A stretch of DNA of 63,938 nucleotides, filler included, from an uncultured Methanosarcinales archaeon (GTDB lineage: Archaea; Nanobdellota; Nanobdellia; Woesearchaeales; CAYSVS01), in the NCBI GenBank assembly GCA_964434475.1. It is 3 parts of 3 records of this genome, joined end to end, with 100 filler letters (N's around TTAATTAATTAA, not from the genome) between each part and the next. Parts side by side here need not be neighbours in the genome. Positions count along the whole stretch, not along the records: positions 26,610 to 51,337 come from CAYSVS010000016.1; 2 more parts are not named here. The stretch is one strand, 5' to 3'. The notes beneath the pieces are model-generated. The model made no database searches. It saw only the letters and a list, made by a program, of their open reading frames with translations, and had not been told where the DNA came from. The first letter of the stretch is position 1, and each line of letters begins with the position of its first letter. Below are positions 1-63,938 of this stretch, in pieces. Both the position numbers and the translations under genes were made by a program.

Positions 1-32
1 AATATTTAGAGGTTTAGCCAAGGCTAGAGTTT

Positions 33-51
33 AAATCTGCACAACTCCAGT
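33..51. mobile_element. Putative IS terminal repeat AAATCTGCACAACTCCAGT (copy 1)
   Basis: Identical 19-mer recurs at 51471-51489. Both copies lie within ~35 nt of a sequence edge. Preceded by an ORF end (...IFRGLAKARV*). IS identity is inference. Confidence 0.35.
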
Positions 52-63
52 AATTAAGAGAAA

Positions 64-147
64 TGTGGGGATGAGGATTTGAACCCCAGTAGGCACTAAG
101 CCAATAGGTCCTAAGCCTATCCCGTTTGACCGCTCCGGCATCCCCAC
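64..147 (-). tRNA. tRNA-Leu(TAG)
   Basis: Reverse complement folds as a cloverleaf: acceptor GTGGGGA/TCCCCAC, anticodon arm ATAGG-CTTAGGA-CCTAT, long variable arm, T-loop TTCAAAT, discriminator A, no encoded CCA. Confidence 0.95.
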
Positions 148-194
148 AAATGAAGATAAAAGTTAAATCAAGCAAAAATTAATAATATAAAAAC

Positions 195-1559
195 CTATTG
201 TTTTTTCATCTTTAAAAAACCAGGAAACTTCTGTTGTATCTGTCTGCTGATCTTTTTAGCATCATCTAGCTTACCCATCTTATGATAAGTATATGCAAGA
301 TTAGAATATAATTCAGGTATATTATCGTCAATATCAATAGCTTTTTTCAACATATCTACAGCTTTTTCATACTCTTCCATAACACCATAAGCTACTGCAA
401 TATTCAATAACAATCTCGGATTTTTGCTGTCTAAAGTTTTTGCCTTTGCAAAATATTTCATAGCCTTATCATAATTCTTCAATCTTGAATTCAAAACAGC
501 TATATTCATCAAAGCATTCAGATCATTAGGATTAATATCCAATACTTTCTCAAGCATCTCTATTGCTTTTTCAATATTCTTATTCATCAAGAACAATTTT
601 GAAACATTGAAATATATGCTGCTGTTTTTTGGATTCAAAGATAAGGATTTGTTATAAAGTTCAATCGCTTTTTTAATATCTTTTTTCTCCATTATCACAG
701 CAAGATTATAGTAGGCATTAGGATTATTAGGATTAGTCTCTATAGCTTTTCTGAAATTGTCTTCAGCTTTAGTAAACTCCTTTTTTTTGAAATACACAGC
801 CCCAAGATTAACATATGACGCAGAATCATTCGGCTGCATAGCCAATGCCTTTTCAAAATTCACTATAGCTTCGTCATATTTTCCAAGCACTTGCTGCTGT
901 ATTGCCAATTCCTTTAATGCTTTAACATCTCCTGAACCTGCTTTTTTCTCTCCTATCTTAAGATATTGCTCTGATTTCTTGTCAACAAAATCTTTACTCC
1001 TCACTTTACCATAATGATGTATAGGCAATGTAGACACAATAGTTTTTCCACCATATTTGGCTATAGAATCCTTTACTGATTCATGCACAGGCATAGTATA
1101 GTATATTTCATCCTTATTCCTGAATAATCTCAACAACAGTGTCTCAAAAAAACCAGAATAATCTTTTTTCTCTTCATAATCATCAACAGGTTTCCAATTA
1201 GCTATAGAAGAATCGTTTGTATAAGTCCTTTGAACAAGATAATATCCTTCAACATTTCCAGATATCATTTCCTTTATCCTTTCATGGTCCTTTTTTGCAA
1301 TTACTTCATCAGCATCCAATACTAATATCCAATCTTTCGTTGCATTCTTCAAAGAAACATTCCTTGCTTTGCTAAAATCATCTTCCCACTTTATTTCTAT
1401 TACTTTAACGCCAAATTTCTTTGCTATCTCTATGGTATTATCAGTGCTTCCAGTGTCAACAATTATAATCTCATCAACCAAGTCCTTTACACTGTTCAAA
1501 CATTGCTCTAGAAACTCTTCCTCGTTTTTTACTATCATACATAAACTTAAACTTGCCAT
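195..1559 (-). CDS. GT2 family glycosyltransferase with C-terminal TPR repeats
   Basis: SLCMIVKNEE, VDTGSTD, DFSKARN and LDADE (DxD) motifs, followed by several TPR-like units (AYYNLA, YFNVS, YSNLA). Confidence 0.9.
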   Translation of the reverse strand: MASLSLCMIVKNEEEFLEQCLNSVKDLVDEIIIVDTGSTDNTIEIAKKFGVKVIEIKWEDDFSKARNVSLKNATKDWILVLDADEVIAKKDHERIKEMISGNVEGYYLVQRTYTNDSSIANWKPVDDYEEKKDYSGFFETLLLRLFRNKDEIYYTMPVHESVKDSIAKYGGKTIVSTLPIHHYGKVRSKDFVDKKSEQYLKIGEKKAGSGDVKALKELAIQQQVLGKYDEAIVNFEKALAMQPNDSASYVNLGAVYFKKKEFTKAEDNFRKAIETNPNNPNAYYNLAVIMEKKDIKKAIELYNKSLSLNPKNSSIYFNVSKLFLMNKNIEKAIEMLEKVLDINPNDLNALMNIAVLNSRLKNYDKAMKYFAKAKTLDSKNPRLLLNIAVAYGVMEEYEKAVDMLKKAIDIDDNIPELYSNLAYTYHKMGKLDDAKKISRQIQQKFPGFLKMKKQ

Positions 1560-1616
1560 TTAAATCAAAAATCCTGAATAAATTTAAATATGTTATTGTT
1601 TTTGAGTATATATATC

Positions 1617-3422
1617 ATGAAAATCAAAAAAGAAAGTGTGTTTTGGATATTGATGATCTTGCTTTTTCTGCAACTTACTTATAGCACAACTAAGCTTTCT
1701 TTGACAAATGACGAAATAGCACATATTCCTGCAGGCTATCACTATCTAAAGAATTGGGATTTTAGATTAAATCCAGAACATCCTCCACTAATTAAACAGA
1801 TATCAGCAATACCTTTATTGTTCATGGATATTAATTCCGATACAAAAGACCCTTATTATCTTAATGCTTCATATACAACAAACAGCCAATGGGAATACGG
1901 TAAAAGATTTATGTTTAAATACAATGACAATGCAGACAACATAATATTCTGGTCAAGAATACCCATAATATTGTTAGCTTTGCTTCTTGGATATTATGTT
2001 TTCCTATGGGCCAAAGAATTGTTCGGCACAAACGCAGGATTATTCTCATTATTCTTATATGTATTAAGCCCTACTGTACTGTCACAATCAAACATTGTCA
2101 CAACAGACTTAGGCATAGCTTGTTTCATGTTCATAAGCTTCTATTATTTCTGGAAGCTAAACAAGGAATATTCAACAAAGAATCTAGCACTATCTGGCAT
2201 ATTCTTCGGATTAGCGATGTGTTCAAAGTTTACAGCATTATATATGCTCCCTATGTATGCATTGATTTATATTCTTGTTCTATTAAAAAACGCGATTAAA
2301 GAAAGAAAATTAGATTATAGCACTATAAAATCAAGTTTCAAAAACAACATTGCACTATTGAAACATATAACAATTATAGGATTGATAGCACTGTTGGTAA
2401 TCAATATAGACTATGGATTTGATCAAGATAGATTTTTAGGAGAAGAAAAAGCGAAATTCGCAGAAACATTAGGAAAAATCAATCCAACACTTACACCTAT
2501 ATCTAGCACCCTGCTTAAGATAATACCTATTCCGAATGACTATATGGCAGGCTTGAATGCAGTATCAAAACATTCTTTAGGAGGACATGCAGCATACCTT
2601 ATGAGTAAACAGTCAAAACAAGGCTGGTGGTATTATTTTTTCGTGACATTTTTTATCAAAACCCCTATTCCCACTATAATTTTGCTTATGTTAACAATAT
2701 ATTTTTTCAAAATAACAAAAAAAGAGTATTTGACAGAACTTATGTTGATAATTCCTACAGTAACATATTTCCTTTTCTTTGTCATAAACAACATAAACAT
2801 AGGCCATAGACACATACTGCCAGTATATCCTTTTATGTTTGTATCCATTGGCAGAATATGGTGCGTAAAAAAACATTGGAAAAAATACTTGATTGTAATC
2901 TTAAGCATATGGTATATACTATCTGCTGTCCTCATTTTTCCCCATCACATCTCATATTTCAATGAATTAGCAGGAGGACCCAATAAAGGTCATAAGTATC
3001 TTATAGATTCAAACATAGACTATGGCCAGGATCTAAAGAATTTAAAAGAATATATTGATAAGAACAATATAAAGAACATAAATCTTGCTTACTGGGGAAC
3101 AGATTCTCCAGATTATAGAAAGATAGATTACAAAGAATTGAACTGCACACCAATTTCAGGAATATCGGCAGTAAGCGTCAACTACAAGTTAGGCCTTTCA
3201 GAAGAAAGCAATAAACTTTGCTTTGCGTGGCTTGATGATTATGAACCTATAGCAAAAGCAGGATATTCAATATGGATCTATGACATCAAAGATATAGAAC
3301 CAGAAGATTACTATTCTAAAAAATGTAAAGATATTTGTAAAGAAAATTGTATAAAAAATAATAAAAAATATCTATCGTCAATATTCATAGATAATTCCTG
3401 CGAATGTAAATGCACAGATTAA
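1617..3422 (+). CDS. GT-C fold (PMT/ArnT-like, GT39/83) membrane glycosyltransferase with Cys-rich C-terminal tail
   Basis: LTNDEIAH, NPEHPPL and DSNIDYGQDL motifs; many TM helices. Start placed at MKIKKES (1617). Confidence 0.8.
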   Translation: MKIKKESVFWILMILLFLQLTYSTTKLSLTNDEIAHIPAGYHYLKNWDFRLNPEHPPLIKQISAIPLLFMDINSDTKDPYYLNASYTTNSQWEYGKRFMFKYNDNADNIIFWSRIPIILLALLLGYYVFLWAKELFGTNAGLFSLFLYVLSPTVLSQSNIVTTDLGIACFMFISFYYFWKLNKEYSTKNLALSGIFFGLAMCSKFTALYMLPMYALIYILVLLKNAIKERKLDYSTIKSSFKNNIALLKHITIIGLIALLVINIDYGFDQDRFLGEEKAKFAETLGKINPTLTPISSTLLKIIPIPNDYMAGLNAVSKHSLGGHAAYLMSKQSKQGWWYYFFVTFFIKTPIPTIILLMLTIYFFKITKKEYLTELMLIIPTVTYFLFFVINNINIGHRHILPVYPFMFVSIGRIWCVKKHWKKYLIVILSIWYILSAVLIFPHHISYFNELAGGPNKGHKYLIDSNIDYGQDLKNLKEYIDKNNIKNINLAYWGTDSPDYRKIDYKELNCTPISGISAVSVNYKLGLSEESNKLCFAWLDDYEPIAKAGYSIWIYDIKDIEPEDYYSKKCKDICKENCIKNNKKYLSSIFIDNSCECKCTD

Positions 3423-3432
3423 GTGAAAAAAT

Positions 3433-3597
3433 CTACTTTTTCTGCCAAGTATAGGATCTCTGCTTGCTTGTTTTACCAAAACCACAACTGGCGCAAACAT
3501 GCGTCCTTTTATGCATGGTATGCTTTCCACATCTTCTGCATATTATGTGCGTTTTCTTTCCTGAATGTTTTCCTTTTGAAGGAGTTCCTTTTGTCAT
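3433..3597 (-). CDS. rpl37e: 50S ribosomal protein L37e (absent from ORF track)
   Basis: Hand translation [55 protein letters not shown]2-C2 zinc ribbon; classic position downstream of Sm. Confidence 0.95.
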
Positions 3598-3627
3598 CTT
3601 TATTCACTCGCAAGTTCTATCAAAAAA

Positions 3628-3852
3628 TTATTGTGGAGAAATCAAGATAATTGTATCTCCTCTTAAAAAAATGTTGCCTAACTTTCTTTTAAGTTCACCA
3701 TCTACTCTTTCTTCTGCATCATCCAATACAACATTTATATGAATATCAAATGCCTTAAGATTACCTATAAATTGTTTGCCGTTCTTAAGTTCAACAATTA
3801 CTCTTTTGTCCCTTGCTCTGTTAAGAGCATCTAAAGGTCGTGAAGCTTCCAT
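3628..3852 (-). CDS. Sm/Lsm-like archaeal RNA-binding protein (SmAP1)
   Basis: RPLDAL, GNLKAFDIHINVVL and IFLRGDTIILISP Sm motifs; linked to L37e. Confidence 0.95.
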   Translation of the reverse strand: MEASRPLDALNRARDKRVIVELKNGKQFIGNLKAFDIHINVVLDDAEERVDGELKRKLGNIFLRGDTIILISPQ

Positions 3853-3993
3853 GTAAATAACACCTCAAAATATTTTATAAATAATACATAGGATTTACAT
3901 AGGATATTTAAATGTTACGGATTAAAATCAAAAGTTATTTAAATAAACCCTTTTTCTTGAAGATAAAGAAATTTCAAGATAAGGTGAGAAATT

Positions 3994-4371
3994 ATGGTTA
4001 TTATTCAACACAGATCAAAAAGGAGCAGCACAGGTGCAAGATACATCAGTGCAAGAAAGAAAAAACTTTATGAAGCAGGAGGACTGCCTATACATACAAA
4101 ACTTGAAAAGAAAAAAAGCAAGGCAGTAAGAACCAAAGGAAACAACAGTAAAACAAAATTATTATCCGATAACTTCGTTAATTTGTGCGACCCTAAGACA
4201 AAAAAAGTTGAAAAGGTCAAGATCAATAACGTAGTCGAGAATCCTGCAAACAGGCACTTTGTAAGAAGGAACATATTAACAAAAGGAACCATTGTTGATA
4301 CAGAAAAAGGCAAGGCAAAGATAACTTCCAGACCAGGTCAAGAAGGAACCATTAATGCTGTATTGGTTTAG
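3994..4371 (+). CDS. rps8e: 30S ribosomal protein S8e
   Basis: RSKRSSTGAR, ENPANRHFVRRNILTKG, SRPGQEGTINAVL. Confidence 0.97.
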   Translation: MVIIQHRSKRSSTGARYISARKKKLYEAGGLPIHTKLEKKKSKAVRTKGNNSKTKLLSDNFVNLCDPKTKKVEKVKINNVVENPANRHFVRRNILTKGTIVDTEKGKAKITSRPGQEGTINAVLV

Positions 4372-4754
4372 ATTTGTTCTAATTATTTTTTTATTTACAT
4401 ATTTAAGTTCTTGATTAAGGATTTTTAAAAATTCTTATCATACATGTCCTTATTTTTTATAACCAGCCACCAGAACTGCCAAAAAGAATTGATTTTCAAA
4501 AAGTTCATAATTAAATTCTGCATTCATTTATTTTACAAGAGTTTTTGCACCAACATAGCATTTACAAAACATAAAAAAACCATATTATCTAAAAAAGACC
4601 TATCTTATTCATCTCTTCTGTATTCGATCTTTTCCAAAAGCCTTTATGCTTCTTGATCATATAGTTAAGACATATAATTTTGTAAATATTGATCGCTTAT
4701 GAAACCTATTCTCTATCAAAAGTTTAGAAAAAAAACAGAAAGAAAAAAATAAGA

Positions 4755-4961
4755 TTAAAAAACAATCTTAATCTTTTTATCCTTAGATTCAGGAGATTTC
4801 ATATTAACAAGCTTATATTCCTTAAGACCTTTTGTTTCAGCATACTTTTTAGCTGCTTCTTCTGTCTTGAATGTTTTAGGTCTGGATTTCCTATATCTTG
4901 GCAAAGGTGTTCCTCTTGAACCTCCTCTGTTAAAATCCCTTATCCTTACATGACTGCTCAT
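4755..4961 (-). CDS. Small basic hypothetical protein coupled to rpl11
   Basis: 68 aa, R/K-rich (RPKTFKTEEAAKKYA); ATGA overlap with the rpl11 stop. Confidence 0.75.
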   Translation of the reverse strand: MSSHVRIRDFNRGGSRGTPLPRYRKSRPKTFKTEEAAKKYAETKGLKEYKLVNMKSPESKDKKIKIVF

Positions 4962-5704
4962 TTTTTAGCACCTCCTTCAGCTGCTTGTGCAGGAGCTGCT
5001 TCTTTAGCAGTTTCAACAGGAAGCATAGGCTCAAATATTTGAATAGGAATCTCAGCTTCCAGCATCTTTGCCTTGATATCTGATCTAGACTTACCTCCCA
5101 TACTTGAAAGTATCTCTTTAGCTTTAGCTTCAAATTCACTTCTTTTCTTATCTATATCTTCCCGTAGTTTCTTTTTCTCTTCCTCTAGCTCTTTCATCTC
5201 TTCATCACTAAGCTCTGTTTTTCCAGAGGTTATTTCCTGATCAAACTTGCCTTCATTGACTGATTTTATAGCGTCTCTTGCGTCTATTCCTTCTACCAAT
5301 ACACCCATAGAATCACAAGTACCTATGATTTCTTTTACTCTCTGTTTAGTATCTTTACCAAGCAGACCATCTTCTTTCATTTTTGAAATCTTGATAATCT
5401 GTTCAATCTTTAGATCTGCAATCTTATCCTTGTTTGGCACACCGCTTCCTTTTTGTATTCCTGCCTCTTTCTTGATCAAAGCACTGGCAGGAGGAGTACC
5501 TACTGTAATTTCAAAATCTTTCGATTCTGTGTCTATTATTACCTTGACAGGAACCTGCATACCTTTAAATTCTGCAGTTTTTTTGTTTATATCTCCTACA
5601 ACCTGCCCTATGTTAACACCCATAGGACCTAAAGCAGGACCTAATGGAGGAGCAGCTGTAGCCTTTCCTCCTTCAATCAAAACTTCAACAGTTTCTTTCG
5701 CCAT
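4958..5704 (-). CDS. rpl11: 50S ribosomal protein L11 with ~85-aa C-terminal extension
   Basis: GGKATAAPPLGPALGPMGVN, GTPPASALIKK, IIGTCDSMG. Confidence 0.95.
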   Translation of the reverse strand: MAKETVEVLIEGGKATAAPPLGPALGPMGVNIGQVVGDINKKTAEFKGMQVPVKVIIDTESKDFEITVGTPPASALIKKEAGIQKGSGVPNKDKIADLKIEQIIKISKMKEDGLLGKDTKQRVKEIIGTCDSMGVLVEGIDARDAIKSVNEGKFDQEITSGKTELSDEEMKELEEEKKKLREDIDKKRSEFEAKAKEILSSMGGKSRSDIKAKMLEAEIPIQIFEPMLPVETAKEAAPAQAAEGGAKK

Positions 5705-5811
5705 ATGATATTCACCTTTTAATAATTATTACAGCCGACTAGAAGCGCATCAATTAGTTGGCTTTATTTCCTGAATAAATAGTTGGTTTATAAAAGTTTC
5801 GGAGATAAGAA

Positions 5812-7152
5812 TTAAATTCTCCAGCCTTGCTCCATCTTTGCAACAGATGAATACTGCCTTGCAAAAGCCCATGCTTTCTTGTCAGGATGATACTTCCAGA
5901 AGTTGATACCCCAATCATGATCTTCTTCACGATACTTATCAGCCATAAGATTCTTTATATGTCTTGGATGCCAATCTCCATTTATGAACATATCTCTTAC
6001 AAACTTCTTCATATCTCTTGGCTGAAGCATCCTTGGATAAGGAATCTCAACAACGCTTTTTGTTTTCTCGCTCAATCTTTCATCTCTTAACGCCTTTGCC
6101 GCAGCATCTCCAGGAGAAAGATCATACCCACTATGACAATAGTCGTGGTGCTTTTTCAGGTTAGAATCTTTATATTCATTAACCAGACTTACTATTCCCT
6201 CATCAGAACAAGGAATATATCCTGAGAATTCATGAGAATGAGCTACTGCGTGATCAAGATTCCACATGAATTTGATAAGCATATTTAAATCTGTTTCAGT
6301 ACTATCAAGGATTACATTATTCGGTCCATCAAAATATCTGCCTATTACATCCACCAAAGGTTTAGATCCCATACCAAACTTCTGACTTCTTTTCTTATGC
6401 GCTCCAAAAGGCGAACGTATTATCCTCATAAAAGCAGGATCAGCAGTCCAACTGATATCTATGTTCATACATTTATTTTCTGAATCCCATATAGTTATAG
6501 GCATGCCTTCTCCTTCTTCAACATCCTGCTTTGTCTTCAAAGCAAGGTATTCTGCAAGTATACATATTCCAGAATAAACTGATGCTGCTTCTTTTCCAGG
6601 AGCAGGATTTCTTTTCAGATCTCCGCGATCAAGAAAATCATATGCTTTAAATACAGCATTATCCTCATATCCTATTTCTTTAAGAGCGTCCCATGCCTTT
6701 GTATCTCTTTTTATGTACGTCAAGAAATGACCTCCTGAAGGAGTATAGTCTAAAAGATAAGGAATATTATGGTTTTCTAACTTATCCGCAAGATAATTTT
6801 TTACAGGAGATATATATTTTTGAAAATAATGGAACTGTGAATCTTCCTTGGCATACAGATCCTTAAAATCCTGTAAAAATATTTCAAAATCAAAAGGCAT
6901 AAGTATAGCTTCGCACTTATCGACTCTTCCAGTATGCTCATTCTTGCTTCCTAGTACAGGAATAAATATCTCTAATTCTTTATTTACAGTTAAATCCCAT
7001 AAACTATGCGTAGGTTCAACAGTAACCAATAAATTATTAGGATCCCATCCATATCTTATCAACTCTCTCCCATATCCAAGAACAAAATGAGAATGCTGAA
7101 AACAGTTATTCAATTTTCCAAAAACCTTTTGATAATATTCTGACAATTCCAT
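5812..7152 (-). CDS. Divergent AEP (primase-polymerase) superfamily-like protein, paralogue A
   Basis: Candidate motif I PFDFE, motif II YTPSGGHF, motif III NIDISW...RIIRSPFGAH; homologous to 7230-8843. Confidence 0.55.
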   Translation of the reverse strand: MELSEYYQKVFGKLNNCFQHSHFVLGYGRELIRYGWDPNNLLVTVEPTHSLWDLTVNKELEIFIPVLGSKNEHTGRVDKCEAILMPFDFEIFLQDFKDLYAKEDSQFHYFQKYISPVKNYLADKLENHNIPYLLDYTPSGGHFLTYIKRDTKAWDALKEIGYEDNAVFKAYDFLDRGDLKRNPAPGKEAASVYSGICILAEYLALKTKQDVEEGEGMPITIWDSENKCMNIDISWTADPAFMRIIRSPFGAHKKRSQKFGMGSKPLVDVIGRYFDGPNNVILDSTETDLNMLIKFMWNLDHAVAHSHEFSGYIPCSDEGIVSLVNEYKDSNLKKHHDYCHSGYDLSPGDAAAKALRDERLSEKTKSVVEIPYPRMLQPRDMKKFVRDMFINGDWHPRHIKNLMADKYREEDHDWGINFWKYHPDKKAWAFARQYSSVAKMEQGWRI

Positions 7153-7229
7153 ACTATACGCCTTTCTTTTTTTGAATACATGAGATTCAGAAAACTATTT
7201 TAAATTAATTTAGGTTTTACAGAATATAA

Positions 7230-8843
7230 TCACAAACCAGGCAATATGATAGAAGGCCATTTAGCCCATTCTGCCTTAGAATATTTATTTGATTTATCCT
7301 CATGCTCAAAAATACCTTTCCTGCAGGGATCAGTATACAATGCATACATCAATACAAGCATATCTCTTGGAACAAACCCAGTATTATGCATCTGACTGAA
7401 AATATATTGTAAAGCTTTTGGATCCTTTACCTTATCATCATCATATACGTCTTTCATTATCCACCCGCACCTTTTCCTTATAGGTTCATAATTACTCTCT
7501 CTCATATATTTCACATAATTTTCATCTATAATCCAATCAAGAAGATAATCGTCATACTGCTTTATCTTGCTTCTTTTATAATCTGAAATAAGGTTTAATA
7601 TACCTTTGCTTCCATCCGGAATCCTAGAATTTGATTCCCTTAGATGATGCCATGCAGCATTTCTATTTGCTCTTGTATGAAGCATATGCCCTATGTCGCC
7701 TTTAAAATAATCCTTATTATGCATGCTGTTACTTCTTGGTATTCTTACAAGATCAGGATTATTCACTTTACCATATACACTTCCTGAACTGCCCAAAACA
7801 GCCATATTTGATTGTCTTAATAAAGAAGTAAGATCCAAAGATATTGTTTTATGATGCGTATCTGAATAATTAATAAAAGGATCGTATCCATGTTCAGCCA
7901 GATTTTTTCTCATCTCTGAAGCCATACTAATTTGAATAAATTTTTCTAACTTTTTTGCACCCTGATATGCAACCTGAGCAAGAAGAGGAGTAGGAAAACC
8001 TTTTCTGCTTTCAAATTTGACCGTAACCAATTTATCTACTGTTTCAGCCTGCAAAGGCCCTCCTATAGCCATCAACTCAAGCATAGCTCTGTTTATACCT
8101 GCTTTCTCGTCCTTACTATGCAAAGGCACTTCTGAAAGAAAATGATAACCTTTTCCTGTCAACATCTCCAAAAAATCAAGACCATAATCATTGAACGTAT
8201 TTGTTGTGACATACCTCACACCTTCGAGCCAAGTAAAATATCCATAAGGATTTTGCAAAATGTTTTCTTTATTACCTTCCTCTACTACTTCATCATCAAG
8301 AGATAAAAGCTGACTTACTGGCTTTTGTTTAAGATAGCTTTTGAGCATATTCTGCATCTCAACATCATATTTATTGAAGATATTATCACACTCAGAAGAT
8401 ATAATATGATCAAACTCTCTTCCCCCATCTAATGCAACTGAAAAAGCCTTCTTGTAAATGTCATTAATGTTTTTCCAATTATTTCTGATTATCTCCATAA
8501 ATTCATTATCCCTTCCATTAAGTTTGATTATATCATCAGATTTAGACATTATCGCCCTGTAGAATTCAGCAGGTTTGCCTATTATTTCTTCACCATATAA
8601 TTTTATACTTTTGATTAGGTAAGGAGGCAAAGATTCAAATCTGCGATTTGTATTGAAACCAAACTTAGACATAATTTCGCTCAATCTAGAGGATAATGCA
8701 ACCTGATACTTGCTTTTATAATTCCTATATACATCCATAAAATGCTCTATGCTTTCTACATGATCAATAGGCTTTCCATCTATCTCAGCACCATTAAACT
8801 GAGCATCTGCAGATAATACACAAGGCTCACAATTCCATACCAT
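7230..8843 (-). CDS. Divergent AEP-like protein, paralogue B (degenerate motif I, helical insertion)
   Basis: LTGKGYHF motif II and ISLDLTS motif III. SRIPDGSKGILNLISDYKRS aligns with GYIPCSDEGIVSLVNEYKDS of paralogue A. Confidence 0.5.
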   Translation of the reverse strand: MVWNCEPCVLSADAQFNGAEIDGKPIDHVESIEHFMDVYRNYKSKYQVALSSRLSEIMSKFGFNTNRRFESLPPYLIKSIKLYGEEIIGKPAEFYRAIMSKSDDIIKLNGRDNEFMEIIRNNWKNINDIYKKAFSVALDGGREFDHIISSECDNIFNKYDVEMQNMLKSYLKQKPVSQLLSLDDEVVEEGNKENILQNPYGYFTWLEGVRYVTTNTFNDYGLDFLEMLTGKGYHFLSEVPLHSKDEKAGINRAMLELMAIGGPLQAETVDKLVTVKFESRKGFPTPLLAQVAYQGAKKLEKFIQISMASEMRKNLAEHGYDPFINYSDTHHKTISLDLTSLLRQSNMAVLGSSGSVYGKVNNPDLVRIPRSNSMHNKDYFKGDIGHMLHTRANRNAAWHHLRESNSRIPDGSKGILNLISDYKRSKIKQYDDYLLDWIIDENYVKYMRESNYEPIRKRCGWIMKDVYDDDKVKDPKALQYIFSQMHNTGFVPRDMLVLMYALYTDPCRKGIFEHEDKSNKYSKAEWAKWPSIILPGL

Positions 8844-8983
8844 ATTCTAAACGCATAAAGGATTAATTAAAAAGATTATTGTAAAAGAGATTACATATTG
8901 AAGTATATAGAGATATATTAAGAATAGATAGCGCAAATATAAGTCGCCACTTTTCAGATACATAAATTGAAGAAATAATAGTA

Positions 8984-9087
8984 TATCAACAGTTCATGAC
9001 CACCAACCAATATACGAAAAAAGATTAATATATTTTTTGTGTCCTAAAAATATCTTATTTTTATGAGATTAATGGTATTAAAAGTAT
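8984..9087. repeat. Dispersed ~100-bp hairpin-containing intergenic repeat, family R1 copy 1
   Basis: Shares TATCAACAGTTCATGACCAC...ATTTTTATGAGA...GGTATTAAAAGTAT with 16042-16142. Confidence 0.85.
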
Positions 9088-9198
9088 AAAAAAATAACCC
9101 TTGGAAAAAAAGATATTGAATATATCTAAAAAGTCCCTACTAAAATAAACAAAGAAAAAAGCAATAAATTACACAAAAAAAGCATTCATAAAAGAATG

Positions 9199-9528
9199 CT
9201 AATCTTGTTGTTGTGCATCAGAATCATCTGATTCTTGAACTTCTTCATAATAAGTTTCTATTTTTTTATCAATCTCTTCCTGCGTGATAATATTCTTTTC
9301 GATCAAAAGCTCAGTCAACGCAGTTATCTTATCATCGAGTTCTTCTATAACTTCATCATCATCCTGATCTTCAAAATCTTCATCATCCTGATCTTCAAAA
9401 TCTTCATCATCTTGATCTTCAGAATATTCATCATCTTGATCGTTTTCTTTACTGCCTTCAAGACAGTTGTGTTCTTCATGCTGCTCAGCACCTACATCCT
9501 GCCTTAAGTTTTCATCTTGTTGTTCCAT
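9199..9528 (-). CDS. Highly acidic hypothetical protein with 8-aa (24-bp) DEDFEDQD tandem repeats
   Basis: GAGGTG RBS before ATG at 9528; repeats at ~9350-9440; C-terminal LTELLIEKNIITQEEI helix. Confidence 0.75.
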   Translation of the reverse strand: MEQQDENLRQDVGAEQHEEHNCLEGSKENDQDDEYSEDQDDEDFEDQDDEDFEDQDDDEVIEELDDKITALTELLIEKNIITQEEIDKKIETYYEEVQESDDSDAQQQD

Positions 9529-9649
9529 GATTACCACCTCAACTGTAATATCATATTATTTAAATCAGTTTGTAATAAAAAAACAGACTTATAATCATTA
9601 CGTATATACTATACTTGTTAAAATTATTCTAAATAAACAAAAAAAAGAA

Positions 9650-10138
9650 TTATTCTTCAGCTTCTTCGTCATTATCTCTTCTGATAACCTTAACTGCATC
9701 CATCTTTACAGTAATAGGGATAGGTACAGCACTCTCAAGAAGCTCTACAACAACCTCTTCTTTAGCCTTATCTATCCTGGTAACTTTTGCTTTTTCTCTT
9801 TTGAAAGGACCAGATATCAGTTCTACTATATCATACTTCCTTATGTCCATCTCGACCTTAACCTGTTCAAGCATATGTTCTATCTCTGTATACTGGATCT
9901 CATCTCTCAATATACCTCTTGCATAAGGAATATTGAAAGCCGCCTGTTCAGCATCGCTTTTTGAAGAAGCTTCAAGAAAGATATATCCTCTCATGCCATG
10001 CGGCCTTATTACAGAAAATACTTCTAATTTCTTTTTCTGCGCATTGCTGATCAAAAAATCCATCACTTGGTCTTCCCTGTTTGCCGTAGTTCTCAAAGCA
10101 AACACTTTTGTAGTTATTTTACTTTCTGCTTCTGTCAT
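9650..10138 (-). CDS. spt5: Transcription elongation factor Spt5 (NusG)
   Basis: NGN domain (RGYIFLEA) and KOW motif (VELISGPFKREKAKV). Confidence 0.97.
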   Translation of the reverse strand: MTEAESKITTKVFALRTTANREDQVMDFLISNAQKKKLEVFSVIRPHGMRGYIFLEASSKSDAEQAAFNIPYARGILRDEIQYTEIEHMLEQVKVEMDIRKYDIVELISGPFKREKAKVTRIDKAKEEVVVELLESAVPIPITVKMDAVKVIRRDNDEEAEE

Positions 10139-10147
10139 TTTTTACAC

Positions 10148-10327
10148 CTAAAAAAAAGTCTGATTAAGCATAGATATTATGAAGCCTATCAAACCGATAA
10201 TAGCCATACCTAATGCACTGACTTTAACTATAGTCTTATATTCTGTTTTATCTGGTTTTCTTGTTACTTTAAGCACTCTCTTGCATTCCAAAAAAAACGT
10301 CTTTAATTTTATTAACATCTGTTTCAT
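10148..10327 (-). CDS. secE: Protein translocase subunit SecE/Sec61-gamma (absent from ORF track)
   Basis: Hand translation MKQMLIKLKTFFLECKRVLKVTRKPDKTEYKTIVKVSALGMAIIGLIGFIISMLNQTFF; conserved ftsZ-secE-spt5 order. Confidence 0.95.
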   Translation of the reverse strand: MKQMLIKLKTFFLECKRVLKVTRKPDKTEYKTIVKVSALGMAIIGLIGFIISMLNQTFF

Positions 10328-10329
10328 TT

Positions 10330-11535
10330 TTAATCCACAAACTCAATTCCGAGTTCTGTCTCGATCTCCTTTTTTTGTTCCTTTGACATCTTAGCCCCTT
10401 TACCGCCCAGAATCTGTTCTGATTTCACTCCTGTGACAATGAGCATAGCTCTAATGGTATTCTCTAAGTCTTTATAAATCTGAGCCCCCCAGATTATTCT
10501 TGCATCAGGATCAAGTCTCTGACTTACTGTCTCTACAACCTTCCTCGCTTCATCAAGAGTCATATCCGGACCTCCTATGACATTGATTAAAGCTCCGCTG
10601 GCTCCAGCTATATCAACATCGAGCAAAGGATTATTGACAGCCTTATCAACAGCTTCAGTAGCCTTATTTTCAGTATCAGATTCACCAACACCTATAAGCG
10701 CTACACCGCCGTCTCCCATCACTGCTCTTATATCTGCAAAATCCAGATTAACCAGTCCTGCTTTCGTGACCAGTTCTGCTATGCCTTTTACAGCATTTGT
10801 AAGTATTTCATCCGCTACCTTAAACGATGTGTGCAAAGGCAGATCAGGAGCAAGTTCAAGAAGTTTATCATTAGGTATTACAATTAAAGTATCAACAACC
10901 CTTTCAAGCTTCTCAAGACCGAAAACAGCATTTTCAGACCTTCTATTTCCTTCCATTATAAAAGGCATAGTTACTATTCCAACTGTCAAAGCACCTAATT
11001 TTTTTGATATTTCCGCAACTACAGGAGCAGCTCCAGTTCCTGTTCCTCCTCCTAGACCACAAGTGATGAAAATCATATCTGAACCCTGCAAAGCTTTCTT
11101 AAGCTCGGTTTCAGACTCTCTCGCAGATTCCTCTCCTTTTTTAGGTATGGATCCTGCGCCCATTCCTCTTGTGGTTTCTCTTCCTATGAGTATTTTTTTA
11201 TCAGCAGTGGTATACAACAGATCCTGAGCATCTGTATTTAGAGCGATAGTCTCAGCACCTTTTATACCTACTTCAGTTATCCTGTTAATAGTATTGTTTC
11301 CTCCGCCACCTGCTCCAACAACTTTTATCTTTGCAGATTGTTGAGAAAGCATAGCTTCCAGTTCAGCATCTATATCATGCTGTTTCAAAGAATCATCAGT
11401 AGAAGGATTAGGCTCTTCTATACTAATATCTTCATAATTCCTTTCAGAAGAAGTATCTTGTTGCACTTCTTCTTTTTCTATTTCATTCTCACTTATTTCT
11501 TGAGCAGTTTTTATGAACGAGTCCAAATTAAACAC
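10330..11535 (-). CDS. ftsZ: Cell division protein FtsZ with acidic N-terminal extension
   Basis: [30 protein letters not shown]. Confidence 0.98.
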
Positions 11536-11583
11536 CCCACACCATACATTTTATATTTTTAGTTCATACGCTTCTATATAAAC

Positions 11584-12267
11584 TTAATCATTTTTTTCAG
11601 AAGCTTTGTTCTCTTGAAAATCGACTTCAGATATCTCTGGAACAAGTTCAACAATCTTCTTTGAAAGATTAGTTTTTGCTTCTGAATCTAATCTTACCCC
11701 TTTTTTGAATATAATAGTAACTCTGCCTTTATTCTCTTTTATATCAAATCCATCCGGACTGCAATTTAAGGAAATTATCAACAAATGTTTCACTTTATCA
11801 AGTTTGTCATCTATCATCTTATTTAGCTTATAATCATACACTACTTCCTTGCTTGAAAAAGGATGATTGAAATCAACAATGGTTCTACCGCCAGATACTG
11901 ACTTGATTACTCCAAAAAGCCCATCTATATTAACCTGGAGTCCGGGAAAAGGGTTAATCTTCTGTTTTTTGAATATGTTTGTAGGAACTATTTTTAGCAT
12001 TTTAGGATCTTTTTTTCCAAAAGCTTTTTCAGGCTCCAACTCTACTGTATATTGTTTTCCTGTCTCTTTTCCTTCTATATCTTCATCAAGACCTTTAACA
12101 AGATGACCCTCTCCTATACATATCACAATAGGACCATAATTCATCTTTTCGTTAAATATGTTATTTTTCTTTGCTACATCTTCAGATGTAGTATCAAAAA
12201 TCTGATCTCCTTCCTTAAGTTTCCCAGTATATTCAAGTTCTACAAAATCCTTTTTCTTTATTACCAA
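11584..12267 (-). CDS. FKBP-type peptidyl-prolyl isomerase (archaeal SlyD-like)
   Basis: DFVELEYTGKL, IFDTT, PEKAFG, VDFNHP. Confidence 0.92.
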   Translation of the reverse strand: MVIKKKDFVELEYTGKLKEGDQIFDTTSEDVAKKNNIFNEKMNYGPIVICIGEGHLVKGLDEDIEGKETGKQYTVELEPEKAFGKKDPKMLKIVPTNIFKKQKINPFPGLQVNIDGLFGVIKSVSGGRTIVDFNHPFSSKEVVYDYKLNKMIDDKLDKVKHLLIISLNCSPDGFDIKENKGRVTIIFKKGVRLDSEAKTNLSKKIVELVPEISEVDFQENKASEKND

Positions 12268-12432
12268 TTTTAACCCTCTATAATTAATAAAAATTAAAAC
12301 TAACTAGTTATATTTATATATCTTTTGGTCGGCCAAAGATTTTTGACCCTTGTTGAGTAGTTAAGAACCATAAAATTTAAAAAAGATTTTTACCTAACCA
12401 TTTTATCACTTTTATGTTACAAAGGGGTAATT

Positions 12433-14199
12433 ATGGGATACAGAGAACAATTAAATAGCTTATGCGAATCACCAATCAGCAAAGCGTGTGAAAAAGTTTT
12501 TGATAATAGTAATATTTACAAATCTCCTGCAATACCTATGATGATTGTTGCAACAACCCTTGCTTCTCAAACAAACGCTAAGGCCGAAGACAACAACAAC
12601 AAAAATAAAGAAAGCTATAAAATAATCAGAAGTTATACGAACCAAAAAACGCAGCAGGAAAAACAGGCAGCAACACCAAAAAACAGATTAAGATATTCTA
12701 AACAAAAATATACTCCGAGAATTGTAGATGTTCCACAAGAAGAGATATATGAAAGAGCAAAATACAAGATATCAAAGATAATAGATAACACAATAGAAGA
12801 AAAAATAGAAAATAACGCAGAGATTGTCCAAGAAGGTCTAGGAAAAAACTTAGAACAATTATCCCCTAAAAATATAAAAAACATAGCTGAATCAGCAAAA
12901 AGCACAAACAAGATAATAAAGGGAATCTATAAAAAAGAAGGAAGCATAAAAGTCTATAACAAGACATTAAACATAGAAAATGCGACAGCTGCAATACTTG
13001 GAATTAACAAAGATACAGAATATAATTTAGGAGAGATCATAAGAAAAAACGAACTATATCAAAGATTAGGCATAAGCAATAATTTTCAAAAAAAGGTTTT
13101 TGAGGAGCAAACAAAAACATATCTCAAGATAGCAAATAAAAAAACACCAAGATGCGAACTGGATTTCGTTGACGTGAAAGGCAGCCTAAAAAGTGCTGCT
13201 TTTTTAGGTTACAGAGAAGGCGGAAAGTTCGGAGGAAAAGACAAGAGAGGAAAATTCGCAGCATACAGGTTTTATTTTGACGAAAATATATCTGTTACAT
13301 TCAAGCATTATATAAAAGACGGCTATGTTAGCCCTGTATTAAAAGGAGAAAATTCAGGTTTCAGGCCAAGAAACATATATTTCAGGAACATCAAATCATA
13401 CATGCCTAAAAAAACAATAGACATTCTTAATGCATTCAAACACGACCAAGACAAGATAGCAAAAGCTGTAAGTTTGGCTTTAAAGATGGGACAAATCAAA
13501 GAAAAATACAGCATGAACAACATCAACTTTACTAATCTGTTCAAGCAAGGCAAGATAAAAATAGAGGGTCAAAAAGATAATCCTTCGAATCCTTTTGAAA
13601 AAGCCATATTCGGATTAAAGCACATATTCGGAAGCAGACAGACAAAAGAGATGATGAACCTTTCAAAAAGAGATTACAGCGACAGAATCAACCAAAACAT
13701 GTTTCTCACAAAAGAAATAGCTCAGAAGATCAACAAAGAACCATCATTATCTGATCAAGAATTAGCCTATCTTGATGTAAACCATAATCCCGTAACAAGT
13801 CTTGTCGAAAACATTAAAAAAACTGAATGGATATTAAAAGATACTTTCAAAAAACAAGATAATTCTAATACCAAAATAGAGAAAGTCAATAAAAATATGC
13901 AGATAATCATACCATCAGAACAAACCCATAAACTCGTGGATATAATTGATTTCAAAAATTACAAATCATTAAAATCTGAATTGCTTACACACTATCCTTA
14001 TGATATAGGAAAAATGACAATCACAAAAAAATCATCAAAAGATATTATCGCAGGTGTTGACGAAAAAAGCCCATACTTAATAATTCCGCAAAAAAAATAT
14101 AAATCTCCGTTCAGGATAAGGAACCCTAGTGACCAAGAGCAATTTATAGCAGACATAAAAAAGATAAAAAGATTAGTAGAAAACAATAAATCTACATAA
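12433..14199 (+). CDS. Hypothetical protein (588 aa, Lys-rich)
   Basis: Long ORF with G-rich leader (AAAGGGGT); no recognised motif. Confidence 0.8.
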   Translation: MGYREQLNSLCESPISKACEKVFDNSNIYKSPAIPMMIVATTLASQTNAKAEDNNNKNKESYKIIRSYTNQKTQQEKQAATPKNRLRYSKQKYTPRIVDVPQEEIYERAKYKISKIIDNTIEEKIENNAEIVQEGLGKNLEQLSPKNIKNIAESAKSTNKIIKGIYKKEGSIKVYNKTLNIENATAAILGINKDTEYNLGEIIRKNELYQRLGISNNFQKKVFEEQTKTYLKIANKKTPRCELDFVDVKGSLKSAAFLGYREGGKFGGKDKRGKFAAYRFYFDENISVTFKHYIKDGYVSPVLKGENSGFRPRNIYFRNIKSYMPKKTIDILNAFKHDQDKIAKAVSLALKMGQIKEKYSMNNINFTNLFKQGKIKIEGQKDNPSNPFEKAIFGLKHIFGSRQTKEMMNLSKRDYSDRINQNMFLTKEIAQKINKEPSLSDQELAYLDVNHNPVTSLVENIKKTEWILKDTFKKQDNSNTKIEKVNKNMQIIIPSEQTHKLVDIIDFKNYKSLKSELLTHYPYDIGKMTITKKSSKDIIAGVDEKSPYLIIPQKKYKSPFRIRNPSDQEQFIADIKKIKRLVENNKST

Positions 14200-14202
14200 A
14201 TC

Positions 14203-14757
14203 TCAGGATTTTTTAATATAATCTAAAATCTTATCTACTATCGCTTCTGGAAGCATATTCTCTGTATCTATGACAATATCATAATGTTTAGGATCTGTAT
14301 AATCAAAACCATAATATCTTTTCCATCTTTCTATGTTTACCCTGTCCCTTTCTATCATGTTCTTCTTTGTTTCATCAAAATCATCGAGTTTCTCAGAATC
14401 CATCCTTTGCTTGTTGCTCTTGTCATTGAATATCCTTTTCGCTCTTGTCTCTTCACTCGCATCAAGAAATACTTTTATCGCATGAGGTATAAACTTAGCA
14501 CCCAGCCAAGTATCCATAACAAAATCATCATGCTGATTGCCAAATTCCTCCTGCCTTTTGTCGACAAGAATATCTAATCCAGGATCCTTTGCTTCAAGCT
14601 CGCCTAATTCTGCGATGGTCAATCCTCTTTCTTTTGCCAGCTGCCTTTGAAAATCTCCAGAAGAATATCTTTTGAAATCAAGTTTTACAGCAAGCATCTT
14701 GGCTATCGTACTCTTTCCGCTTCCTGGCTTGCCTGAAATTATGACTATCATAATCAT
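14203..14757 (-). CDS. cmk: Cytidylate kinase (archaeal type)
   Basis: P-loop ISGKPGSGKST; RWKRYYGFD...YDIVIDT. Confidence 0.9.
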   Translation of the reverse strand: MIMIVIISGKPGSGKSTIAKMLAVKLDFKRYSSGDFQRQLAKERGLTIAELGELEAKDPGLDILVDKRQEEFGNQHDDFVMDTWLGAKFIPHAIKVFLDASEETRAKRIFNDKSNKQRMDSEKLDDFDETKKNMIERDRVNIERWKRYYGFDYTDPKHYDIVIDTENMLPEAIVDKILDYIKKS

Positions 14758-14996
14758 AGGATAAAATAATAATTGTTATTTAAGGGTTTTGATTTTTGAT
14801 AATCAAGCCTTTTCTAGAACATTAAGTTCAATATTTCCTGTAGAATATTTTTTGCAGATATGAACAATCCAGACATAATTTGCTGTTGAATAATTTTCTA
14901 CATGATGCAAAACAAACTCTATCACTTTACTATCATATTACCTTGTAATATCTTCAATTATTTCAGGTTCTGGTCTGGAATCATTGGAGTCTGCTT

Positions 14997-15061
14997 CAAA
15001 GAACAAAAACAAAGAACAAAAACAAAGAATAGAAACAAAGAATAGAAATAAAGTTCAAAAC
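14997..15061. repeat. 13-bp tandem repeat x~5 (CAAAGAACAAAAA / CAAAGAATAGAAA)
   Basis: Units read directly upstream of map. Confidence 0.85.
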
Positions 15062-15119
15062 CAGAGAACATTTTATATCAGATAAATTTATAAATTTCAG
15101 GTTAAACCGATATAACAAT

Positions 15120-16037
15120 ATGATAGATAAAGGTTATGTTGAAGAAGAGTTTGATCTTGAAGCTTTGAAAAAAGCAGGAGAGATAACCGCGAAAGCAAGA
15201 GAATACGGCAAGACACTGATAGTAAAAGGCGCTAAACTTCTTGAAGTTACAGAAAAGATTGAAAAAAAGATATTCGAACTTGGAGGAAAATTAGCATTTC
15301 CTGTAAATATTTCTCTAGATGATACTGCTGCACACTATACTGCAAAGATTGATGATAACACTGTTTTTCAAGATGAAGTTATAAAACTGGACATAGGCGC
15401 ACACATAGACGGTTGGATAGGAGACAGCGCCTGCACTATAGACTTAAGCGGCAGACACCAAAAGCTTGTCGAAGCAAGTGAAAAAGCTTTGGAAAATGCC
15501 ATAAACATAATCAAGCCAGGCGTAACATTAGGAGATATAGGGAAAACAGTAGAGGAAACTATAACAAGTTATGGTTTTCAACCCGTCAGAAATCTTTCTG
15601 GACATCAAATAGGAAATTATGTACTTCATACTGGAACAACCATCCCTAATTTTGATACAAAAGATGATACAAAGATAGAACCAGGCATGATATTTGCAAT
15701 AGAACCGTTTGCAACTACAGGCGTTGGAATGATAGAGGAAAAAGGTAATGCAGAGATTTTCAGCATAGAAGAATTTAAACCGACAAGACTGCAGCTTGTC
15801 AGAAAAATAATGAGACATGTTGAAAACGAATATGATGAACTGCCTTTTTCATTAAGGATGCTTGCAAACAAGTTTAATGAAAATCAGGTCAAGCTTGCTT
15901 TAAGAATGCTTGATAAGAACGAAACCCTAAAAAAATACAAGCCATTGATAGAGCAATCACAAGGGTTAGTAAGTCAGACAGAACATACGATATATGTAGA
16001 TCACAACTGGAAAGTACATGTTTTAACAAAAGCATAA
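15120..16037 (+). CDS. map: Methionine aminopeptidase type II
   Basis: AAHYT, KLDIGAHIDGWIGDSA, NLSGH, AIEPF, QTEHT metal ligands. Confidence 0.97.
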   Translation: MIDKGYVEEEFDLEALKKAGEITAKAREYGKTLIVKGAKLLEVTEKIEKKIFELGGKLAFPVNISLDDTAAHYTAKIDDNTVFQDEVIKLDIGAHIDGWIGDSACTIDLSGRHQKLVEASEKALENAINIIKPGVTLGDIGKTVEETITSYGFQPVRNLSGHQIGNYVLHTGTTIPNFDTKDDTKIEPGMIFAIEPFATTGVGMIEEKGNAEIFSIEEFKPTRLQLVRKIMRHVENEYDELPFSLRMLANKFNENQVKLALRMLDKNETLKKYKPLIEQSQGLVSQTEHTIYVDHNWKVHVLTKA

Positions 16038-16041
16038 GAAT

Positions 16042-16142
16042 TATCAACAGTTCATGACCACGAATCAATACACGAAAAAATCTTAGATTTTTTGTATTCT
16101 AAAAACCCATGATTTTTATGAGACCAGCGGTATTAAAAGTAT
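16042..16142. repeat. Dispersed hairpin repeat family R1 copy 2
   Basis: Homologous to 8984-9087; contains AAAAAATC-TTA-GATTTTTT hairpin; lies between convergent map and hisS. Confidence 0.85.
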
Positions 16143-16150
16143 TAAAATTT

Positions 16151-17413
16151 TCACATATCTTTTAATTTCATAGTTTGTTCTTTTCCTGTTTTCATATCTT
16201 TTACCTTAATTGAATCGGTTTTTATCTCATCTTCTCCTATTACTATAACATTCTTTGCTTTTATCTTATCTGCATACTTAAACTGCTTGCCCAGACTTCT
16301 TTTCATCAGCTCGACTTCAACATTATATTTTTCCCTTAACTTCGAAGCAACTTCCATAGAATATCCATAACAATCTTCGTTAAGCACTGCAATAAAATAA
16401 TCAACATCTTTTTCAAATTCAGGAAGCTTGTTTTTTTCTCTCAGGAAAAGTTCAAGCACAACATCCCCCATACCGTATCCAACACCAGACAGTTTTTCTC
16501 CTCCAAAATCTTCTACAAGATTATCATACCTTCCGCCGCCTGCAATAGCCCTATATTTTTTGCTCCTGTCATAAACTTCGAACACAGTCGAAGTATAATA
16601 ATCAAAACCCCTCATTATCGAAGGATCAAACTCCACATATTTCTCTATACCATAATATTTGACATATCTTATGAGCTCTTTCAAAAATTTCAATCCTTCT
16701 TTTCCATCAGAGTTTAGATCATCTTCATCTATAGAATCCAAATCTTTATTTTTCAATATTTTTATCAGTTCATCGATAACTTTTTCCTTAAGCCCATAAT
16801 CCATCAAAGACAATGCAAATTTCTGCTCCCCTATCTTGTCTAGTTTATCTATCAACCTAGACACATCTTTTAGCTGCGTTCTTTTTACGCCTGTTGAAAT
16901 TATTAAGCTTTCTATAAGTTTTCTGTTTCCTAATCTTATGTAAAAATCATTTTCAGTTAACCCGAATTCTTTCATCAAATAAACAGAAGTCGCTATAACC
17001 TCTGCATCAAGCTTCATAGAATCTGAACCTAAACAATCAACATTCAACTGAAAAAATTCCCTTAACCTGCCTTTTTGAGGCTGTTCATATCTCCAACATC
17101 TTGCTATGCTAAACCATTTAATGGGTTTCGATAATGATCTTTGTTTTGCAGTAATCATCCTTGCTATAGTCGGAGTTAGTTCCGGCCTAATTGCTAACTT
17201 CCTGCCTGATTTATCTTGTAAAACATACATCTGTTCTGGTATCTCTTCACCAGATTTTAACTGCCACAATCTAGCAGGCTCAAGCATAGGTCCATCTATA
17301 TCAACATAGCCGAATCTTTTTGATGCTTTATTCCATACATCGAAGATATAATCCTGAATAAATTTCTCTTCAGGATACCAATCCCTTGTTCCTTTAACTG
17401 GTTCAATTTTCAT
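16151..17413 (-). CDS. hisS: Histidine--tRNA ligase
   Basis: VKGTRD, RPELT, RYEQPQKGRLREFFQ, RGFDYYT, GGGRYD. Start placed at MKIEPV. Confidence 0.97.
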   Translation of the reverse strand: MKIEPVKGTRDWYPEEKFIQDYIFDVWNKASKRFGYVDIDGPMLEPARLWQLKSGEEIPEQMYVLQDKSGRKLAIRPELTPTIARMITAKQRSLSKPIKWFSIARCWRYEQPQKGRLREFFQLNVDCLGSDSMKLDAEVIATSVYLMKEFGLTENDFYIRLGNRKLIESLIISTGVKRTQLKDVSRLIDKLDKIGEQKFALSLMDYGLKEKVIDELIKILKNKDLDSIDEDDLNSDGKEGLKFLKELIRYVKYYGIEKYVEFDPSIMRGFDYYTSTVFEVYDRSKKYRAIAGGGRYDNLVEDFGGEKLSGVGYGMGDVVLELFLREKNKLPEFEKDVDYFIAVLNEDCYGYSMEVASKLREKYNVEVELMKRSLGKQFKYADKIKAKNVIVIGEDEIKTDSIKVKDMKTGKEQTMKLKDM

Positions 17414-17635
17414 GATGTTAAGACATTTTTTTAAGCATTTAAATAGTTTTTGTTTAGCATAAAGAATACCAGTATACAAATTACTTCTTTTAATTTTATT
17501 ATATATATGCTATATACCAAAGATATATATATTCGAAAAACCATAATATTATTAGAAAAGCTAGAATTATTTAGCTAACAGAAACTACATTCTTAACTTA
17601 TCAAAATCATTCAAAGGGGTAGGGGGTAAAAAGCT

Positions 17636-17899
17636 ATGAAAGACTTAGATAAGCTTACGAAAATTCAGATAGCTGAGGCTATCGCGAATATTAAAACTGC
17701 AAAAAACTTAGATAAAGTTCTAACTAAAGATGAGAATGAACTAGAAAAATTTATCAGAGCACTTAACCCCGCAGGAACTAATATGGAATGGAAAGATTTC
17801 GTTGAAAGTTTAGATATATATGATCCTGAATATGATCGTATTATGAGAAACAAGACAAACGGTCATAGAGGTTTTTCTTCTTTGCATGGCTGTGGATAG
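17636..17899 (+). CDS. Hypothetical protein (87 aa)
   Basis: G-rich RBS-like leader and protein-like composition; no motif. Confidence 0.55.
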   Translation: MKDLDKLTKIQIAEAIANIKTAKNLDKVLTKDENELEKFIRALNPAGTNMEWKDFVESLDIYDPEYDRIMRNKTNGHRGFSSLHGCG

Positions 17900-18296
17900 A
17901 AGTCTGAAATTAAATATTATTCTTAATACCAAAGTATCATATCCCTACATAAGCTTGTTTTCTGATATCTTACCTAATCTCACCAAAAATTCAAGAAAAT
18001 TTTTTACTTTTTTATATGCTTCTTGGAACTTAAATAATATATGCCCAGGTCCTGCTTTTCTATTAAATGTTATTGAAAGATTAGAAAATCCGACAAATGC
18101 AGCATTCTTTGTATCTTGTTTTATGGGAAATTTAGACAATCTTGATTTTGACTATATCAATAAAACATTTGTCGAAAAAAGCTTTGATTTACAAAAAACC
18201 AGATAAATTTTATTTAGTTTGATTATTATTAATTCTGATGAAGATGTTACAGTTGTACCAGGAACTATAATCCCGAATGATAAGATAAGAAAATAA

Positions 18297-18896
18297 CTAC
18301 TTATTTCTCCCTCTACTCTCTACTTTCTTCAACCTATTGATTATCTCCTTAGCTTCTTCCTTAAGCTCTTTCTTGTATTCTTCAATAATTAGTTCAAAAA
18401 CCTCTTCAGATATCTCGTGATGCTTACTTTCCAATGCTCTCTTAAGAAGATGCAGATCAACAGCCTTATCCTCATGTTTTGTCGAAAAGAAGCTCAATCC
18501 AAAATCTATAAGCTTAAGCTCTTCCTCAGCTATCATATTGCTTGTTGTCAAGTCACCATGAATAATATCATGCTTATGCATCTTAGCTATCTTCTTGCCT
18601 ATCTCTTCTGCCCATTTCTTATGATTCTTATGAAGCACATCCCTTAACTTATCTCCAGAAAGATACTGCATATCAATTTTCATTTCCTTATCACAGGATG
18701 TGATCAACTTAGGACCAACCCCTAAATCATGTAATCTTTCCAAAACTTTTGCTTCTCTTCTAGTCCTTCTTTTCCTCAAGTTTTTGTCAATAACTTCATG
18801 CCTATAGCTCTTCTTTAATCTATGTTTAACCACTTTATCTTTACTCTTATAAATTACAGCTTCTGCTCCTGAACCTATTATTTCTGACATGATCAA
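18297..18896 (-). CDS. bud32: KEOPS kinase Bud32
   Basis: GSGAEA, RTRREAK, HGDLTTSN, IDFGL, DKAVDLHLL. Confidence 0.95.
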   Translation of the reverse strand: MIMSEIIGSGAEAVIYKSKDKVVKHRLKKSYRHEVIDKNLRKRRTRREAKVLERLHDLGVGPKLITSCDKEMKIDMQYLSGDKLRDVLHKNHKKWAEEIGKKIAKMHKHDIIHGDLTTSNMIAEEELKLIDFGLSFFSTKHEDKAVDLHLLKRALESKHHEISEEVFELIIEEYKKELKEEAKEIINRLKKVESRGRNK

Positions 18897-18922
18897 TAAA
18901 AAAAAGAAGAAGTTTAAAAGCC

Positions 18923-19495
18923 TTATGCAGCTTTCTTATATTTTTTTGGTTTGAGATATAGATCATGAAGCTTTTTTTCATGAAGTATGTTAAAGTGAGG
19001 CTTAAACTCTCTCATTACCCTTTCTTTATCTGTTCCTAATTTATCAGCCACATCACCATGAAGTTCATGCGCAATAGGATGAATATTTTCACCATAAAAA
19101 CCAGTCTTTATTTCATCAACATGCCTGTCTTTCTCAGATCTATGATAATAATCCATAACCTGATAATTTCCAGTCTTGATCTGATGTAAGAAGTTATCTA
19201 TAGTCATTCCGTGCCTTTCTGCTAATGTTAGCATTTTTCCTAAAGCTCTTAATTTATCTTCTTCAGTAACCTTGCCTTTGCCGACTCCTCCTGCTTTTAC
19301 ATCTGCGTCATATTGTGCAACAGTATTAGAAAGATAATCCTTTACTTCATTATCACTAGAATCCAAAGAAGGAATTCCTTTCGCTTTAGCAGAATGGTAT
19401 GTGTCTGAATGCAATTTCTCTATTTTTTGTATCCTATCAAGAGACTTATCTATAAGAGAATCAATATTTACTTTTTTTTCTTTCTTGTTAGCCAT
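18923..19495 (-). CDS. Hypothetical protein (190 aa)
   Basis: AGGTGA RBS and upstream TATA-like box; no motif. Confidence 0.75.
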   Translation of the reverse strand: MANKKEKKVNIDSLIDKSLDRIQKIEKLHSDTYHSAKAKGIPSLDSSDNEVKDYLSNTVAQYDADVKAGGVGKGKVTEEDKLRALGKMLTLAERHGMTIDNFLHQIKTGNYQVMDYYHRSEKDRHVDEIKTGFYGENIHPIAHELHGDVADKLGTDKERVMREFKPHFNILHEKKLHDLYLKPKKYKKAA

Positions 19496-19587
19496 CTAAA
19501 ATCACCTTTTGAATATGATAACTAATAACTTGACAGAGATTAATATAAACTTTTCGGTAATAGAATCTGTATAAAAAGTAGTGACTT

Positions 19588-19637
19588 TTACCAGCGAACA
19601 TATATTCTAATTACCAGCAAACATATATTCTAATTAC
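19588..19637. repeat. 23-bp direct tandem repeat x2.2 (TTACCAGCRAACATATATTCTAA)
   Basis: Two copies with one mismatch and no spacer. Confidence 0.85.
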
Positions 19638-19729
19638 TAAGCAACACTTTTCAGCCCAGAATACTAGCGAAGCTTATGTTCATAATCTATAGTGACAAGA
19701 AGGTTTCTACAAAGCAGGCAATAGAATAA

Positions 19730-20794
19730 TCATAATTGATCCATCAACTCCCTCTCTGTTTTTAAATCTTCATCAAGCTTATCTACGAATGCATCTCTTA
19801 CACGCAGATTATCCTGCTTCTCCCTATCTATAGTATCTATACTTTCCTGAATTCCCATGTTCTCTTTCACTATTTTATCATTGTCAGCAAGTATTTTATC
19901 TAATTCAGGAATATCAACCTTATGTTCCACAGCAGTTTCCAAAATTTTTTCTTTATGTTTCAAATCCTCAATAGAACCCATCTTATCAAGCATTTTAGGA
20001 TCAAATTGTAATATGCTAGTTAAAATTCCTTTATTCAGTTCTTTCAAGAAACGATCAGGATCATCTATCACCCAATCTTCCCCTCTTTTATTGATTAATT
20101 TTTTTTCTTGATCATTCAGTTTATCACACTGCTCCTGAGATAATATCAACTTCTTAATATCTTCGCCTGATTCCTTAATTTTTTCTGCTAATTCTGCAAA
20201 TAAATTGCTTTTTTTCAAAAGTTCAGGGCTTTCATTTATAATCTTATCAAAATTACGCATCAATTCATTCTGTTTTACCATAATTTGCTTTTCTCTCTGT
20301 TTTTCTACATTGCTTATGTGTTCAATATTGGATTTTACCAATTCATCCCTTTTCTCAATCAATCTCTTTAATGTATTTACCCTTCTTCGGTATATCTTAT
20401 CAGGCAAAGCCTTTTTTTTTATACTTTGTTCAATAAGCAATATCGCATGATTCAACCTTATCAATTTTTCCTCTATCTTTTTCTCTTTTTCAATATCTCT
20501 ATCAAGTTTTTTTACATGCTTCTGTTCATCATATACATCTTTTTTTATCTTATTAGAACTTTTCCTTGAAACGCTTTTATTTTGAGGTTTTGATGAATGC
20601 TTAAAATCTTTTTTTCCACTCTCTAATTTATTATCCTCAGCTTTCTTTTTACCTTTGTGGTTCACTATAGCAAATATCATGATAAACATAAATATAAGGA
20701 GAAGTATAAGCTCTGGCTCTTTTCCTTGAGCAGATACACTAAATGACATCAAAACCAACATAAACAAATAAATCCACACTCTTTTTTTAATCAT
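19730..20794 (-). CDS. Membrane-anchored coiled-coil hypothetical protein
   Basis: Signal-like segment ending SVSA, a second TM helix, then a long K/E-rich helical region. Confidence 0.75.
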   Translation of the reverse strand: MIKKRVWIYLFMLVLMSFSVSAQGKEPELILLLIFMFIMIFAIVNHKGKKKAEDNKLESGKKDFKHSSKPQNKSVSRKSSNKIKKDVYDEQKHVKKLDRDIEKEKKIEEKLIRLNHAILLIEQSIKKKALPDKIYRRRVNTLKRLIEKRDELVKSNIEHISNVEKQREKQIMVKQNELMRNFDKIINESPELLKKSNLFAELAEKIKESGEDIKKLILSQEQCDKLNDQEKKLINKRGEDWVIDDPDRFLKELNKGILTSILQFDPKMLDKMGSIEDLKHKEKILETAVEHKVDIPELDKILADNDKIVKENMGIQESIDTIDREKQDNLRVRDAFVDKLDEDLKTERELMDQL

Positions 20795-20945
20795 CTATAG
20801 ATTATTTATTTTTAAATATAAAAACCTTTCTTTAATAAAAAAGGATTTTATTGTCACACATATATCTACTTTAGTATGTATTTTCTTTTAAATATACTAC
20901 ACCTAGTAGTATTGTATTGACATTTAATACTGAGGTGAAATTATA

Positions 20946-22772
20946 ATGGCTAAAAAAAGCAAAAAACAGGAAATGAGTGAAGAAGAAAAGAAGATGCTTG
21001 AGAAACTGCCAAAAGATGCTCAAGATAAATTAAAAGATATTAAAGACAAACTTGACAAATATCAAAAAGAATTATTAAATAAATTTGACAAATATGTTGA
21101 AGGATTAGCATTGATGCCTCCTGAAAAGAAAGAAGGAGAAGAAAATAAAGAAACAGACAAGATCAATGTACTCATTCTGATTGATGATTCTGACAGCCAA
21201 AAGATGTCTAAAGCAGAATTAAAGGAAAAATTAGAAGCTATCATGATTAAGATGGCAAAAGATATTGATGAAAGATTAACTCCACAAATAATAATACTAT
21301 CAGAATTATGGCAAAGCTGCTATGACGGAAAAACAGAATTACTACAGATGATTGCTTTAAGTGCTCCAGTTCATGATTCGGGCATGCTTGCAGCTATCAA
21401 GATTGCAGAGATTCATAAGACAATGGTCCTTAAGAAATTTGAGAAATACATAGTAAGCTATGTCCTATCAGGATCATTAATAAGAGGACAAGCAACAACA
21501 ACATCAGATATTGATGTATTTGTTGTTATAGACGACACAGATGTCAAGAAGATGACAAGAGCTGAACTCAAGGATAAACTAAGAGCAATAATAATTGGCA
21601 TGGGAATAGAAGCTGGAGAGATGACAGGCATAAAAAACAAACTTAACATCCAGGTATATATCCTTACAGATTTTTGGGACAGTCTAAAAGAAGCTAACCC
21701 TATAATTTTCACGTTATTAAGGGATGGAGTTCCGTTCTACGACAGAGGAATATTTATGCCTTGGAAACAGCTGCTTAAGATGGGCAAAATCAAACCAAGC
21801 CAGGAAGCTATAGATATGTTCATGAGTTCTGGAGAACAGATGCTTAAAAGAGTACACCATAAGATAAAAGATATAGGCATGGAAGACATATTCTATGCTA
21901 TCTTAACCCCTTCTCAATCAGCATTGATGCTTTTTGGAGTAGCACCTCCAACACCAAGAGAAACTGCAAAGTTGATGAAAGATATTTTTGTCAAGAAAGA
22001 GAAACTGCTTGAAGAAAAGTATGTGAAGATGCTTGAAAATGTAATCAAGACAAGAAAAGATCTTGAACATGGTACAAAAAAAGAGATAACAGGTAAAGAG
22101 ATAGACAATATGCTTAATAACGCAGAAAAATATCTCAAAAGAGTCAAAAGATTATTCACACAGATAGAGAAAATAAAAGAAGAAGAAGGGATGCTTCATA
22201 TATATGAATCCACAGTTACAGTTATAAGAGATGTACTTAAGCTTGAAGGCATTGAAAAAGTAAGCGACAGCGATATAATAGAGAAATTCAAGAAAGAGAT
22301 GGTCTTGCTGGGAAAGATACCTGAAAAATATCTAAGGATTCTTAAAGACATAGTGAAAGCAAAAAAAGACTATGATAACAAGAAATTAACAAGACAAGAA
22401 GTTGAACAAGTGAGAAAAGAATCTGCAGATTTCATCAAATTTGTAGTAGAATACATGCAGAGAAAACGTGGAAAAGAAATTGACAGGGCCAAGATAAGAA
22501 TTAAATACGGAAACAACAAATTCGGAGAGGTTATCCTGCTTGATAAAAACGCTTTCATAATACACGACATAGATGCAGAAGACAAGAAGATCAGTAAAGG
22601 AAAGGTTGAAAAGGATGGAAACATAGATGTTGTTAAAGAAGCGAATCTAGAAGAATTTGAGGAAGCGTTGGCAAAAACAGATATTCCGCCAAAAGTTTTC
22701 ATCAAAGAGAAAACATTTGAAAGGCTTAAATCAATCTTTGGAGCTGATGTAGAAATTCTTGTAAACTATTAA
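20946..22772 (+). CDS. Nucleotidyltransferase (MNT)-HEPN multidomain protein
   Basis: GSLIRG...SDIDV MNT motif preceded by a degenerate copy of the domain; HEPN-like helix with RKDLEH (Rx4H). Confidence 0.75.
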   Translation: MAKKSKKQEMSEEEKKMLEKLPKDAQDKLKDIKDKLDKYQKELLNKFDKYVEGLALMPPEKKEGEENKETDKINVLILIDDSDSQKMSKAELKEKLEAIMIKMAKDIDERLTPQIIILSELWQSCYDGKTELLQMIALSAPVHDSGMLAAIKIAEIHKTMVLKKFEKYIVSYVLSGSLIRGQATTTSDIDVFVVIDDTDVKKMTRAELKDKLRAIIIGMGIEAGEMTGIKNKLNIQVYILTDFWDSLKEANPIIFTLLRDGVPFYDRGIFMPWKQLLKMGKIKPSQEAIDMFMSSGEQMLKRVHHKIKDIGMEDIFYAILTPSQSALMLFGVAPPTPRETAKLMKDIFVKKEKLLEEKYVKMLENVIKTRKDLEHGTKKEITGKEIDNMLNNAEKYLKRVKRLFTQIEKIKEEEGMLHIYESTVTVIRDVLKLEGIEKVSDSDIIEKFKKEMVLLGKIPEKYLRILKDIVKAKKDYDNKKLTRQEVEQVRKESADFIKFVVEYMQRKRGKEIDRAKIRIKYGNNKFGEVILLDKNAFIIHDIDAEDKKISKGKVEKDGNIDVVKEANLEEFEEALAKTDIPPKVFIKEKTFERLKSIFGADVEILVNY

Positions 22773-23147
22773 TTTTTTTTATTATATTTTTTTTAATATT
22801 CTAGCTCTTTTTTTGAAGAATTATATATCTTTGATTGTATCGTATATAATTAGGATTATTATCTATCTCTCCTAGAAGGAATAATAGCTCAGGGATTATT
22901 TTATCCATATCAAATCAGGATTAGGTTATATCTACTCATTTATTATCTATCCAATTCCAAAAATGTGGAGTTCCATCTTTAACTCTTGGTTTCAGAATTT
23001 TACCGACAAAATAATCATTAAACACTAAAGCAATAACATAACATTGGTCATAAACAAGATAATATTTAAATGTTGAAATTCACTATTTTTTCTACAAAAC
23101 CTTTATTATAAGAACATTTATAAACTAACGTTTTTTCTTAATATATA

Positions 23148-23510
23148 ATGGGATATAAGAAACATCATAAAAAAAAGAAAGAAAATTTAACACCAGAAGA
23201 AAGAAAAGCACAAGAGATAAGAAGAATCAAGCTTCCTAGACCTCCTGAAACATTTGGTATAGTTGAACAAAGGCTGGGTGGAAGCAGGATGTATGTAAGA
23301 TGTCTTGATGGAAAAACAAGGATCTGCAGAATACCGGGAAGATTAAAAAGAAGATTATGGGTTAGAGAAGGAGATTTTGTAATCATCGAGCCTTGGGAAT
23401 TAGGCGGAGATGAAAAAGGAGACATAATATTCAAATATAGGCCTTCTCAAGTACAATACCTAAAGAAAAAAGGCTATCTTAAACAATTGGATGAATTTGA
23501 AGAATTCTAA
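23148..23510 (+). CDS. eif1a: Translation initiation factor aIF-1A
   Basis: [34 protein letters not shown]. Confidence 0.97.
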
Positions 23511-23613
23511 TTACCACTAAAGAATAGAAATATTTATATATTATATTTTAATCTTTTTTATAAATCAAAAAATTTGATAACTCAAATTTTTAATTTGTAA
23601 ATATAAAAATTTA

Positions 23614-23670
23614 GACTTACAAACTATAAACAGTTGCAAAGCAACAGGGTATAAAACCCAGTTTATAACC
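23614..23670 (-). repeat. Dispersed ~55-bp three-way-junction repeat, family R2 copy 1
   Basis: Aligns with 42696-42750. On the minus strand: outer stem TTATAAACT/AGTTTGTAA, inner hairpins GGGT-TTTAT-ACCC and GTTGC-TTT-GCAAC. Confidence 0.75.
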
Positions 23671-23689
23671 AATTTATGGAGGGGTATTA

Positions 23690-24280
23690 ATGGCAAAAAA
23701 AAGTTTGCTTACATTTTTAGGGATCATTTTAGCGATAATATTTGTCAAGCTTATAGACTTGACTTTCTGGCTTAAAGGCAGAGCACTAAAATTACAACTC
23801 GTTGCATTAGCCATATTATTGATCATAGGTTTAGTAGTATGGTTAAATGCAGTATTAGGCAAGGAATACAGAGCATTATCTACAATATTATTCTCGCTAA
23901 TGGGAATAGATTGTATGTTCTTGTATGTCATGTTCAACAACAATTTCACATACTTTACTTTACCTATAGCAGGTGTAGCGATAGGATTGATCATAAGCAT
24001 ATTCACTGAACAAAAAACAGCTAGATCAGAAGAGGTTTATGAACTCGACCCAGAAACACCAGAAACAAAAGTTTTGCTTGAAGAATACACACCAGATAAA
24101 AAAGAAACAACCAAAACATATTCCCCAGGCAAGTTTGTAGCCAGCAAATATGGAAAAACATACCATATTCCTAAATGTGCATGGGCTAAAAAGATAAAGA
24201 AAAAGAGCCAGGTATGGCTTAAGGATGAAGAAGAAGCAATAAAAAAAGGCTACAAAAAGCACAGCTGCGTAAAGAAATAG
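23690..24280 (+). CDS. Membrane protein (4 TM) with C-terminal Ada-metal-binding-like domain
   Basis: FVASKYGKTYHIPKCAWAKKI...EAIKKGYKKHSC. Confidence 0.7.
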   Translation: MAKKSLLTFLGIILAIIFVKLIDLTFWLKGRALKLQLVALAILLIIGLVVWLNAVLGKEYRALSTILFSLMGIDCMFLYVMFNNNFTYFTLPIAGVAIGLIISIFTEQKTARSEEVYELDPETPETKVLLEEYTPDKKETTKTYSPGKFVASKYGKTYHIPKCAWAKKIKKKSQVWLKDEEEAIKKGYKKHSCVKK

Positions 24281-24747
24281 GTTATTTATTTTTTTACTTT
24301 TTATTATAAAAATAACAAAGAAGAAAGAAATAAACCTCTAAAATATCTTAAAGAAAAACTCGAATATAATATTAAATCCGAATAATCTATTTCTCAAAAA
24401 GATATGTGAAAAATACAAAAAAATCACCTTATTAAATAATTTAGAGATAGACATTAAAGAATTACTAAAAAATAAGAAATAGTGACAAAAAAAGATTAGA
24501 AAAATAAATCTAATCAAAAGTGTTGAAAACTTAGAAAAACAGCTTGATAATGCAAAAGAAGACCATAATAATTATATTGAAATTTAAGATAAAACACTAA
24601 AAGAAGAAATATGAGCACAGAATATAATAATGACTAAAGACTATCATCATCTTTTCTCAAGAGGGCATCCACATCATAAGTATTAAATTATAAAAAAAAC
24701 TAGAAGATAAGATAAATACTTTAAAGAACAGATATAATTAATCACTT

Positions 24748-25188
24748 CTACTTTTCTTCTGTCCATAAATAATAAACCAAAAAACAAACACCAACAACTA
24801 AAGCACCATCTGCAAGATTAAACACAGGCCATATCCTAAAATCAAGATAATCTATAACATAACCAAAACTTAATCTGTCAAAAAGATTGCCCAATGTACC
24901 TCCTATTATCAATGCTATCGCAGTTTGTACATACATCTTATCAGGAATCTTTCTGTAATAATATGCTATAGCGAACAACACCAAAAAAGAGATAATTATG
25001 ATAAATAAAGTCTGATTCTGCAATAATCCGAATCCAACACCATAATTCTTTACATATGTAATATGAAAAATATTTGCAATAACTTTTATGCTTTCAACTC
25101 TTTTCACGATATAATTCTTAATTATTCTATCAATCAGAAATACAGCAATAGAAACCAGAAAAATAAGATAACCTTTACTCTTTAACAT
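24748..25188 (-). CDS. lspA: Signal peptidase II (lipoprotein signal peptidase)
   Basis: KNYGVGFG, GNLFDR, GYVIDYL, PVFNLAD catalytic Asp motifs. Start placed at MLKSKG. Confidence 0.92.
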   Translation of the reverse strand: MLKSKGYLIFLVSIAVFLIDRIIKNYIVKRVESIKVIANIFHITYVKNYGVGFGLLQNQTLFIIIISFLVLFAIAYYYRKIPDKMYVQTAIALIIGGTLGNLFDRLSFGYVIDYLDFRIWPVFNLADGALVVGVCFLVYYLWTEEK

Positions 25189-25195
25189 CTTGTAT

Positions 25196-25627
25196 TTACC
25201 ATCTTGTTTCTTTTGTAACTGATTTTTCAATAGAATTTAGCCTATGGTTTATAGCTTCCATACTTGCACGTAATGCATCTATCTTTGCAGATATTATCTC
25301 CAGTTCTTTTCCCACATTCTGCTGCGCATATTGTGGAGACTGCTGAGGTTGAGATTGAGGCTGCTGAGAATATCTTGGTTGTTGTTGTTGTTGTTGAAAG
25401 TATTGCTGCGGTTGTGGCTGTTCTGTCTGTGCAGACGGGTCAAAACTCCTTTCTGGCTTAGGCTCTCCCCCTAAAGGCTCTTCAAAAGCTTTTGGTCTTG
25501 CACTTTGATTCTCTTGACCAGGAAAATCTAAACCTAATTCTCTGTCTTTCCCTAAACCAAGATCCTTATCCAGATCAAGATCTGAAAATTCATCATCTTT
25601 TTTCCAAAATTTCAACTTATCAAGCAT
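25196..25627 (-). CDS. Hypothetical protein with amphipathic N-terminus, Q/P-rich linker and coiled-coil C-terminus
   Basis: MLDKLKFWKK...QQQQQQP...ELEIISAKIDALRASMEAINHRL. Confidence 0.75.
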   Translation of the reverse strand: MLDKLKFWKKDDEFSDLDLDKDLGLGKDRELGLDFPGQENQSARPKAFEEPLGGEPKPERSFDPSAQTEQPQPQQYFQQQQQQPRYSQQPQSQPQQSPQYAQQNVGKELEIISAKIDALRASMEAINHRLNSIEKSVTKETRW

Positions 25628-26390
25628 TCCCAACTTCAACACCCGATTCCTGTAAAGTTACTATCTTTTCAACCAAACTTATAGGAATTGTCTTAGCAAG
25701 CTTGAAAACAACAGTTTCAGGATAAACCATTATATTTTTACCTTTCAATTCACTTAAAAGAACAACAGGCCCTTCATCACTTATTTTTTCACTGAAAAGA
25801 GCTGCAAACAGCAAACCTTTTGTTTCGATATCTGATTTGAAATTTTCTCTCATATCTTCTCTAAGGCTTTCTGAATCTGTAGGCAGTTCACGCTTAGCTA
25901 TTATAAGATCCATAATATCTTCAACAGCATTATCTGAAGACAAGATTTCATTTATATCCTCTTTTGTAAACACCACATCATTCATCTCAACACCTTGGTC
26001 AATATCATCAAACAAGGATTTTTTTATTATAAAAACCTTATAGAACTTATCTGACTGTATTGATTGCAGATCATTCTTCTGATATAGATTATTGTACTGT
26101 TCAAGTTCCTGTTCTGTCAAAAAAGCAGGTGTCTGCTTCTCTCCCATGACACCATAAAACCCTGAAATAATATTGTCATTTGATTCAAGCAGAAACAGCT
26201 TATCTGAATCTGCAAAATTCTCCTTAAGATCATTCGCATCCATATAAACAAACAAACCAAAAATAAGCATAGCAAAAGTAAGTAAACTAAATATAGCCAT
26301 GATAGCTTTGAACAAAGTGCCGACCATCTTGATTATTATGACAGCAGCGATTATAAAAAAAACAATTCCTATGATAAATGATATATCCAT
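25620..26390 (-). CDS. Hypothetical membrane protein (2 N-terminal TM)
   Basis: GAGGTG RBS before MDISF; overlaps the next gene. Confidence 0.75.
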   Translation of the reverse strand: MDISFIIGIVFFIIAAVIIIKMVGTLFKAIMAIFSLLTFAMLIFGLFVYMDANDLKENFADSDKLFLLESNDNIISGFYGVMGEKQTPAFLTEQELEQYNNLYQKNDLQSIQSDKFYKVFIIKKSLFDDIDQGVEMNDVVFTKEDINEILSSDNAVEDIMDLIIAKRELPTDSESLREDMRENFKSDIETKGLLFAALFSEKISDEGPVVLLSELKGKNIMVYPETVVFKLAKTIPISLVEKIVTLQESGVEVGNA

Positions 26391-26509
26391 ATATTTCACC
26401 TCTTTCCACATATCTTATAAAATATAGTATTTAAATGTTTCTCAAAGGATCATCTATTGTACGATTTGAAAATTCTTGCAATTTCTATATTTATTAATTT
26501 TGCAATATT

Positions 26510-26609
26510 NNNNNNNNNNNNNNNNNNNNNNNNNNNNNNNNNNNNNNNNNNNNTTAATTAATTAANNNNNNNNNNNNNNNNNNNNNNNNNNNNNNNNNNN
26601 NNNNNNNNN
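26510..26609. other. Artificial contig linker N44-TTAATTAATTAA-N44
   Basis: Six-frame stop cassette in N padding; identical at 51338-51437. Confidence 0.97.
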
Positions 26610-28912
26610 AACCTTGTATTATTTAATATAGGCCTTCCTTTCCAGCATCCTGCGTATGAACCGCCTTCAAAGCTTTCATTGATGTCATCGCCGCAGCAAT
26701 GATTCTCAACTTCGCCTGAATTCTCGCTTGATTTTGTTGTCCACCAATAACCTGGTGTTTCCATGCAGGCTAAACTATCCTCATCAAGATTATCTTCCCA
26801 TTTGAAATCAGAAGTACAATATTTATTATTATTATCGTCTGAATTGCTCAAATATACCCTATCAACAAAAAATACATTGTATCTAGGATCGCCCTTGTAG
26901 TCTACCCTTTCATTATCATTAGGGTTAAAAAAGTCTTTTCTTAAAAAGAATCCCATATCCTGCACATCATCCAACCCAATATTTCCTAGATCAGATAAAG
27001 GTATTCTAATCCTGTGCCATTTCATAGGCTGCTCACCATTTACAGAATATTTAATAACATGAGAGATATATTTAGTGCTTTGTTTGCCTTTGACAAACAA
27101 GCCTATGTTTGAGTTGCCTGCAAAAGCAAGGAATAATTCAAGATAATCATAATCTCTCCAATCATTTACCATAGTCTCTTGGTTCAATGCTTTAAACAAT
27201 GCATCCGATCCCTCAACAAACTTATATTCCCTTAATTTTGTATTCAATGCTGTCTGGTCCAATATAGAAACAACATTATGATCGCTAGGATACCTCATAC
27301 CGCCTGCATAAAAATTCATATCTGTTATCAATGCAGCTGGTTCTCCTTGCCTTCTTACTCTATCCTTAGCATTCAAATTTTCTCTGCAAGTGTTCATATC
27401 AGAAGAATCATAAGCGCAGCAATCCAAAAAAATGGATCTATCGCCATCATCAAAGCACAAGAAAGCACTTGCTGTTTTTGAAGGCAGGTTAGAAGTATCA
27501 AAAGTAGCGAAGAACAGATCAGACATATCTTGTTCTATTTCGACTTGCTTTTCATACTCCTCGTTTTCCTCAGGGGCTTCATTGGTTATCTCGTTTACAG
27601 TTACTTTTTCAAAGCAATCAGATGATGAACTTGTAACTATATTGGGTTTTATATCTTGTTCTGAAGTAGATAGTGATCCTTGAACAATCCAGTCTCCTGT
27701 CTCTGTACCTTCTTCTTCAGCAACTGCATCTATAGTTTGCATATTTTCAAGAACACTTCCTGTCAATCCTGCAATAGGCAAAGATTCTCCTGTCTGTTTG
27801 CAAGTATGCCAAGTATAATAATCAGAAACAATATCTCTATCTTGTGTAGCTGTTTTTACATTAAATATCTTAAATTTATTAGCAGAAGCTTTTTTCCATT
27901 CCCAATCATTATCATCTTCTTTCACATATGTATCAACAACTGCATCAAAATTTGAATCAGGCAGCAAGCAAGCTTTATCGCTTCCTTCTGGTTGATTAGA
28001 ATCAGCTTCTTGATAATACCCTAGATCTGATTGAAAATCATCTCCGCAGCATCTGTTGCTTGTAGAATCTGAATTCCATACATCGATTATTACTTCAGTT
28101 ATACGCGAAACATCATCTTCCTGTGATTCTTCTGGTTTAACGCTTCCTGCGCATTTATAACTTCCTGATTCTGAGGTTCCGCCTGTTGCTGAAGCTGGTA
28201 ATACACATGTTATTGAGCCGATGTTAGCTGCTTTGCTATTTAGGTTTTCTTTGCATGTGTATATGTACCAGTAATCATTACATCTATAACAAGAACCTCC
28301 TGCTTCATAAAGACTAGGATCTGATTGGATATTATAACATTCATTCTCACTTACTTTTTGCGGATTTTTACAAGCCTTACATTGGTCATCCTGTAATTCA
28401 CATACAACATTATCATTATCGATCGTAGTAGGGGAATATATTTGAGTTGTTGAGAAAGCACAAGCAGAATATTGCGCTGCTAAATTTGTCATCACCTGTT
28501 TTTCATACTGCCAAATGTACTCCTTATCTATGCTTATCTGCGTACAACTAGGATATGGATCGCCAGGTATTGGTGGTATAGGTACTCCATGTGCTTCTAT
28601 ATCTTGTTGTCCTTGATTTCTCAAAAGTTCAGGAGGTGTTGAAACAGAGAATAAATAATCTCCGTCTTCGTAACATTCTGGTTTTAATGTATTTCCATCA
28701 TAACAGCTCAAATCGCAAGATTCTGAATTCATACTGTTACCCAAGTTAACAGATTGTCTCAATAAACCTTGTTCTTTAACAACTTCTGGATCTTCATGCT
28801 TTATAGTGCATACCATTTTATCACCAAAAACACTCAAAGAATTTGCTATTAATAAGAATATAATTAGATAAGATATAACAAAACCTCTATTTTTATAAAA
28901 TACTATACCCAT
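26610..28912 (-). CDS. Large secreted Cys-rich protein (3'-truncated at contig end)
   Basis: KNRG-FVISYLIIFLLI class-III-like signal, repeated CCGDD motifs and a CBM-like segment (WHRIRIPLSDL). Confidence 0.75.
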
Positions 28913-28972
28913 TAATAAACCCCTTTTTTAATAAAAATATATTTAAATAATATATAAACTTTATGTTTTAAA

Positions 28973-29980
28973 ATGTTAATATATTATGGTATTACAATTA
29001 TCTTGCTTGGCATTATAACAAGCTATGAGGATATTAAAAAAAACAAGATAAGGAATAAGATAGTCTTAAGTGCAATAACTATAGGAATAATTCTTAATTC
29101 AATTTCATACTATCAAAAGGCTATAGGAACACAATATCTATATGAACTTATAACAAACGTCCTCATTACAATAATTGCCGCTTTTGCAATATGGAATTTT
29201 GGATTGTGGAGTGCAGGAGATGGCAAACTGTTCATAGCTTATTCTGTGCTTATTCCTTTATCTTTTTTCAGGATAGGTTATCAAAAATATTTTCCATCTA
29301 TAACCTTGTTGATAAACACATATATCCCTCTACTAATAATAATGTTGATATATGTAATAGTCAAAGCAAAAAAAAAGGACAGGAAAAAGCGGTTTAAAGA
29401 ATTTATCAAAGGTTTTTTTGACATGAAAAAAACAATCCTATCAATAATCTATCTATTGGCTTTTTTATGGATAATAAGTCTGGCATTGATAAAGATAGGG
29501 GTAGATAACTATATGTTGATGTTATTCTTAACAATACTTATCTACTACATTATCCAAAGAAAGTTAGGAAAAAAAACACTATATATTGCAATAATCATAA
29601 TGATTATCAGGCTAGCGACAGATAAATCGATATACTCAATAAACTTCCTTAAAGAATTGCTGATGTTGTTTATAGTATGGAAATTGTTATATAGTTTTCT
29701 TCAGGGTGCTTTGTACAAACTTGCTCATGACGTTTTTAGCTACAAGATCAGCACAAGCAAACTTAAACCAGGAATGATATTAAGTGATGACATTAATTTA
29801 GATATAGACGAAGAAGCAGAAGGTTTGACAAGAAAACAGATAGAAACAATAAAAAGATCAAATATAGAAGAGGTTAAGATAAGCCAAACAATGCCTTTTG
29901 CAGTTTTCATGTTTTTAGGAACAATCATAACGATGATTGTGGAAGGCAATGTAATAATATATCTGATAAGGTTGATATGA
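28973..29980 (+). CDS. A24 family prepilin-type aspartic peptidase
   Basis: SYEDIKKNKIRN and WSAGDGKL catalytic Asp motifs; C-terminal MPFAVFMFLG; multi-TM. Confidence 0.88.
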   Translation: MLIYYGITIILLGIITSYEDIKKNKIRNKIVLSAITIGIILNSISYYQKAIGTQYLYELITNVLITIIAAFAIWNFGLWSAGDGKLFIAYSVLIPLSFFRIGYQKYFPSITLLINTYIPLLIIMLIYVIVKAKKKDRKKRFKEFIKGFFDMKKTILSIIYLLAFLWIISLALIKIGVDNYMLMLFLTILIYYIIQRKLGKKTLYIAIIIMIIRLATDKSIYSINFLKELLMLFIVWKLLYSFLQGALYKLAHDVFSYKISTSKLKPGMILSDDINLDIDEEAEGLTRKQIETIKRSNIEEVKISQTMPFAVFMFLGTIITMIVEGNVIIYLIRLI

Positions 29981-30283
29981 ATGGAATCAAAAACAATAAG
30001 ATTGAATAAAAACATATACTCTCTGGAAGTAATTTTCTCTGCTGCTTATGTTTTTCTTGAGAAAGCATACATAAAACTCGATGAAGAAAATGAAAACATA
30101 GTAGTGAACATAAGCCAAAAACAGGGTCAAGACATGCAAAATATAGAGAAAGAATTTTTGAATGAATTGATAAATTATTCAGATTATAAAAAAAGAGCAG
30201 AAAGATCAAGAAACATAAGGGAAATAATAATACAAAGAGCTATCTTGACAAATGAAACAGAGCAAAAGAAATATCAAAAATGA
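29981..30283 (+). CDS. hxsD: His-Xaa-Ser system HxsD-like protein
   Basis: IYSLEVIFSAAYVF...EFLNELINY...IREIIIQRA; immediately upstream of HxsB-like rSAM. Confidence 0.8.
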   Translation: MESKTIRLNKNIYSLEVIFSAAYVFLEKAYIKLDEENENIVVNISQKQGQDMQNIEKEFLNELINYSDYKKRAERSRNIREIIIQRAILTNETEQKKYQK

Positions 30284-30480
30284 TAATAAGATTGAATAAC
30301 AAGATATATTGTAGAAAGGCTATAAAACTAGCTTTGGAAGATTACAAAGATATATGTGCAGGAAAGATAATAGATGAAAGCTTTGAAGTAAAGCTATCGC
30401 CGAAACAAGAAACAAAATATTTAGAAAAAGAGTTCTGCAATTATATAATAGGTATTATGAAAAATGAGAAAATGATCTAA
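30280..30480 (+). CDS. Second, short HxsD-like protein
   Basis: IRLNNKIYCRKAI...EKEFCNY resembles the previous ORF (IRLNKNIYSLEVI...EKEFLNE); ATGA overlap. Confidence 0.7.
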   Translation: MIIRLNNKIYCRKAIKLALEDYKDICAGKIIDESFEVKLSPKQETKYLEKEFCNYIIGIMKNEKMI

Positions 30481-30481
30481 G

Positions 30482-31864
30482 ATGGAAAACAATATCAATT
30501 TCTACAGATACAAGAAATTCAATGAAAAATATTTTCTTACAACCGATCATGGAAGCTATTGCGTACTGGATGAAAAAGAGTTTAGTAATTTAAAAAAAAA
30601 AGATATAAACAGTATCCTAAAACAAAAGCTTGAACAAAGCGAAATTCTCTTGGACAAAAGCACAATAGAAGAATCTGTTAGGTTGACAAGAAAAAGAAAC
30701 CATTTTCTGTTCAACGGTGCTTCGTTGCACATTGTCGTTGTAACATTAAGATGCAACATGAACTGCATATATTGTCATGCGAGCTCTGAACAAGAAAACA
30801 AAGATGAATTTGATATGGATAAGGAAACAGCGAAAAAAACAGTTGATTTTATATTTCAGACACCAAGTAAAGATATTTGCATTGAGTTTCAAGGTGGAGA
30901 GCCTTTGCTCAACATTGAAATAATAAAATACATAGTAGAATATGCTAAAGAAAAAAACAAAGAAGCAAAAAAAGAACTAGAATTTACTTTGGTAAGCAAC
31001 TTAAGTTTGATGGACGACAAAATCTTGGATTATCTTATAATAAACAACATAAGCATATGCACTTCTTTGGACGGACCTAAGGAGTTGCACGATTATAACA
31101 GAATATTCTCTAAAACAAGCAATTATGAACAAGTTACATATTGGATCAGAAAAATACAAGAGGAATACAAGAAAAGAAACATAAAAAACAAAAAAATAAA
31201 TGCATTGGTTACATTGACTAACAAAAGCCTGCAATACTCTAAAGGAATAATAGATGAATATGTTAAACTAAGATTGAATATAATCCACCTAAGATATCCT
31301 AATAATTTAGGTTTTGCTAAAGAAGCATGGAAAAACATCAGGTTTTCGGCAGACGAGTTTATAGGATTCTGGAAAACATGCATGGAATACATCAAAGAAC
31401 TTCAGAACAAGGGAATAAACATCCAAGAGAGGATGTTCAACATAATGTTCAAGAAGATAAACGAACAATATGACCCTAATTATCTGGATCTTAGAACACC
31501 TTGCGGCGCTGTAATAAGTCAATTAACATACAATTATAATGGAAATATTTTTGGCTGCGATGCTGCAAGAATGCTGCAAGATAACATCTTCCAGATAGGG
31601 AATGTACACAAAGATAATTACAAAGAAACAACAAATTGCGACAAAGCTTGTACAATAATTAACGCTTCAATAAATGATCAATACATATGTGACGATTGTG
31701 TTTACAAACCCTATTGCGGAGTTTGTCCTGTAATAAATTATTCAGAACAAGGAAATATAATAGGAAAGATAACACAAACTGACAGATGCAAGATATTGAA
31801 ACAGCAGTTTGATTATGTAGTTAAAGAAAAGTTTATAAATACAGAAAATAATTATTATGATTAA
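30482..31864 (+). CDS. hxsB: Radical SAM/SPASM peptide maturase, HxsB-like
   Basis: TLRCNMNCIYCHAS, EFQGGEPLL, TSLDGP, DLRTPCGA, and SPASM Cys pattern CDDCVYKPYCGVCP...C. Confidence 0.88.
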   Translation: MENNINFYRYKKFNEKYFLTTDHGSYCVLDEKEFSNLKKKDINSILKQKLEQSEILLDKSTIEESVRLTRKRNHFLFNGASLHIVVVTLRCNMNCIYCHASSEQENKDEFDMDKETAKKTVDFIFQTPSKDICIEFQGGEPLLNIEIIKYIVEYAKEKNKEAKKELEFTLVSNLSLMDDKILDYLIINNISICTSLDGPKELHDYNRIFSKTSNYEQVTYWIRKIQEEYKKRNIKNKKINALVTLTNKSLQYSKGIIDEYVKLRLNIIHLRYPNNLGFAKEAWKNIRFSADEFIGFWKTCMEYIKELQNKGINIQERMFNIMFKKINEQYDPNYLDLRTPCGAVISQLTYNYNGNIFGCDAARMLQDNIFQIGNVHKDNYKETTNCDKACTIINASINDQYICDDCVYKPYCGVCPVINYSEQGNIIGKITQTDRCKILKQQFDYVVKEKFINTENNYYD

Positions 31865-32120
31865 CGTGGTCAATTTTCCTAAACTAAAGAAAAAGATAGA
31901 ATCATTCTTGACAAAAGAAGATGGAAAAATAAGCAAAGAGAACATAGTAAAAACAGGAATAGTGTTAAGCGTAGCAGCTGCTGCCGCAGTAAAAAACAGC
32001 GATGCAGATTGTCCTCCAACGATAGGAAAATACAATGACCATTGCAACGGATTAAGTGTTACTATGCCAACACCAAAAACAGTCAAGGCAACGCACAATC
32101 ATGCAGTCAACGAAGGTTAA
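31857..32120 (+). CDS. Putative RiPP precursor peptide with pilin-like leader
   Basis: Overlaps the rSAM stop. Leader FLTKEDG-KISKE, a hydrophobic stretch, then a core with HCN and HNH. Confidence 0.75.
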   Translation: MINVVNFPKLKKKIESFLTKEDGKISKENIVKTGIVLSVAAAAAVKNSDADCPPTIGKYNDHCNGLSVTMPTPKTVKATHNHAVNEG

Positions 32121-32785
32121 ATATAATCTTGAGGATTAGATTTTCTGTGTATATTATTCTGTATTTTATTATACATATTGGTGCAAGAATCCTTTGCTTC
32201 TTTTGGATGCATTCCGAGCACAGTAAAAAAAGTACATAAATCCTTCGCAGTTCGCATCTCATAAGGATCGTTTGCAAAGCTCGCAATTATAGAATTTATC
32301 TTATACTTTCTTATCAGCTTTATGTTCTGCATTATCCTTCCAAGAAATTTAACCCTGTTTTTATCGTCATTAAGCAATGTTGAAAACGCAATACCTAAAG
32401 ATATTTTTTTTTCTTTTAACAATTTACAAAGTACTTGATTCAATCCTGATTCTCTGTAGTGGATAGGATCAGATAATTCAGAACATTCTAAGTCATAGAT
32501 TATATCCATCTCTTTTCTTTCAAAAAATTTTCTTTCCCTATTGTTGGTCAATACTATATCAGCAATCTTCTTTGCTTTTCTTGCTTTAGTTAAATCTTTT
32601 ATCCTTAACCCTAAAAATATATGGATCTTGCTGTTTTTCAGAGCATTATCCTTGAACTTGTTAAATTTCTTGATATCAAAACTACTAAAATCATACACAA
32701 AGCACAATGCTTTTATGCCTAGCTTATCTGCAAAATCTACAAATTTATCTTCATTGTTCTTTGGAAAGACTATATCACGAAACAT
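32117..32785 (-). CDS. rnp3: Ribonuclease P protein component 3 (Rpp30)
   Basis: SGLNQVLCK, RIMQNIKLIRKY, SFANDPYEMR. Confidence 0.85.
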   Translation of the reverse strand: MFRDIVFPKNNEDKFVDFADKLGIKALCFVYDFSSFDIKKFNKFKDNALKNSKIHIFLGLRIKDLTKARKAKKIADIVLTNNRERKFFERKEMDIIYDLECSELSDPIHYRESGLNQVLCKLLKEKKISLGIAFSTLLNDDKNRVKFLGRIMQNIKLIRKYKINSIIASFANDPYEMRTAKDLCTFFTVLGMHPKEAKDSCTNMYNKIQNNIHRKSNPQDYI

Positions 32786-32840
32786 AATGTGAAAATTAAA
32801 GAAAAGATTATTTAAAGCTTATTTATTTTCAATATAGAAA

Positions 32841-33722
32841 TTAAACCACTTCTTCTAAAATCTCGCAACACTTACATATTTCGCCTTTTGCTGGCTGACC
32901 ACATTTCTTACACTGATTAGGTTCCTCATCAGTATGAAATTGTTGTTTCAGTTTAGGCAATACTTTCAAAAAATTATCAATAATATTTTGCTTTGTTCCT
33001 TTGTGTTCCTTTTCATAATCATTCAACAACTGCTTCACTGTCCACCTATAGCTTTTGCCAGCATACTTGCATTTACTTTCATCAAACGCAAAATTTTTTA
33101 ATTTTGCATACAATAAAATCTCTTCTTCTTTCAAAAAATACAAAGGCTTTACTCTTTGTGTAAAAAATTTAGCAAATTTTTTTAAACCTGTCATAGGTCC
33201 TAGCCTGGGCAATAAACTAGGATTGCCCCTGAACAGATTGACCAGTATTGCCTGGCATTCATCATCAAGATTATGACCAGTGACTATCTTATCATAACCT
33301 TTTGAATATTTATTCAGCAGAGATCTCCTCAATGTCCCGCATATATGGCAGGAATTGAATTTTTGCTTTACATACATTATCTTATCCATATCTTTGCCAA
33401 ACTCTTTCTCAAAACTTATTATCTTAAGTTTGATATTATTGTCTTTACAAAATTTTTTAAGATGACCTATAGCTACATCCCTGCTCCCTTCAATACCTTC
33501 ATCTATCACAATAGCATCAACATTTCCAAAGAGCTTTTTAACGATATGCATCACTACCAAGCTATCCTTTCCACCTGAAGCTGCTATAACTATCTTGTCA
33601 TCCGTAGACAAAAGACCATATTTACTTATAGTATCATTTACCTTATTCTCAAAATATTCTATAAAATGCTCTCTGCACAATTCATTATAAAAAACGCTTT
33701 CATCACATAATTTACACTTCAT
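32841..33722 (-). CDS. TtuA/Ncs6 family tRNA 2-thiolation enzyme (TIGR00269-like)
   Basis: N- and C-terminal Zn fingers, SGGKDS PP-loop, CHICGTLRR, GHNLDDE. Confidence 0.9.
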   Translation of the reverse strand: MKCKLCDESVFYNELCREHFIEYFENKVNDTISKYGLLSTDDKIVIAASGGKDSLVVMHIVKKLFGNVDAIVIDEGIEGSRDVAIGHLKKFCKDNNIKLKIISFEKEFGKDMDKIMYVKQKFNSCHICGTLRRSLLNKYSKGYDKIVTGHNLDDECQAILVNLFRGNPSLLPRLGPMTGLKKFAKFFTQRVKPLYFLKEEEILLYAKLKNFAFDESKCKYAGKSYRWTVKQLLNDYEKEHKGTKQNIIDNFLKVLPKLKQQFHTDEEPNQCKKCGQPAKGEICKCCEILEEVV

Positions 33723-33967
33723 AAATCTTTAAAAATATGGTTTATTTTTAAATGTTTATGGATATATTGACATTAGAAGAGAGGACAGAGATATTTGAAG
33801 AAAATAAAATATATTTGGATAGTACTAATTCTCAAGTTTAGAAAACATATCACAACTTAAGCGATAAATATATGATGGGCGCCCTCAAAGAAATGCGTGA
33901 TGAAATAAGGAATGAACAATAATAATTTTTATTGTATTCTTTAAACGCAGGTAAATAACCAAATGCT

Positions 33968-34393
33968 TTATTTAACAATAAAAGTATCAAGAATTCTTAG
34001 TATTTCATCTTTATAAGAAGATAAAGGAATCAACAAAAAATGGAGAGTTAAAGGTTTTTTGGATTTAAAATGGATATAAACCATATTATTTTTAATTTTA
34101 TAACCTTCGAAATTAGTCCAATACATCATATTTGATATAGCTAAAGGTCCGGAAATCTTTATTCCTTCATCACTGAACTCATACGTTAATTTCATCAGAA
34201 AAAAATAAATTATAAGAAAAATAAACATTGCCAAGCCTACAAATGAAATGGAATATAAAGAAAAGAAAATACCTGAAAAGATAACAAAGACAGGGAACAA
34301 AAAATATAACAATAATAATACTTTAGGAATGGTTTCGTAAAACCGGCAACCATACTTTAAATAAACAACTCTTTCCTTTAGATATTGTTTCAT
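33968..34393 (-). CDS. Hypothetical membrane protein (2 TM plus YcxB/PH-like C-terminus)
   Basis: Two TM helices then YEFSDEGIKI...YW. Confidence 0.6.
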   Translation of the reverse strand: MKQYLKERVVYLKYGCRFYETIPKVLLLLYFLFPVFVIFSGIFFSLYSISFVGLAMFIFLIIYFFLMKLTYEFSDEGIKISGPLAISNMMYWTNFEGYKIKNNMVYIHFKSKKPLTLHFLLIPLSSYKDEILRILDTFIVK

Positions 34394-34447
34394 AAAAACA
34401 ATATAAATTAAGGATATTTAAAATGTTTGGTTAAAGCGAACTAATTT

Positions 34448-35287
34448 TTAGTTGTTTTGCAGTTCATCCAACTTTTTTTCAATTTCTTCCTTTGTCATAC
34501 CGACCAAAGGTCTAAACTCTACTAATCCTATATCTAATTGCTCAACTTCATCTAAAGTTTGTCCAACAACAACTGCGTTAATTTTATGTTTTTCAGCAAT
34601 TTCTTTAATCTCTTTTTTGTTAGATATTTTTATGTTCTCTAACTTTGCCCCGCAAGAATATTTTTCTAAAACATCATATGCAATATTTCCTAGATTCAAC
34701 AAAACAACAGGACACCCTCTTTTCATCATAAGAAACGCAGCATATATGTCTTTCCTGTCTTCAAGCAGACAAAGCAATTTTCCTGCGCTTCCTAAAGGCA
34801 ATCCTCCAACAGCTTTCTTTTTTTCTGAAAAAACATATGCTTTATCCTTGACTATCTCTATGCATATTTCTTTATCAAAATTTTTAAGGTTAACCTTTGC
34901 TTTTGTTTTCTCAACAACATAAGCTCCAATCTCTCTGTCAATTTCCATAGACGTTTTTTTATGGCCTTTATTGCTTCTTTGTGTTGTTACCCTAAATTTT
35001 GTTTTTTCGTCAAAATCACATATTACGTGAGAAACAGTTTGTTTTATAGATTCAATATCTGAATCGCAAACCTTTGCATAACTATAGCTGACAATTCCAA
35101 ATATATTTTTTATTTCATCAAATTTTTCATCAGTATAAACGAACAATCTTCCATGACTTTTTACTATCTTATCAAAAGAAATATTATTTTTTTTCAGGCA
35201 TTGCTTGACATTATCTTTCAGAATATCCTCAAATATTTTTCTGTTTCCACCTTTTAACGCTATCTCTCCGTATCTAACAATTATCAT
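34448..35287 (-). CDS. ThiI-like THUMP protein with degenerate catalytic domain
   Basis: IVRYGEIALKGGNR, THUMP domain, GGLPLG and MMKRGC retained; SGGIDS PP-loop absent. Confidence 0.85.
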   Translation of the reverse strand: MIIVRYGEIALKGGNRKIFEDILKDNVKQCLKKNNISFDKIVKSHGRLFVYTDEKFDEIKNIFGIVSYSYAKVCDSDIESIKQTVSHVICDFDEKTKFRVTTQRSNKGHKKTSMEIDREIGAYVVEKTKAKVNLKNFDKEICIEIVKDKAYVFSEKKKAVGGLPLGSAGKLLCLLEDRKDIYAAFLMMKRGCPVVLLNLGNIAYDVLEKYSCGAKLENIKISNKKEIKEIAEKHKINAVVVGQTLDEVEQLDIGLVEFRPLVGMTKEEIEKKLDELQNN

Positions 35288-36798
35288 TTTCTTTTCTTGT
35301 AGTCTTCAATCGCTTTTCTTAACGCATCTATGGAAAGATTAGAGCAATGAAGCTTCAGCGAAGGCAATCCTCCTAATTCATCAGAAATATCCTTGTTAGT
35401 CATCCTTTCTATCTCTGTTAGAGTCCTTCCCTTGACCATCTCGGTCATCTTTGAGCTTGTAGCGATTGCGGCAACACACCCGAACGTCTTTACCTTGATA
35501 TCTTTTATGTATTCTTTGCCTTCCTCATTTTTCTCTACTTTGATAAAAACTTCCATCACATCTCCGCAATTATGTAAAATAAATGCCTCTGAGATAAATG
35601 ATTTGGTTTTATTGACTTCAAGGTTGTGGACTGTTCCATTATATTTTATCTTTTTAACCGAAGATAAAGGCATAAAAAGATAATTTTTATCAAACCAAGA
35701 GTCGATTGATTTTCTTTTTGCTGATTTAAATTTAATCTTCAATATATCTGCTAATTTTTTAAGAGACTCCCTGTGACCTATATGAATTCTATATGCTTCT
35801 TTATGAAAAAGACCTTTTCTTTCTTTTGCAGCTTCTACATAAATTGAAGGCACTATTTTTTGTCTAATTAGTAATATTTTAATCTGTTGACAAAGTCTTC
35901 TAGATATAGTTGCATATCCCGCACGAGATTTATTTATATTAAAAAAACCATCTCCTTTCCAAAGACCATAGATTAAGCTTTTCTGTTTCTCAGGAGGAAG
36001 TAACATAAAAAAATAAGGAATAGATTTGTTTTTAGCGCCATTATCAAATAATTCTTTAAAAAGACGCGCTATCCAAACATTATATATGTGTACTGCGACG
36101 ACATTGCTATTTGTTCTGAACTCTTTCTTACCATTAATACCAAATAAATGTTTTACAATATAAAGTACGTCATCTGCAAGATGATTCTCGTTGATATTAA
36201 ATGAAAAAGTCAGATAAGTTTTACAGGTTTTAAGCCTTATGCTGCCTTCAGCCAAATAATAACCAGATAATCTTAAAAATTTTGCATTAATAGGGATCTT
36301 TTTAGGTATAGATATACTCTTGAAATCCCATTTTTTTTTAACATTGTTATAGTAAATATAATCCTTATCTTCAATTATTTTTAGAATAGGATATAATACA
36401 ACATCATTTTTTTCTAAATCATAAGCATGATACCATGCTGACAGCAATTCTTTTTTATTCTTGATTCTAGCAAATTTATCTTTTTTAGGAACTTTGACAG
36501 CTAAAACCATATGCTCAGGGGTTAAAAGAATGTTTCCTAACTTATTTTTAAATTCTATCAAAGAACCATAATATTTTCTTTTTGATATATTTTCAACAGC
36601 ACTGTATTTGCCATTACAGTCTAGGACCTTGTGATTTCTGGTTATTTCTTCAATAGGCAATAAAGCACCCTCTAAATGTATATTAAAACCCTTTGCAATG
36701 CATGTAGGATTTCCTACCCTGCCTATGCCGTTAGCATCTTCCAGCTTCCCCATATTTTTAGGATTCTTAAATTGATCTATCACTTTTTCATTGTACAT
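35284..36798 (-). CDS. iscU: IscU/NifU-type Fe-S scaffold interrupted by an intein (126 aa after splicing)
   Basis: N-extein ...NPKNMG...VGNPT; C-extein CGDVM...KTFGCVAAIATSS...KLHCS. Confidence 0.92.
   Translation of the reverse strand: MYNEKVIDQFKNPKNMGKLEDANGIGRVGNPTCIAKGFNIHLEGALLPIEEITRNHKVLDCNGKYSAVENISKRKYYGSLIEFKNKLGNILLTPEHMVLAVKVPKKDKFARIKNKKELLSAWYHAYDLEKNDVVLYPILKIIEDKDYIYYNNVKKKWDFKSISIPKKIPINAKFLRLSGYYLAEGSIRLKTCKTYLTFSFNINENHLADDVLYIVKHLFGINGKKEFRTNSNVVAVHIYNVWIARLFKELFDNGAKNKSIPYFFMLLPPEKQKSLIYGLWKGDGFFNINKSRAGYATISRRLCQQIKILLIRQKIVPSIYVEAAKERKGLFHKEAYRIHIGHRESLKKLADILKIKFKSAKRKSIDSWFDKNYLFMPLSSVKKIKYNGTVHNLEVNKTKSFISEAFILHNCGDVMEVFIKVEKNEEGKEYIKDIKVKTFGCVAAIATSSKMTEMVKGRTLTEIERMTNKDISDELGGLPSLKLHCSNLSIDALRKAIEDYKKRK
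35569..36702 (-). mobile_element. Intein with LAGLIDADG homing endonuclease (378 aa)
   Basis: Starts Cys (CIAKG), block B LTPEH, LAGLIDADG blocks LSGYYLAEG and IYGLWKGDG, block F VHNLEV, ends HN followed by Cys+1. Confidence 0.93.
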
Positions 36799-36904
36799 TA
36801 AAAATCACCTTGTGATTTTTGATTCTTAAAACTTTCTTTAGTTTTAAATATCATAAAACATGCTAAAAACAACTTATTTTCGATTATCTTTGATTTTTTG
36901 CGCA

Positions 36905-38047
36905 TTATTTCACCAGCGGACTTATCTTTCTAAGTTTGTCTACAATATCCTTAACTTTTTTGATAGTGTAATCTATCTGTTTTTTTGTAATGTATTTGCT
37001 CAAGGTAAATCTTATGCTTCCGTGCGCATCTTCTATCTTTTGGCCTAATGCCAACAGCACATAACTAGGTTCTAATGTTTTACTCGAGCAAGCGCTTCCC
37101 GTGCTTACACTTATCCCTTCAAGATCAAGATGCATAAGCAAGCTTTCCCCTTCAACATGTTTAAAAGAGATATTGACATTATTGCATAACCTTTTTTCTA
37201 TTGAACCATTGAGTATAGTATAGGGAATCTTCAACAATCCTTCAATTAAATAATCCCTCAACTTCTGCATCTCTTGAACATATTTATTGTCAGCTATCTC
37301 AACAGCTTTTGCCATACCAACTATTCCTGGAACATTTTCTGTTCCTGCTCTCAATTTAAATTCATGGCTTCCGCCTGTGTTTTGAGATAACATTTTTGTT
37401 CCTTGTTTAATGTATAAAAATCCCGCCCCCTTAGGTCCGTGTATCTTGTGGCTTGATGCAGACAACAAACAAATATTCATATTTTCAACATCAATATCAA
37501 ATTTAGTATAACTTTGAACAGCGTCAGTATGCAATGCAATATTATTTTCTTCACAAACCTTTCCTATATTTTCTATGTCCTGTATTGTTCCTATGACATT
37601 GTTTCCGTGTATTATAGAAACGAGAATCGTTTTCTTTGTTATTGATTTTTTCAATTGCTCTATATCGACAAAACCATCTTCATCAACATCAAGATAAGTT
37701 ACTTCAAAACCTTGCTTCTCTAATTCCTTGCAAGTATTCAAAACAGCAGGATGTTCAATTCTTGTAGTGATAATATGGTTGCCTTTGTCCTTGTTCGCAA
37801 AAGCATAACCTCTTATGGCAAAATTATCGCTTTCGGTTCCGCCAGAAGTAAACACTATCTCTCCTGAATTAGCTCCTATGGAATCTGCTATTATTTTCCT
37901 AGCTTCCTCTACTGCTTCTCTTGCCTCCCTTCCATAAGAGTGCAAACTAGATGCATTGCCATATTGCTCATAAAAATAAGGCAGCATAACTTCAATAACT
38001 TCTTTTGCAACCTTTGTTGTCGCACCGTTGTCTAAGTAAATTTTCAT
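36905..38047 (-). CDS. iscS: Cysteine desulfurase IscS/NifS
   Basis: IYLDNGATT, FTSGGTESDN, HTDAVQ, SSHKIHGPKG, STGSACSS. Confidence 0.96.
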   Translation of the reverse strand: MKIYLDNGATTKVAKEVIEVMLPYFYEQYGNASSLHSYGREAREAVEEARKIIADSIGANSGEIVFTSGGTESDNFAIRGYAFANKDKGNHIITTRIEHPAVLNTCKELEKQGFEVTYLDVDEDGFVDIEQLKKSITKKTILVSIIHGNNVIGTIQDIENIGKVCEENNIALHTDAVQSYTKFDIDVENMNICLLSASSHKIHGPKGAGFLYIKQGTKMLSQNTGGSHEFKLRAGTENVPGIVGMAKAVEIADNKYVQEMQKLRDYLIEGLLKIPYTILNGSIEKRLCNNVNISFKHVEGESLLMHLDLEGISVSTGSACSSKTLEPSYVLLALGQKIEDAHGSIRFTLSKYITKKQIDYTIKKVKDIVDKLRKISPLVK

Positions 38048-38069
38048 TTAAAACCACCTATACAATTTT

Positions 38070-38429
38070 TCATCTATAACACGCATTACAATCTTCATCT
38101 ATAACACTGCAAAACTGCATATGGTACTTGCACAAACTTTTATCCTGTTTAATATTTTCGCATATATCATGTATCTCTTTCATAGTATCTGCATTATCTT
38201 CAACTATACGCTTAGCCGCTGCTTTTATATCTTTTTTTATTTTTTCGTTAAACTCTATATCATTGGCTCTTTTGTTCTTTACATATTGAGTAACAGCTGC
38301 TCTTGAAACGTTTAGTTTTTCTGCTATCTCAGATTGGCTGATGCCTAATTGCAGCATCTGCTTGCTTAGTTCTGCTCTTATTGCTGGCAGAACATACCAT
38401 ACTTCAATTTCCTGGGGCATAATTTTCAT
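38070..38429 (-). CDS. Archaeal HTH transcriptional regulator with Cys-rich C-terminus
   Basis: PQEIEVWYVLPAIR, SQSEIAEKLNVSRAAVTQY HTH, CKYH..C.....C..C; AGGTGA RBS. Confidence 0.85.
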   Translation of the reverse strand: MKIMPQEIEVWYVLPAIRAELSKQMLQLGISQSEIAEKLNVSRAAVTQYVKNKRANDIEFNEKIKKDIKAAAKRIVEDNADTMKEIHDICENIKQDKSLCKYHMQFCSVIDEDCNACYR

Positions 38430-38504
38430 AATATCACCTGATTTCTTTATGTTAACTATAGTAAACAAGATATATTTAAATGTTGGGGTTATTTATTAAT
38501 TTAA

Positions 38505-39131
38505 ATGGATAAAAAAATAGCATTATTGTTGTTAAGTCAAGGAATAGATAGTCCTGTTGCCGGGCATATGATAAAAAAGCAAGGAATAGAGATTGAAGCC
38601 ATACATTTTGATACAGGAAATTCTATAGACACGATCAAAGAATTGTGTGCAAAAACAAAAATAAAAAAACTATACCTGATAAAATACAGTAAAGTATTGA
38701 AACAAATTTCTAAAATATGTAAAAAGGATTTGACTTGTGTACTGTGTAAAAGAACTATGCTGAAGATTGTTGAAAGATTGGCACAAAAAAAAAATATCAG
38801 CTATTTGATAACTGGGGATAATATAGCGCAAGTTGCAAGCCAGACAGTAGAAAACATGATAGCCATAAGATCCAATATAAATATGCCCATACTTAGTCCC
38901 TTATTGGGTTTTGATAAGCAAGAGATAATAGATATCGCAAAAAAAATAGAAACATATGAAATAAGTACGCAGAATGTTTCTAAGTGCTCTTTTGTACCTC
39001 TTAAGCCAATAACAAAAATAAGGACAGAAATTTTAGAAAAAGAAGAAAAGAAGTTAGAAAATGAAAAAATAATGAAAATAGCATTAGAAAATTGCAAAGA
39101 ATGTATCATAAACAGCACTAAAAAGCATTAA
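38505..39131 (+). CDS. Stand-alone ThiI catalytic (PP-loop) domain
   Basis: LLSQGIDSPVA, CVLCKR, TGDNIAQVASQT, PLLGFDKQEII, KCSFVP; no THUMP domain. Confidence 0.85.
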   Translation: MDKKIALLLLSQGIDSPVAGHMIKKQGIEIEAIHFDTGNSIDTIKELCAKTKIKKLYLIKYSKVLKQISKICKKDLTCVLCKRTMLKIVERLAQKKNISYLITGDNIAQVASQTVENMIAIRSNINMPILSPLLGFDKQEIIDIAKKIETYEISTQNVSKCSFVPLKPITKIRTEILEKEEKKLENEKIMKIALENCKECIINSTKKH

Positions 39132-39162
39132 AAAGATAATAAAAAGCCTCAAAAGCTTAAAT

Positions 39163-39185
39163 CTCCATAGGAAATCAAGGAGGTA
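39163..39185 (+). promoter_or_regulatory. ORB-like Orc1/Cdc6 binding box upstream of tbp-mcm-rpa
   Basis: CTCCATAGGAAATCAAGGAGGTA, nearly identical to the box upstream of cdc6. Confidence 0.55.
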
Positions 39186-39325
39186 TCCTAACGATAATAT
39201 ATATAATGAGACAATTCTATTTAAAAATGAAAGTATTTAAATATTAGTTCTTATTTATAAGCTTTATAAATTTATTTAAATAATATTTTTGTGATTTTTT
39301 AAATATTATAATGGGGGTAAACAAA

Positions 39326-39895
39326 ATGGCAAAAAAAACTAAGAAAACAACTAAATCTGAGAAAAAAGATATTGAAATTGTAAATATTGTTGTAAGCACT
39401 TCTTTAGAACACGATGTGCCTCTAGAAAAGATGGCTGCTACATTAAGCAACACAGAATATAATCCAGAACAATTTCCAGGGTTAGTAATAAGGATCAAAG
39501 AACCTAAAACAAGCGCCTTAATATTTAGTTCAGGAAAAGTTGTATGTACTGGAGCAAGATCCATGGATAAAGTTCATGAATCCATCAAAAAGATAATAAA
39601 AAGCCTAAAAAAGATTAACATAGACATAAAAATAGAACCTGAAATAAAAATACAAAATATGGTGGCTTCCGGAGAAGTAGGCATGGATCTCAATCTTAAT
39701 ACTTTGGCCATGAAACTGCCTAACACAGAATACGAACCTGAACAATTTCCGGGCTTAGTATATAAGCTTAATGAAGCAAAAGCTACATTCTTGTTGTTCA
39801 GCAACGGAAAAGTTGTGTGTACTGGAACCAAAAGTGTTGAAGAAGTGCATAAAGCTTTAGACATGTTGAAAAATAATCTTAAAAAAATAAAATAA
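39326..39895 (+). CDS. tbp: TATA-box binding protein
   Basis: Two repeats: EYNPEQFPG...LIFSSGKVVCTGA and EYEPEQFPG...LFSNGKVVCTG. Confidence 0.98.
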   Translation: MAKKTKKTTKSEKKDIEIVNIVVSTSLEHDVPLEKMAATLSNTEYNPEQFPGLVIRIKEPKTSALIFSSGKVVCTGARSMDKVHESIKKIIKSLKKINIDIKIEPEIKIQNMVASGEVGMDLNLNTLAMKLPNTEYEPEQFPGLVYKLNEAKATFLLFSNGKVVCTGTKSVEEVHKALDMLKNNLKKIK

Positions 39896-39921
39896 AACTT
39901 TATTTTTTTTAGATATTGAAA

Positions 39922-41943
39922 ATGGATGCTGCTGAACATATTAAGAAGTTTCAGGAATTTTTAGAGACAAATTATCACGCTGAGATGATGGAAAACATCA
40001 GGAAAGGCGATAATTTCTTTAAGATAGATTTCGGTAAACTTTCTAAATTCGACTTTGAACTAGCCAACGAACTTCTCGAAAATCCAGAAGATGTTATTAA
40101 AGCAGCAGAGATTGCAGTAGAGCAGTTCGACACTCCTAAAGAAATTACAAATTTCAAGATAAGGGTTAAAAATCTTCCAGATTCACAAAATATACTGATC
40201 AGAAACATCAGAAGTAAACATCTTGGCAAACTTTTTGCTATAGAAGGCGTAGTAAGGCAAAAATCTGACGTAAGACCCCAGGTTACAAGCGCAAAGTTTG
40301 AATGTCCTAGCTGCGGAAATGTAATAAATGTACTACAATTAGATCAAAAATTCAAAGAGCCTACAAAATGCGGATGCGGAAGAAAAGGAAAGTTTAGGCT
40401 ATTGAACAAAGAATTGATAGATGCGCAGGGCATAGTTCTGGAAGAGATAGCTGAGAAATTAGACGGAGGAGAGCAGCCAAAAAGGATGAATATTTTTCTT
40501 AAAGAAGATTTAGTCAGCCCAATATCAGATAAAAGAACCAACCCAGGAGCAAGAATAATCGTTAACGGAACTATCAAAGAAATTCCTGTAATAATGAGAT
40601 CTGGCGGACAAAGCACACGGTTCGATCTTTTGGTTGAAGCTAACGATGTAGAGCCTGTAGAAGAAGATTTTAGCGAAGTTTTGATAAGTAAAGAGGATGA
40701 GGAAAAAATTAAAGAGATAAGCAAAGATCCTGATCTTTTTGTCAAACTTATAGAATCATGCGCCCCTTCTATATATGGATATGACAAGATAAAAGAAGCT
40801 CTTCTTTATCAACTAGTAGGAGGAGTAAAAAAGATGAGAAATGACGGAGTAGGGACAAGAGGAGATATTCATATGCTCCTTATAGGAGATCCTGGTGCAG
40901 GAAAATCGCAATTATTGAAAAGAACAACAAAAATAGCTCCAAAATCAAGATTCGTATCAGGCAAGGGCGCTTCAGGAGCAGGATTAACTGCAGCCGTAGT
41001 AAAAGATGAATTTTTAGGAGGATGGAGTTTGGAAGCCGGTGCACTAGTGCTTGCAAACAAAGGATTATGCTGTATAGATGAATTAGACAAGATGTCTGTT
41101 GATGACAGAAGCGCTATGCATGAAGCTCTAGAAGGTCAAACCATAACAATAAGTAAAGCCAACATACAAGCGACCTTAAGGGCAGAGACAACAGTATTGG
41201 CGGCAGCAAATCCTAAATACGGAAGATTTGACCCTTATGACATATTATCTAAACAGATAGATCTTCCTCCTGCGTTGATATCTAGATTTGATCTGATATT
41301 TCCTATCAAAGACCTGCCCGAGGAAAAAAAAGATACAAATATGGCCATGTTTATTTTAGGATTACACCAAGACCCTAACATGGGTAATCCTGCAATAGAT
41401 ACAGAACAGATCAGAAAATATTTAGCATATGCAAGAAAAAACATTTCACCTGTTCTGACAGATGAGGCAGTGGAAGAGATAAAAAGGTTCTATGTCCAAA
41501 CCAGAAATGCATCAAGTCAAGAAGAAGCAGGAGCACGAAGCGTACCTATAACAACAAGACAGTTAGAGGCACTAGTAAGATTATCAGAAGCAGCTTCTAA
41601 GATAAGATTGGGCGAAAAGGTAACTTTAAAAGATGCGAAAAAAGCAATAGATCTTTTGAATTATTGTTTGGCGCAAGTAGGTATGGATCCCGAAACAGGA
41701 AAAATAGACATAGATAGGATCACAAGCGGAATAAGCTCATCTACAAGGAATAGGATAAGCACCATAAAAGAGATTATTGCTGAATTGGAGAACAAATTCG
41801 GTAAAACCATACCTATAGAAGAAGTTATCAAAGAAGCAAAAAATAACAAGATGGAAGAAAGTGATGTTGAAGAAATAATTGACAAGCTTAAAAGAGGTGG
41901 TGATATTTTTGAACCAAGGAGAGGATTAATACAAAGGTTGTGA
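39922..41943 (+). CDS. mcm: Replicative helicase MCM (no intein)
   Basis: Zn finger, GDPGAGKS, IDELDK, SRFD. Confidence 0.98.
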   Translation: MDAAEHIKKFQEFLETNYHAEMMENIRKGDNFFKIDFGKLSKFDFELANELLENPEDVIKAAEIAVEQFDTPKEITNFKIRVKNLPDSQNILIRNIRSKHLGKLFAIEGVVRQKSDVRPQVTSAKFECPSCGNVINVLQLDQKFKEPTKCGCGRKGKFRLLNKELIDAQGIVLEEIAEKLDGGEQPKRMNIFLKEDLVSPISDKRTNPGARIIVNGTIKEIPVIMRSGGQSTRFDLLVEANDVEPVEEDFSEVLISKEDEEKIKEISKDPDLFVKLIESCAPSIYGYDKIKEALLYQLVGGVKKMRNDGVGTRGDIHMLLIGDPGAGKSQLLKRTTKIAPKSRFVSGKGASGAGLTAAVVKDEFLGGWSLEAGALVLANKGLCCIDELDKMSVDDRSAMHEALEGQTITISKANIQATLRAETTVLAAANPKYGRFDPYDILSKQIDLPPALISRFDLIFPIKDLPEEKKDTNMAMFILGLHQDPNMGNPAIDTEQIRKYLAYARKNISPVLTDEAVEEIKRFYVQTRNASSQEEAGARSVPITTRQLEALVRLSEAASKIRLGEKVTLKDAKKAIDLLNYCLAQVGMDPETGKIDIDRITSGISSSTRNRISTIKEIIAELENKFGKTIPIEEVIKEAKNNKMEESDVEEIIDKLKRGGDIFEPRRGLIQRL

Positions 41944-42581
41944 AAATGGAAAAAAAACAAGAAAACAAAAATATTAAAAGACAGGTCGCCAAAAAAACAA
42001 AGATAAAAGATATCACTTTGGGCCAATATATAAAAGAAGAAGGGTGGAATCCTAATTTTATACTTACAAACAACAACAATAAAATATCAAGGGTCAATAT
42101 AATAGGGATAATCGTAAATAAATCCGAACAAGACAACAACACCATAACACTAGACGACAGCGAAGCATCAATTAATATAAGAAGTTTTGACAACGCAAAA
42201 GCATTTGATGAACTCCAGGTGGGTGACGTTGTACAGATTATAGGAAGACCCAGAGAATTTAATTCTGAAAAATACCTTATATCTGAAATAATAAAAAAGA
42301 TAGATAAAAAATGGTTAGAAGTAAGAAGATTAGAACTTGAAATGAATAAAGATGATGAAACAGAAGAACCTATAAAAGACGAAGAGGTAATTGTTGATGA
42401 AGTGATGATCAGCGATGATTTTGAAAAAGCCCTTGAAAAGATAAGAAAAGAGGATAAAGGCGAAGGAGTTTCAACAGCCGATATTATTTCAAACGGAATA
42501 CCCGAAGAAACCATCAATAAACTTCTCGAGAACGGAGAGATATTCGAAATAAGCCCGGGTAAATTAAAGATTCTTGAATAA
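41940..42581 (+). CDS. OB-fold plus winged-helix protein (RPA2/RPA32-like)
   Basis: SRVNIIG, LDDSEASI, IIGRPREF; C-terminal wH (GEIFEISPG). Confidence 0.8.
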   Translation: MKMEKKQENKNIKRQVAKKTKIKDITLGQYIKEEGWNPNFILTNNNNKISRVNIIGIIVNKSEQDNNTITLDDSEASINIRSFDNAKAFDELQVGDVVQIIGRPREFNSEKYLISEIIKKIDKKWLEVRRLELEMNKDDETEEPIKDEEVIVDEVMISDDFEKALEKIRKEDKGEGVSTADIISNGIPEETINKLLENGEIFEISPGKLKILE

Positions 42582-42695
42582 AATAATTTAAATAATTTTT
42601 TGTTTAACTCAATAAAAATTCCTAAATCTAAATACACACCATAGCAAGCTACAAAGTATACGCTAGATTTTTTGCTATGCAATCTGAATTATTAA

Positions 42696-42750
42696 GATTA
42701 CAAACTAAAATAGTTGCAAAACAAAGGAGTATAAAACACAGCTTGTAATC
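42696..42750 (-). repeat. Dispersed three-way-junction repeat family R2 copy 2
   Basis: GATTACAAACT...AGCTTGTAATC stem; aligns with 23614-23670. Confidence 0.75.
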
Positions 42751-42752
42751 AT

Positions 42753-43604
42753 TTAAAATAACAAAGGAGTAAGATATACTTCTATAAAAGAACTAAGTAA
42801 AAGTAAGAATAATGCCAAGATTATCAATTCAGAAGTATCCATGATGATGTTCTCAAATTTCTTGGATGCAAAATCGTGTCTTATCACTGCAAAAGATATT
42901 ATACCTCCTGCCAATCCTCCTATCAGATATGCTAAAATCTCAGGTATACCGTGGATAAAATATCTTAATAGGCTAAATGAAACAGCATAAAAATAGTTGC
43001 CTAAACTAACCATTCCTGTTTGGGACATTACTATGCTTATCTTTGTTCTTATGAAATTACCTACAGCAGTTCCTATGACTGATGCGTTCCATGTAAGAAT
43101 AAATATTGCACCTGCTCCATAAGCAAAAGAGAAAAGTATGCAAAAAGAAAGCACCCTAAGATTATTAAACAGAATATTGGTAAAAGTTTCAAAAGGATTT
43201 ACATAGTTCGCAGAAAGCTGCGCATTAACATTTGATATTGTTTGGATCTGAGAATAATATATGTTCTGGGTCATATTATTAGGAAGTATGATAAAAAAAA
43301 GAGCATATGCTAAAACCATCCCTAAAAAAAGAAACATAAAACAAGCCAATGCTTTAGAATGTTCTTTCAGAAGAGTCATCTCATCCGTGATAACAGTGTC
43401 TTTTCTTTCTTCAAATCGCATGGTTTTGATCATAAATGGCAAACACGCCATAACTGTAAAAAAAACCATTACCAAACTAGTGTATGTCTTAAAGACCCAC
43501 ATAGCCAGGAATATCGCAACAACAGTAAACAAGAATCCAAGAAATAACATGTCCCATGGTTTTTTCTCTGCTTTAAAAGGAGTTATTAAAGATTCCAATA
43601 CCAT
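42753..43604 (-). CDS. SpoIIM (stage II sporulation M)-family membrane protein
   Basis: ILFNNL, LTWNASVIG, HGIPEI, FIEVYLTP. Confidence 0.85.
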   Translation of the reverse strand: MVLESLITPFKAEKKPWDMLFLGFLFTVVAIFLAMWVFKTYTSLVMVFFTVMACLPFMIKTMRFEERKDTVITDEMTLLKEHSKALACFMFLFLGMVLAYALFFIILPNNMTQNIYYSQIQTISNVNAQLSANYVNPFETFTNILFNNLRVLSFCILFSFAYGAGAIFILTWNASVIGTAVGNFIRTKISIVMSQTGMVSLGNYFYAVSFSLLRYFIHGIPEILAYLIGGLAGGIISFAVIRHDFASKKFENIIMDTSELIILALFLLLLSSFIEVYLTPLLF

Positions 43605-43711
43605 ATCTAAATAAATAGGGGTTAATTCATTTATAAAGGTTTGTATTGAATTTTATTATATTTGCATATATTTTGATAAATTTTATAAACAAAGATATTT
43701 AACTTAAAATT

Positions 43712-44119
43712 ATGGACTACAAAAAGATGCTTAAAAAAGGCAGAGATAAATTACCTGAATCTGTTTTTGAATCTGCAAGATTTGAAATTCCCAAAGTAAG
43801 AGGGCACATCCAGGGTAATTGGACAATCATAAGTAATTTTAATCAAATAGCTCAAACACTCAGAAGACCTGTTGGACACCTTTTGAAATTCGTTCTTAAA
43901 GAATTGGCAACACCAGGAGAACTAAAAAAAACAGGGCTGATATTGGGTGCGAAGATACCTGCTGCAAGGATAAATGAAAAGATAAAAAAATATGCTCAAC
44001 AATTTGTACTTTGTCCTGACTGCGGAAAACCTGATACTAAAATAATCAAAGAAAGTGGTTTTTCTTTCTTAAAATGTCTTGCATGCGGAGCAAAACACCC
44101 TGTTAAGAGCAAGATTTGA
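43712..44119 (+). CDS. eif2b: Translation initiation factor aIF-2 beta
   Basis: RFEIP, KELATPG, CPDCGKPDT...CLACGA. Confidence 0.95.
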   Translation: MDYKKMLKKGRDKLPESVFESARFEIPKVRGHIQGNWTIISNFNQIAQTLRRPVGHLLKFVLKELATPGELKKTGLILGAKIPAARINEKIKKYAQQFVLCPDCGKPDTKIIKESGFSFLKCLACGAKHPVKSKI

Positions 44120-44126
44120 ATATAAG

Positions 44127-44426
44127 ATGATAGCTAAGATTCATAAGAGCAGAGAAGGTCAGACTTTTTTGGCATTGTGCGACAAGGATATTCTTGGAAA
44201 AAAATTTGAAGAAGGCAAAAAACAATTAGATTTGACCTCTAAATTCTATGAAGGCGAAGAAAAAAAAGAAAAAGAAATTAAAGATATGATCAAACATGTC
44301 TATATAATCAACGCTGCAGGTAAACAAACTATAGAATTCTTGAAAAAACACGATCTTGTACAAGAAGGGCATATAATAACAATAGATGGAATTCCGCATG
44401 CACAAGTATGCGTTATCAGAGAATAA
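44127..44426 (+). CDS. DUF424 family protein
   Basis: ALCDKDILGKKFEEG, FYEGE, NAAG, IDGIPHAQ. Confidence 0.85.
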   Translation: MIAKIHKSREGQTFLALCDKDILGKKFEEGKKQLDLTSKFYEGEEKKEKEIKDMIKHVYIINAAGKQTIEFLKKHDLVQEGHIITIDGIPHAQVCVIRE

Positions 44427-44827
44427 ATATTAATCTACATCATTACAGAATCAGGTATTGTGTTTTTTATAACAAAAATTTGTCTTTTGATTGTTCATCC
44501 TGTTGAACAAAGCCCAACATACCACAGATATATGATTTGTCAGCATATCCTGAACCTATAAAAGTGTTACAAAATCACCATTAAGACAAATTTAAGAAAG
44601 GTTAAAAAATAGCAGATTTTAGACATACAAAAATTGCAAAGCAACTTTTAGAATTAAAATTCTCGAACTGAAATGCAGGATATTTGAATCCCAGAGAAAA
44701 TCCCGTGTGTGAGATTTTCAATAAAAAAATAAATAGGTTATAACAATACAAATTATGATAAAAAAATTTAATACTGCAGTACAAAAATAAAATTGTGATT
44801 CAGAAATATTTTTTTATTAAACAAATT

Positions 44828-47800
44828 CTATCCAAACCACTTCCCCAATCCTTCTTGTTTCTCTTTTTCTTTTCCAAAAACACCATCAACCCTTCTTTGA
44901 AGTAATTCCAATGTTTGTTTTACATAAACAGGAACATTATAATTATTCGCTAAAGATATACTAGGCTGCAAGTATTTGATTACACTTCCTTGAGATATGG
45001 TGAATAATATTTTGCCTCCGCAAAAAGTACATTTTCCTACTAAAGGCGGTCTCCTGAATTTCTGATTGCATTTTACACATCTGAATTCCTGCATAGAAAA
45101 TTTTCTTAGATTACCTTTAATATCTTTTAGAAAGTGTTTGTCTATCACAAGCCTAGCTACATCGCTTGTTTCGACACTTCTCAACCTTTCTGCAATTTCC
45201 ATCTGGCCTTTCAGTTTTTCTTCCATAGAAGGCAAAGTTTTGTAAGCTGAACAAAGCACACCTGCATTAAAATCAGAAGAATCGTGCGTAAAACCCATGC
45301 CTTCATATTGATCAGTAGTGTTTAACACATTCTTTATCAACTTTATATCTATTTCCCAAGGCATCTTGTATTGCAGAGCAGCTTCATACAACTCTAAAGG
45401 ATATTTCCACACTATATCCATATCAAAAGCCATATCATCCACTTCACCAGGAGTCAATATAGATGTAAGAACAAGAGGTGCATCCATAGTAGATCCTCTA
45501 TGCGTAGGAAGATAAGATCTAGAAAAATTAAGGAAAGCATCCATAAGAAGCATAAAACCTATCTCGTCCCCGTCTGTATCTCTTCTTTCTGCTGCATGAA
45601 AATAAGGATGAGCCAAAAAACCCTGTGATTGTGAAAACCCTATTATTCTTCCTACCATTCCTGCACTTGTATGAGGAGCTAATCCTATTATATAATGGCC
45701 TACAAGATCTGACTTTGACCTGATATCATAGTAAGGTTTCAAACCATATATCTTTACTAAACAATCATCTATAAATTTGGTTGTCCTAAGCAAAACATCA
45801 TCACTAGGTTCATCAGGAGATATTTGACACGCAGGCAGTATTACATCTTGGGGTTTTATCTCGAGCACCTGGTCATTGTTTATCAAATCTTTATTATGAA
45901 TATCTTTTTGATAACCTAAATTCCTTAACTTTTCCACACTCACCCCTACTTCTTTTGGTTTAAAGTGAGTGCATGTAAGTTCTGAAGCATCATACCTTAC
46001 TGTTCCATCTTTGTTTACGTGTACGCCGTGGCTTGCTCTAATTATACCTTTCATAAGATTTTCAGGGATATGGTCCTTATTAGATGTACCTCTAACACCT
46101 TTTATCAAGTCAGGATATACCTTTAACTTTAATTTTTGAAGACACTTGTTGAAATAATACGCTATATCTATCTCTTGTTTTTTATATGGTCTTGTTTCTC
46201 CATGATCTCTGCATAACTCTGTTTCTATAGCTCCGCAAACATTGCAAAAATACAGTTTTTGCGTTTCACTGCCGCATATTTCACATTTCTGAAAAATTGT
46301 CTCTTTATTGCATTTTTTGCACCTGTATATAGGCAATTCTGCAGTTATCTTACCTGTTTCTAATGCTGATTGAAAACTTCTTAATCTTCCTCCTTCTTCA
46401 CCTACTGGAAAAAGTACATGTGGCGAGCCAGTCATCTTTCTCATCTTTGCTTTTTCAGGTCTGCCCATTCTCGCACCTATATAAGTCCCAGATTTGTCCC
46501 TTATCTTTACTTCTGAAATAGAATTTATCATACCTAAAGTACATTCTGCATCTTTTATTTTTGATATATCCTGATGTTTTGAATAGCATCCTATGGTTGC
46601 TGCCAAAGCTCTCGCATGCTGCTTTTCTATAACTACAAACTCTTTATTTACAGTTATGTGAGGTAAGCCGATAAGTTCAACAACTCTTTTGGGTTCTTCT
46701 TTGTAAGGTAGTATGATCTTCAATATCTCATCTCCTTCTTTTTTTATATTTGCTTTCTTGAACCAATTTAAAAATACAAGCAATTGTTCTTTAGAAATAT
46801 CTTTCCAATGGTATGTGTAATAAGGGTGAAGAGGTATGTTAATTTTTTTTGACAAATTTATAGCGTGCTTTATCTCAGGTTTATATCTCATGGGTTCTTT
46901 TATTATCTTGTTCAGGATGCTTGAATCTATTTTGGTCAGATCTTCTAGCTTATCTACGTCAAGATTTCCAAACATATCTACGGTTGCTTTCTCAAGCTCC
47001 TGTGCCCACCATTCTTCGCAATATCCTGCAGGTATCAAAACATGCGCTCTGTTAAAAAAATCTCCGTAATTCACTAATTCATCACCTAAAAAAAGCACTT
47101 CCTTTACTCTGTCTTTATACTGCTTTGCCAATGCTTCTGTTTCTAACCTTATTACAGAACCGTCATCTATCTTGACTATAGGTCCATCTATAGTATCACA
47201 AGGCGTAAAAGCCGCACCTTTACCAGGTCTTTCAACTTTCAACTGTGTACCTGTAGCTATATAATTACTCATCACATGCATAGAACTAGGATGTATGCTT
47301 TGACCGCTGTAACCAGAAGTTCTGCTTCTTCCATACCTTAATCTGAATCCTCCTTTTGCCAAAGGGTGCGCCAACACAGGTCTTCCTGCAACAAGGTCTT
47401 TAATATATGTATAATCTGGCGTTATTTTCGCTTTTTCGTCATTTTGTTTTTCTTTGCCGCCTCCTTTAGAATGCGCTTTTTTTTTTATTTCAAGAAATTC
47501 CTGGAGAAAACCCCAATGATCCATACCCATATCTTTGCCCCATTTTGAGAGCTGTTTCCATAATTTTGCAGCTTTCAAAGGTATACAGCTTGAATGAATC
47601 AGACAAAAACCCCCTCTTAATTTATTTGTATCTACTCTTGGCAGATCCTTATGGTTTGAAACATCATATTTTTCAGTTGGATCTCCGCTTATCTCTACAG
47701 GAAGATTTTTTGTCAAAAACTCGCTTTCCTCTTGACTAGGAAAATATTGAAGATTGGTTACACGCTCATGATAATCAGTTATCTCTGCAAAAGTTCTCTT

Positions 47801-48373
47801 TACCTCTTCCTCTGAAGGATCATAAGTAGAATATCCCATATTTTTTCTTACATAATCTGCAATTATTACGCTCCATGATGCTGCTGTGCCTCCGGCATTT
47901 CTTATAGGTCCTGAAAAATTCATACAAAAATATTCGCCTTTATTGTCTCTTCTATTCTTTATATCTAAACTTACAAAACCTTCCAAAGGGCTGCTTACCA
48001 CTCCAACTGTCCCATATGCAAATCCTGCTCTTATGCCAATTTCCATAGCTTGTTTCTTATCATCAAACTTGCAAAACTTTTGATGAGCAATCTCTAAAGC
48101 TATAGTCAAGGCAACTCTCCAGTCCAGCACTCCATATTTATCTTCTAACTGCATTATTCTTTCTACTGCTCCAGAATCTTTAATTTGGGGTGCCACAACA
48201 GATATTAGCCCTATTACTCTTTCTGCCATATTTTTTGCAAGGGTTATCTCTACTTCTTTGCTAGGATCAAAACCTTTTTTTCTTGCTTGTTTCGCTATAG
48301 CATAACAATTTTGAGTATCTTGTTCTATATCTTCAAAATACTTTTTCATGTTCTCAGATGCAACAACCATCAT
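44828..48373 (-). CDS. polC: DNA polymerase D large subunit DP2 (no intein)
   Basis: GPIRNAGGT, GFRLRYGRSR, GARMGRPEK, GLAPHTSAG, RRDTDGDE, C-terminal Zn finger. Confidence 0.97.
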   Translation of the reverse strand: MMVVASENMKKYFEDIEQDTQNCYAIAKQARKKGFDPSKEVEITLAKNMAERVIGLISVVAPQIKDSGAVERIMQLEDKYGVLDWRVALTIALEIAHQKFCKFDDKKQAMEIGIRAGFAYGTVGVVSSPLEGFVSLDIKNRRDNKGEYFCMNFSGPIRNAGGTAASWSVIIADYVRKNMGYSTYDPSEEEVKRTFAEITDYHERVTNLQYFPSQEESEFLTKNLPVEISGDPTEKYDVSNHKDLPRVDTNKLRGGFCLIHSSCIPLKAAKLWKQLSKWGKDMGMDHWGFLQEFLEIKKKAHSKGGGKEKQNDEKAKITPDYTYIKDLVAGRPVLAHPLAKGGFRLRYGRSRTSGYSGQSIHPSSMHVMSNYIATGTQLKVERPGKGAAFTPCDTIDGPIVKIDDGSVIRLETEALAKQYKDRVKEVLFLGDELVNYGDFFNRAHVLIPAGYCEEWWAQELEKATVDMFGNLDVDKLEDLTKIDSSILNKIIKEPMRYKPEIKHAINLSKKINIPLHPYYTYHWKDISKEQLLVFLNWFKKANIKKEGDEILKIILPYKEEPKRVVELIGLPHITVNKEFVVIEKQHARALAATIGCYSKHQDISKIKDAECTLGMINSISEVKIRDKSGTYIGARMGRPEKAKMRKMTGSPHVLFPVGEEGGRLRSFQSALETGKITAELPIYRCKKCNKETIFQKCEICGSETQKLYFCNVCGAIETELCRDHGETRPYKKQEIDIAYYFNKCLQKLKLKVYPDLIKGVRGTSNKDHIPENLMKGIIRASHGVHVNKDGTVRYDASELTCTHFKPKEVGVSVEKLRNLGYQKDIHNKDLINNDQVLEIKPQDVILPACQISPDEPSDDVLLRTTKFIDDCLVKIYGLKPYYDIRSKSDLVGHYIIGLAPHTSAGMVGRIIGFSQSQGFLAHPYFHAAERRDTDGDEIGFMLLMDAFLNFSRSYLPTHRGSTMDAPLVLTSILTPGEVDDMAFDMDIVWKYPLELYEAALQYKMPWEIDIKLIKNVLNTTDQYEGMGFTHDSSDFNAGVLCSAYKTLPSMEEKLKGQMEIAERLRSVETSDVARLVIDKHFLKDIKGNLRKFSMQEFRCVKCNQKFRRPPLVGKCTFCGGKILFTISQGSVIKYLQPSISLANNYNVPVYVKQTLELLQRRVDGVFGKEKEKQEGLGKWFG

Positions 48374-49926
48374 TGAAACCTCAAAATTTTCACTTGTCTT
48401 GTTTGAAGATTTACTAAAGGAATCTTACACGGACCAGGGTTATGTCCTACTTTTTCCTGAAAACTTGTTTTAGCCTGCCAGCAGCCGCAAGATATTGTGT
48501 TAACTCCTCTGTAAAAAGATACAACAGGAGTATTGTGTATGTGTCCAGTTGCAAAAAAATCAGGAACTTTTTTGATGACTAAAGGATCCCCTGTATTGTC
48601 AGGTATATATAATGTAGAAGTGTGAGAAGGAGCAAGGTGTCTTCTTTTTAGTAAAAATTTCATTATAAGATCTGCCCTATCATATCCTCCTTGGCTTCTT
48701 ATACTGTCCACATTAGCTACATAGTAATCAAAAGAATAACCATGATATAATAATACATCAAAACCAGGAAAATCATCACTAGAATGAAAATTAACTATAG
48801 AAGGATTACTGACTATAGAAGTATTGGGTAATTCTAGCACAGGATTAGAAAAATCTTCATAAAGTTTAGGCTGAGGTTCAGCTATCCTCATAGCATCGTG
48901 ATTTCCAGGACATATTATTATTTTTATGTGTTCAGGTATCTTGGATAATAATCTAGCACATTCTTTGTATTGTTCATAGATATCTGTTATTGTCAATTCT
49001 TTATCTTGGCCAGGATATATTCCTACACCATCTACAAGATCACCCAGTATAAAAATATACTTCACTTTTTTTGCAGTGTTTTTTTGTTTTTGACTTCCTG
49101 TTTCACAGTTTATCCATTTCAAAAACTTATTGAATTCATCAGGCAAGAAATATGTGCTTCCTACATGCATATCTGACATGAATATAGCATATAATTCTTC
49201 TTTTGCTTTCTTGACTTCTTTATGTGCAGGAATATCAGGCCATAAAATATTATTCGCAAATATTATCTTATCTCCGTTAAAACCAGTTACACCTATTATT
49301 TCATCCAAAACAACATCTTTTGCTTCATTAAACATCTCGGGTTTGTCTTTGCTTATCAAAACTTTAATAAAACCAGTCTTATCCTCTAAAGTTAGCATAA
49401 TATGACCATTTTTAGAATATCTTTTTTCCAAAACAATACCTATTATAGATACAGATTCCCTATCTGTCCTTCCCAACACTCTTGATATTGAAACCACTCC
49501 TGTCAATTCCTGTCTTTTTTTAAGTATTTGTTCTATTGCAGAATATCTTTTATTAAAATATTTAACAAAATCAGATACTTGTTTTTTCTTGGTATTATTA
49601 TCTTCATAAGAATAAAGAATTTTTACAGATTCATCATTTATTTCAACCACTTTATCAAATTTTGAATCATCTATATCTTTAATGAAGCTTTCCAATATCT
49701 TTTTATTTCTCTTTTTCTCAAAAAGAACTTTTGCTTTATCAAACTCTATCCAATTATATCCTGTTATATTCTTTATTTTTATTGAATCCTTGTTCAGTAT
49801 TAGACATTTTGAATCCTTGAAATGTTCAGGAGCATCTACACAATCATCTAAAGCATCTTTTGATACCAAAAAACCCTTGTCTATGCATCTTGATACAAAC
49901 TCCTTTTTTTTCTCAACATCTAACAT
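48370..49926 (-). CDS. polB: DNA polymerase D small subunit DP1
   Basis: OB fold plus phosphoesterase motifs SDMHVGS, GDLVDG, PGNHD, YHG, GHIH. Confidence 0.96.
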   Translation of the reverse strand: MLDVEKKKEFVSRCIDKGFLVSKDALDDCVDAPEHFKDSKCLILNKDSIKIKNITGYNWIEFDKAKVLFEKKRNKKILESFIKDIDDSKFDKVVEINDESVKILYSYEDNNTKKKQVSDFVKYFNKRYSAIEQILKKRQELTGVVSISRVLGRTDRESVSIIGIVLEKRYSKNGHIMLTLEDKTGFIKVLISKDKPEMFNEAKDVVLDEIIGVTGFNGDKIIFANNILWPDIPAHKEVKKAKEELYAIFMSDMHVGSTYFLPDEFNKFLKWINCETGSQKQKNTAKKVKYIFILGDLVDGVGIYPGQDKELTITDIYEQYKECARLLSKIPEHIKIIICPGNHDAMRIAEPQPKLYEDFSNPVLELPNTSIVSNPSIVNFHSSDDFPGFDVLLYHGYSFDYYVANVDSIRSQGGYDRADLIMKFLLKRRHLAPSHTSTLYIPDNTGDPLVIKKVPDFFATGHIHNTPVVSFYRGVNTISCGCWQAKTSFQEKVGHNPGPCKIPLVNLQTRQVKILRFQ

Positions 49927-51128
49927 AAATTTAATCCATCCTCCAAAAGATGTTTTATTTTAGGTATTGATGTATGAGGCAAAGACAAAGATATTTCCCT
50001 TGTTCTTCCATATCTTCCTTTGCTTATAACTTTAGCATTTATTATGCCCAACATATCAAGTTCAGCTAAAACATCAGATATCCTTCTTTGTGTTAAAAAT
50101 TGCAGATTTATTTTTTGACATATTTCTTTATATATTTCATATACTTCGCCAGTAAATATATTTCCTTTTTTTGAAATACATATACTTAAAATAGAATACA
50201 ATGTTGCCTGATGTTGTTTAGGCTGAGTTGTTATTACATCAACTATCCTATCTCTTTCAATCTTATCTTCAGCTTCATCAATATGATTAATATTAATCTT
50301 TTCTTCACCTTTTCTTTCTGCTAATTCTCCAGCCACTCTTAACAATTCCAAAGCTCTTCTAGCATCTCCGTGTTCTCTTGCAGCATAAGCAGCACATTTT
50401 TCTATAACTCCTGGAAGTATAACACCTTCCTTAAAAGCTATATTTGCTCTTTGCCTCAAAATATCTTGAATCTGTATAGCATTATAAGGTGCAAAAACAA
50501 TTTCTTCTTCTGACAAAGAGCTTTTCACTCTGGGGTCTAGATTATCTGCAAATATAAGGTCATTAGATATTCCTATTATGGCTATCTGAGAATTTTTAAG
50601 TTCTGAATTCATTCGGGTCAAATTATAAAGTATCTCATCGCCTGCTTTTTTGACAAGCTGATCTATCTCATCTAAAATTATAACAAATAATTGTTTTTTC
50701 TCTTCAAGAACTTCGTAAAAAATTTTATATACTTCCTCAGTAGGTAAACCTGTAGGAGGTATTGTTTTTCCTAATTCTCTCGCTAATTGTGCAAAAAGCC
50801 TATATTCTGTATCTGCTACTTTTTTAAGCTTACAATTTATGTAAAAAACTCTTATAGGTATGTTTCTTTTCTTTGCAACATCTAATATTTTATCTGTAGT
50901 ATACTTTACAGTTAATGTTTTTCCTGTACCTGTTTTACCATAAACAAAAAGATTTGAAGGTTTATCTAATCTCAATGAAGGAGCTAAAATATCTGCAACT
51001 AGCTGTATTTGTTCATCTCTATGTTCAATCACTTCAGGAGTATAATGTGATTGAATTACTTCTTTCTTTTTAAATAAAGGTTCTTTTGAAAGAAATTTTT
51101 CGAAAAAATTATTTAATTCATTAACCAT
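49920..51128 (-). CDS. cdc6: Orc1/Cdc6 replication initiator
   Basis: YGKTGTGKT, ILDEID, LDPRVKSSL, HGDARRAL, GRYGRTR. Confidence 0.97.
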   Translation of the reverse strand: MVNELNNFFEKFLSKEPLFKKKEVIQSHYTPEVIEHRDEQIQLVADILAPSLRLDKPSNLFVYGKTGTGKTLTVKYTTDKILDVAKKRNIPIRVFYINCKLKKVADTEYRLFAQLARELGKTIPPTGLPTEEVYKIFYEVLEEKKQLFVIILDEIDQLVKKAGDEILYNLTRMNSELKNSQIAIIGISNDLIFADNLDPRVKSSLSEEEIVFAPYNAIQIQDILRQRANIAFKEGVILPGVIEKCAAYAAREHGDARRALELLRVAGELAERKGEEKININHIDEAEDKIERDRIVDVITTQPKQHQATLYSILSICISKKGNIFTGEVYEIYKEICQKINLQFLTQRRISDVLAELDMLGIINAKVISKGRYGRTREISLSLPHTSIPKIKHLLEDGLNLC

Positions 51129-51145
51129 GTCTAAACACCTATTTT

Positions 51146-51277
51146 TTCCATTTGAAGAAAAGGTATATAAACTTTGTGTTTTTTACTCAAAAACGTTCTA
51201 ATGTCCAAATATTAGTACTAGAAGCTATATTATAAAAAATACTCTTTATGATTCCTACCCCTTGATTTCTTATGGAA
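51146..51277. promoter_or_regulatory. Candidate replication origin: inverted ORB-like boxes around an AT-rich tract upstream of cdc6
   Basis: TTCCATAAGAAATCAAGGGGTA on minus strand (51256-51277) and a weaker TTCCATTTGAAGAAAAGGTA on plus (51146-51165) abutting the cdc6 TATA box. Confidence 0.6.
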
Positions 51278-51337
51278 AAGAATATTTAAAGTTTTTGTTT
51301 ATTTGTTTTTTTTTTATTTATTTATTTTCAATATAGA

Positions 51338-51437
51338 NNNNNNNNNNNNNNNNNNNNNNNNNNNNNNNNNNNNNNNNNNNNTTAATTAATTAANNNNNNN
51401 NNNNNNNNNNNNNNNNNNNNNNNNNNNNNNNNNNNNN
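51338..51437. other. Artificial contig linker N44-TTAATTAATTAA-N44
   Basis: Same cassette as 26510-26609. Confidence 0.97.
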
Positions 51438-51470
51438 TGTTCAACTACCTAATTTTTTCGGTTTTTAGAA

Positions 51471-51489
51471 AAATCTGCACAACTCCAGT
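51471..51489. mobile_element. Putative IS terminal repeat (copy 2)
   Basis: Identical to 33-51; lies 33 nt from the contig edge. Confidence 0.35.
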
Positions 51490-51547
51490 TATCTTATTAG
51501 TTATTTTTACAAACTATTCTGTAGTTAGCTCTGAAGTTGATTCTAAT

Positions 51548-54500
51548 ATGTATTTATTTAGTCATGATGTTAAAGATATTGAAAATATTAAAGCTTTAAA
51601 TTTTTCTAGTACAAATGAATTGGATTCTTATGATGAAGATCCTTATTTTGAAGGAAAAGTCCATAAAGAATTAATAAAGCAAGCGCAAGAAAATGATGAT
51701 GAAAAAATTGAAGTGATTATCACATTAAATAACATGAATAATATCCAAGAAATTGAACAAAAAATCAAAGATTTAAATGGAGAAATCAAGCAAGAATTAA
51801 AGATTGCAGGTGCAGTCTATGTTGAAGTTCCAAAAGATAGCTTAGAACAAATTTCTGAAGAACAAGAAATTGATAGATTATGGCCAAATCAAAGATATGA
51901 ACTATTGTTAGATGATAGTGTGCCTTATATTGGCGCACCAACAGCATGGGATTTAGGTTATAATGGTTCAGGAATAAAAATTGCAATAATTGATACTGGT
52001 ATAGATGATACTCATGAAATGCTAGATAATGGTAAAGTTGTTTTAAAACAAGATTTTTCTGGTCAAGGGACAACTAATGATACTAATGGACACGGAACAC
52101 ATTGTGCAGGTATTGCTGCAGGTAATGGTGCACTATTAGGTGTTGCAAAAGGTGCAGACTTAGCTAATGTTAGAGTTGGAAGTAATCCCACTACAGTTGA
52201 ATTAATAAATGCAATTGAATGGGCTTCGTTAAATACTGATATATTATCAATAAGTTTAGGTGCACAACTTAATAACCCTGAAGGGCCATTTAAAACTGCA
52301 ATTAATAATGCAATTAACAACGGAGCAATCATAATTATTGGTGCTGGAAATTGTGGTCCTTGCGGTGGATGTAGTAGTTTTGAAGGAGTAACTAATCCTG
52401 GCGATGTTGAAGAAGTAATAACTGTGGGATCTATTTATGATTCTAATGAAGAGATTGCTTGTAGTTCAGGAAGACAAAATTTTACAACATACCAAAAACC
52501 AGAAATTGTTGCACCAGGCGTATCAATAATTTCAGCAAAAGTTGGTGGAGGCTATGTTTTAAAGGGAGGAACCTCAATGGCAACACCTCATGTTGCAGGA
52601 GTTGTTGCATTATTACTACAAAAAGATCCAACACTAACACATTTCGATATTAAAGCATTACTACAAAAAACAGCAACTGATGTAGGTTCTCCTGGAATAG
52701 ATCTAGAATCAGGATATGGAGTAGTGAATGTAACAAGTTTATTCCAAGATGATCTTATAGGAGAATGTAACATTACTAATGATTGTGGAACACCAACTTG
52801 GACAGGAACTCCAATTTGTGATAATAATTCTGTTTATCAAAACAAAACATATTATACTTGCAATTTCCCAGATACAAGAGCCTCATATTGTGCTAATACA
52901 ACTATATTCACATTAAAAGAAAATTGCACTTTAGGATGCGAAGATGGAACATGCATTATTCCAGCATGTAATAATGATTCTGAATGTGGAACTAACTCTT
53001 GGATTAACTCAGAACAATGTAATGCTGATGATGTTTATCAAGATTATTTAACTTATACTTGCAATGATCCTGGAACTATTAATGCTACTTGCACAAACAC
53101 AACTACATTCAATCTAAAAGAGAATTGTTCAGATGTTTGTTTTGAAGGTGCTTGTTATACACCTTCATGTTATAACAACACTCAATGTGGAACTAACAAT
53201 TGGGTAAATCAACCTTATTGTAATTCAACAGATGTTTTTCAAGATTATCAAACATTCACTTGTTTAAATCCTGGAGAATTTAATGCAACTTGCACTAATA
53301 CAACAACTCCAATATTCAAACAAAACTGTACAGATGAATGTTATAATGGTTCTTGTTATACTCCTGCTTGCAATAGCGATCCAGATTGTGGAACTAATGG
53401 TTGGATTAATTTAGAACAATGCAATGCAGATGATGTCTATCAAGATTACTTATCTTACACTTGTCAAGATCCTGGAACTATAAATGCAACTTGCACAAAC
53501 ATAACTACATTTACTCTAAAACAAAATTGCTCTGACATTTGTCATGATGCTGCTTGCGTTGTTCCAACTTGTTATTCTGATTCAGAATGTGGTGCAAACA
53601 CATGGATTGATCAGCCGTATTGTAACAGCGATGACATATTTCAGAATTACAAAACATTCACTTGCTTAAATCCTGGACAGCATAATGCTGTTTGTACTAA
53701 CACAACTGTTTCAACATTCAAACAAAATTGTACTAATTGTGATAATGGTTCTTGTTATACTCCTGCTTGCAATAGCGATTCTGATTGTGGAACTGATTCT
53801 TGGATTAATTCAGAGCAATGTAATGCAGATGATGTTTATCAAGATTACATATCTTACACTTGCCAATATCCAGGCACAATAAATGCAACATGTGAAAACG
53901 CAACTACATTTACTCTAAAACAAAATTGTTCAGATATTTGTCATGATGCTGCTTGTGTTGTTCCAACTTGTTATTCTGATTCAGAATGTGGTGCAAACAC
54001 ATGGACTGATCAGCCGTATTGTAACGGCGATGACATATTTCAGAATTACAAAACATTCACTTGCTTAAATCCTGGACAGCATAATTCTGTTTGTACAAAC
54101 ACAACTGTTTCAACATTCAAAGAAAATTGTACTAATTGTGATAATGGTTCTTGTTATGATCCAATATGTAATCAAGATTCAGATTGTGGAACTGATTCTT
54201 GGATTAATTTAGAACAATGCAATGCAGATGATGTCTATCAAAATTACATATCCTATACTTGCCAATATCCAGGCACAATAAATGCAACATGTGAAAACGC
54301 AACCACATTTACTCTAAAACAAAATTGTTCAGACATTTGTCATGATGCTACTTGTGTTGTTCCAACTTGTTATTCTGATTCAGAATGCGGTACAAACACA
54401 TGGATTGATCAGCCGTATTGTAACGGCGATGACATATTTCAGAATTACAAAACATTCACTTGTTTAAATCCAGGACAGCATAATTCTGTTTGTACTAACA

Positions 54501-55906
54501 CAACTGTTTCAACATTCAAAGAAAATTGTAATAATTGCGATAATGGCGCTTGTTATACTCCTGCTTGCAATAGCGATTCAGATTGCGGAACTAATGGCTG
54601 GATTAATTCAGAGCAATGTAATGCTGATGATGTTTATCAAAATTACATTTCCTATACTTGTCAAAATCCAGGCACAATAAATGCAGCCTGTACAAACTCT
54701 ATAGCTTTTAACTTAAAACAGGATTGCGGAATTTATGGCTTATATTGTTATGGCGGTAGTTGCGAAAGCATATCTTGTTTTGATAATTCTGATTGTAGTA
54801 AATATGATGGTTGGGAAGGTTACCCTACTTGTAAATACGGCGATGTTTATCTTGATTATGCTACATATTACTGCAATAATAAAGGCACGCCTTCATCTTC
54901 TTGCATTGCTGGATATGATCTGAGATTGAAAGAAGAATGTGACTCTGATGAAGTCTGTTCAGGCGGAACATGCAAAGCTGTTGAATGTTTTGATGATTCT
55001 GAGTGCGGTGAAGATTATTTTGAATACATCTGCAGAAATGATAATCTTTATTCGCATGTTACCCATTATTATTGTAAGAATTCTGGAACTGATAAATCTG
55101 AGTGTGCATACCGTGAAACTTTTAATTTCTTGAAAAACTGTCTTAATGGCTGTTCTTCAGGCCAATGCTCTTATCAAATATCTTGTTTCAAGGATTCTGA
55201 TTGCGGTTCAGATAAATTCATAGGTTCAAAAACTTGTGAAGATAATTCGGTTTATCAGTCATATAGAGATTGGCAATGCAAGAATCCTGGAACAAAAGAT
55301 TCTGTTTGCCAATATAATGATGAAGCAAAAATGGTTGATGAGTGCAACATCTGTCAAGATGGAAGATGTGTGGATTGTGCATCAGATAATGATTGCAGCA
55401 GTGAGCTGTCTGGTATGAAATATTGTAATCAGGATAATGTTTATATGGACCGAAAATATTATGAATGTATATCTGGAGAATGCGTTTATGCTACATCATC
55501 TCCTGAATTGATTGAAACTTGTGGTGGATGTTACAATGGAGTTTGTATAGAATATGAGGATTATTCTGAAGAAAATATATTGGATATTGAAGTCTATGAT
55601 TTGACTATGATGAATCGGCGTTTTCCTAGATTGAACGAAAACATAATATATAGATTTTATGTGAAAAATACTGGGGATTTTGATGTCTCAGACATAGATT
55701 GGATATTTGATCCTGACAAGAATGAACCTCAGCAATCTGGAACAATTTCCAGCCTGAAAAAAGGCCAGGTTAAAGCAATATATGTCATGCATTCTTTTAC
55801 TAATTATTTGGAACACTATCCTAAAATAACATTAGATCCTTATAATATATTTGATGAAGATGATGAAACCAATAATGTTGCAATTGGATATGCTTTTGTG
55901 AAATGA
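51548..55906 (+). CDS. Secreted S8 subtilase with 14 eight-Cys repeats and C-terminal CARDB-like domain (frame open upstream to the gap)
   Basis: Triad IAIIDTG, HGTHCAG, GTSMATP; I9-like prodomain; VKNTG...DPYN...EDDETNN CARDB pattern. Upstream in-frame VILLVIFTNYSVVSS resembles a signal peptide. Confidence 0.9.
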   Translation: MYLFSHDVKDIENIKALNFSSTNELDSYDEDPYFEGKVHKELIKQAQENDDEKIEVIITLNNMNNIQEIEQKIKDLNGEIKQELKIAGAVYVEVPKDSLEQISEEQEIDRLWPNQRYELLLDDSVPYIGAPTAWDLGYNGSGIKIAIIDTGIDDTHEMLDNGKVVLKQDFSGQGTTNDTNGHGTHCAGIAAGNGALLGVAKGADLANVRVGSNPTTVELINAIEWASLNTDILSISLGAQLNNPEGPFKTAINNAINNGAIIIIGAGNCGPCGGCSSFEGVTNPGDVEEVITVGSIYDSNEEIACSSGRQNFTTYQKPEIVAPGVSIISAKVGGGYVLKGGTSMATPHVAGVVALLLQKDPTLTHFDIKALLQKTATDVGSPGIDLESGYGVVNVTSLFQDDLIGECNITNDCGTPTWTGTPICDNNSVYQNKTYYTCNFPDTRASYCANTTIFTLKENCTLGCEDGTCIIPACNNDSECGTNSWINSEQCNADDVYQDYLTYTCNDPGTINATCTNTTTFNLKENCSDVCFEGACYTPSCYNNTQCGTNNWVNQPYCNSTDVFQDYQTFTCLNPGEFNATCTNTTTPIFKQNCTDECYNGSCYTPACNSDPDCGTNGWINLEQCNADDVYQDYLSYTCQDPGTINATCTNITTFTLKQNCSDICHDAACVVPTCYSDSECGANTWIDQPYCNSDDIFQNYKTFTCLNPGQHNAVCTNTTVSTFKQNCTNCDNGSCYTPACNSDSDCGTDSWINSEQCNADDVYQDYISYTCQYPGTINATCENATTFTLKQNCSDICHDAACVVPTCYSDSECGANTWTDQPYCNGDDIFQNYKTFTCLNPGQHNSVCTNTTVSTFKENCTNCDNGSCYDPICNQDSDCGTDSWINLEQCNADDVYQNYISYTCQYPGTINATCENATTFTLKQNCSDICHDATCVVPTCYSDSECGTNTWIDQPYCNGDDIFQNYKTFTCLNPGQHNSVCTNTTVSTFKENCNNCDNGACYTPACNSDSDCGTNGWINSEQCNADDVYQNYISYTCQNPGTINAACTNSIAFNLKQDCGIYGLYCYGGSCESISCFDNSDCSKYDGWEGYPTCKYGDVYLDYATYYCNNKGTPSSSCIAGYDLRLKEECDSDEVCSGGTCKAVECFDDSECGEDYFEYICRNDNLYSHVTHYYCKNSGTDKSECAYRETFNFLKNCLNGCSSGQCSYQISCFKDSDCGSDKFIGSKTCEDNSVYQSYRDWQCKNPGTKDSVCQYNDEAKMVDECNICQDGRCVDCASDNDCSSELSGMKYCNQDNVYMDRKYYECISGECVYATSSPELIETCGGCYNGVCIEYEDYSEENILDIEVYDLTMMNRRFPRLNENIIYRFYVKNTGDFDVSDIDWIFDPDKNEPQQSGTISSLKKGQVKAIYVMHSFTNYLEHYPKITLDPYNIFDEDDETNNVAIGYAFVK
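52766..55546 (+). repeat. Intragenic ~200-bp (66-67 aa) modules with a near-perfect 399-bp higher-order repeat
   Basis: CTCCTGCTTGCAATAGCGAT at 53361, 53760 and 54558 (spacings 399 and 798). Confidence 0.92.
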
Positions 55907-55908
55907 GG

Positions 55909-56511
55909 TTAAGCTGTTATTATTTCTTTTGCTTTCACAATACTATAAGCAATGACTCCTCCAGCTATTGCTGTATATAATTGCATCATACCCATTGTTG
56001 TCAGGAATAATGCAGGCAATACAGAAAATTTAACAAATACAAACGCAGCAGTGAACAGGAATGCTGTCTTTAGTGCAGCAGAGATTGCTAACGAAAAAAA
56101 GTAGTTTATTTTATTCTTTACATAAAATAATTTATGTGAAAAAACAAGGATAGCGTTGCCGATCCAGATAAAAGGAATCATATATATTAAAAATACTGTA
56201 AATGGACCAAAGATCAATCCTTTTGACAGCACTCCCAAGCTTGGAAGCATGATGATTGGAAGAAGCTTGTAATTTTTAAGATAAACTGCACTCAATATCA
56301 ATGCGCTGTTTACCAATGTTCCAACAAGAAACTGCGGATGTCCCAGCATAAACGGTAAAAAGAAAACAAATGTTGAGTATATTATCAGACGTATGTTTTC
56401 TTCAAGATTAGATATGTTGAACATATTGATATTGCTTATTTTTTTAATGTATTCGTACATTTTATTCACCTTGTTTATGATTTTTTTATATCTTTGATTT
56501 CTAATTTTCAT
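55909..56511 (-). CDS. Multi-TM membrane protein, ECF S-component-like
   Basis: QFLVGTLVNSALIL, MLPSL, PFIWIGNAILV; directly downstream of hydA. Start uncertain. Confidence 0.55.
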   Translation of the reverse strand: MKIRNQRYKKIINKVNKMYEYIKKISNINMFNISNLEENIRLIIYSTFVFFLPFMLGHPQFLVGTLVNSALILSAVYLKNYKLLPIIMLPSLGVLSKGLIFGPFTVFLIYMIPFIWIGNAILVFSHKLFYVKNKINYFFSLAISAALKTAFLFTAAFVFVKFSVLPALFLTTMGMMQLYTAIAGGVIAYSIVKAKEIITA

Positions 56512-56519
56512 AAAATAAA

Positions 56520-58271
56520 TTATTTATATTTTTTTGGATAATATTTAGTATGCAATAGCTTGTGCGCTCTCTCTGATCCAAACTTGCCAAGATAATCTTT
56601 ATAAATCTTTAATGCACCAGGATTCTTGTGGCTTTTTCTTAATTTCTTTTTCTCATCAACATTCACTAAAGCTTTTACCCTTTTTTTCAGTACTTCTGTT
56701 GTGCATGGCTGCGGTTGTCCTCCTCCGCCTATGCATCCACCATAGCAAGCCATAATCTCGATAAAATGATACTTGCTTTTACCTGCTTTTATATTTTCCA
56801 ATAATTTCCTTGCTTCTCCTAAAGTATGCACTGCGCAGACGTTTATCTTTTTGCCTGCTATCTCTACAGTCGCTTCTTTCATAGTATCCATGCTTCTTAA
56901 TTTTTTATAGTCTATCTTTTTCAATTCCTTGCTTTCAAGCCAGTCTGCTGCTGTCCTTAATGCAGCTTCCATCACTCCGCCTGTATGTCCGAATATAGCT
57001 GCTGCGCCTGTTGATTCACCAAGAGGATTGTCAAACTCGTCATCTGAAAGATTCATAAAATCAATATTCATCTCTTTGATAAGCTTGCTTAATTCAACAG
57101 TTGTCAATACAAAATCAGCTTCTCCTTTGAATTCTGGTCTAGATATCTCAAATTTCTTAGCTGTACATGGCATAATATCTACTAATACAATATCTTTTGG
57201 ATCTTTCTTTATTTTTTTAGCATAGTATGTTTTTACTAATGATGCAATGATCGCTTGCGGACTTCTACAAGATGACATATGTTTTAGTTGGTCAAAATAG
57301 AACTGCTCTCCGAATTTTATCCATGCAGGGCAGCAAGTTGTTATCATAGGCAAATCGCGATTCTCCTTTAATCTTTTAACAAATTCAGTAGCTTCTTCTA
57401 TAATACATATATCTGCACCTAAGTCTGTATCAAATACTTTATCAAAGCCAAGTTGTCTCAATGCTGCAACCATCTTACCAGTCACATTTGTTCCAGGTTT
57501 CATTCCAAAACACTCGCCAAGAGTTGCTCTTATAGAAGGAGCAGTCTGCGCAATTAGCATCTTGCCAGAATTTAATGCATCTATAACTCCTTTTATGTCA
57601 GACTTTTCAGTCAATGCTCCAGTTGGACAAACAATAACACATTGTCCGCAATTTACGCATGCAGATTCATTCATAGTAAAATTATTTGCAGGTTTGACTA
57701 TCGTATCAAATCCTCTATTATGAAAATCAATAGCGTGAACTGTTTGCACTTCATTGCACATTTTCACACATCTTCCGCAAAGTATGCATCTGTTGTTATC
57801 CCTTCTTATGCTTACGCTGGAATTATCAACTTCAGTAATTTTCTTTTCTCCAGAATATCTTATATCTTCAATCATCAGGTCAGAAGCATATTTTTGCAGT
57901 TCACAAGTAAGGTTCTTTGGGCATGAAGGACATTCTAGATCATGATTTGCAAGCAATAGTTCTAGATTTATCCTTCTTGCTTCCAATATTTTAGGTGTAT
58001 GAGTTCTTATTATCATGCCTTCTGCTGGTTTGGTATTGCAGCTAGTAGTAATTCTTGCCTTGCCGTTAATTTCTATCTCAACAACGCATAATCTACAATT
58101 AGCTGTTCTTTCTAGTCTTTCATGCATACAGAAATGCGGGATATTGATTCCATGCTCTTTTGCAATATCAATTATATATTTGTCTGGATTACACGATATT
58201 TTGTTATTGTTTATTGTAATGTTTACTTTGTTCTTTTTTCCCTGTTTTTTTTGTTTAGTTTTTTTTGCCAT
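56520..58271 (-). CDS. hydA: [FeFe]-hydrogenase catalytic subunit (group A, HydA/HndD-like)
   Basis: H-cluster motifs TTCCPAW, MPCTAKKFE, EIMACYGGCIGGGGQ; N-terminal 2Fe-2S, His-ligated 4Fe-4S and 2x4Fe-4S motifs. Confidence 0.96.
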   Translation of the reverse strand: MAKKTKQKKQGKKNKVNITINNNKISCNPDKYIIDIAKEHGINIPHFCMHERLERTANCRLCVVEIEINGKARITTSCNTKPAEGMIIRTHTPKILEARRINLELLLANHDLECPSCPKNLTCELQKYASDLMIEDIRYSGEKKITEVDNSSVSIRRDNNRCILCGRCVKMCNEVQTVHAIDFHNRGFDTIVKPANNFTMNESACVNCGQCVIVCPTGALTEKSDIKGVIDALNSGKMLIAQTAPSIRATLGECFGMKPGTNVTGKMVAALRQLGFDKVFDTDLGADICIIEEATEFVKRLKENRDLPMITTCCPAWIKFGEQFYFDQLKHMSSCRSPQAIIASLVKTYYAKKIKKDPKDIVLVDIMPCTAKKFEISRPEFKGEADFVLTTVELSKLIKEMNIDFMNLSDDEFDNPLGESTGAAAIFGHTGGVMEAALRTAADWLESKELKKIDYKKLRSMDTMKEATVEIAGKKINVCAVHTLGEARKLLENIKAGKSKYHFIEIMACYGGCIGGGGQPQPCTTEVLKKRVKALVNVDEKKKLRKSHKNPGALKIYKDYLGKFGSERAHKLLHTKYYPKKYK

Positions 58272-58279
58272 CTTACTTA

Positions 58280-58381
58280 TTAGTTTATTATGTTAAATAT
58301 TTTTAATAATAATACTATTAAACTTATTGTAGCGATTCCAACAAATATATATCCTATTATTTCTTTTGTTTTTTCTTTCAT
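58280..58381 (-). CDS. 33-aa single-TM microprotein (absent from ORF track)
   Basis: MKEKTKEIIGYIFVGIATISLIVLLLKIFNIIN; ATGA overlap with the upstream ORF. Confidence 0.65.
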   Translation of the reverse strand: MKEKTKEIIGYIFVGIATISLIVLLLKIFNIIN

Positions 58382-58557
58382 TTTTTAACTATAATTATAT
58401 CTTTTAAATTTTCTATCTGTGATAATAACAATACTGTAAAATACATTACATTGATTATTAATTCAAGAGTATCAAATCCTTTTGTTATTGCATATAATAC
58501 TATTAATATTGTAAACACAAAAGCCAATACATTTAATATGTCTCTATATGTTATCAT
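58378..58557 (-). CDS. 59-aa two-TM microprotein (absent from ORF track)
   Basis: MITYRDILNVLAFVFTILIVLYAITKGFDTLELIINVMYFTVLLLSQIENLKDIIIVKK; TAATG overlap. Confidence 0.65.
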   Translation of the reverse strand: MITYRDILNVLAFVFTILIVLYAITKGFDTLELIINVMYFTVLLLSQIENLKDIIIVKK

Positions 58558-58661
58558 TACATTACACCTAATATTTTCAGCACTAACAATATAATTCCTA
58601 ATACTCCTATAGTTATTCCAAAATATCCTAAGTATCTGAAAAAATCTTTAGCTTCTATCAT
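58557..58661 (-). CDS. 34-aa single-TM microprotein (absent from ORF track)
   Basis: MIEAKDFFRYLGYFGITIGVLGIILLVLKILGVM; GGAGGT RBS just after the hydB stop. Confidence 0.7.
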   Translation of the reverse strand: MIEAKDFFRYLGYFGITIGVLGIILLVLKILGVM

Positions 58662-58674
58662 ATTTTACCTCCAT

Positions 58675-60465
58675 TCATTTTCGTTCTATAGCGTCAAATG
58701 CGCAAGCTTCATAGCAAGCTCCGCACTTTATGCACTTTTTCTGGTCAATAACATGCTTTTCTTTCAATTTTCCTGATATTGCATTAACTGGACAATGCCT
58801 TATGCAATTTCCGCAGCCTATGCATTTATCTGTAATATTATACGTTACTAGATTTTTGCATGCTCCTGAAGGGCAATGCTTTTTTTCGATATGTGACAAA
58901 TATTCTTCGTTAAAATTCTTTAAGGTACTCAAAACAGGATTTGGCGCTCCTTGGCCTAATCCACATAATGAATTTTCTTTAACATATTCAGCTAATTGCT
59001 TAAGCTTGTCTAGGTCTTTCTTATTGCCTAATCCTTTAGTTATCCTTTCTAATATTTCATGCATCCTTTTTGTGCCTTCCCTGCACGGAGTGCATTTTCC
59101 ACAGCTCTCTGATTGCGTAAATGACATGAAATATTTCGCAACATCTACCATGCATGAATCCTTGTTCATAACTACTAATCCTCCGCTGCCCATCATAGCT
59201 CCTACACTTTGCAGAGATTCATAATCCAACGCAAGATTGATGTGTTTCTTAGTAATGCATCCGCCGGCTGGACCTCCTGCCTGCAATGCCTTAAATTTGT
59301 TGTTATCTTTCATGCCGCCACCTATGCTATATACAATATCTTTTATCTTGATACCCATAGGCACTTCTATAACTCCTGTTCTGTTAACCTTACCAGTTAA
59401 ACAGATAATCTTTGTTCCTTTTGTTTTTTCTGTCCCTATCTTATTATATTTTTCAGTGCCAATCTGCATTATTGTTGAGACATGGCATAAAGTCCCGACA
59501 TTATTGATGTTTGTAGGCAATTCATCTATGCCTTTTTCTGCAGGATATGGCGGTTTTGCATTTGGATTTCCTCTATGTCCCATCACTGAGCTTATCAAGG
59601 CTGTTTCCTCGCCGCAAACAAATGCACCTGCACCTTTCTGTATAACAATATCAAAATCAAATCCTTTGATTCTAAGAATATCTTTTCCAAGAAGATTATG
59701 TTTTTTTGCTATTTCTATAGCTTGATGCAGTGTTCTTATCGCTAAAGGATATTCTGCTCTTGTATATATCATTCCTTCTTTTGAGCCAATGGCATACGCA
59801 GCTATCAACATACCTTCCAATAATCTAAAAGGATCGCTCTCCATTATTGTCCTGTTCATGAAAGCTCCAGGATCCCCTTCATCACCATTACATATAAGAT
59901 ATTTCTTGCCTTTTTTTGGCGCGATAAAACTCCATTTCAAACCAGTAGGAAAGCCAGCTCCTCCTCTTCCTCTTAAGCCGGATGCTTTTATATCTTCAAT
60001 AACATCATTCTGTGTTTTATTTAATGCATTCATCAATCCTTTAAATCCGCCAGTTGCTATGTATTGCTTCAAGCTTAACTGATCTACTTTGCCGCAATTT
60101 TCCATAATTAATCTTTTTTGTTTTTTATAGTATTCAATATCTTTTAATGATTTGCCAAGAAATAATTCTTTGCATACTTTGTTCTTTGTTATGCAATCAA
60201 CAAGCATATCTACTTTGTCTTCTGTGACATAACCATAAATAGAAAGTTTGCCGTTTTGCTTTACAGTAACAATAGGCTCAGCATAGCACATTCCTGCGCA
60301 GCCTACTTTATCTATAGGAAGATTTAATTCTTTAGCTAAAAGTTTGTTATATGTTTTCATAGCTCCTGCACTTATCCCGCAAGTAGCTAGGCCAATAGTA
60401 ATTCTATCTTGTTCTAATTCTTTTTTTCCTTTTTCTATATTTGTGATTTCTTTAAGTTGTTTCAT
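58675..60465 (-). CDS. hydB: NuoF-like diaphorase subunit of [FeFe]-hydrogenase (HydB)
   Basis: GLRGRGGAGFPTG, NGDEGDPGAFMNR, GAGAFVCGEETAL, ESCGKCTPCREG, C-terminal 2x4Fe-4S. Confidence 0.95.
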   Translation of the reverse strand: MKQLKEITNIEKGKKELEQDRITIGLATCGISAGAMKTYNKLLAKELNLPIDKVGCAGMCYAEPIVTVKQNGKLSIYGYVTEDKVDMLVDCITKNKVCKELFLGKSLKDIEYYKKQKRLIMENCGKVDQLSLKQYIATGGFKGLMNALNKTQNDVIEDIKASGLRGRGGAGFPTGLKWSFIAPKKGKKYLICNGDEGDPGAFMNRTIMESDPFRLLEGMLIAAYAIGSKEGMIYTRAEYPLAIRTLHQAIEIAKKHNLLGKDILRIKGFDFDIVIQKGAGAFVCGEETALISSVMGHRGNPNAKPPYPAEKGIDELPTNINNVGTLCHVSTIMQIGTEKYNKIGTEKTKGTKIICLTGKVNRTGVIEVPMGIKIKDIVYSIGGGMKDNNKFKALQAGGPAGGCITKKHINLALDYESLQSVGAMMGSGGLVVMNKDSCMVDVAKYFMSFTQSESCGKCTPCREGTKRMHEILERITKGLGNKKDLDKLKQLAEYVKENSLCGLGQGAPNPVLSTLKNFNEEYLSHIEKKHCPSGACKNLVTYNITDKCIGCGNCIRHCPVNAISGKLKEKHVIDQKKCIKCGACYEACAFDAIERK

Positions 60466-60467
60466 TT

Positions 60468-60926
60468 TTATTTTAGTTTAGACAATAATTCATCTATCTT
60501 TTTTTCGTCCATATTTCCATAGACTTCTTCATTAATCATTATTGCAGGAGCTTTTGCACAAGCACCTATGCAATTTACTGTCTCTATTGAGAATTTTGTA
60601 TCTTTTGTTGTTTCGCCAGCTTTTATGTTGAGTTTTTTTTCAAGATATTTTAATAGATGATCTGAATTATGTACGTGGCATGCTGTCCCTCTGCATATAC
60701 TTATGTTGTATTTGCCTTTTGGCTTGAACTTAAACATTGAATAGAATGTAGCGACACCATATATATTTACTAAAGGAATTTTCATTGATTTAGAAATTTT
60801 CTCCAATTCTTTTTTAGGCAAATAACCTAAATTATCTTGTATTGCCTGAAGTGCAGGAATCAAGTCATATTTCCCAGAATATTTTTTCAGGATATCTTTG
60901 GTTTTGTTAGTATTATCATTCACCAT
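60468..60926 (-). CDS. hydC: NuoE-like 2Fe-2S subunit (HydC)
   Basis: GVATFYSMF, CRGTACHV, CIGACAKAP. Confidence 0.95.
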   Translation of the reverse strand: MVNDNTNKTKDILKKYSGKYDLIPALQAIQDNLGYLPKKELEKISKSMKIPLVNIYGVATFYSMFKFKPKGKYNISICRGTACHVHNSDHLLKYLEKKLNIKAGETTKDTKFSIETVNCIGACAKAPAIMINEEVYGNMDEKKIDELLSKLK

Positions 60927-61530
60927 CTTTTTCAGAATTATTATAATATAGATATATAAAAGTTTTTATTTTTGATTTAGGGGTAATTATTTTTATTTTT
61001 ATTTTTTATATTTTAAAAATTAGGATAAATATCAACAAAAATTTATTTTTATTTTTTCATTACATGCGAGTAGTCTCGTCAATAAATAATATATTATTTA
61101 TAATTAAATTTACTATATTGTGAAACAAAACATTTATATATCAGATATAATTTAATATATAATTACGAGCAACAATGGTTATGCTTGACAATGAGGGTTG
61201 TCTTAGGCAGTAACTATACATGAGATTAAATTCAAAAAATATTTGATACACAAAAGGGGGGCGTGATCAGATGAGGGGTAACTTATTTTTATGTCAAAGG
61301 CCTATATTCTCTAGATTATTCTCTAAGCTAAATTGTGCATATCATAGATATATTTCATTTAGTTCACATTCATGTTGTTTCAGTATATTGATTTGGTTAA
61401 CCAAATTTAATATAGCAATAATAGTATGATTCCTGAATTAGTAGGTTTTCCGCCAAAAAAACTTTGCTGATTCTGGGGATATACTCAATGGAATATCCAA
61501 ACAATATTCCATACAGAAAAAGAGTGATTA

Positions 61531-63938
61531 ATGTTGGATAGAAAGAGGGGTGTACTAATATTTTGGATAATGATTATTCTAATTATGATTAGCTTTGTCA
61601 CCCTAAACAGATTTGATTCTTTGACTGGACTTGTTATATTCGAGCATGAAAATGTTGCTGAAGCAGAAAATTTATTCTTACAAAACCATTGGATATCTGT
61701 AGAAAACCCCTCTTACAGTAATGGTAATGCTATGGTAACTGAAGCAAACGATGAATTCACTTATTCTTTTTATGGAGATGCTGTAGCGATGTTGACTGCT
61801 TTTAGGCAGGATTTTGGCAAACTTGAAGTTACATTGGATGATGCAGAGACCATTACCCTCTATCTGTACTCTGAGAATGAAACATTTGGCGAGATGATTC
61901 TTTTTGAGGATCTTGAATTAGGCAACCATACCTTGGCTATGCATAAGGTTGAGGAAAATGAAACAACTTATGTTTTGGTTGATGCTTTTGTTGTAAGTAC
62001 AGGAATAGATAATGTTGAACTAAATGAATCAGAAGAAGAACAAGAAGAATTGCCTGAAATAAATGAAACTGAACAGATTGAAATCAATGAAACAGAACAA
62101 CCTTTGATTAACGATACAGAAGAACAACAAGAAGAATTGCCTCAAACTAATGAAACAACCCCTGAACTAGATGAAACAGAACAACCTTTGATTAACGATA
62201 CAGAAGAACAACAGGAAGAATTGCCTCAAACTAATGAAACAACCCCTGAACTAAATGAAACAGAACAACCTTTGATTAACGATACAGAGGACCTAAACTT
62301 AACAGAACAACCAGAAGTAAACAAGACAGAACAACCTCTTGATATTATTGAAAATAACGGCCTATTACAGCTGCAGAATCAACAATCTATCAACAAAAAT
62401 GATGAGATCTTAGTAGATGTTTCAGAAAAGATAGCATCAGAAGGAGAAGCTGATGTAATAGTTTTGCTTAATGATGAAGCTGAACAAAGTAAGAAAGGTG
62501 TTGTAACTATACAATCCAATGGCCTTGAATCAAAGATGCAAAGTATAAGGCAGAAACAAGATAATGTTTTATCTAGGTTGAATACACCTGACAAAGGTTC
62601 AACGATAATGTCAAATAAGGATTTTCAATTGGGAAATAGATATTCAACGATTCCTGCTTTTTCTGGTAAAGTAACAGCTTCTGGCTATCAAAAGCTGTTG
62701 GGTGATCCTGATGTTAAGGCAGTATATGGAGATAGGATTAGCCATTTATTTATGAATACATCAAACAACGTTATTCAAACACCTGAAGTATGGCCAATTC
62801 AGGTTAATGGCATAAATATAACTGGCACTAGTCAAACTGTATGTGTGATTGATTCAGGAATAGATCCAGTACATCCTTTTTTTGATGACAGGATAATAGC
62901 TCAATATTGTTATTGCAGTTTAAACAATGGCGCAAGCAGTGATTGTTGTCCTGATGGAACTGCAGAAGATGATAATGCAACTGATGATAATTCACACGGA
63001 ACACACGTTGCTGGTACTGTTGCATCAGGCCATAGTGTTTATAGGGGTGTAGCTCCGGATGCTAACATAATTGCTATAAAAGCATGTAATGCATCTGGAA
63101 GCTGTTCAGAAAGCGATTATGCAAAAGCAATTGATTGGTGTGTTGCTAATGCAAGTAAATATAATATATCAGTAATAACCATGAGTTTAGGAGGCGGAAG
63201 CTATAATGATCCTAGTTATTGTGATCAATTTACAGCAGGAGTAGCTATTAATACTGCTGTAAAACAAGGTATTTTTGTCAGTGTTGCATCAGGTAATAAC
63301 GGATATACTAATGGCATCTCATATCCTGCTTGCGCTTCAAACGCAACAAGCGTAGGAGCTACAACAGATGCAGATGTAGTGGCAAGCTTTACTAATAGAG
63401 ATGAAATACTTGATTTACTTGCTCCTGGTGTTGATATATGGAGTGCATATCCCTGCCAATTGGTTGGCAGTTGTCCTGGTGCTTATATAATAAGCAAAAG
63501 CGGAACTTCTATGGCTTGTCCGCATGTTGCAGGATTGGTAGCATTGATGGTGCAGTATGAACAATTGAATGGCAGGACAATAACGCCTTTAGAGATTAAA
63601 CAAGCAATGAATAAAAGCGGAGTGACTGTAAGCTCATGGAAAAGGATAAACGCTTCTGGAACTATTGCGTATCTGCAGGATGCAGCAAGTAATCATGCTT
63701 CAACTGTTGATTCAATTTCATTGAATGCAACATCTGCTGATAATTTTACTGATGATAATCTAACTTTACACTATACTATTTCAGATGCTGATGCTGATGA
63801 TGTTAAGAATATCACTAATTGGTTCAAAGATGGAAGTTCTATTACTATTCTAAATTCACCTTTTGAACCTGGACTGAATAATCTATCAGATTATGCTTTA
63901 GGTAATGTTTTTACAAATAATGGCGCTGATTATTTAGC
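61531..63938 (+). CDS. Second large secreted S8 subtilase (runs off window end; absent from ORF track)
   Basis: Open frame from MLDRKRGVLIFWIMIILI; acidic linker; triad VCVIDSG, HGTHVAG, GTSMACPHVAG. Confidence 0.9.
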   Translation, partial: MLDRKRGVLIFWIMIILIMISFVTLNRFDSLTGLVIFEHENVAEAENLFLQNHWISVENPSYSNGNAMVTEANDEFTYSFYGDAVAMLTAFRQDFGKLEVTLDDAETITLYLYSENETFGEMILFEDLELGNHTLAMHKVEENETTYVLVDAFVVSTGIDNVELNESEEEQEELPEINETEQIEINETEQPLINDTEEQQEELPQTNETTPELDETEQPLINDTEEQQEELPQTNETTPELNETEQPLINDTEDLNLTEQPEVNKTEQPLDIIENNGLLQLQNQQSINKNDEILVDVSEKIASEGEADVIVLLNDEAEQSKKGVVTIQSNGLESKMQSIRQKQDNVLSRLNTPDKGSTIMSNKDFQLGNRYSTIPAFSGKVTASGYQKLLGDPDVKAVYGDRISHLFMNTSNNVIQTPEVWPIQVNGINITGTSQTVCVIDSGIDPVHPFFDDRIIAQYCYCSLNNGASSDCCPDGTAEDDNATDDNSHGTHVAGTVASGHSVYRGVAPDANIIAIKACNASGSCSESDYAKAIDWCVANASKYNISVITMSLGGGSYNDPSYCDQFTAGVAINTAVKQGIFVSVASGNNGYTNGISYPACASNATSVGATTDADVVASFTNRDEILDLLAPGVDIWSAYPCQLVGSCPGAYIISKSGTSMACPHVAGLVALMVQYEQLNGRTITPLEIKQAMNKSGVTVSSWKRINASGTIAYLQDAASNHASTVDSISLNATSADNFTDDNLTLHYTISDADADDVKNITNWFKDGSSITILNSPFEPGLNNLSDYALGNVFTNNGADYL
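62086..62289 (+). repeat. 84-bp (28-aa) intragenic tandem repeat x~2.4
   Basis: NETEQPLINDTEEQQEELPQTNETTPEL units begin at 62086, 62170 and 62254. Confidence 0.9.

Follow-up and report, generated by a model that had tools for sequence, protein, structure and literature searches.

Why should an operon for a His-Xaa-Ser-type radical SAM maturase open with a prepilin-type peptidase? The question was raised by five co-directional plus-strand genes (28973-32120) within a 63,938-nt stretch of DNA, hereafter the window, from an uncultured archaeon. The first gene encodes a divergent A24 aspartyl membrane peptidase; HxsD, an HxsD-like protein and HxsB follow, and a precursor of 87 aa comes last. Their junctions consist of one abutting pair, one gap of 1 nt, and overlaps of 4 nt and 8 nt, and the five genes form a single, translationally coupled operon. 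The features of the locus are as follows.

28942..28949, + strand: candidate TATA-like element (TTTAAATA), 24-31 nt 5' of the A24 start codon, read from sequence
28973..29980, + strand: Hxs-linked A24-family (GxGD-type) aspartyl membrane peptidase, 335 aa (PF01478, 31.9 bits, cut-off 26.5)
29981..30283, + strand: HxsD, 100 aa (TIGR03976, 63 bits, cut-off 50)
30280..30480, + strand: HxsD-like small protein, 66 aa (NF038315, 52.4 bits, cut-off 41)
30482..31864, + strand: HxsB radical SAM/SPASM maturase, 460 aa (TIGR03978, 444.5 bits, cut-off 370)
31857..31958, + strand: precursor residues 1-34, the leader (PKLKKKIESFLTKEDGKISKENIVKTG), ending at G34, the proposed A24 cleavage position G34|I35 (comparison of 43 precursors)
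31959..32006, + strand: precursor residues 35-50, uncharged IVLSVAAAAAV (11 aa) followed by polar KNSDA, candidate site A50|D51
32007..32120, + strand: precursor residues 51-87 and stop codon, forming the core (37 aa; two Cys, three His)

The TATA-like call is weak because the whole region is AT-rich; the element sits within a 60-nt divergent intergenic region. The five abutting or overlapping ORFs listed in the first-pass annotation were all recovered, with the membrane A24 peptidase at their head, and the HMM search that it had proposed returned PF01478, TIGR03976 and TIGR03978 above their curated cut-offs. The enzyme described there as HxsB-like thus exceeds the threshold for HxsB itself; a position outside the HxsB clade would have counted against the first-pass reading, and this outcome favours it. 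The supposed duplication of HxsD held only for the first of the two small genes, which is HxsD, whereas the second belongs to a separate named family, HxsD-like. HxsC and a transporter had been noted as missing, and a Pfam scan of the 46 other window ORFs turned up neither a further radical SAM gene nor a transporter; genes for the assembly of pili or archaella were likewise not found among the scanned ORFs.

HXS is an anti-phage system of Pseudomonadota with the composition HxsD-HxsB-HxsC-HxsA (TIGR03976-03979), and work published in 2026 showed that it stops phage DNA from entering E. coli (Li et al., Nat Commun 2026, PMC13128918, main text). According to the same text, 99.7% of HXS systems were placed in Pseudomonadota, a +8 Da change was reported for the studied system, and E. 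coli HxsA is exported and undergoes N-terminal processing for which the Hxs proteins are needed, with host factors invoked and no protease named (PMC13128918). The window resembles this system in that its HxsB and HxsD score above the cut-offs of those curated models and a precursor is encoded beside them, but it differs in lacking HxsC, in carrying an extra HxsD-like gene and a dedicated A24 peptidase, and in its archaeal host. In contrast to E. coli HxsA as described in that main text, the window precursor is 87 aa long, has another conserved leader, and contains neither a peptidoglycan-binding domain nor an HxS repeat (PMC13128918). The words prepilin, peptidase, protease and archaea are absent from the main text of the HXS paper (PMC13128918), and no annotated A24 gene was found within 5 kb of hxsB-hxsC at the one canonical plasmid locus inspected. 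Resemblance was also seen to the variant models of NCBIfam (HxsA3 NF038309, HxsA4 NF038313, HxsC4 NF038332 and HxsD-like NF038315), which were compared by names and scores only. The third ORF of the window passes the HxsD-like model and the precursor leader aligns with the first 36 positions of HxsA3, although the precursor matches that model over its N-terminal 36 residues only and scores 26.8 bits where 65 are required. One relative from Omnitrophota (locus L058) combines HxsD, an HxsD-like protein, HxsB and HxsA4 (74.2 bits versus 55) with two HxsC-like radical SAM proteins and an A24 peptidase of the same kind.

HxsB also matched Radical_SAM (PF04055) with 61.1 bits, and the cysteines of its CxxxCxxC motif (C91, C95 and C98) together with C-terminal cysteines of the SPASM region were invariant across 39 homologues. 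HxsD, whose gene precedes that of HxsB by two places in the operon, has a homologue in 64 of 80 HxsB loci, and in 26 of the 80 an HxsD-like homologue lies between HxsD and HxsB. With respect to HxsC (TIGR03977), nothing above the cut-off of 267.9 bits was detected in any of five related genomes. We consider the operon somewhat more probably than otherwise to be an archaeal (DPANN/Woesearchaeota-like) HXS variant without HxsC that brings its own leader-processing protease. Hxs systems would in this way be extended to archaea, where HxsB seems to be enough in the absence of HxsC.

FlaK (PDB 3s0x) and PibD/EppA are archaeal A24 prepilin and preflagellin peptidases, which are GxGD aspartyl proteases. 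The predicted catalytic residues of the window enzyme are D20 (in DIKKNKIRN) and D83 (in SAGDGKLF); both agree in all 32 sequences covering those regions, and D20, N28, W79, D83 and K85 were invariant in 26 aligned homologues. The AlphaFold2 model (pLDDT 90.5) comprises about 10 helices and a small beta-containing domain (residues 256-304). FlaK was its only strong structural match (3s0x_B, Z 14.0, rmsd 3.7 over 176 aligned residues, next best Z 6.5; Foldseek probability 0.99, E 0.11), and about four helices (residues 134-244, AlphaFold2 secondary structure) lie beyond the part aligned to FlaK. The model of the archaeal A24 C-terminal domain, PF06819, matched weakly (15.3 bits, cut-off 23.4), and a clade-profile search of solved structures at E <= 1 gave chance membrane matches only. 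The two enzymes share the A24 family, two catalytic Asp residues of which the second lies in an A-G-D motif, and a common fold. Unlike FlaK, the window enzyme belongs to a distinct paralogous clade with extra helices, is linked to radical SAM genes and not to those of pili or archaella, and has a presumed substrate whose conserved leader spans 33 aa and whose hydrophobic stretch is 11 aa long. NCBIfam models gave no relevant match to the window A24 at E <= 1 and none to those of loci L058, L047 and L065 at E <= 1e-5; since these models match none of the four proteins, the peptidase is not named there as a part of Hxs systems.

To what extent is the peptidase tied to HxsB? The first-pass annotation had made its reading depend on conservation of the A24 gene beside HxsB homologues, and this conservation was found in both directions. 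A homologue of the window A24 was present in 33 of 80 HxsB loci; split by record title, these are 22 of the 27 from archaea and 11 of the 53 from bacteria, and 17 of the 22 archaeal loci keep the order A24-HxsD-(HxsD-like)-HxsB. The remaining archaeal loci either end at a contig edge (3/27) or have no A24 (2/27), and in both of the latter the metagenome-assembled genome has a second Hxs locus with A24. Five bacterial genomes whose locus is A24-less within 6 kb each carry one Hxs-type copy elsewhere (173-222 bits). The reciprocal search, run with the A24 alignment, gave 80 metagenome loci, of which 64 were assessable; an Hxs gene was nearby in 53, immediately downstream in 43 of these, and 11 showed no Hxs gene nearby. 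Across 121 genomes of one order, both genes were present in 28, HxsB only in 6, A24 only in 3 and neither in 84 (Fisher p = 2e-18, uncorrected for relatedness). The exceptions (6 of 34 HxsB-positive genomes without A24, and three genomes with A24 but no HxsB) are not firm counts because metagenome-assembled genomes are incomplete. In 65 loci with both genes, the widely conserved members were HxsB (65), A24 (65), HxsD (60) and the precursor (39); these widely conserved neighbours were Hxs genes only, with no pilus or archaellum association, and a widely conserved transporter was not seen. According to record titles, the adjacency spans Woesearchaeota, Nanoarchaeota, Aenigmatarchaeota, Elusimicrobia, Omnitrophota and others. 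The link between peptidase and HxsB is not due to chance. It was not reported in the literature searched, which covered open-access papers and the main text of the HXS paper. Gene content, family membership, intact catalytic residues, fold, and the linkage and co-occurrence of A24 and HxsB are established.

These data bear on one alternative, in which the A24 protein is the general pilin or archaellin peptidase of the organism and a chance neighbour of the Hxs genes. The protein does pass the generic PF01478 threshold and no other A24 was present among the scanned window ORFs. However, four of five related genomes encode a separate canonical A24 elsewhere (PF01478 51-64 bits versus 20-23 for the Hxs-linked copy), and on the clade profile the Hxs-linked copies score 348-400 bits while the canonical paralogues in those genomes reach 35-51 bits, a distance of some 300 bits. 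Adjacency kept across archaeal and bacterial phyla, the co-occurrence described above and the absence of pilus or archaellum assembly genes among the scanned window ORFs also speak against this alternative, which we regard as scarcely credible. The Hxs-linked peptidase is a paralogue separate from the ordinary prepilin peptidase. As an unlinked general pilin peptidase it is strongly disfavoured on the grounds of the separate paralogue, the conserved adjacency and the co-occurrence.

What could the substrate be? The presumed one, the precursor ORF (31857-32120), was the sole window ORF to match a leader profile built from 41 neighbouring precursors (67.6 bits, E 3e-20); its leader is HxsA3-type, and is homologous to that of repeat-bearing precursors beside HxsB in 41 loci. 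In an anchored, gap-free comparison of 43 precursors, the leaders were conserved without gaps while the cores differed in length and repeat number. E21 was present in 43/43 and G23 in 42/43, and the position of G34 held a small residue in 43/43 (G 32, A 8, S 3) at fixed spacing from the EEG leader motif and just ahead of a short hydrophobic stretch. This uncharged stretch has a median length of 11 aa (range 8-20). An A-x-A-like (-3,-1) site resembling that of signal peptidase I follows in 37 of 42 precursors, compared with 45% in shuffled sequences, with a peak distance of 16-17 residues past the small residue.

Structure prediction of A24 with precursor residues 1-55 gave a complex score of 0.71, a measure of the model's own confidence, and the best of three controls scored 0.00. 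Of 80 solved complexes, 58 passed the mark used for this score, as did 2 of 110 mismatched pairs; these counts apply only approximately here, as our own alignments were used. Runs agreed in at least 84% of contacts with partner pLDDT of at least 70. The predicted interface includes D20 and residues 77-83 of the peptidase, and its lowest-error contacts centre on precursor residues 30-38. We know of no solved A24-substrate complex, and a pass from model memory therefore seems unlikely.

The following sequence of events is proposed. The 33-aa leader would be held in the cytoplasm by HxsB, aided by HxsD and the HxsD-like protein, so that HxsB could modify the His- and Cys-containing C-terminal core by radical chemistry; cyclophane crosslinking as the type of modification is suggested purely by analogy. 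The short hydrophobic stretch behind the leader would insert into the membrane, and A24 would then cleave at the small residue (G34|I35), as the conserved motif and the predicted complex suggest, in the manner in which prepilin peptidases cut class III signal peptides at the cytoplasmic face. Finally, the 37-aa core may be released outside the cell at the signal-peptidase-I-like site A50|D51. That A24 cuts the precursor leader is probable, and the type IV prepilin-type processing put forward in the first-pass annotation gains support from the small residue seen in 43 of 43 precursors, the intact Asp pair and the predicted complex. In class III signal peptides, a short basic leader carrying K/R at -2 runs up to a small residue at -1, and a pilin-type helix of about 20 aa follows. 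The small residue at the boundary and the predicted complex fit this pattern. The 33-aa leader of the window precursor, its basic residue at -3 (K32) and its 11-aa uncharged stretch, which is shorter than a pilin-type membrane helix, do not fit and count against the scheme. Since the signal-peptidase-I-like site is also conserved, another enzyme could make the maturing cut, and cleavage by A24 may be neither the sole nor the releasing processing step.

Taken further, this last point leads to a different reading, in which the precursor takes the normal Sec route with a signal peptide whose n-region is extended, and is matured by signal peptidase I, cutting at A50|D51. A24 would then be auxiliary, clearing leftover leaders as a signal-peptide peptidase does, releasing the maturase, or serving as a membrane dock or conduit. 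The enrichment of the A-x-A-like site over shuffled sequences and its sharply preferred distance fit such a reading, the hydrophobic stretch, with its median of 11 aa, is closer in length to a Sec h-region than to a pilin helix, and the extra helices of A24 beyond the FlaK-aligned part also count in favour. A dedicated clearing enzyme is, however, unnecessary for general signal peptides. The small residue found at fixed spacing in every precursor, which the predicted complex puts at the catalytic site, argues for a specific cut at the boundary of leader and hydrophobic stretch, and the invariance of both catalytic Asp residues argues that A24 is not a mere scaffold. We judge the Sec reading unlikely.

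The core of the window precursor raises a separate concern, as the whole precursor contains no His-Xaa-Ser triplet. Its His and Cys residues occur instead as H62-C-N and T79-H-N-H. Among 66 precursors with at least 20 aa past the hydrophobic stretch, 5 have no HxS, whereas H[SCTNQ]N is present in 41 and xHxH in 27. The window precursor also stops 8 residues after T-H-N-H, where relatives go on with H-x-S-H-S-S-Y. Both features speak for a decaying remnant that has lost its HxS repeats and whose precursor is no longer a substrate. Such decay is highly unlikely in our estimation, given that the five ORFs are intact and coupled, no catalytic or cluster-binding residue is lost, the leader shows full conservation, the blocks H-C-N-x-L-S-V and T-H-x-H common to relatives are retained in the core, and no frameshifted repeat array was found downstream of the precursor. 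A core without the name-giving motif bears on what HxsB actually modifies.

With respect to function, a cell-surface barrier against viruses can be suggested by analogy, and we would give this role about a one in three prospect. The same processing could serve another purpose, with a secreted His/Cys-rich product of an episymbiotic archaeon acting, for example, as a metal-binding or host-interaction peptide; this we hold possible but on the unlikely side. The cores are His-rich and that of the window also contains Cys, and the archaeal precursors are without the peptidoglycan-binding domain described for E. coli HxsA in the main text of the HXS paper (PMC13128918). The window cassette lies among housekeeping genes with RNase P p30 adjoining, and p30 is again the neighbour in 11 of 65 related loci. 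This recurrence points to long vertical inheritance, not to a mobile defence island. PADLOC matched only generic radical SAM similarity, but the version used (2023) is older than the HXS paper. Set against a non-antiviral purpose are the patchy distribution of HxsB (present in 34 of the 121 genomes of that one order, some of which have 2-4 copies), a pattern typical of accessory or defence genes, and the fact that anti-phage defence is the sole experimental function of any Hxs system according to that main text (PMC13128918).

Whichever purpose applies, a catalytically intact, dedicated A24 in the archaeal and candidate-phyla variants provides a concrete candidate for the cutting step of the HXS effector. 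In the wider reading, whose chances we see as evenly balanced, a clade of A24-like (GxGD) peptidases was recruited as the leader peptidase for radical-SAM-matured His-rich peptides in DPANN archaea, CPR and other bacteria. RiPP leader removal would be merged with class-III-style processing, one membrane protease would replace the usual protease/transporter, and the product in ultrasmall archaea may bar viral genome entry. If true, this would name an enzyme class missing from the HXS anti-phage model. We know of no role of a prepilin-type peptidase beyond pilin-like substrates, and this would be the first to our awareness. At the locus itself, the 3' end of the precursor gene overlaps the convergent RNase P p30 gene.

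The Hxs (His-Xaa-Ser) operon was located at positions 28973-32120 (+) of the window, where five co-directional ORFs of 335, 100, 66, 460 and 87 aa follow one another closely: the first two abut, the second and third overlap by 4 nt, the third and fourth lie 1 nt apart, and the last two overlap by 8 nt. The run of five abutting or overlapping genes reported in the first-pass annotation was therefore recovered, and the genes form a translationally coupled operon. A 60-nt divergent intergenic region lies upstream; it is AT-rich and carries a candidate TATA-like element, TTTAAATA, read from sequence. When the products were compared with the curated NCBIfam models, ORF2 was assigned to HxsD (63 bits, cut-off 50), ORF3 to an HxsD-like family (52.4 bits, cut-off 41) and ORF4 to the radical SAM/SPASM maturase HxsB (444.5 bits, cut-off 370). 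The earlier call of an HxsB-like enzyme was thus upheld, while that of two HxsD-like proteins held for their number but needed amending for ORF3, which belongs to a separate HxsD-like family, ORF2 being HxsD. ORF1 matched Peptidase_A24 in Pfam (31.9 bits, cut-off 26.5) and, weakly and below threshold, the archaeal A24 C-terminal domain. The match of the precursor, ORF5, to HxsA3 was limited to its first 36 residues and fell below the cut-off (26.8 bits versus 65). NCBIfam names HxsA3, HxsA4, HxsC4 and HxsD-like as variant parts, and no NCBIfam model matched those A24 peptidases that were compared. With PADLOC (2023), a generic viperin-like radical SAM match to HxsB (43 bits) was the only result.

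Pfam analysis of 46 further window ORFs revealed neither a second radical SAM enzyme nor any transporter or pilus component, in agreement with the initial reading that HxsC is missing and that the operon has no transporter. Radical SAM genes of five related genomes were sub-threshold throughout on the HxsC model, the best reaching 170.6 bits against a cut-off of 267.9. In related archaea, several radical SAM genes are arrayed a few to ~20 kb from Hxs loci; in the three genomes below these genes score 63-171 bits on the same model, and no array of this kind was found in the window.

G001, contig C61, 5154-9390: radical SAM array
G003, contig C28, 27235-28868: radical SAM array
G004 (unpublished), contig C32, 99822-109602: radical SAM array

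The operon represents a genuine archaeal variant of Hxs, with every gene intact: it has HxsB but lacks HxsC, and adds an HxsD-like protein and its own A24 protease. The window, archaeal chromosomal DNA, has genes for ribosomal proteins S8e and L11, Spt5, FtsZ, TBP, MCM, PolD, Cdc6 and RNase P p30, and the nearest named HxsB homologues were from Woesearchaeota, Nanoarchaeota and Nanobdellota MAGs (51-66% identity).

To what extent the A24 gene accompanies HxsB was assessed in both directions. ORFs of 80 HxsB loci from species-representative genomes were searched with the five window proteins, and an A24 homologue was present at 33; a profile made from these homologues recovered the same 33 loci. 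Among the 27 loci archaeal by record title, 22 carried A24, 17 of them in the gene order of the window. In three without visible A24 (L008, L020, L023) the contig runs out shortly upstream of HxsD, and the two from which it is absent (L007, L021) come from MAGs that hold a second Hxs locus with A24 (L048, L004). Bacterial loci had A24 in 11 of 53 cases (Elusimicrobia, Omnitrophota, Spirochaetes, Deltaproteobacteria), placed in the same orientation a few kb downstream, and five bacterial genomes lacking it within 6 kb of HxsB each had one strong copy elsewhere (173-222 bits). In the reverse search, the A24 alignment was run against metagenome contigs and yielded 80 loci, 64 of them assessable; an Hxs gene was found at 53, immediately downstream at 43, and none at 11. 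Across 121 genomes of one order, HxsB was detected in 34 and Hxs-type A24 in 31; the two occurred together in 28 genomes and were both absent from 84, 6 had HxsB alone and 3 had A24 alone (Fisher p = 2e-18, with genomes treated as unrelated and MAGs being incomplete). These counts substantiate the proposal that A24 is kept beside HxsB homologues. At 65 loci with both genes, widely shared families were limited to HxsB, A24, HxsD and the precursor. The linkage counts include one unpublished locus and genome (L026/G004), on which alone no claim hangs. Some genomes of the order have several Hxs loci: G046 gave four HxsB matches, one copy with in-frame stops, and G056, G079 and G088 two each.

With respect to the kind of peptidase involved, four of five related genomes encode a canonical A24 elsewhere, which scored 51-64 bits on PF01478 versus 20-23 for the Hxs-linked copy. 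A profile of the Hxs-linked proteins gave 348-400 bits for its own members and 35-51 bits for the canonical paralogues. Because these scores, on which the separation rests, part the two groups, the Hxs-linked A24 appears to be a distinct paralogous clade. Two aspartates, D20 (D-I-K-x-x-K-I-R-N) and D83 (A-G-D-G-K-L-F), are invariant. The AF2 model was confident (pLDDT 90.5, pTM 0.83), and its one strong structural match was the GxGD protease FlaK (Z 14.0 over 176 aligned residues, rmsd 3.7), followed by a match at Z 6.5; Foldseek gave FlaK a probability of 0.99 with E 0.11. As a sequence profile against solved structures, the A24 alignment returned chance membrane hits (E 0.008-0.65) with FlaK absent, so that fold comparison was needed to see the likeness to FlaK.

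The leaders of 43 precursors (that of the window and 42 from genome loci) aligned gap-free and share the pattern P-K-I-K-K-K-I-x-x-F-L-x-x-E-E-G-K-I-S-K. Eleven residues past the motif Gly, all 43 have a small residue (G in 32, A in 8, S in 3), which is G34 in the window, followed by an uncharged stretch of median 11 residues (range 8-20). This hydrophobic stretch was considered as a pilin-like membrane anchor and set aside because of that median length. A24 and precursor residues 1-55, with alignments of 26 and 25 rows respectively, were modelled together; the predicted complex scored 0.71 and the best of three controls 0.00; the score mark is passed by 58/80 solved complexes and 2/110 mismatched pairs, a rough guide here since own alignments were used. 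Runs shared at least 84% of contacts, with a partner pLDDT of at least 70. The modelled A24 interface includes D20 and residues 77-83, and the best-defined contacts lie at precursor residues 30-38, around G34. The prediction supports binding of the precursor by A24, which would cut the leader at the conserved small residue (G34|I35); we regard such cleavage as reasonably probable. In the main rival reading, release of the product would fall to signal peptidase I, with A24 in an auxiliary role on the same leader/signal region. A signal-peptidase-I-like A-x-A site does follow the uncharged stretch in 37/42 precursors versus 45% of shuffles, with a position peaking 16-17 residues past the small residue (A50|D51 in the window). 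We consider this rival less probable than cleavage by A24.

His-Xaa-Ser repeats come next in most relatives. The 37-aa core of the window precursor has none, as is true of 5/66 precursors overall, and retains two blocks common to relatives, H-C-N-x-L-S-V and T-H-N-H. No further precursor copy or repeat-bearing ORF was found in the window, and inspection of the DNA for a frameshifted continuation of the precursor gave none. In two loci, L018:3311-4825 and L057:4104-5741, from a CPR bacterium and an Aenigmatarchaeota MAG, the same leader and repeats are continued by a C-terminal domain of ~350-450 aa starting C-P-F-x-x-x-W-N-G, for a whole precursor of 504-545 aa.

Li et al. (PMC13128918) showed that E. 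coli HxsD-HxsB-HxsC-HxsA is an anti-phage system in which N-terminal processing of HxsA needs HxsB, HxsC and HxsD and differs from simple signal-peptide removal. HxsA works in the periplasm and is modified by +8 Da at an SHRSS motif. The text names no processing protease, the words prepilin, peptidase, protease and archaea are all absent from it, and section 10 places 99.7% of HXS systems in Pseudomonadota. The E. coli system has HxsC, whereas the window operon has HxsB without HxsC, plus an HxsD-like protein and A24. A canonical HXS plasmid locus (hxsB-hxsC) showed no annotated A24 within 5 kb, as one example with an incomplete gene table. Among the searchable papers, none on an A24-Hxs link was found.

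In function the system may be antiviral, like that of E. coli, or may serve some other role at the surface or as a secreted product. The patchy distribution of HxsB fits an accessory or defence role, but the stable housekeeping neighbourhood argues against a mobile island, so that the two pull opposite ways. RNase P p30 is next to the cassette in 11/65 loci (L002, L012, L013, L059, L066, L098, L107, L154, L161, L166, L167), indicating a chromosomal position conserved in part of the lineage. The immediate neighbours in the window are as follows.

32117-32785 (-): RNase P p30, adjoining the Hxs cassette
26558-28912 (-): Cys-rich 784-aa predicted secreted protein without Pfam match, divergent from the operon, its 3' end entering a stretch of N

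Weak homologues of the Cys-rich protein (21-24% identity) adjoin Hxs cassettes in three other loci (L012, L113, L161).

Signal peptidase II genes are uncommon in archaea, and a homologue was observed in the window, among other genes of this small-genome archaeon.

24748-25230 (-): homologue of signal peptidase II, the lipoprotein signal peptidase (Peptidase_A8; 119.1 bits), in a segment otherwise archaeal
35284-36798 (-): IscU/NifU-like scaffold gene, into which an intein bearing a LAGLIDADG homing endonuclease domain is inserted
34448-35287 (-) and 38505-39131 (+): ThiI, apparently split into two genes on opposite strands, one with ferredoxin-like and THUMP domains and the other with the PP-loop ThiI domain, the two being separated by IscS, IscU and an HTH gene
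56520-60926 (-): three-gene [FeFe]-hydrogenase set (HydA-like large subunit, NuoF-like subunit, thioredoxin-like 2Fe-2S subunit)
51548-55906 (+): very large subtilase (S8) of 1452 aa, with a CARDB domain at its C-terminus
61531-63936 (+): second very large subtilase (S8), >802 aa

Follow-up and report, generated by a model that had tools for sequence, protein, structure and literature searches.

The genes considered here lie within a 63,938-nucleotide stretch of DNA from an uncultured archaeon, the whole of which we call the window. Five genes on the plus strand make up a translationally coupled cassette. It opens with an A24-family (GxGD) intramembrane aspartic peptidase of 335 aa (28973..29980; PF01478), an Hxs-linked paralogue with catalytic Asp20 and Asp83. 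HxsD comes next (100 aa, 29981..30283; TIGR03976, 63 bits against a cut-off of 50), followed by an HxsD-like protein of 66 aa (30280..30480; NF038315, 52.4 bits against a cut-off of 41), whose gene overlaps its neighbour by 4 nt and abuts that of HxsB. HxsB itself is the radical SAM (rSAM)/SPASM maturase (460 aa, 30482..31864; PF04055, and TIGR03978 at 444.5 bits against a cut-off of 370). The precursor is last, an ORF of 87 aa (31857-32120), with coordinates and translation that agree with the first-pass annotation. Its ATG at 31857 gives an 8-nt overlap with HxsB, which stops at 31862-31864, and its TAA (32118-32120) overlaps by 2 bp the stop (32117-32119, minus strand) of a convergent gene for RNase P p30 (rpp30), assigned by PF01876. 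Among the 53 window ORFs scanned there was no further PF04055 match that might represent HxsC or a second rSAM. When 28800-32300 was scanned for promoters and terminators, nothing stood out above shuffled sequence, and the sole result from PADLOC 2023 was a weak viperin-type rSAM match for HxsB. The AF2 model of HxsD (pLDDT 92.7) has a beta-alpha-beta-beta arrangement and then a long helix; for HxsD as a PqqD-like leader-recognition element, Foldseek offered only weak KH/Pcc1-like matches (E about 0.01).

The precursor falls into four parts. Residues 1-23 (31857..31925, plus strand, as are the rest) are a leader segment, basic and then acidic, that carries P8, K11, K12, F17, L18 and E21 and ends at Gly23, the first of two candidate cut sites; FLTKEDG occupies residues 17-23. 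Residues 24-34 (31926..31958), K-I-S-K-E-N-I-V-K-T-G, are charged and conserved (I25, K27), place Glu28 at +5 from Gly23 and end at Gly34, the second candidate site. Then comes an uncharged run of hydrophobic and small residues, I35-V45 (31959..31991), a candidate export or membrane segment. The core, residues 46-87 with the stop (31992..32120), contains C52, H62-C63-N-G-L and T-H80-N-H82. Cys is found at 52 and 63 and His at 62, 80 and 82, and there are no H-x-S triplets.

Judged by its sequence, the leader is part of a large family related to NCBIfam HxsA3. Precursor residues 6-41 match positions 1-36 of the 81 in NF038309 (HxsA3; E 3.4e-6), at 26.8 bits where the curated cut-off is 65. Seven further precursors of the archaeal branch were scored, and like the window peptide all of them fall short of 65 bits, the eight ranging from 19.8 to 40.4 bits with mainly the leader matched; L003, a CPR-type relative, is above the HxsA4 (NF038313) cut-off. 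A leader profile run against 1.84 billion proteins returned 737 cluster representatives with E<=1e-3, of which 139 reach E<=1e-10. The 87-aa ORF is a genuine gene for the precursor peptide of an rSAM cassette, as the first-pass annotation had proposed; it stands last in a coupled Hxs cassette, and its leader family has 737 representatives.

The first 45 or so residues form a bipartite leader seen across the family, a basic/acidic segment and then Gly34 with the uncharged segment. Conservation reaches at least 90% at F17, L18, E21, G23, I25, K27 and G34. In a regex-aligned set (n=147), residue 17 is F/Y in 147/147, a count biased by a regex that allowed only F/Y/W/L/I/V/M there; the E21 position is Glu in 147/147, the G23 position Gly in 146/147 and the G34 position Gly in 138/147. 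An independent MAFFT alignment of 97 sequences has E21 invariant and F17, L18 and G23 at least 90% conserved. The earlier expectation that FxxxEDG and a Glu at +5 would be shared by homologous precursors therefore divides: F-L-x-x-E-(E/D)-G is kept, and the +5 Glu is not, the residue there being Glu in 55 of the 147, Gln in 53, Lys in 21 and something else in 18, with Lys in 27 of 30 precursors from non-archaeal clades. Bacterial (CPR-type) clades without an adjacent A24 keep the leader motif equally (Gly at -1 in 27/30 and at +11 in 25/30), so leader conservation could be due wholly to recognition by HxsB and HxsD.

The A24 gene is an intact paralogue with the fold of FlaK. It scores 31.9 bits with Pfam PF01478 (gathering score 26.5); D20, N28, D83, K85, L86 and N115 are invariant in 85 homologues, and D83, the second catalytic Asp, lies within a GxGD-type motif, A-G-D-G-K. 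A PDB sequence search with the protein found nothing at E<=1. Its AF2 model (pLDDT 92.8) superposes on FlaK (3S0X_B) with a Z score of 14.9 and an rmsd of 3.6 over 176 of 186 residues, the sole chain with Z of at least 8 (the next has 5.9), and 3S0X_B is also the top Foldseek match (E 0.05, probability 0.99). The subfamily has some 110 homologues, and PF06819 is present in relatives of the enzyme. On the subfamily profile, members score 297-336 bits and the separate, generic A24 proteins of the same genomes no more than 30-48 bits, a sequence-level separation that makes the Hxs-linked subfamily distinct from the housekeeping prepilin peptidase of its own genomes.

Our first look at Hxs loci elsewhere, nine of them from genome contigs, found no A24. 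The best tblastn values were only E 0.2 and 0.59, and PF01478 was absent from the 57 of 74 selected ORFs that were scanned with Pfam, the other 17 being mainly HxsB, HxsD-type and precursor ORFs known from tblastn, together with every ORF (five in all) from two short loci, L001 and L006. Chance adjacency of A24 and Hxs genes was favoured at that point, until metagenome loci overturned it. A close homologue of the window A24 occurs in 13 of 80 such loci (phmmer E 2.8e-86 to 5.7e-13); in six of them it lies right next to HxsD in the same orientation, and in one it is adjacent and divergent. In a tree of HxsB all 12 A24-bearing rows (11 of the 13 metagenome loci and the window; the other two are absent because their HxsB is only partial) fall in a single clade with a support of 100, the named members of which are mostly labelled archaeal. 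A24 is found in 12 of the 17 informative rows of this archaeal clade, leaving five without an adjacent copy, versus none of the 32 informative rows outside it. The only families common to at least four of 15 A24-bearing loci are A24, HxsD, rSAM and precursor. Non-archaeal Hxs loci have no conserved protease of another kind.

A sample of 151 genomes from the phylum tells the same story. The A24 subfamily is present in 18 and HxsB in 17: 14 have both, four A24 alone, three HxsB alone and 130 neither (odds ratio 152, Fisher p 1e-13, uncorrected for relatedness). Of the 19 A24 copies, 15 lie no more than 12 kb from HxsB, HxsD or a precursor with the leader; two more are cut by contig ends, and two have no such gene nearby. 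The paralogue is specifically linked to archaeal Hxs clusters and is found almost only beside Hxs parts, and the earlier proposal that an A24 peptidase is tied to the rSAM cassette is borne out by this gene context. One genome has A24, HxsD, the HxsD-like protein and the precursor without any rSAM; because the trio of A24, HxsD and leader peptide persists there, it may be a self-standing module for export and processing. In another genome the precursor directly follows A24.

Because the A24 is linked so specifically to archaeal Hxs clusters, its processing of the precursor is well supported by context, and we predict that the dedicated A24 of this branch probably trims the precursor's leader. 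The reading we prefer, at somewhat better than even, is that the product of the ORF is the substrate in an archaeal (DPANN-type) branch, poor in H-x-S, of the His-Xaa-Ser rSAM system, with the core modified by HxsB and the leader cut by A24 after G23 or G34. Modification of the His/Cys core by HxsB, with help from the two HxsD-type proteins, would take place in the cytoplasm. Once the hydrophobic segment had inserted in the membrane with the Lys-rich leader inside, the dedicated A24 would cut at the cytoplasmic face, after G23 or G34, to free the leader. This would leave the modified core on the outside of the cell, where it would stay anchored through the short hydrophobic segment or be set free if the small-residue site ahead of the core were cut as well. 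The bacterial system suggests, by analogy, that such a product may have an antiviral role at the envelope. More tentatively, at rather less than even, we suggest that a GxGD protease paralogue of the prepilin/preflagellin type has here been recruited as the dedicated leader peptidase of an rSAM-modified peptide.

Read from sequence, the candidate cut sites are G23, as the first-pass annotation had it, and G34, which lies just before the hydrophobic segment and is at least as good. The fit to an A24 substrate is poor at either: charges follow G23, and G34 has Lys at -3 and a short hydrophobic segment. G34 does precede the uncharged run, but the leader would then be 34 aa long, with Lys at -3 and not -2. 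Among A24-linked precursors, read by eye, site 1 is Ala in two and site 2 is something other than Gly in four. Taken literally, the annotation's reading would make the precursor a Flp/type IVb-like prepilin, cut by A24 after Gly23, in which Glu28 plays the part of the +5 Glu of pilins and the RiPP that results is pilin-like or forms filaments. The near-universal Gly23, the invariant E21 and the presence of a dedicated A24 fit such a prepilin, as does an Asp or Glu at +5 in 9 of 17 A24-linked precursors (by eye) versus 2 of 30 in non-archaeal clades; EppA substrates, according to the available part of PMC4187195, are negatively charged at +5. Across the family, however, the scatter at +5 dissolves the Flp signature, and the acidic cases come mostly from one subclade. 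Nor does a pilin-like hydrophobic N-terminus follow Gly23: positions +1 to +10 hold two to five charged residues in 150 of 151 relatives, and the new N-terminus would therefore be polar, unlike that of any pilin. Across the family the median length of the uncharged stretch is 17 aa (IQR 14-21; mean Kyte-Doolittle 1.59), and in the window precursor it is just 11 aa. Pfam searches at E<=10, in which HMMER's filters drop most weak matches, gave chance-level matches only for four of four precursors and none to the models for Flp or class III signals. Pilus-assembly genes (ATPase, platform) are absent from the 53 window ORFs scanned and from the families common to A24-bearing loci. A pilin-like product is unlikely, and we regard the prepilin reading as improbable. 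Another way to see the leader is as a docking site for HxsB and the HxsD proteins joined to a Sec-type signal; signal peptidase I would then cut ahead of the first core His, and A24 would have some other substrate or role. The equal conservation of the motif where no A24 adjoins is in keeping with this, and so is a layout of n-region, h-region (median 17 aa) and c-region, with Ala, Gly or Ser at -1/-3 before the core in most relatives; these small residues, read by eye just before the first core His, would suit signal peptidase I too. HxsA of E. coli, according to PMC13128918, is a periplasmic protein made with a signal peptide. A canonical HXS genome that was searched has no A24 at all. Such a role would leave unexplained an intact A24 that keeps company with HxsD and precursor even where rSAM is missing, or that directly abuts the precursor, and the A24-bearing loci have no other candidate substrate family in common. 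We hold it to be rather unlikely.

That A24 stands beside the Hxs genes by chance, or serves a divergent upstream secreted protein of 784 aa (26558-28912, minus strand), is barely credible. The N-terminus of the 784-aa protein, a basic stretch ending in Arg-Gly and then a hydrophobic run, resembles an archaeal class III signal and is the only such pattern among window ORFs of at least 60 aa, and the two genes are divergent neighbours. We rejected the protein as the A24 substrate, since an equivalent is missing from the other 14 A24-bearing loci, in which Hxs parts do recur; the co-occurrence statistics, too, point to Hxs, and the subfamily is distinct from housekeeping A24. It could also be asked whether decay or truncation has left the window copy unable to serve as a substrate, for it lacks any H-x-S triplet, its stop abuts rpp30, and its closest homologue, P0002, continues with H-x-S repeats. 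It also ends in Gly, as do only 5 of 151 leader-family representatives, 77 of which end in Tyr or Trp. Against decay, the leader is intact and the start is coupled to HxsB, and the core retains two family motifs, H-x-N-x-L and T-H-x-H, with H80 at least 90% conserved in 97 aligned sequences. The precursor belongs with P0002, P0059 and L100 in a C-P-P...H-C-N-x-L subfamily. The core had been called non-canonical, but scarcity of H-x-S is typical of the A24-linked branch (median of 1 triplet in 13 A24-linked precursors versus 17 in 41 from other clades), and 27 of the 151 representatives likewise have none. A His-rich tail may have been lost, as suggested earlier, but truncation is not needed as an explanation because the short tail is within the family range; the plus-strand ORFs listed downstream of the stop hold no His-rich remnant. 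An xHxH motif occurs in 84 of the 151, and in 14 of these, the window precursor among them, no more than eight residues lie beyond it; P0010 has a C-terminus much like that of the window precursor. Decay we judge very unlikely.

The cassette is a variant of the already known HXS system, with its own A24 peptidase and H-x-S-poor precursor setting the archaeal branch apart. [quoted passage not shown] The window shares HxsB and HxsD above the NCBIfam cut-offs, and in both a substrate with His motifs is encoded beside them. Both substrates have an N-terminal export-type segment, with N-terminal processing tied to the maturation genes (predicted for the window, and for HXS as given in the accessible part of the paper). 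The differences are several. The window has neither HxsC nor a second rSAM among its 53 scanned ORFs and has instead a second, short HxsD-like protein; its substrate is 87 aa long, with no Pfam domain found and without a peptidoglycan-binding domain or H-x-S repeats; its precursor gene is placed after HxsB; and its host is an archaeon. The cassette also has its own A24, of which the part of PMC13128918 at hand makes no mention. HxsA3 (NF038309) and HxsA4 (NF038313) are alike in having a homologous leader and a gene beside those for HxsB and HxsD-type proteins, the window's HxsD-like protein passing NF038315; the repeat tail that names those families is missing from the window peptide, and its score is below the HxsA3 cut-off. 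In the literature searched, which covered few subscription journals, we met neither the names HxsA2, HxsA3, HxsA4 and HxsD-like nor any report joining a prepilin peptidase with a RiPP leader peptide or a radical SAM precursor.

Archaea do have A24 paralogues dedicated to the products of neighbouring genes, as EppA is to EpdA-C in PMC4187195, where PibD is also described as processing non-pilin proteins. The window likewise has a FlaK-fold GxGD protease with both Asps, its gene adjoining that of a putative dedicated substrate as eppA adjoins epdA-C, and a precursor with a conserved Gly before a hydrophobic segment; PibD, by the same account, offers a precedent for a non-pilin substrate. The class III signals cut by FlaK, PibD and EppA differ in having a short basic stretch where the window leader runs to 23 or 34 residues and bears a conserved acidic motif; in the window precursor, charged residues also follow G23 and the hydrophobic segment is short. 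There are no pilus assembly genes in the window, and the substrate is a predicted rSAM-modified peptide. RiPP leader peptidases include the C39 double-Gly transporters, subtilisin-type LanP and others. As in those pathways, a conserved leader with Gly at its end would be taken off by a protease encoded in the cluster; the difference is that the protease class here would be an intramembrane A24 aspartic peptidase.

A function for HXS, the block of phage DNA entry, has been assigned only recently, and the available part of PMC13128918 calls the cutting and export of its effector non-canonical and leaves them unexplained. The archaeal branch names a concrete candidate in an operon-encoded A24 that is predicted to be catalytically intact. 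Its substrates are small and simple (68-133 aa), suited to mass-spectrometry mapping of the cut site and of rSAM chemistry on the His/Cys motifs. If our reading is true, A24 would add a class of protease not known so far from RiPP-like pathways, and the substrate range of prepilin-type peptidases would widen beyond pilins, archaellins and binding proteins. Cytoplasmic maturation would be coupled to class-III-type membrane processing and export, and DPANN archaea would carry relatives of a bacterial envelope defence.

The precursor is an 87-residue peptide encoded at 31857-32120 (+), and its translation is the same as the one quoted in the first-pass annotation. The ORF's ATG lies within the preceding radical SAM (rSAM) gene, giving an 8-nt overlap at that gene's stop, and its TAA shares two bases with the stop codon of the convergently transcribed RNase P p30 gene. 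Residues 17-23 read FLTKEDG, Glu28 stands at +5 counted from Gly23, an uncharged run spans I35-V45, and the remainder holds Cys52, His62-Cys63-Asn and Thr-His80-Asn-His82 with no H-x-S triplet. The peptide belongs to five tightly packed genes, head to tail on the plus strand: a Peptidase_A24 (28973-29980; PF01478, 31.9 bits), HxsD (29981-30283; TIGR03976, 63 bits), an HxsD-like protein (30280-30480; NF038315, 52.4 bits), HxsB (30482-31864; TIGR03978, 444.5 bits) and the precursor, residues 6-41 of which align with the beginning of NF038309, the HxsA3 model (E 3.4e-6, far under the cut-off). Neither HxsC nor a further rSAM gene was found among the 53 window ORFs scanned.

Judged by its genes (TBP, MCM, PolD, Cdc6, aIF), and by the Woesearchaeota or Nanoarchaeota labels on the top homologues of the A24 enzyme, the source is an archaeon with DPANN-like relatives. 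A gene upstream of the cassette (26558-28912, -) encodes a secreted, Cys-rich protein, 784 residues or longer, that has no Pfam match and whose N terminus resembles a signal of the archaeal class III or Sec type. At its 3' end this gene runs into a stretch of N. The window has four 44-N runs, arranged as two pairs (26510-26553 and 26566-26609; 51338-51381 and 51394-51437), presumably scaffold gaps or masked stretches. Elsewhere in the window, a NifU-like Fe-S scaffold gene (35284-36798, -) is split by an intein that itself carries a homing endonuclease domain of the LAGLIDADG type (PF01592, PF14528 and PF14890), and ThiI is apparently split into a ferredoxin-like/THUMP gene (34448-35287, -) and a separate PP-loop gene (38505-39131, +), on opposite strands and about 3 kb apart.

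A word-index search with the precursor returned three homologues; a profile of nine leaders extended this to 737 cluster representatives (E<=1e-3), 139 of them at E<=1e-10. The leader consensus, taken from 147 of 152 proteins (one 2131-residue protein and four that missed the regex pattern were left out), reads K-(I/L/F)-P-K-(I/L)-K-K-K-(I/V)-S-(S/A)-F-L-x-x-E-(E/D)-G, then K-I-S-K-(E/Q/K)-(S/N)-(L/I)-(L/I)-K-x-G, followed by an uncharged stretch (median 17 residues, IQR 14-21; 11 in the window precursor). Because that pattern restricted the letters at several positions and demanded Lys at +4, a pattern-free MAFFT alignment of 97 sequences is the cleaner control. There E21 is invariant, and P8, K11, K12, F17, L18, G23, I25, K27, G34 and H80 are at least 90% conserved. 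In the form F-L-x-x-E-(E/D)-G, the motif proposed for the leader is a family trait. The Flp-like Glu at +5, put forward with it, is not: that residue is Glu in 55, Gln in 53, Lys in 21 and something else in 18 of the 147. The decapeptide after G23 carries two to five charged residues in 150 of 151 representatives. The Flp-like reading of the site, and with it a pilin-like product, is unsupported. Some precursors with this leader (P0059, P0093, L012:1855-2697, L016:4443-5504 and L032:4471-5142) have a Hint/intein-like domain (C-F-x-A-G-T ... H-N-C) C-terminal to their His motifs; the tail of P0059 matches TIGR01443, a model of intein C-terminal splicing (E 5.9e-4). Such tails suggest a self-cleaving extension on an rSAM substrate.

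Does the peptidase belong with these genes, or does it merely lie beside them? The first nine related loci, all from genomes, had no A24 near their Hxs genes, which pointed to chance adjacency, but searching metagenome contigs with an alignment of HxsB reversed that picture. Among the best 80 of 258 relatives, 13 loci carry a close homologue of the window A24 (E 2.8e-86 to 5.7e-13), which directly adjoins HxsD on the same strand in six and is adjacent but divergent in one. A FastTree phylogeny with 79 HxsB rows places the 12 that bear A24 all within one 23-row clade (local support 100), whose six named members include one Woesearchaeota MAG, one MAG labelled Methanosarcinales, two labelled only 'archaeon' and L006, a locus labelled Campylobacterales. 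Where 2.5 kb or more of upstream sequence is available, A24 is present in 12 of 17 rows inside the clade and in 0 of 32 of the outside rows, which are Moraniibacteriota- and Paceibacterota-type relatives. The only families common to at least four of 15 A24-bearing loci are A24, HxsD-type proteins, rSAM and precursor; the 784-residue protein has no counterpart among the other loci in that comparison. The L006 locus is near-identical to that of an archaeal MAG (L005), with HxsB end branches of 0.03 and 0.06, and its label is probably a binning error. Around the HxsB-precursor pair of L002 (Woesearchaeota) and L003 (Moraniibacteriota) lie four to five extra rSAM genes, expanded versions of the system.

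Three A24 genes are present in the L002 genome: one generic, which is its best Pfam match (58 bits), and two of the window subfamily, one 11 kb upstream of the first Hxs cluster and the other heading a second cluster of A24, HxsD, HxsB and a 133-residue precursor without H-x-S. A subfamily profile gives members 297-336 bits, as against 30-48 for the generic A24s of five genomes. Across a sample of 151 genomes of the same phylum, the subfamily occurs in 18 (19 copies) and HxsB in 17; 14 have both, four A24 alone, three HxsB alone and 130 neither (odds ratio 152, Fisher p 1e-13, a value that overstates independence among related genomes). Ten of the 19 copies have HxsB on the same contig, 0.5-12 kb away. 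Of the others, one is followed by HxsD and then the contig end, and another directly by a precursor. A third stands first in the order A24, HxsD, precursor, rSAM; a fourth has a precursor-like ORF lying 1.1 kb upstream of it. At a fifth, in L111 (G078:C2, ~5439-7396, -), the order is A24, HxsD, HxsD-like and a 68-residue leader-bearing precursor with one His, with no rSAM gene detected in the 13 kb around the cluster. Two copies are cut by contig ends and two have no Hxs part within 5-6 kb, so that 15 of 19 are Hxs-linked.

The predicted enzyme is intact: its D20 and D83 (motif A-G-D-G-K for the second) do not vary among 85 homologues, and the confident AF2 model (pLDDT 92.8) has FlaK as its first-ranked Foldseek match (E 0.05), superposing on 3S0X_B with Z 14.9 and 3.6 Å rmsd over 176/186 residues (next chain, Z 5.9). 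Gene context does not decide whether it would cut at G23 or G34. Read by eye in 17 A24-linked precursors, the first site is Gly in 15 and Ala in two, the second Gly in 13, Ser in two and Ala in two. Asp or Glu at +5 of the first site occurs in nine of these 17, most of them from one subclade, versus 2/30 in non-archaeal clades, and would echo the comparable acidic +5 of EppA substrates described in a review (PMC4187195). According to the same review, prepilin peptidases act at the cytoplasmic side of the membrane, and the mature protein retains its hydrophobic helix; because it is the charged decapeptide that comes after G23, the analogy favours G34 as the candidate site. Both glycines are kept, too, in clades where no A24 adjoins, so the motif's conservation must in part at least reflect the HxsB and HxsD proteins that the clades share. 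Generic A24 genes do occur elsewhere in CPR genomes whose Hxs clades lack an adjacent one. In most relatives a site of small residues directly precedes the first core His; again judged by eye, it would fit signal peptidase I as well.

H-x-S is absent from 27 of the 151 representatives and occurs once in another 25. Recurring motifs of the cores are H-(T/S)-N-x-L and (A/G)-T-H-x-H, both present in the window precursor, which shares a C-P-P...H-C-N-x-L form with the family members P0002 and P0059 and with locus L100. The A24-linked precursors are as a group poor in H-x-S (median 1 in 13, versus 17 in 41 of other clades, counted on stop-to-stop ORFs, some cut by contig ends). The first-pass annotation had also proposed that a His-rich tail may have been truncated; the stop overlap with rpp30 is real, but the tail is within the family's range, since 14 of the 84/151 sequences with xHxH, the window precursor included, end within eight residues of it. 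The listed plus-strand ORFs downstream hold no His-rich remnant. The C-terminal residue is Tyr or Trp in 77/151 and Gly, as here, in only 5/151, a mild hint of oddity.

In its published description (PMC13128918), the bacterial HXS system comprises HxsD, HxsB, HxsC and HxsA, the last undergoing a +8 Da change on SHRSS and blocking phage DNA entry from the periplasm. A Flavobacterium locus (L009, 433-11370) has this canonical set, HxsA with PG_binding_1, amid reverse transcriptase, family-A polymerase, RadC, HNH nuclease and GmrSD genes, and looks like a defence island, which fits the published anti-phage role. Our literature search found no paper naming HxsA3, HxsA4 or HxsD-like, or tying a prepilin peptidase to such pathways; NCBIfam models of those three names exist already, and the archaeal-branch precursors tested all score under the HxsA3/HxsA4 cut-offs. 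Like the bacterial system, the window cassette has HxsB and HxsD; unlike it, the cassette is without HxsC, peptidoglycan-binding domain and H-x-S repeats, and has an extra HxsD-like protein and its own A24. The first-pass interpretation was correct in part only. The A24 enzyme is very probably part of the precursor's pathway, and the cassette is a variant of the known Hxs system.
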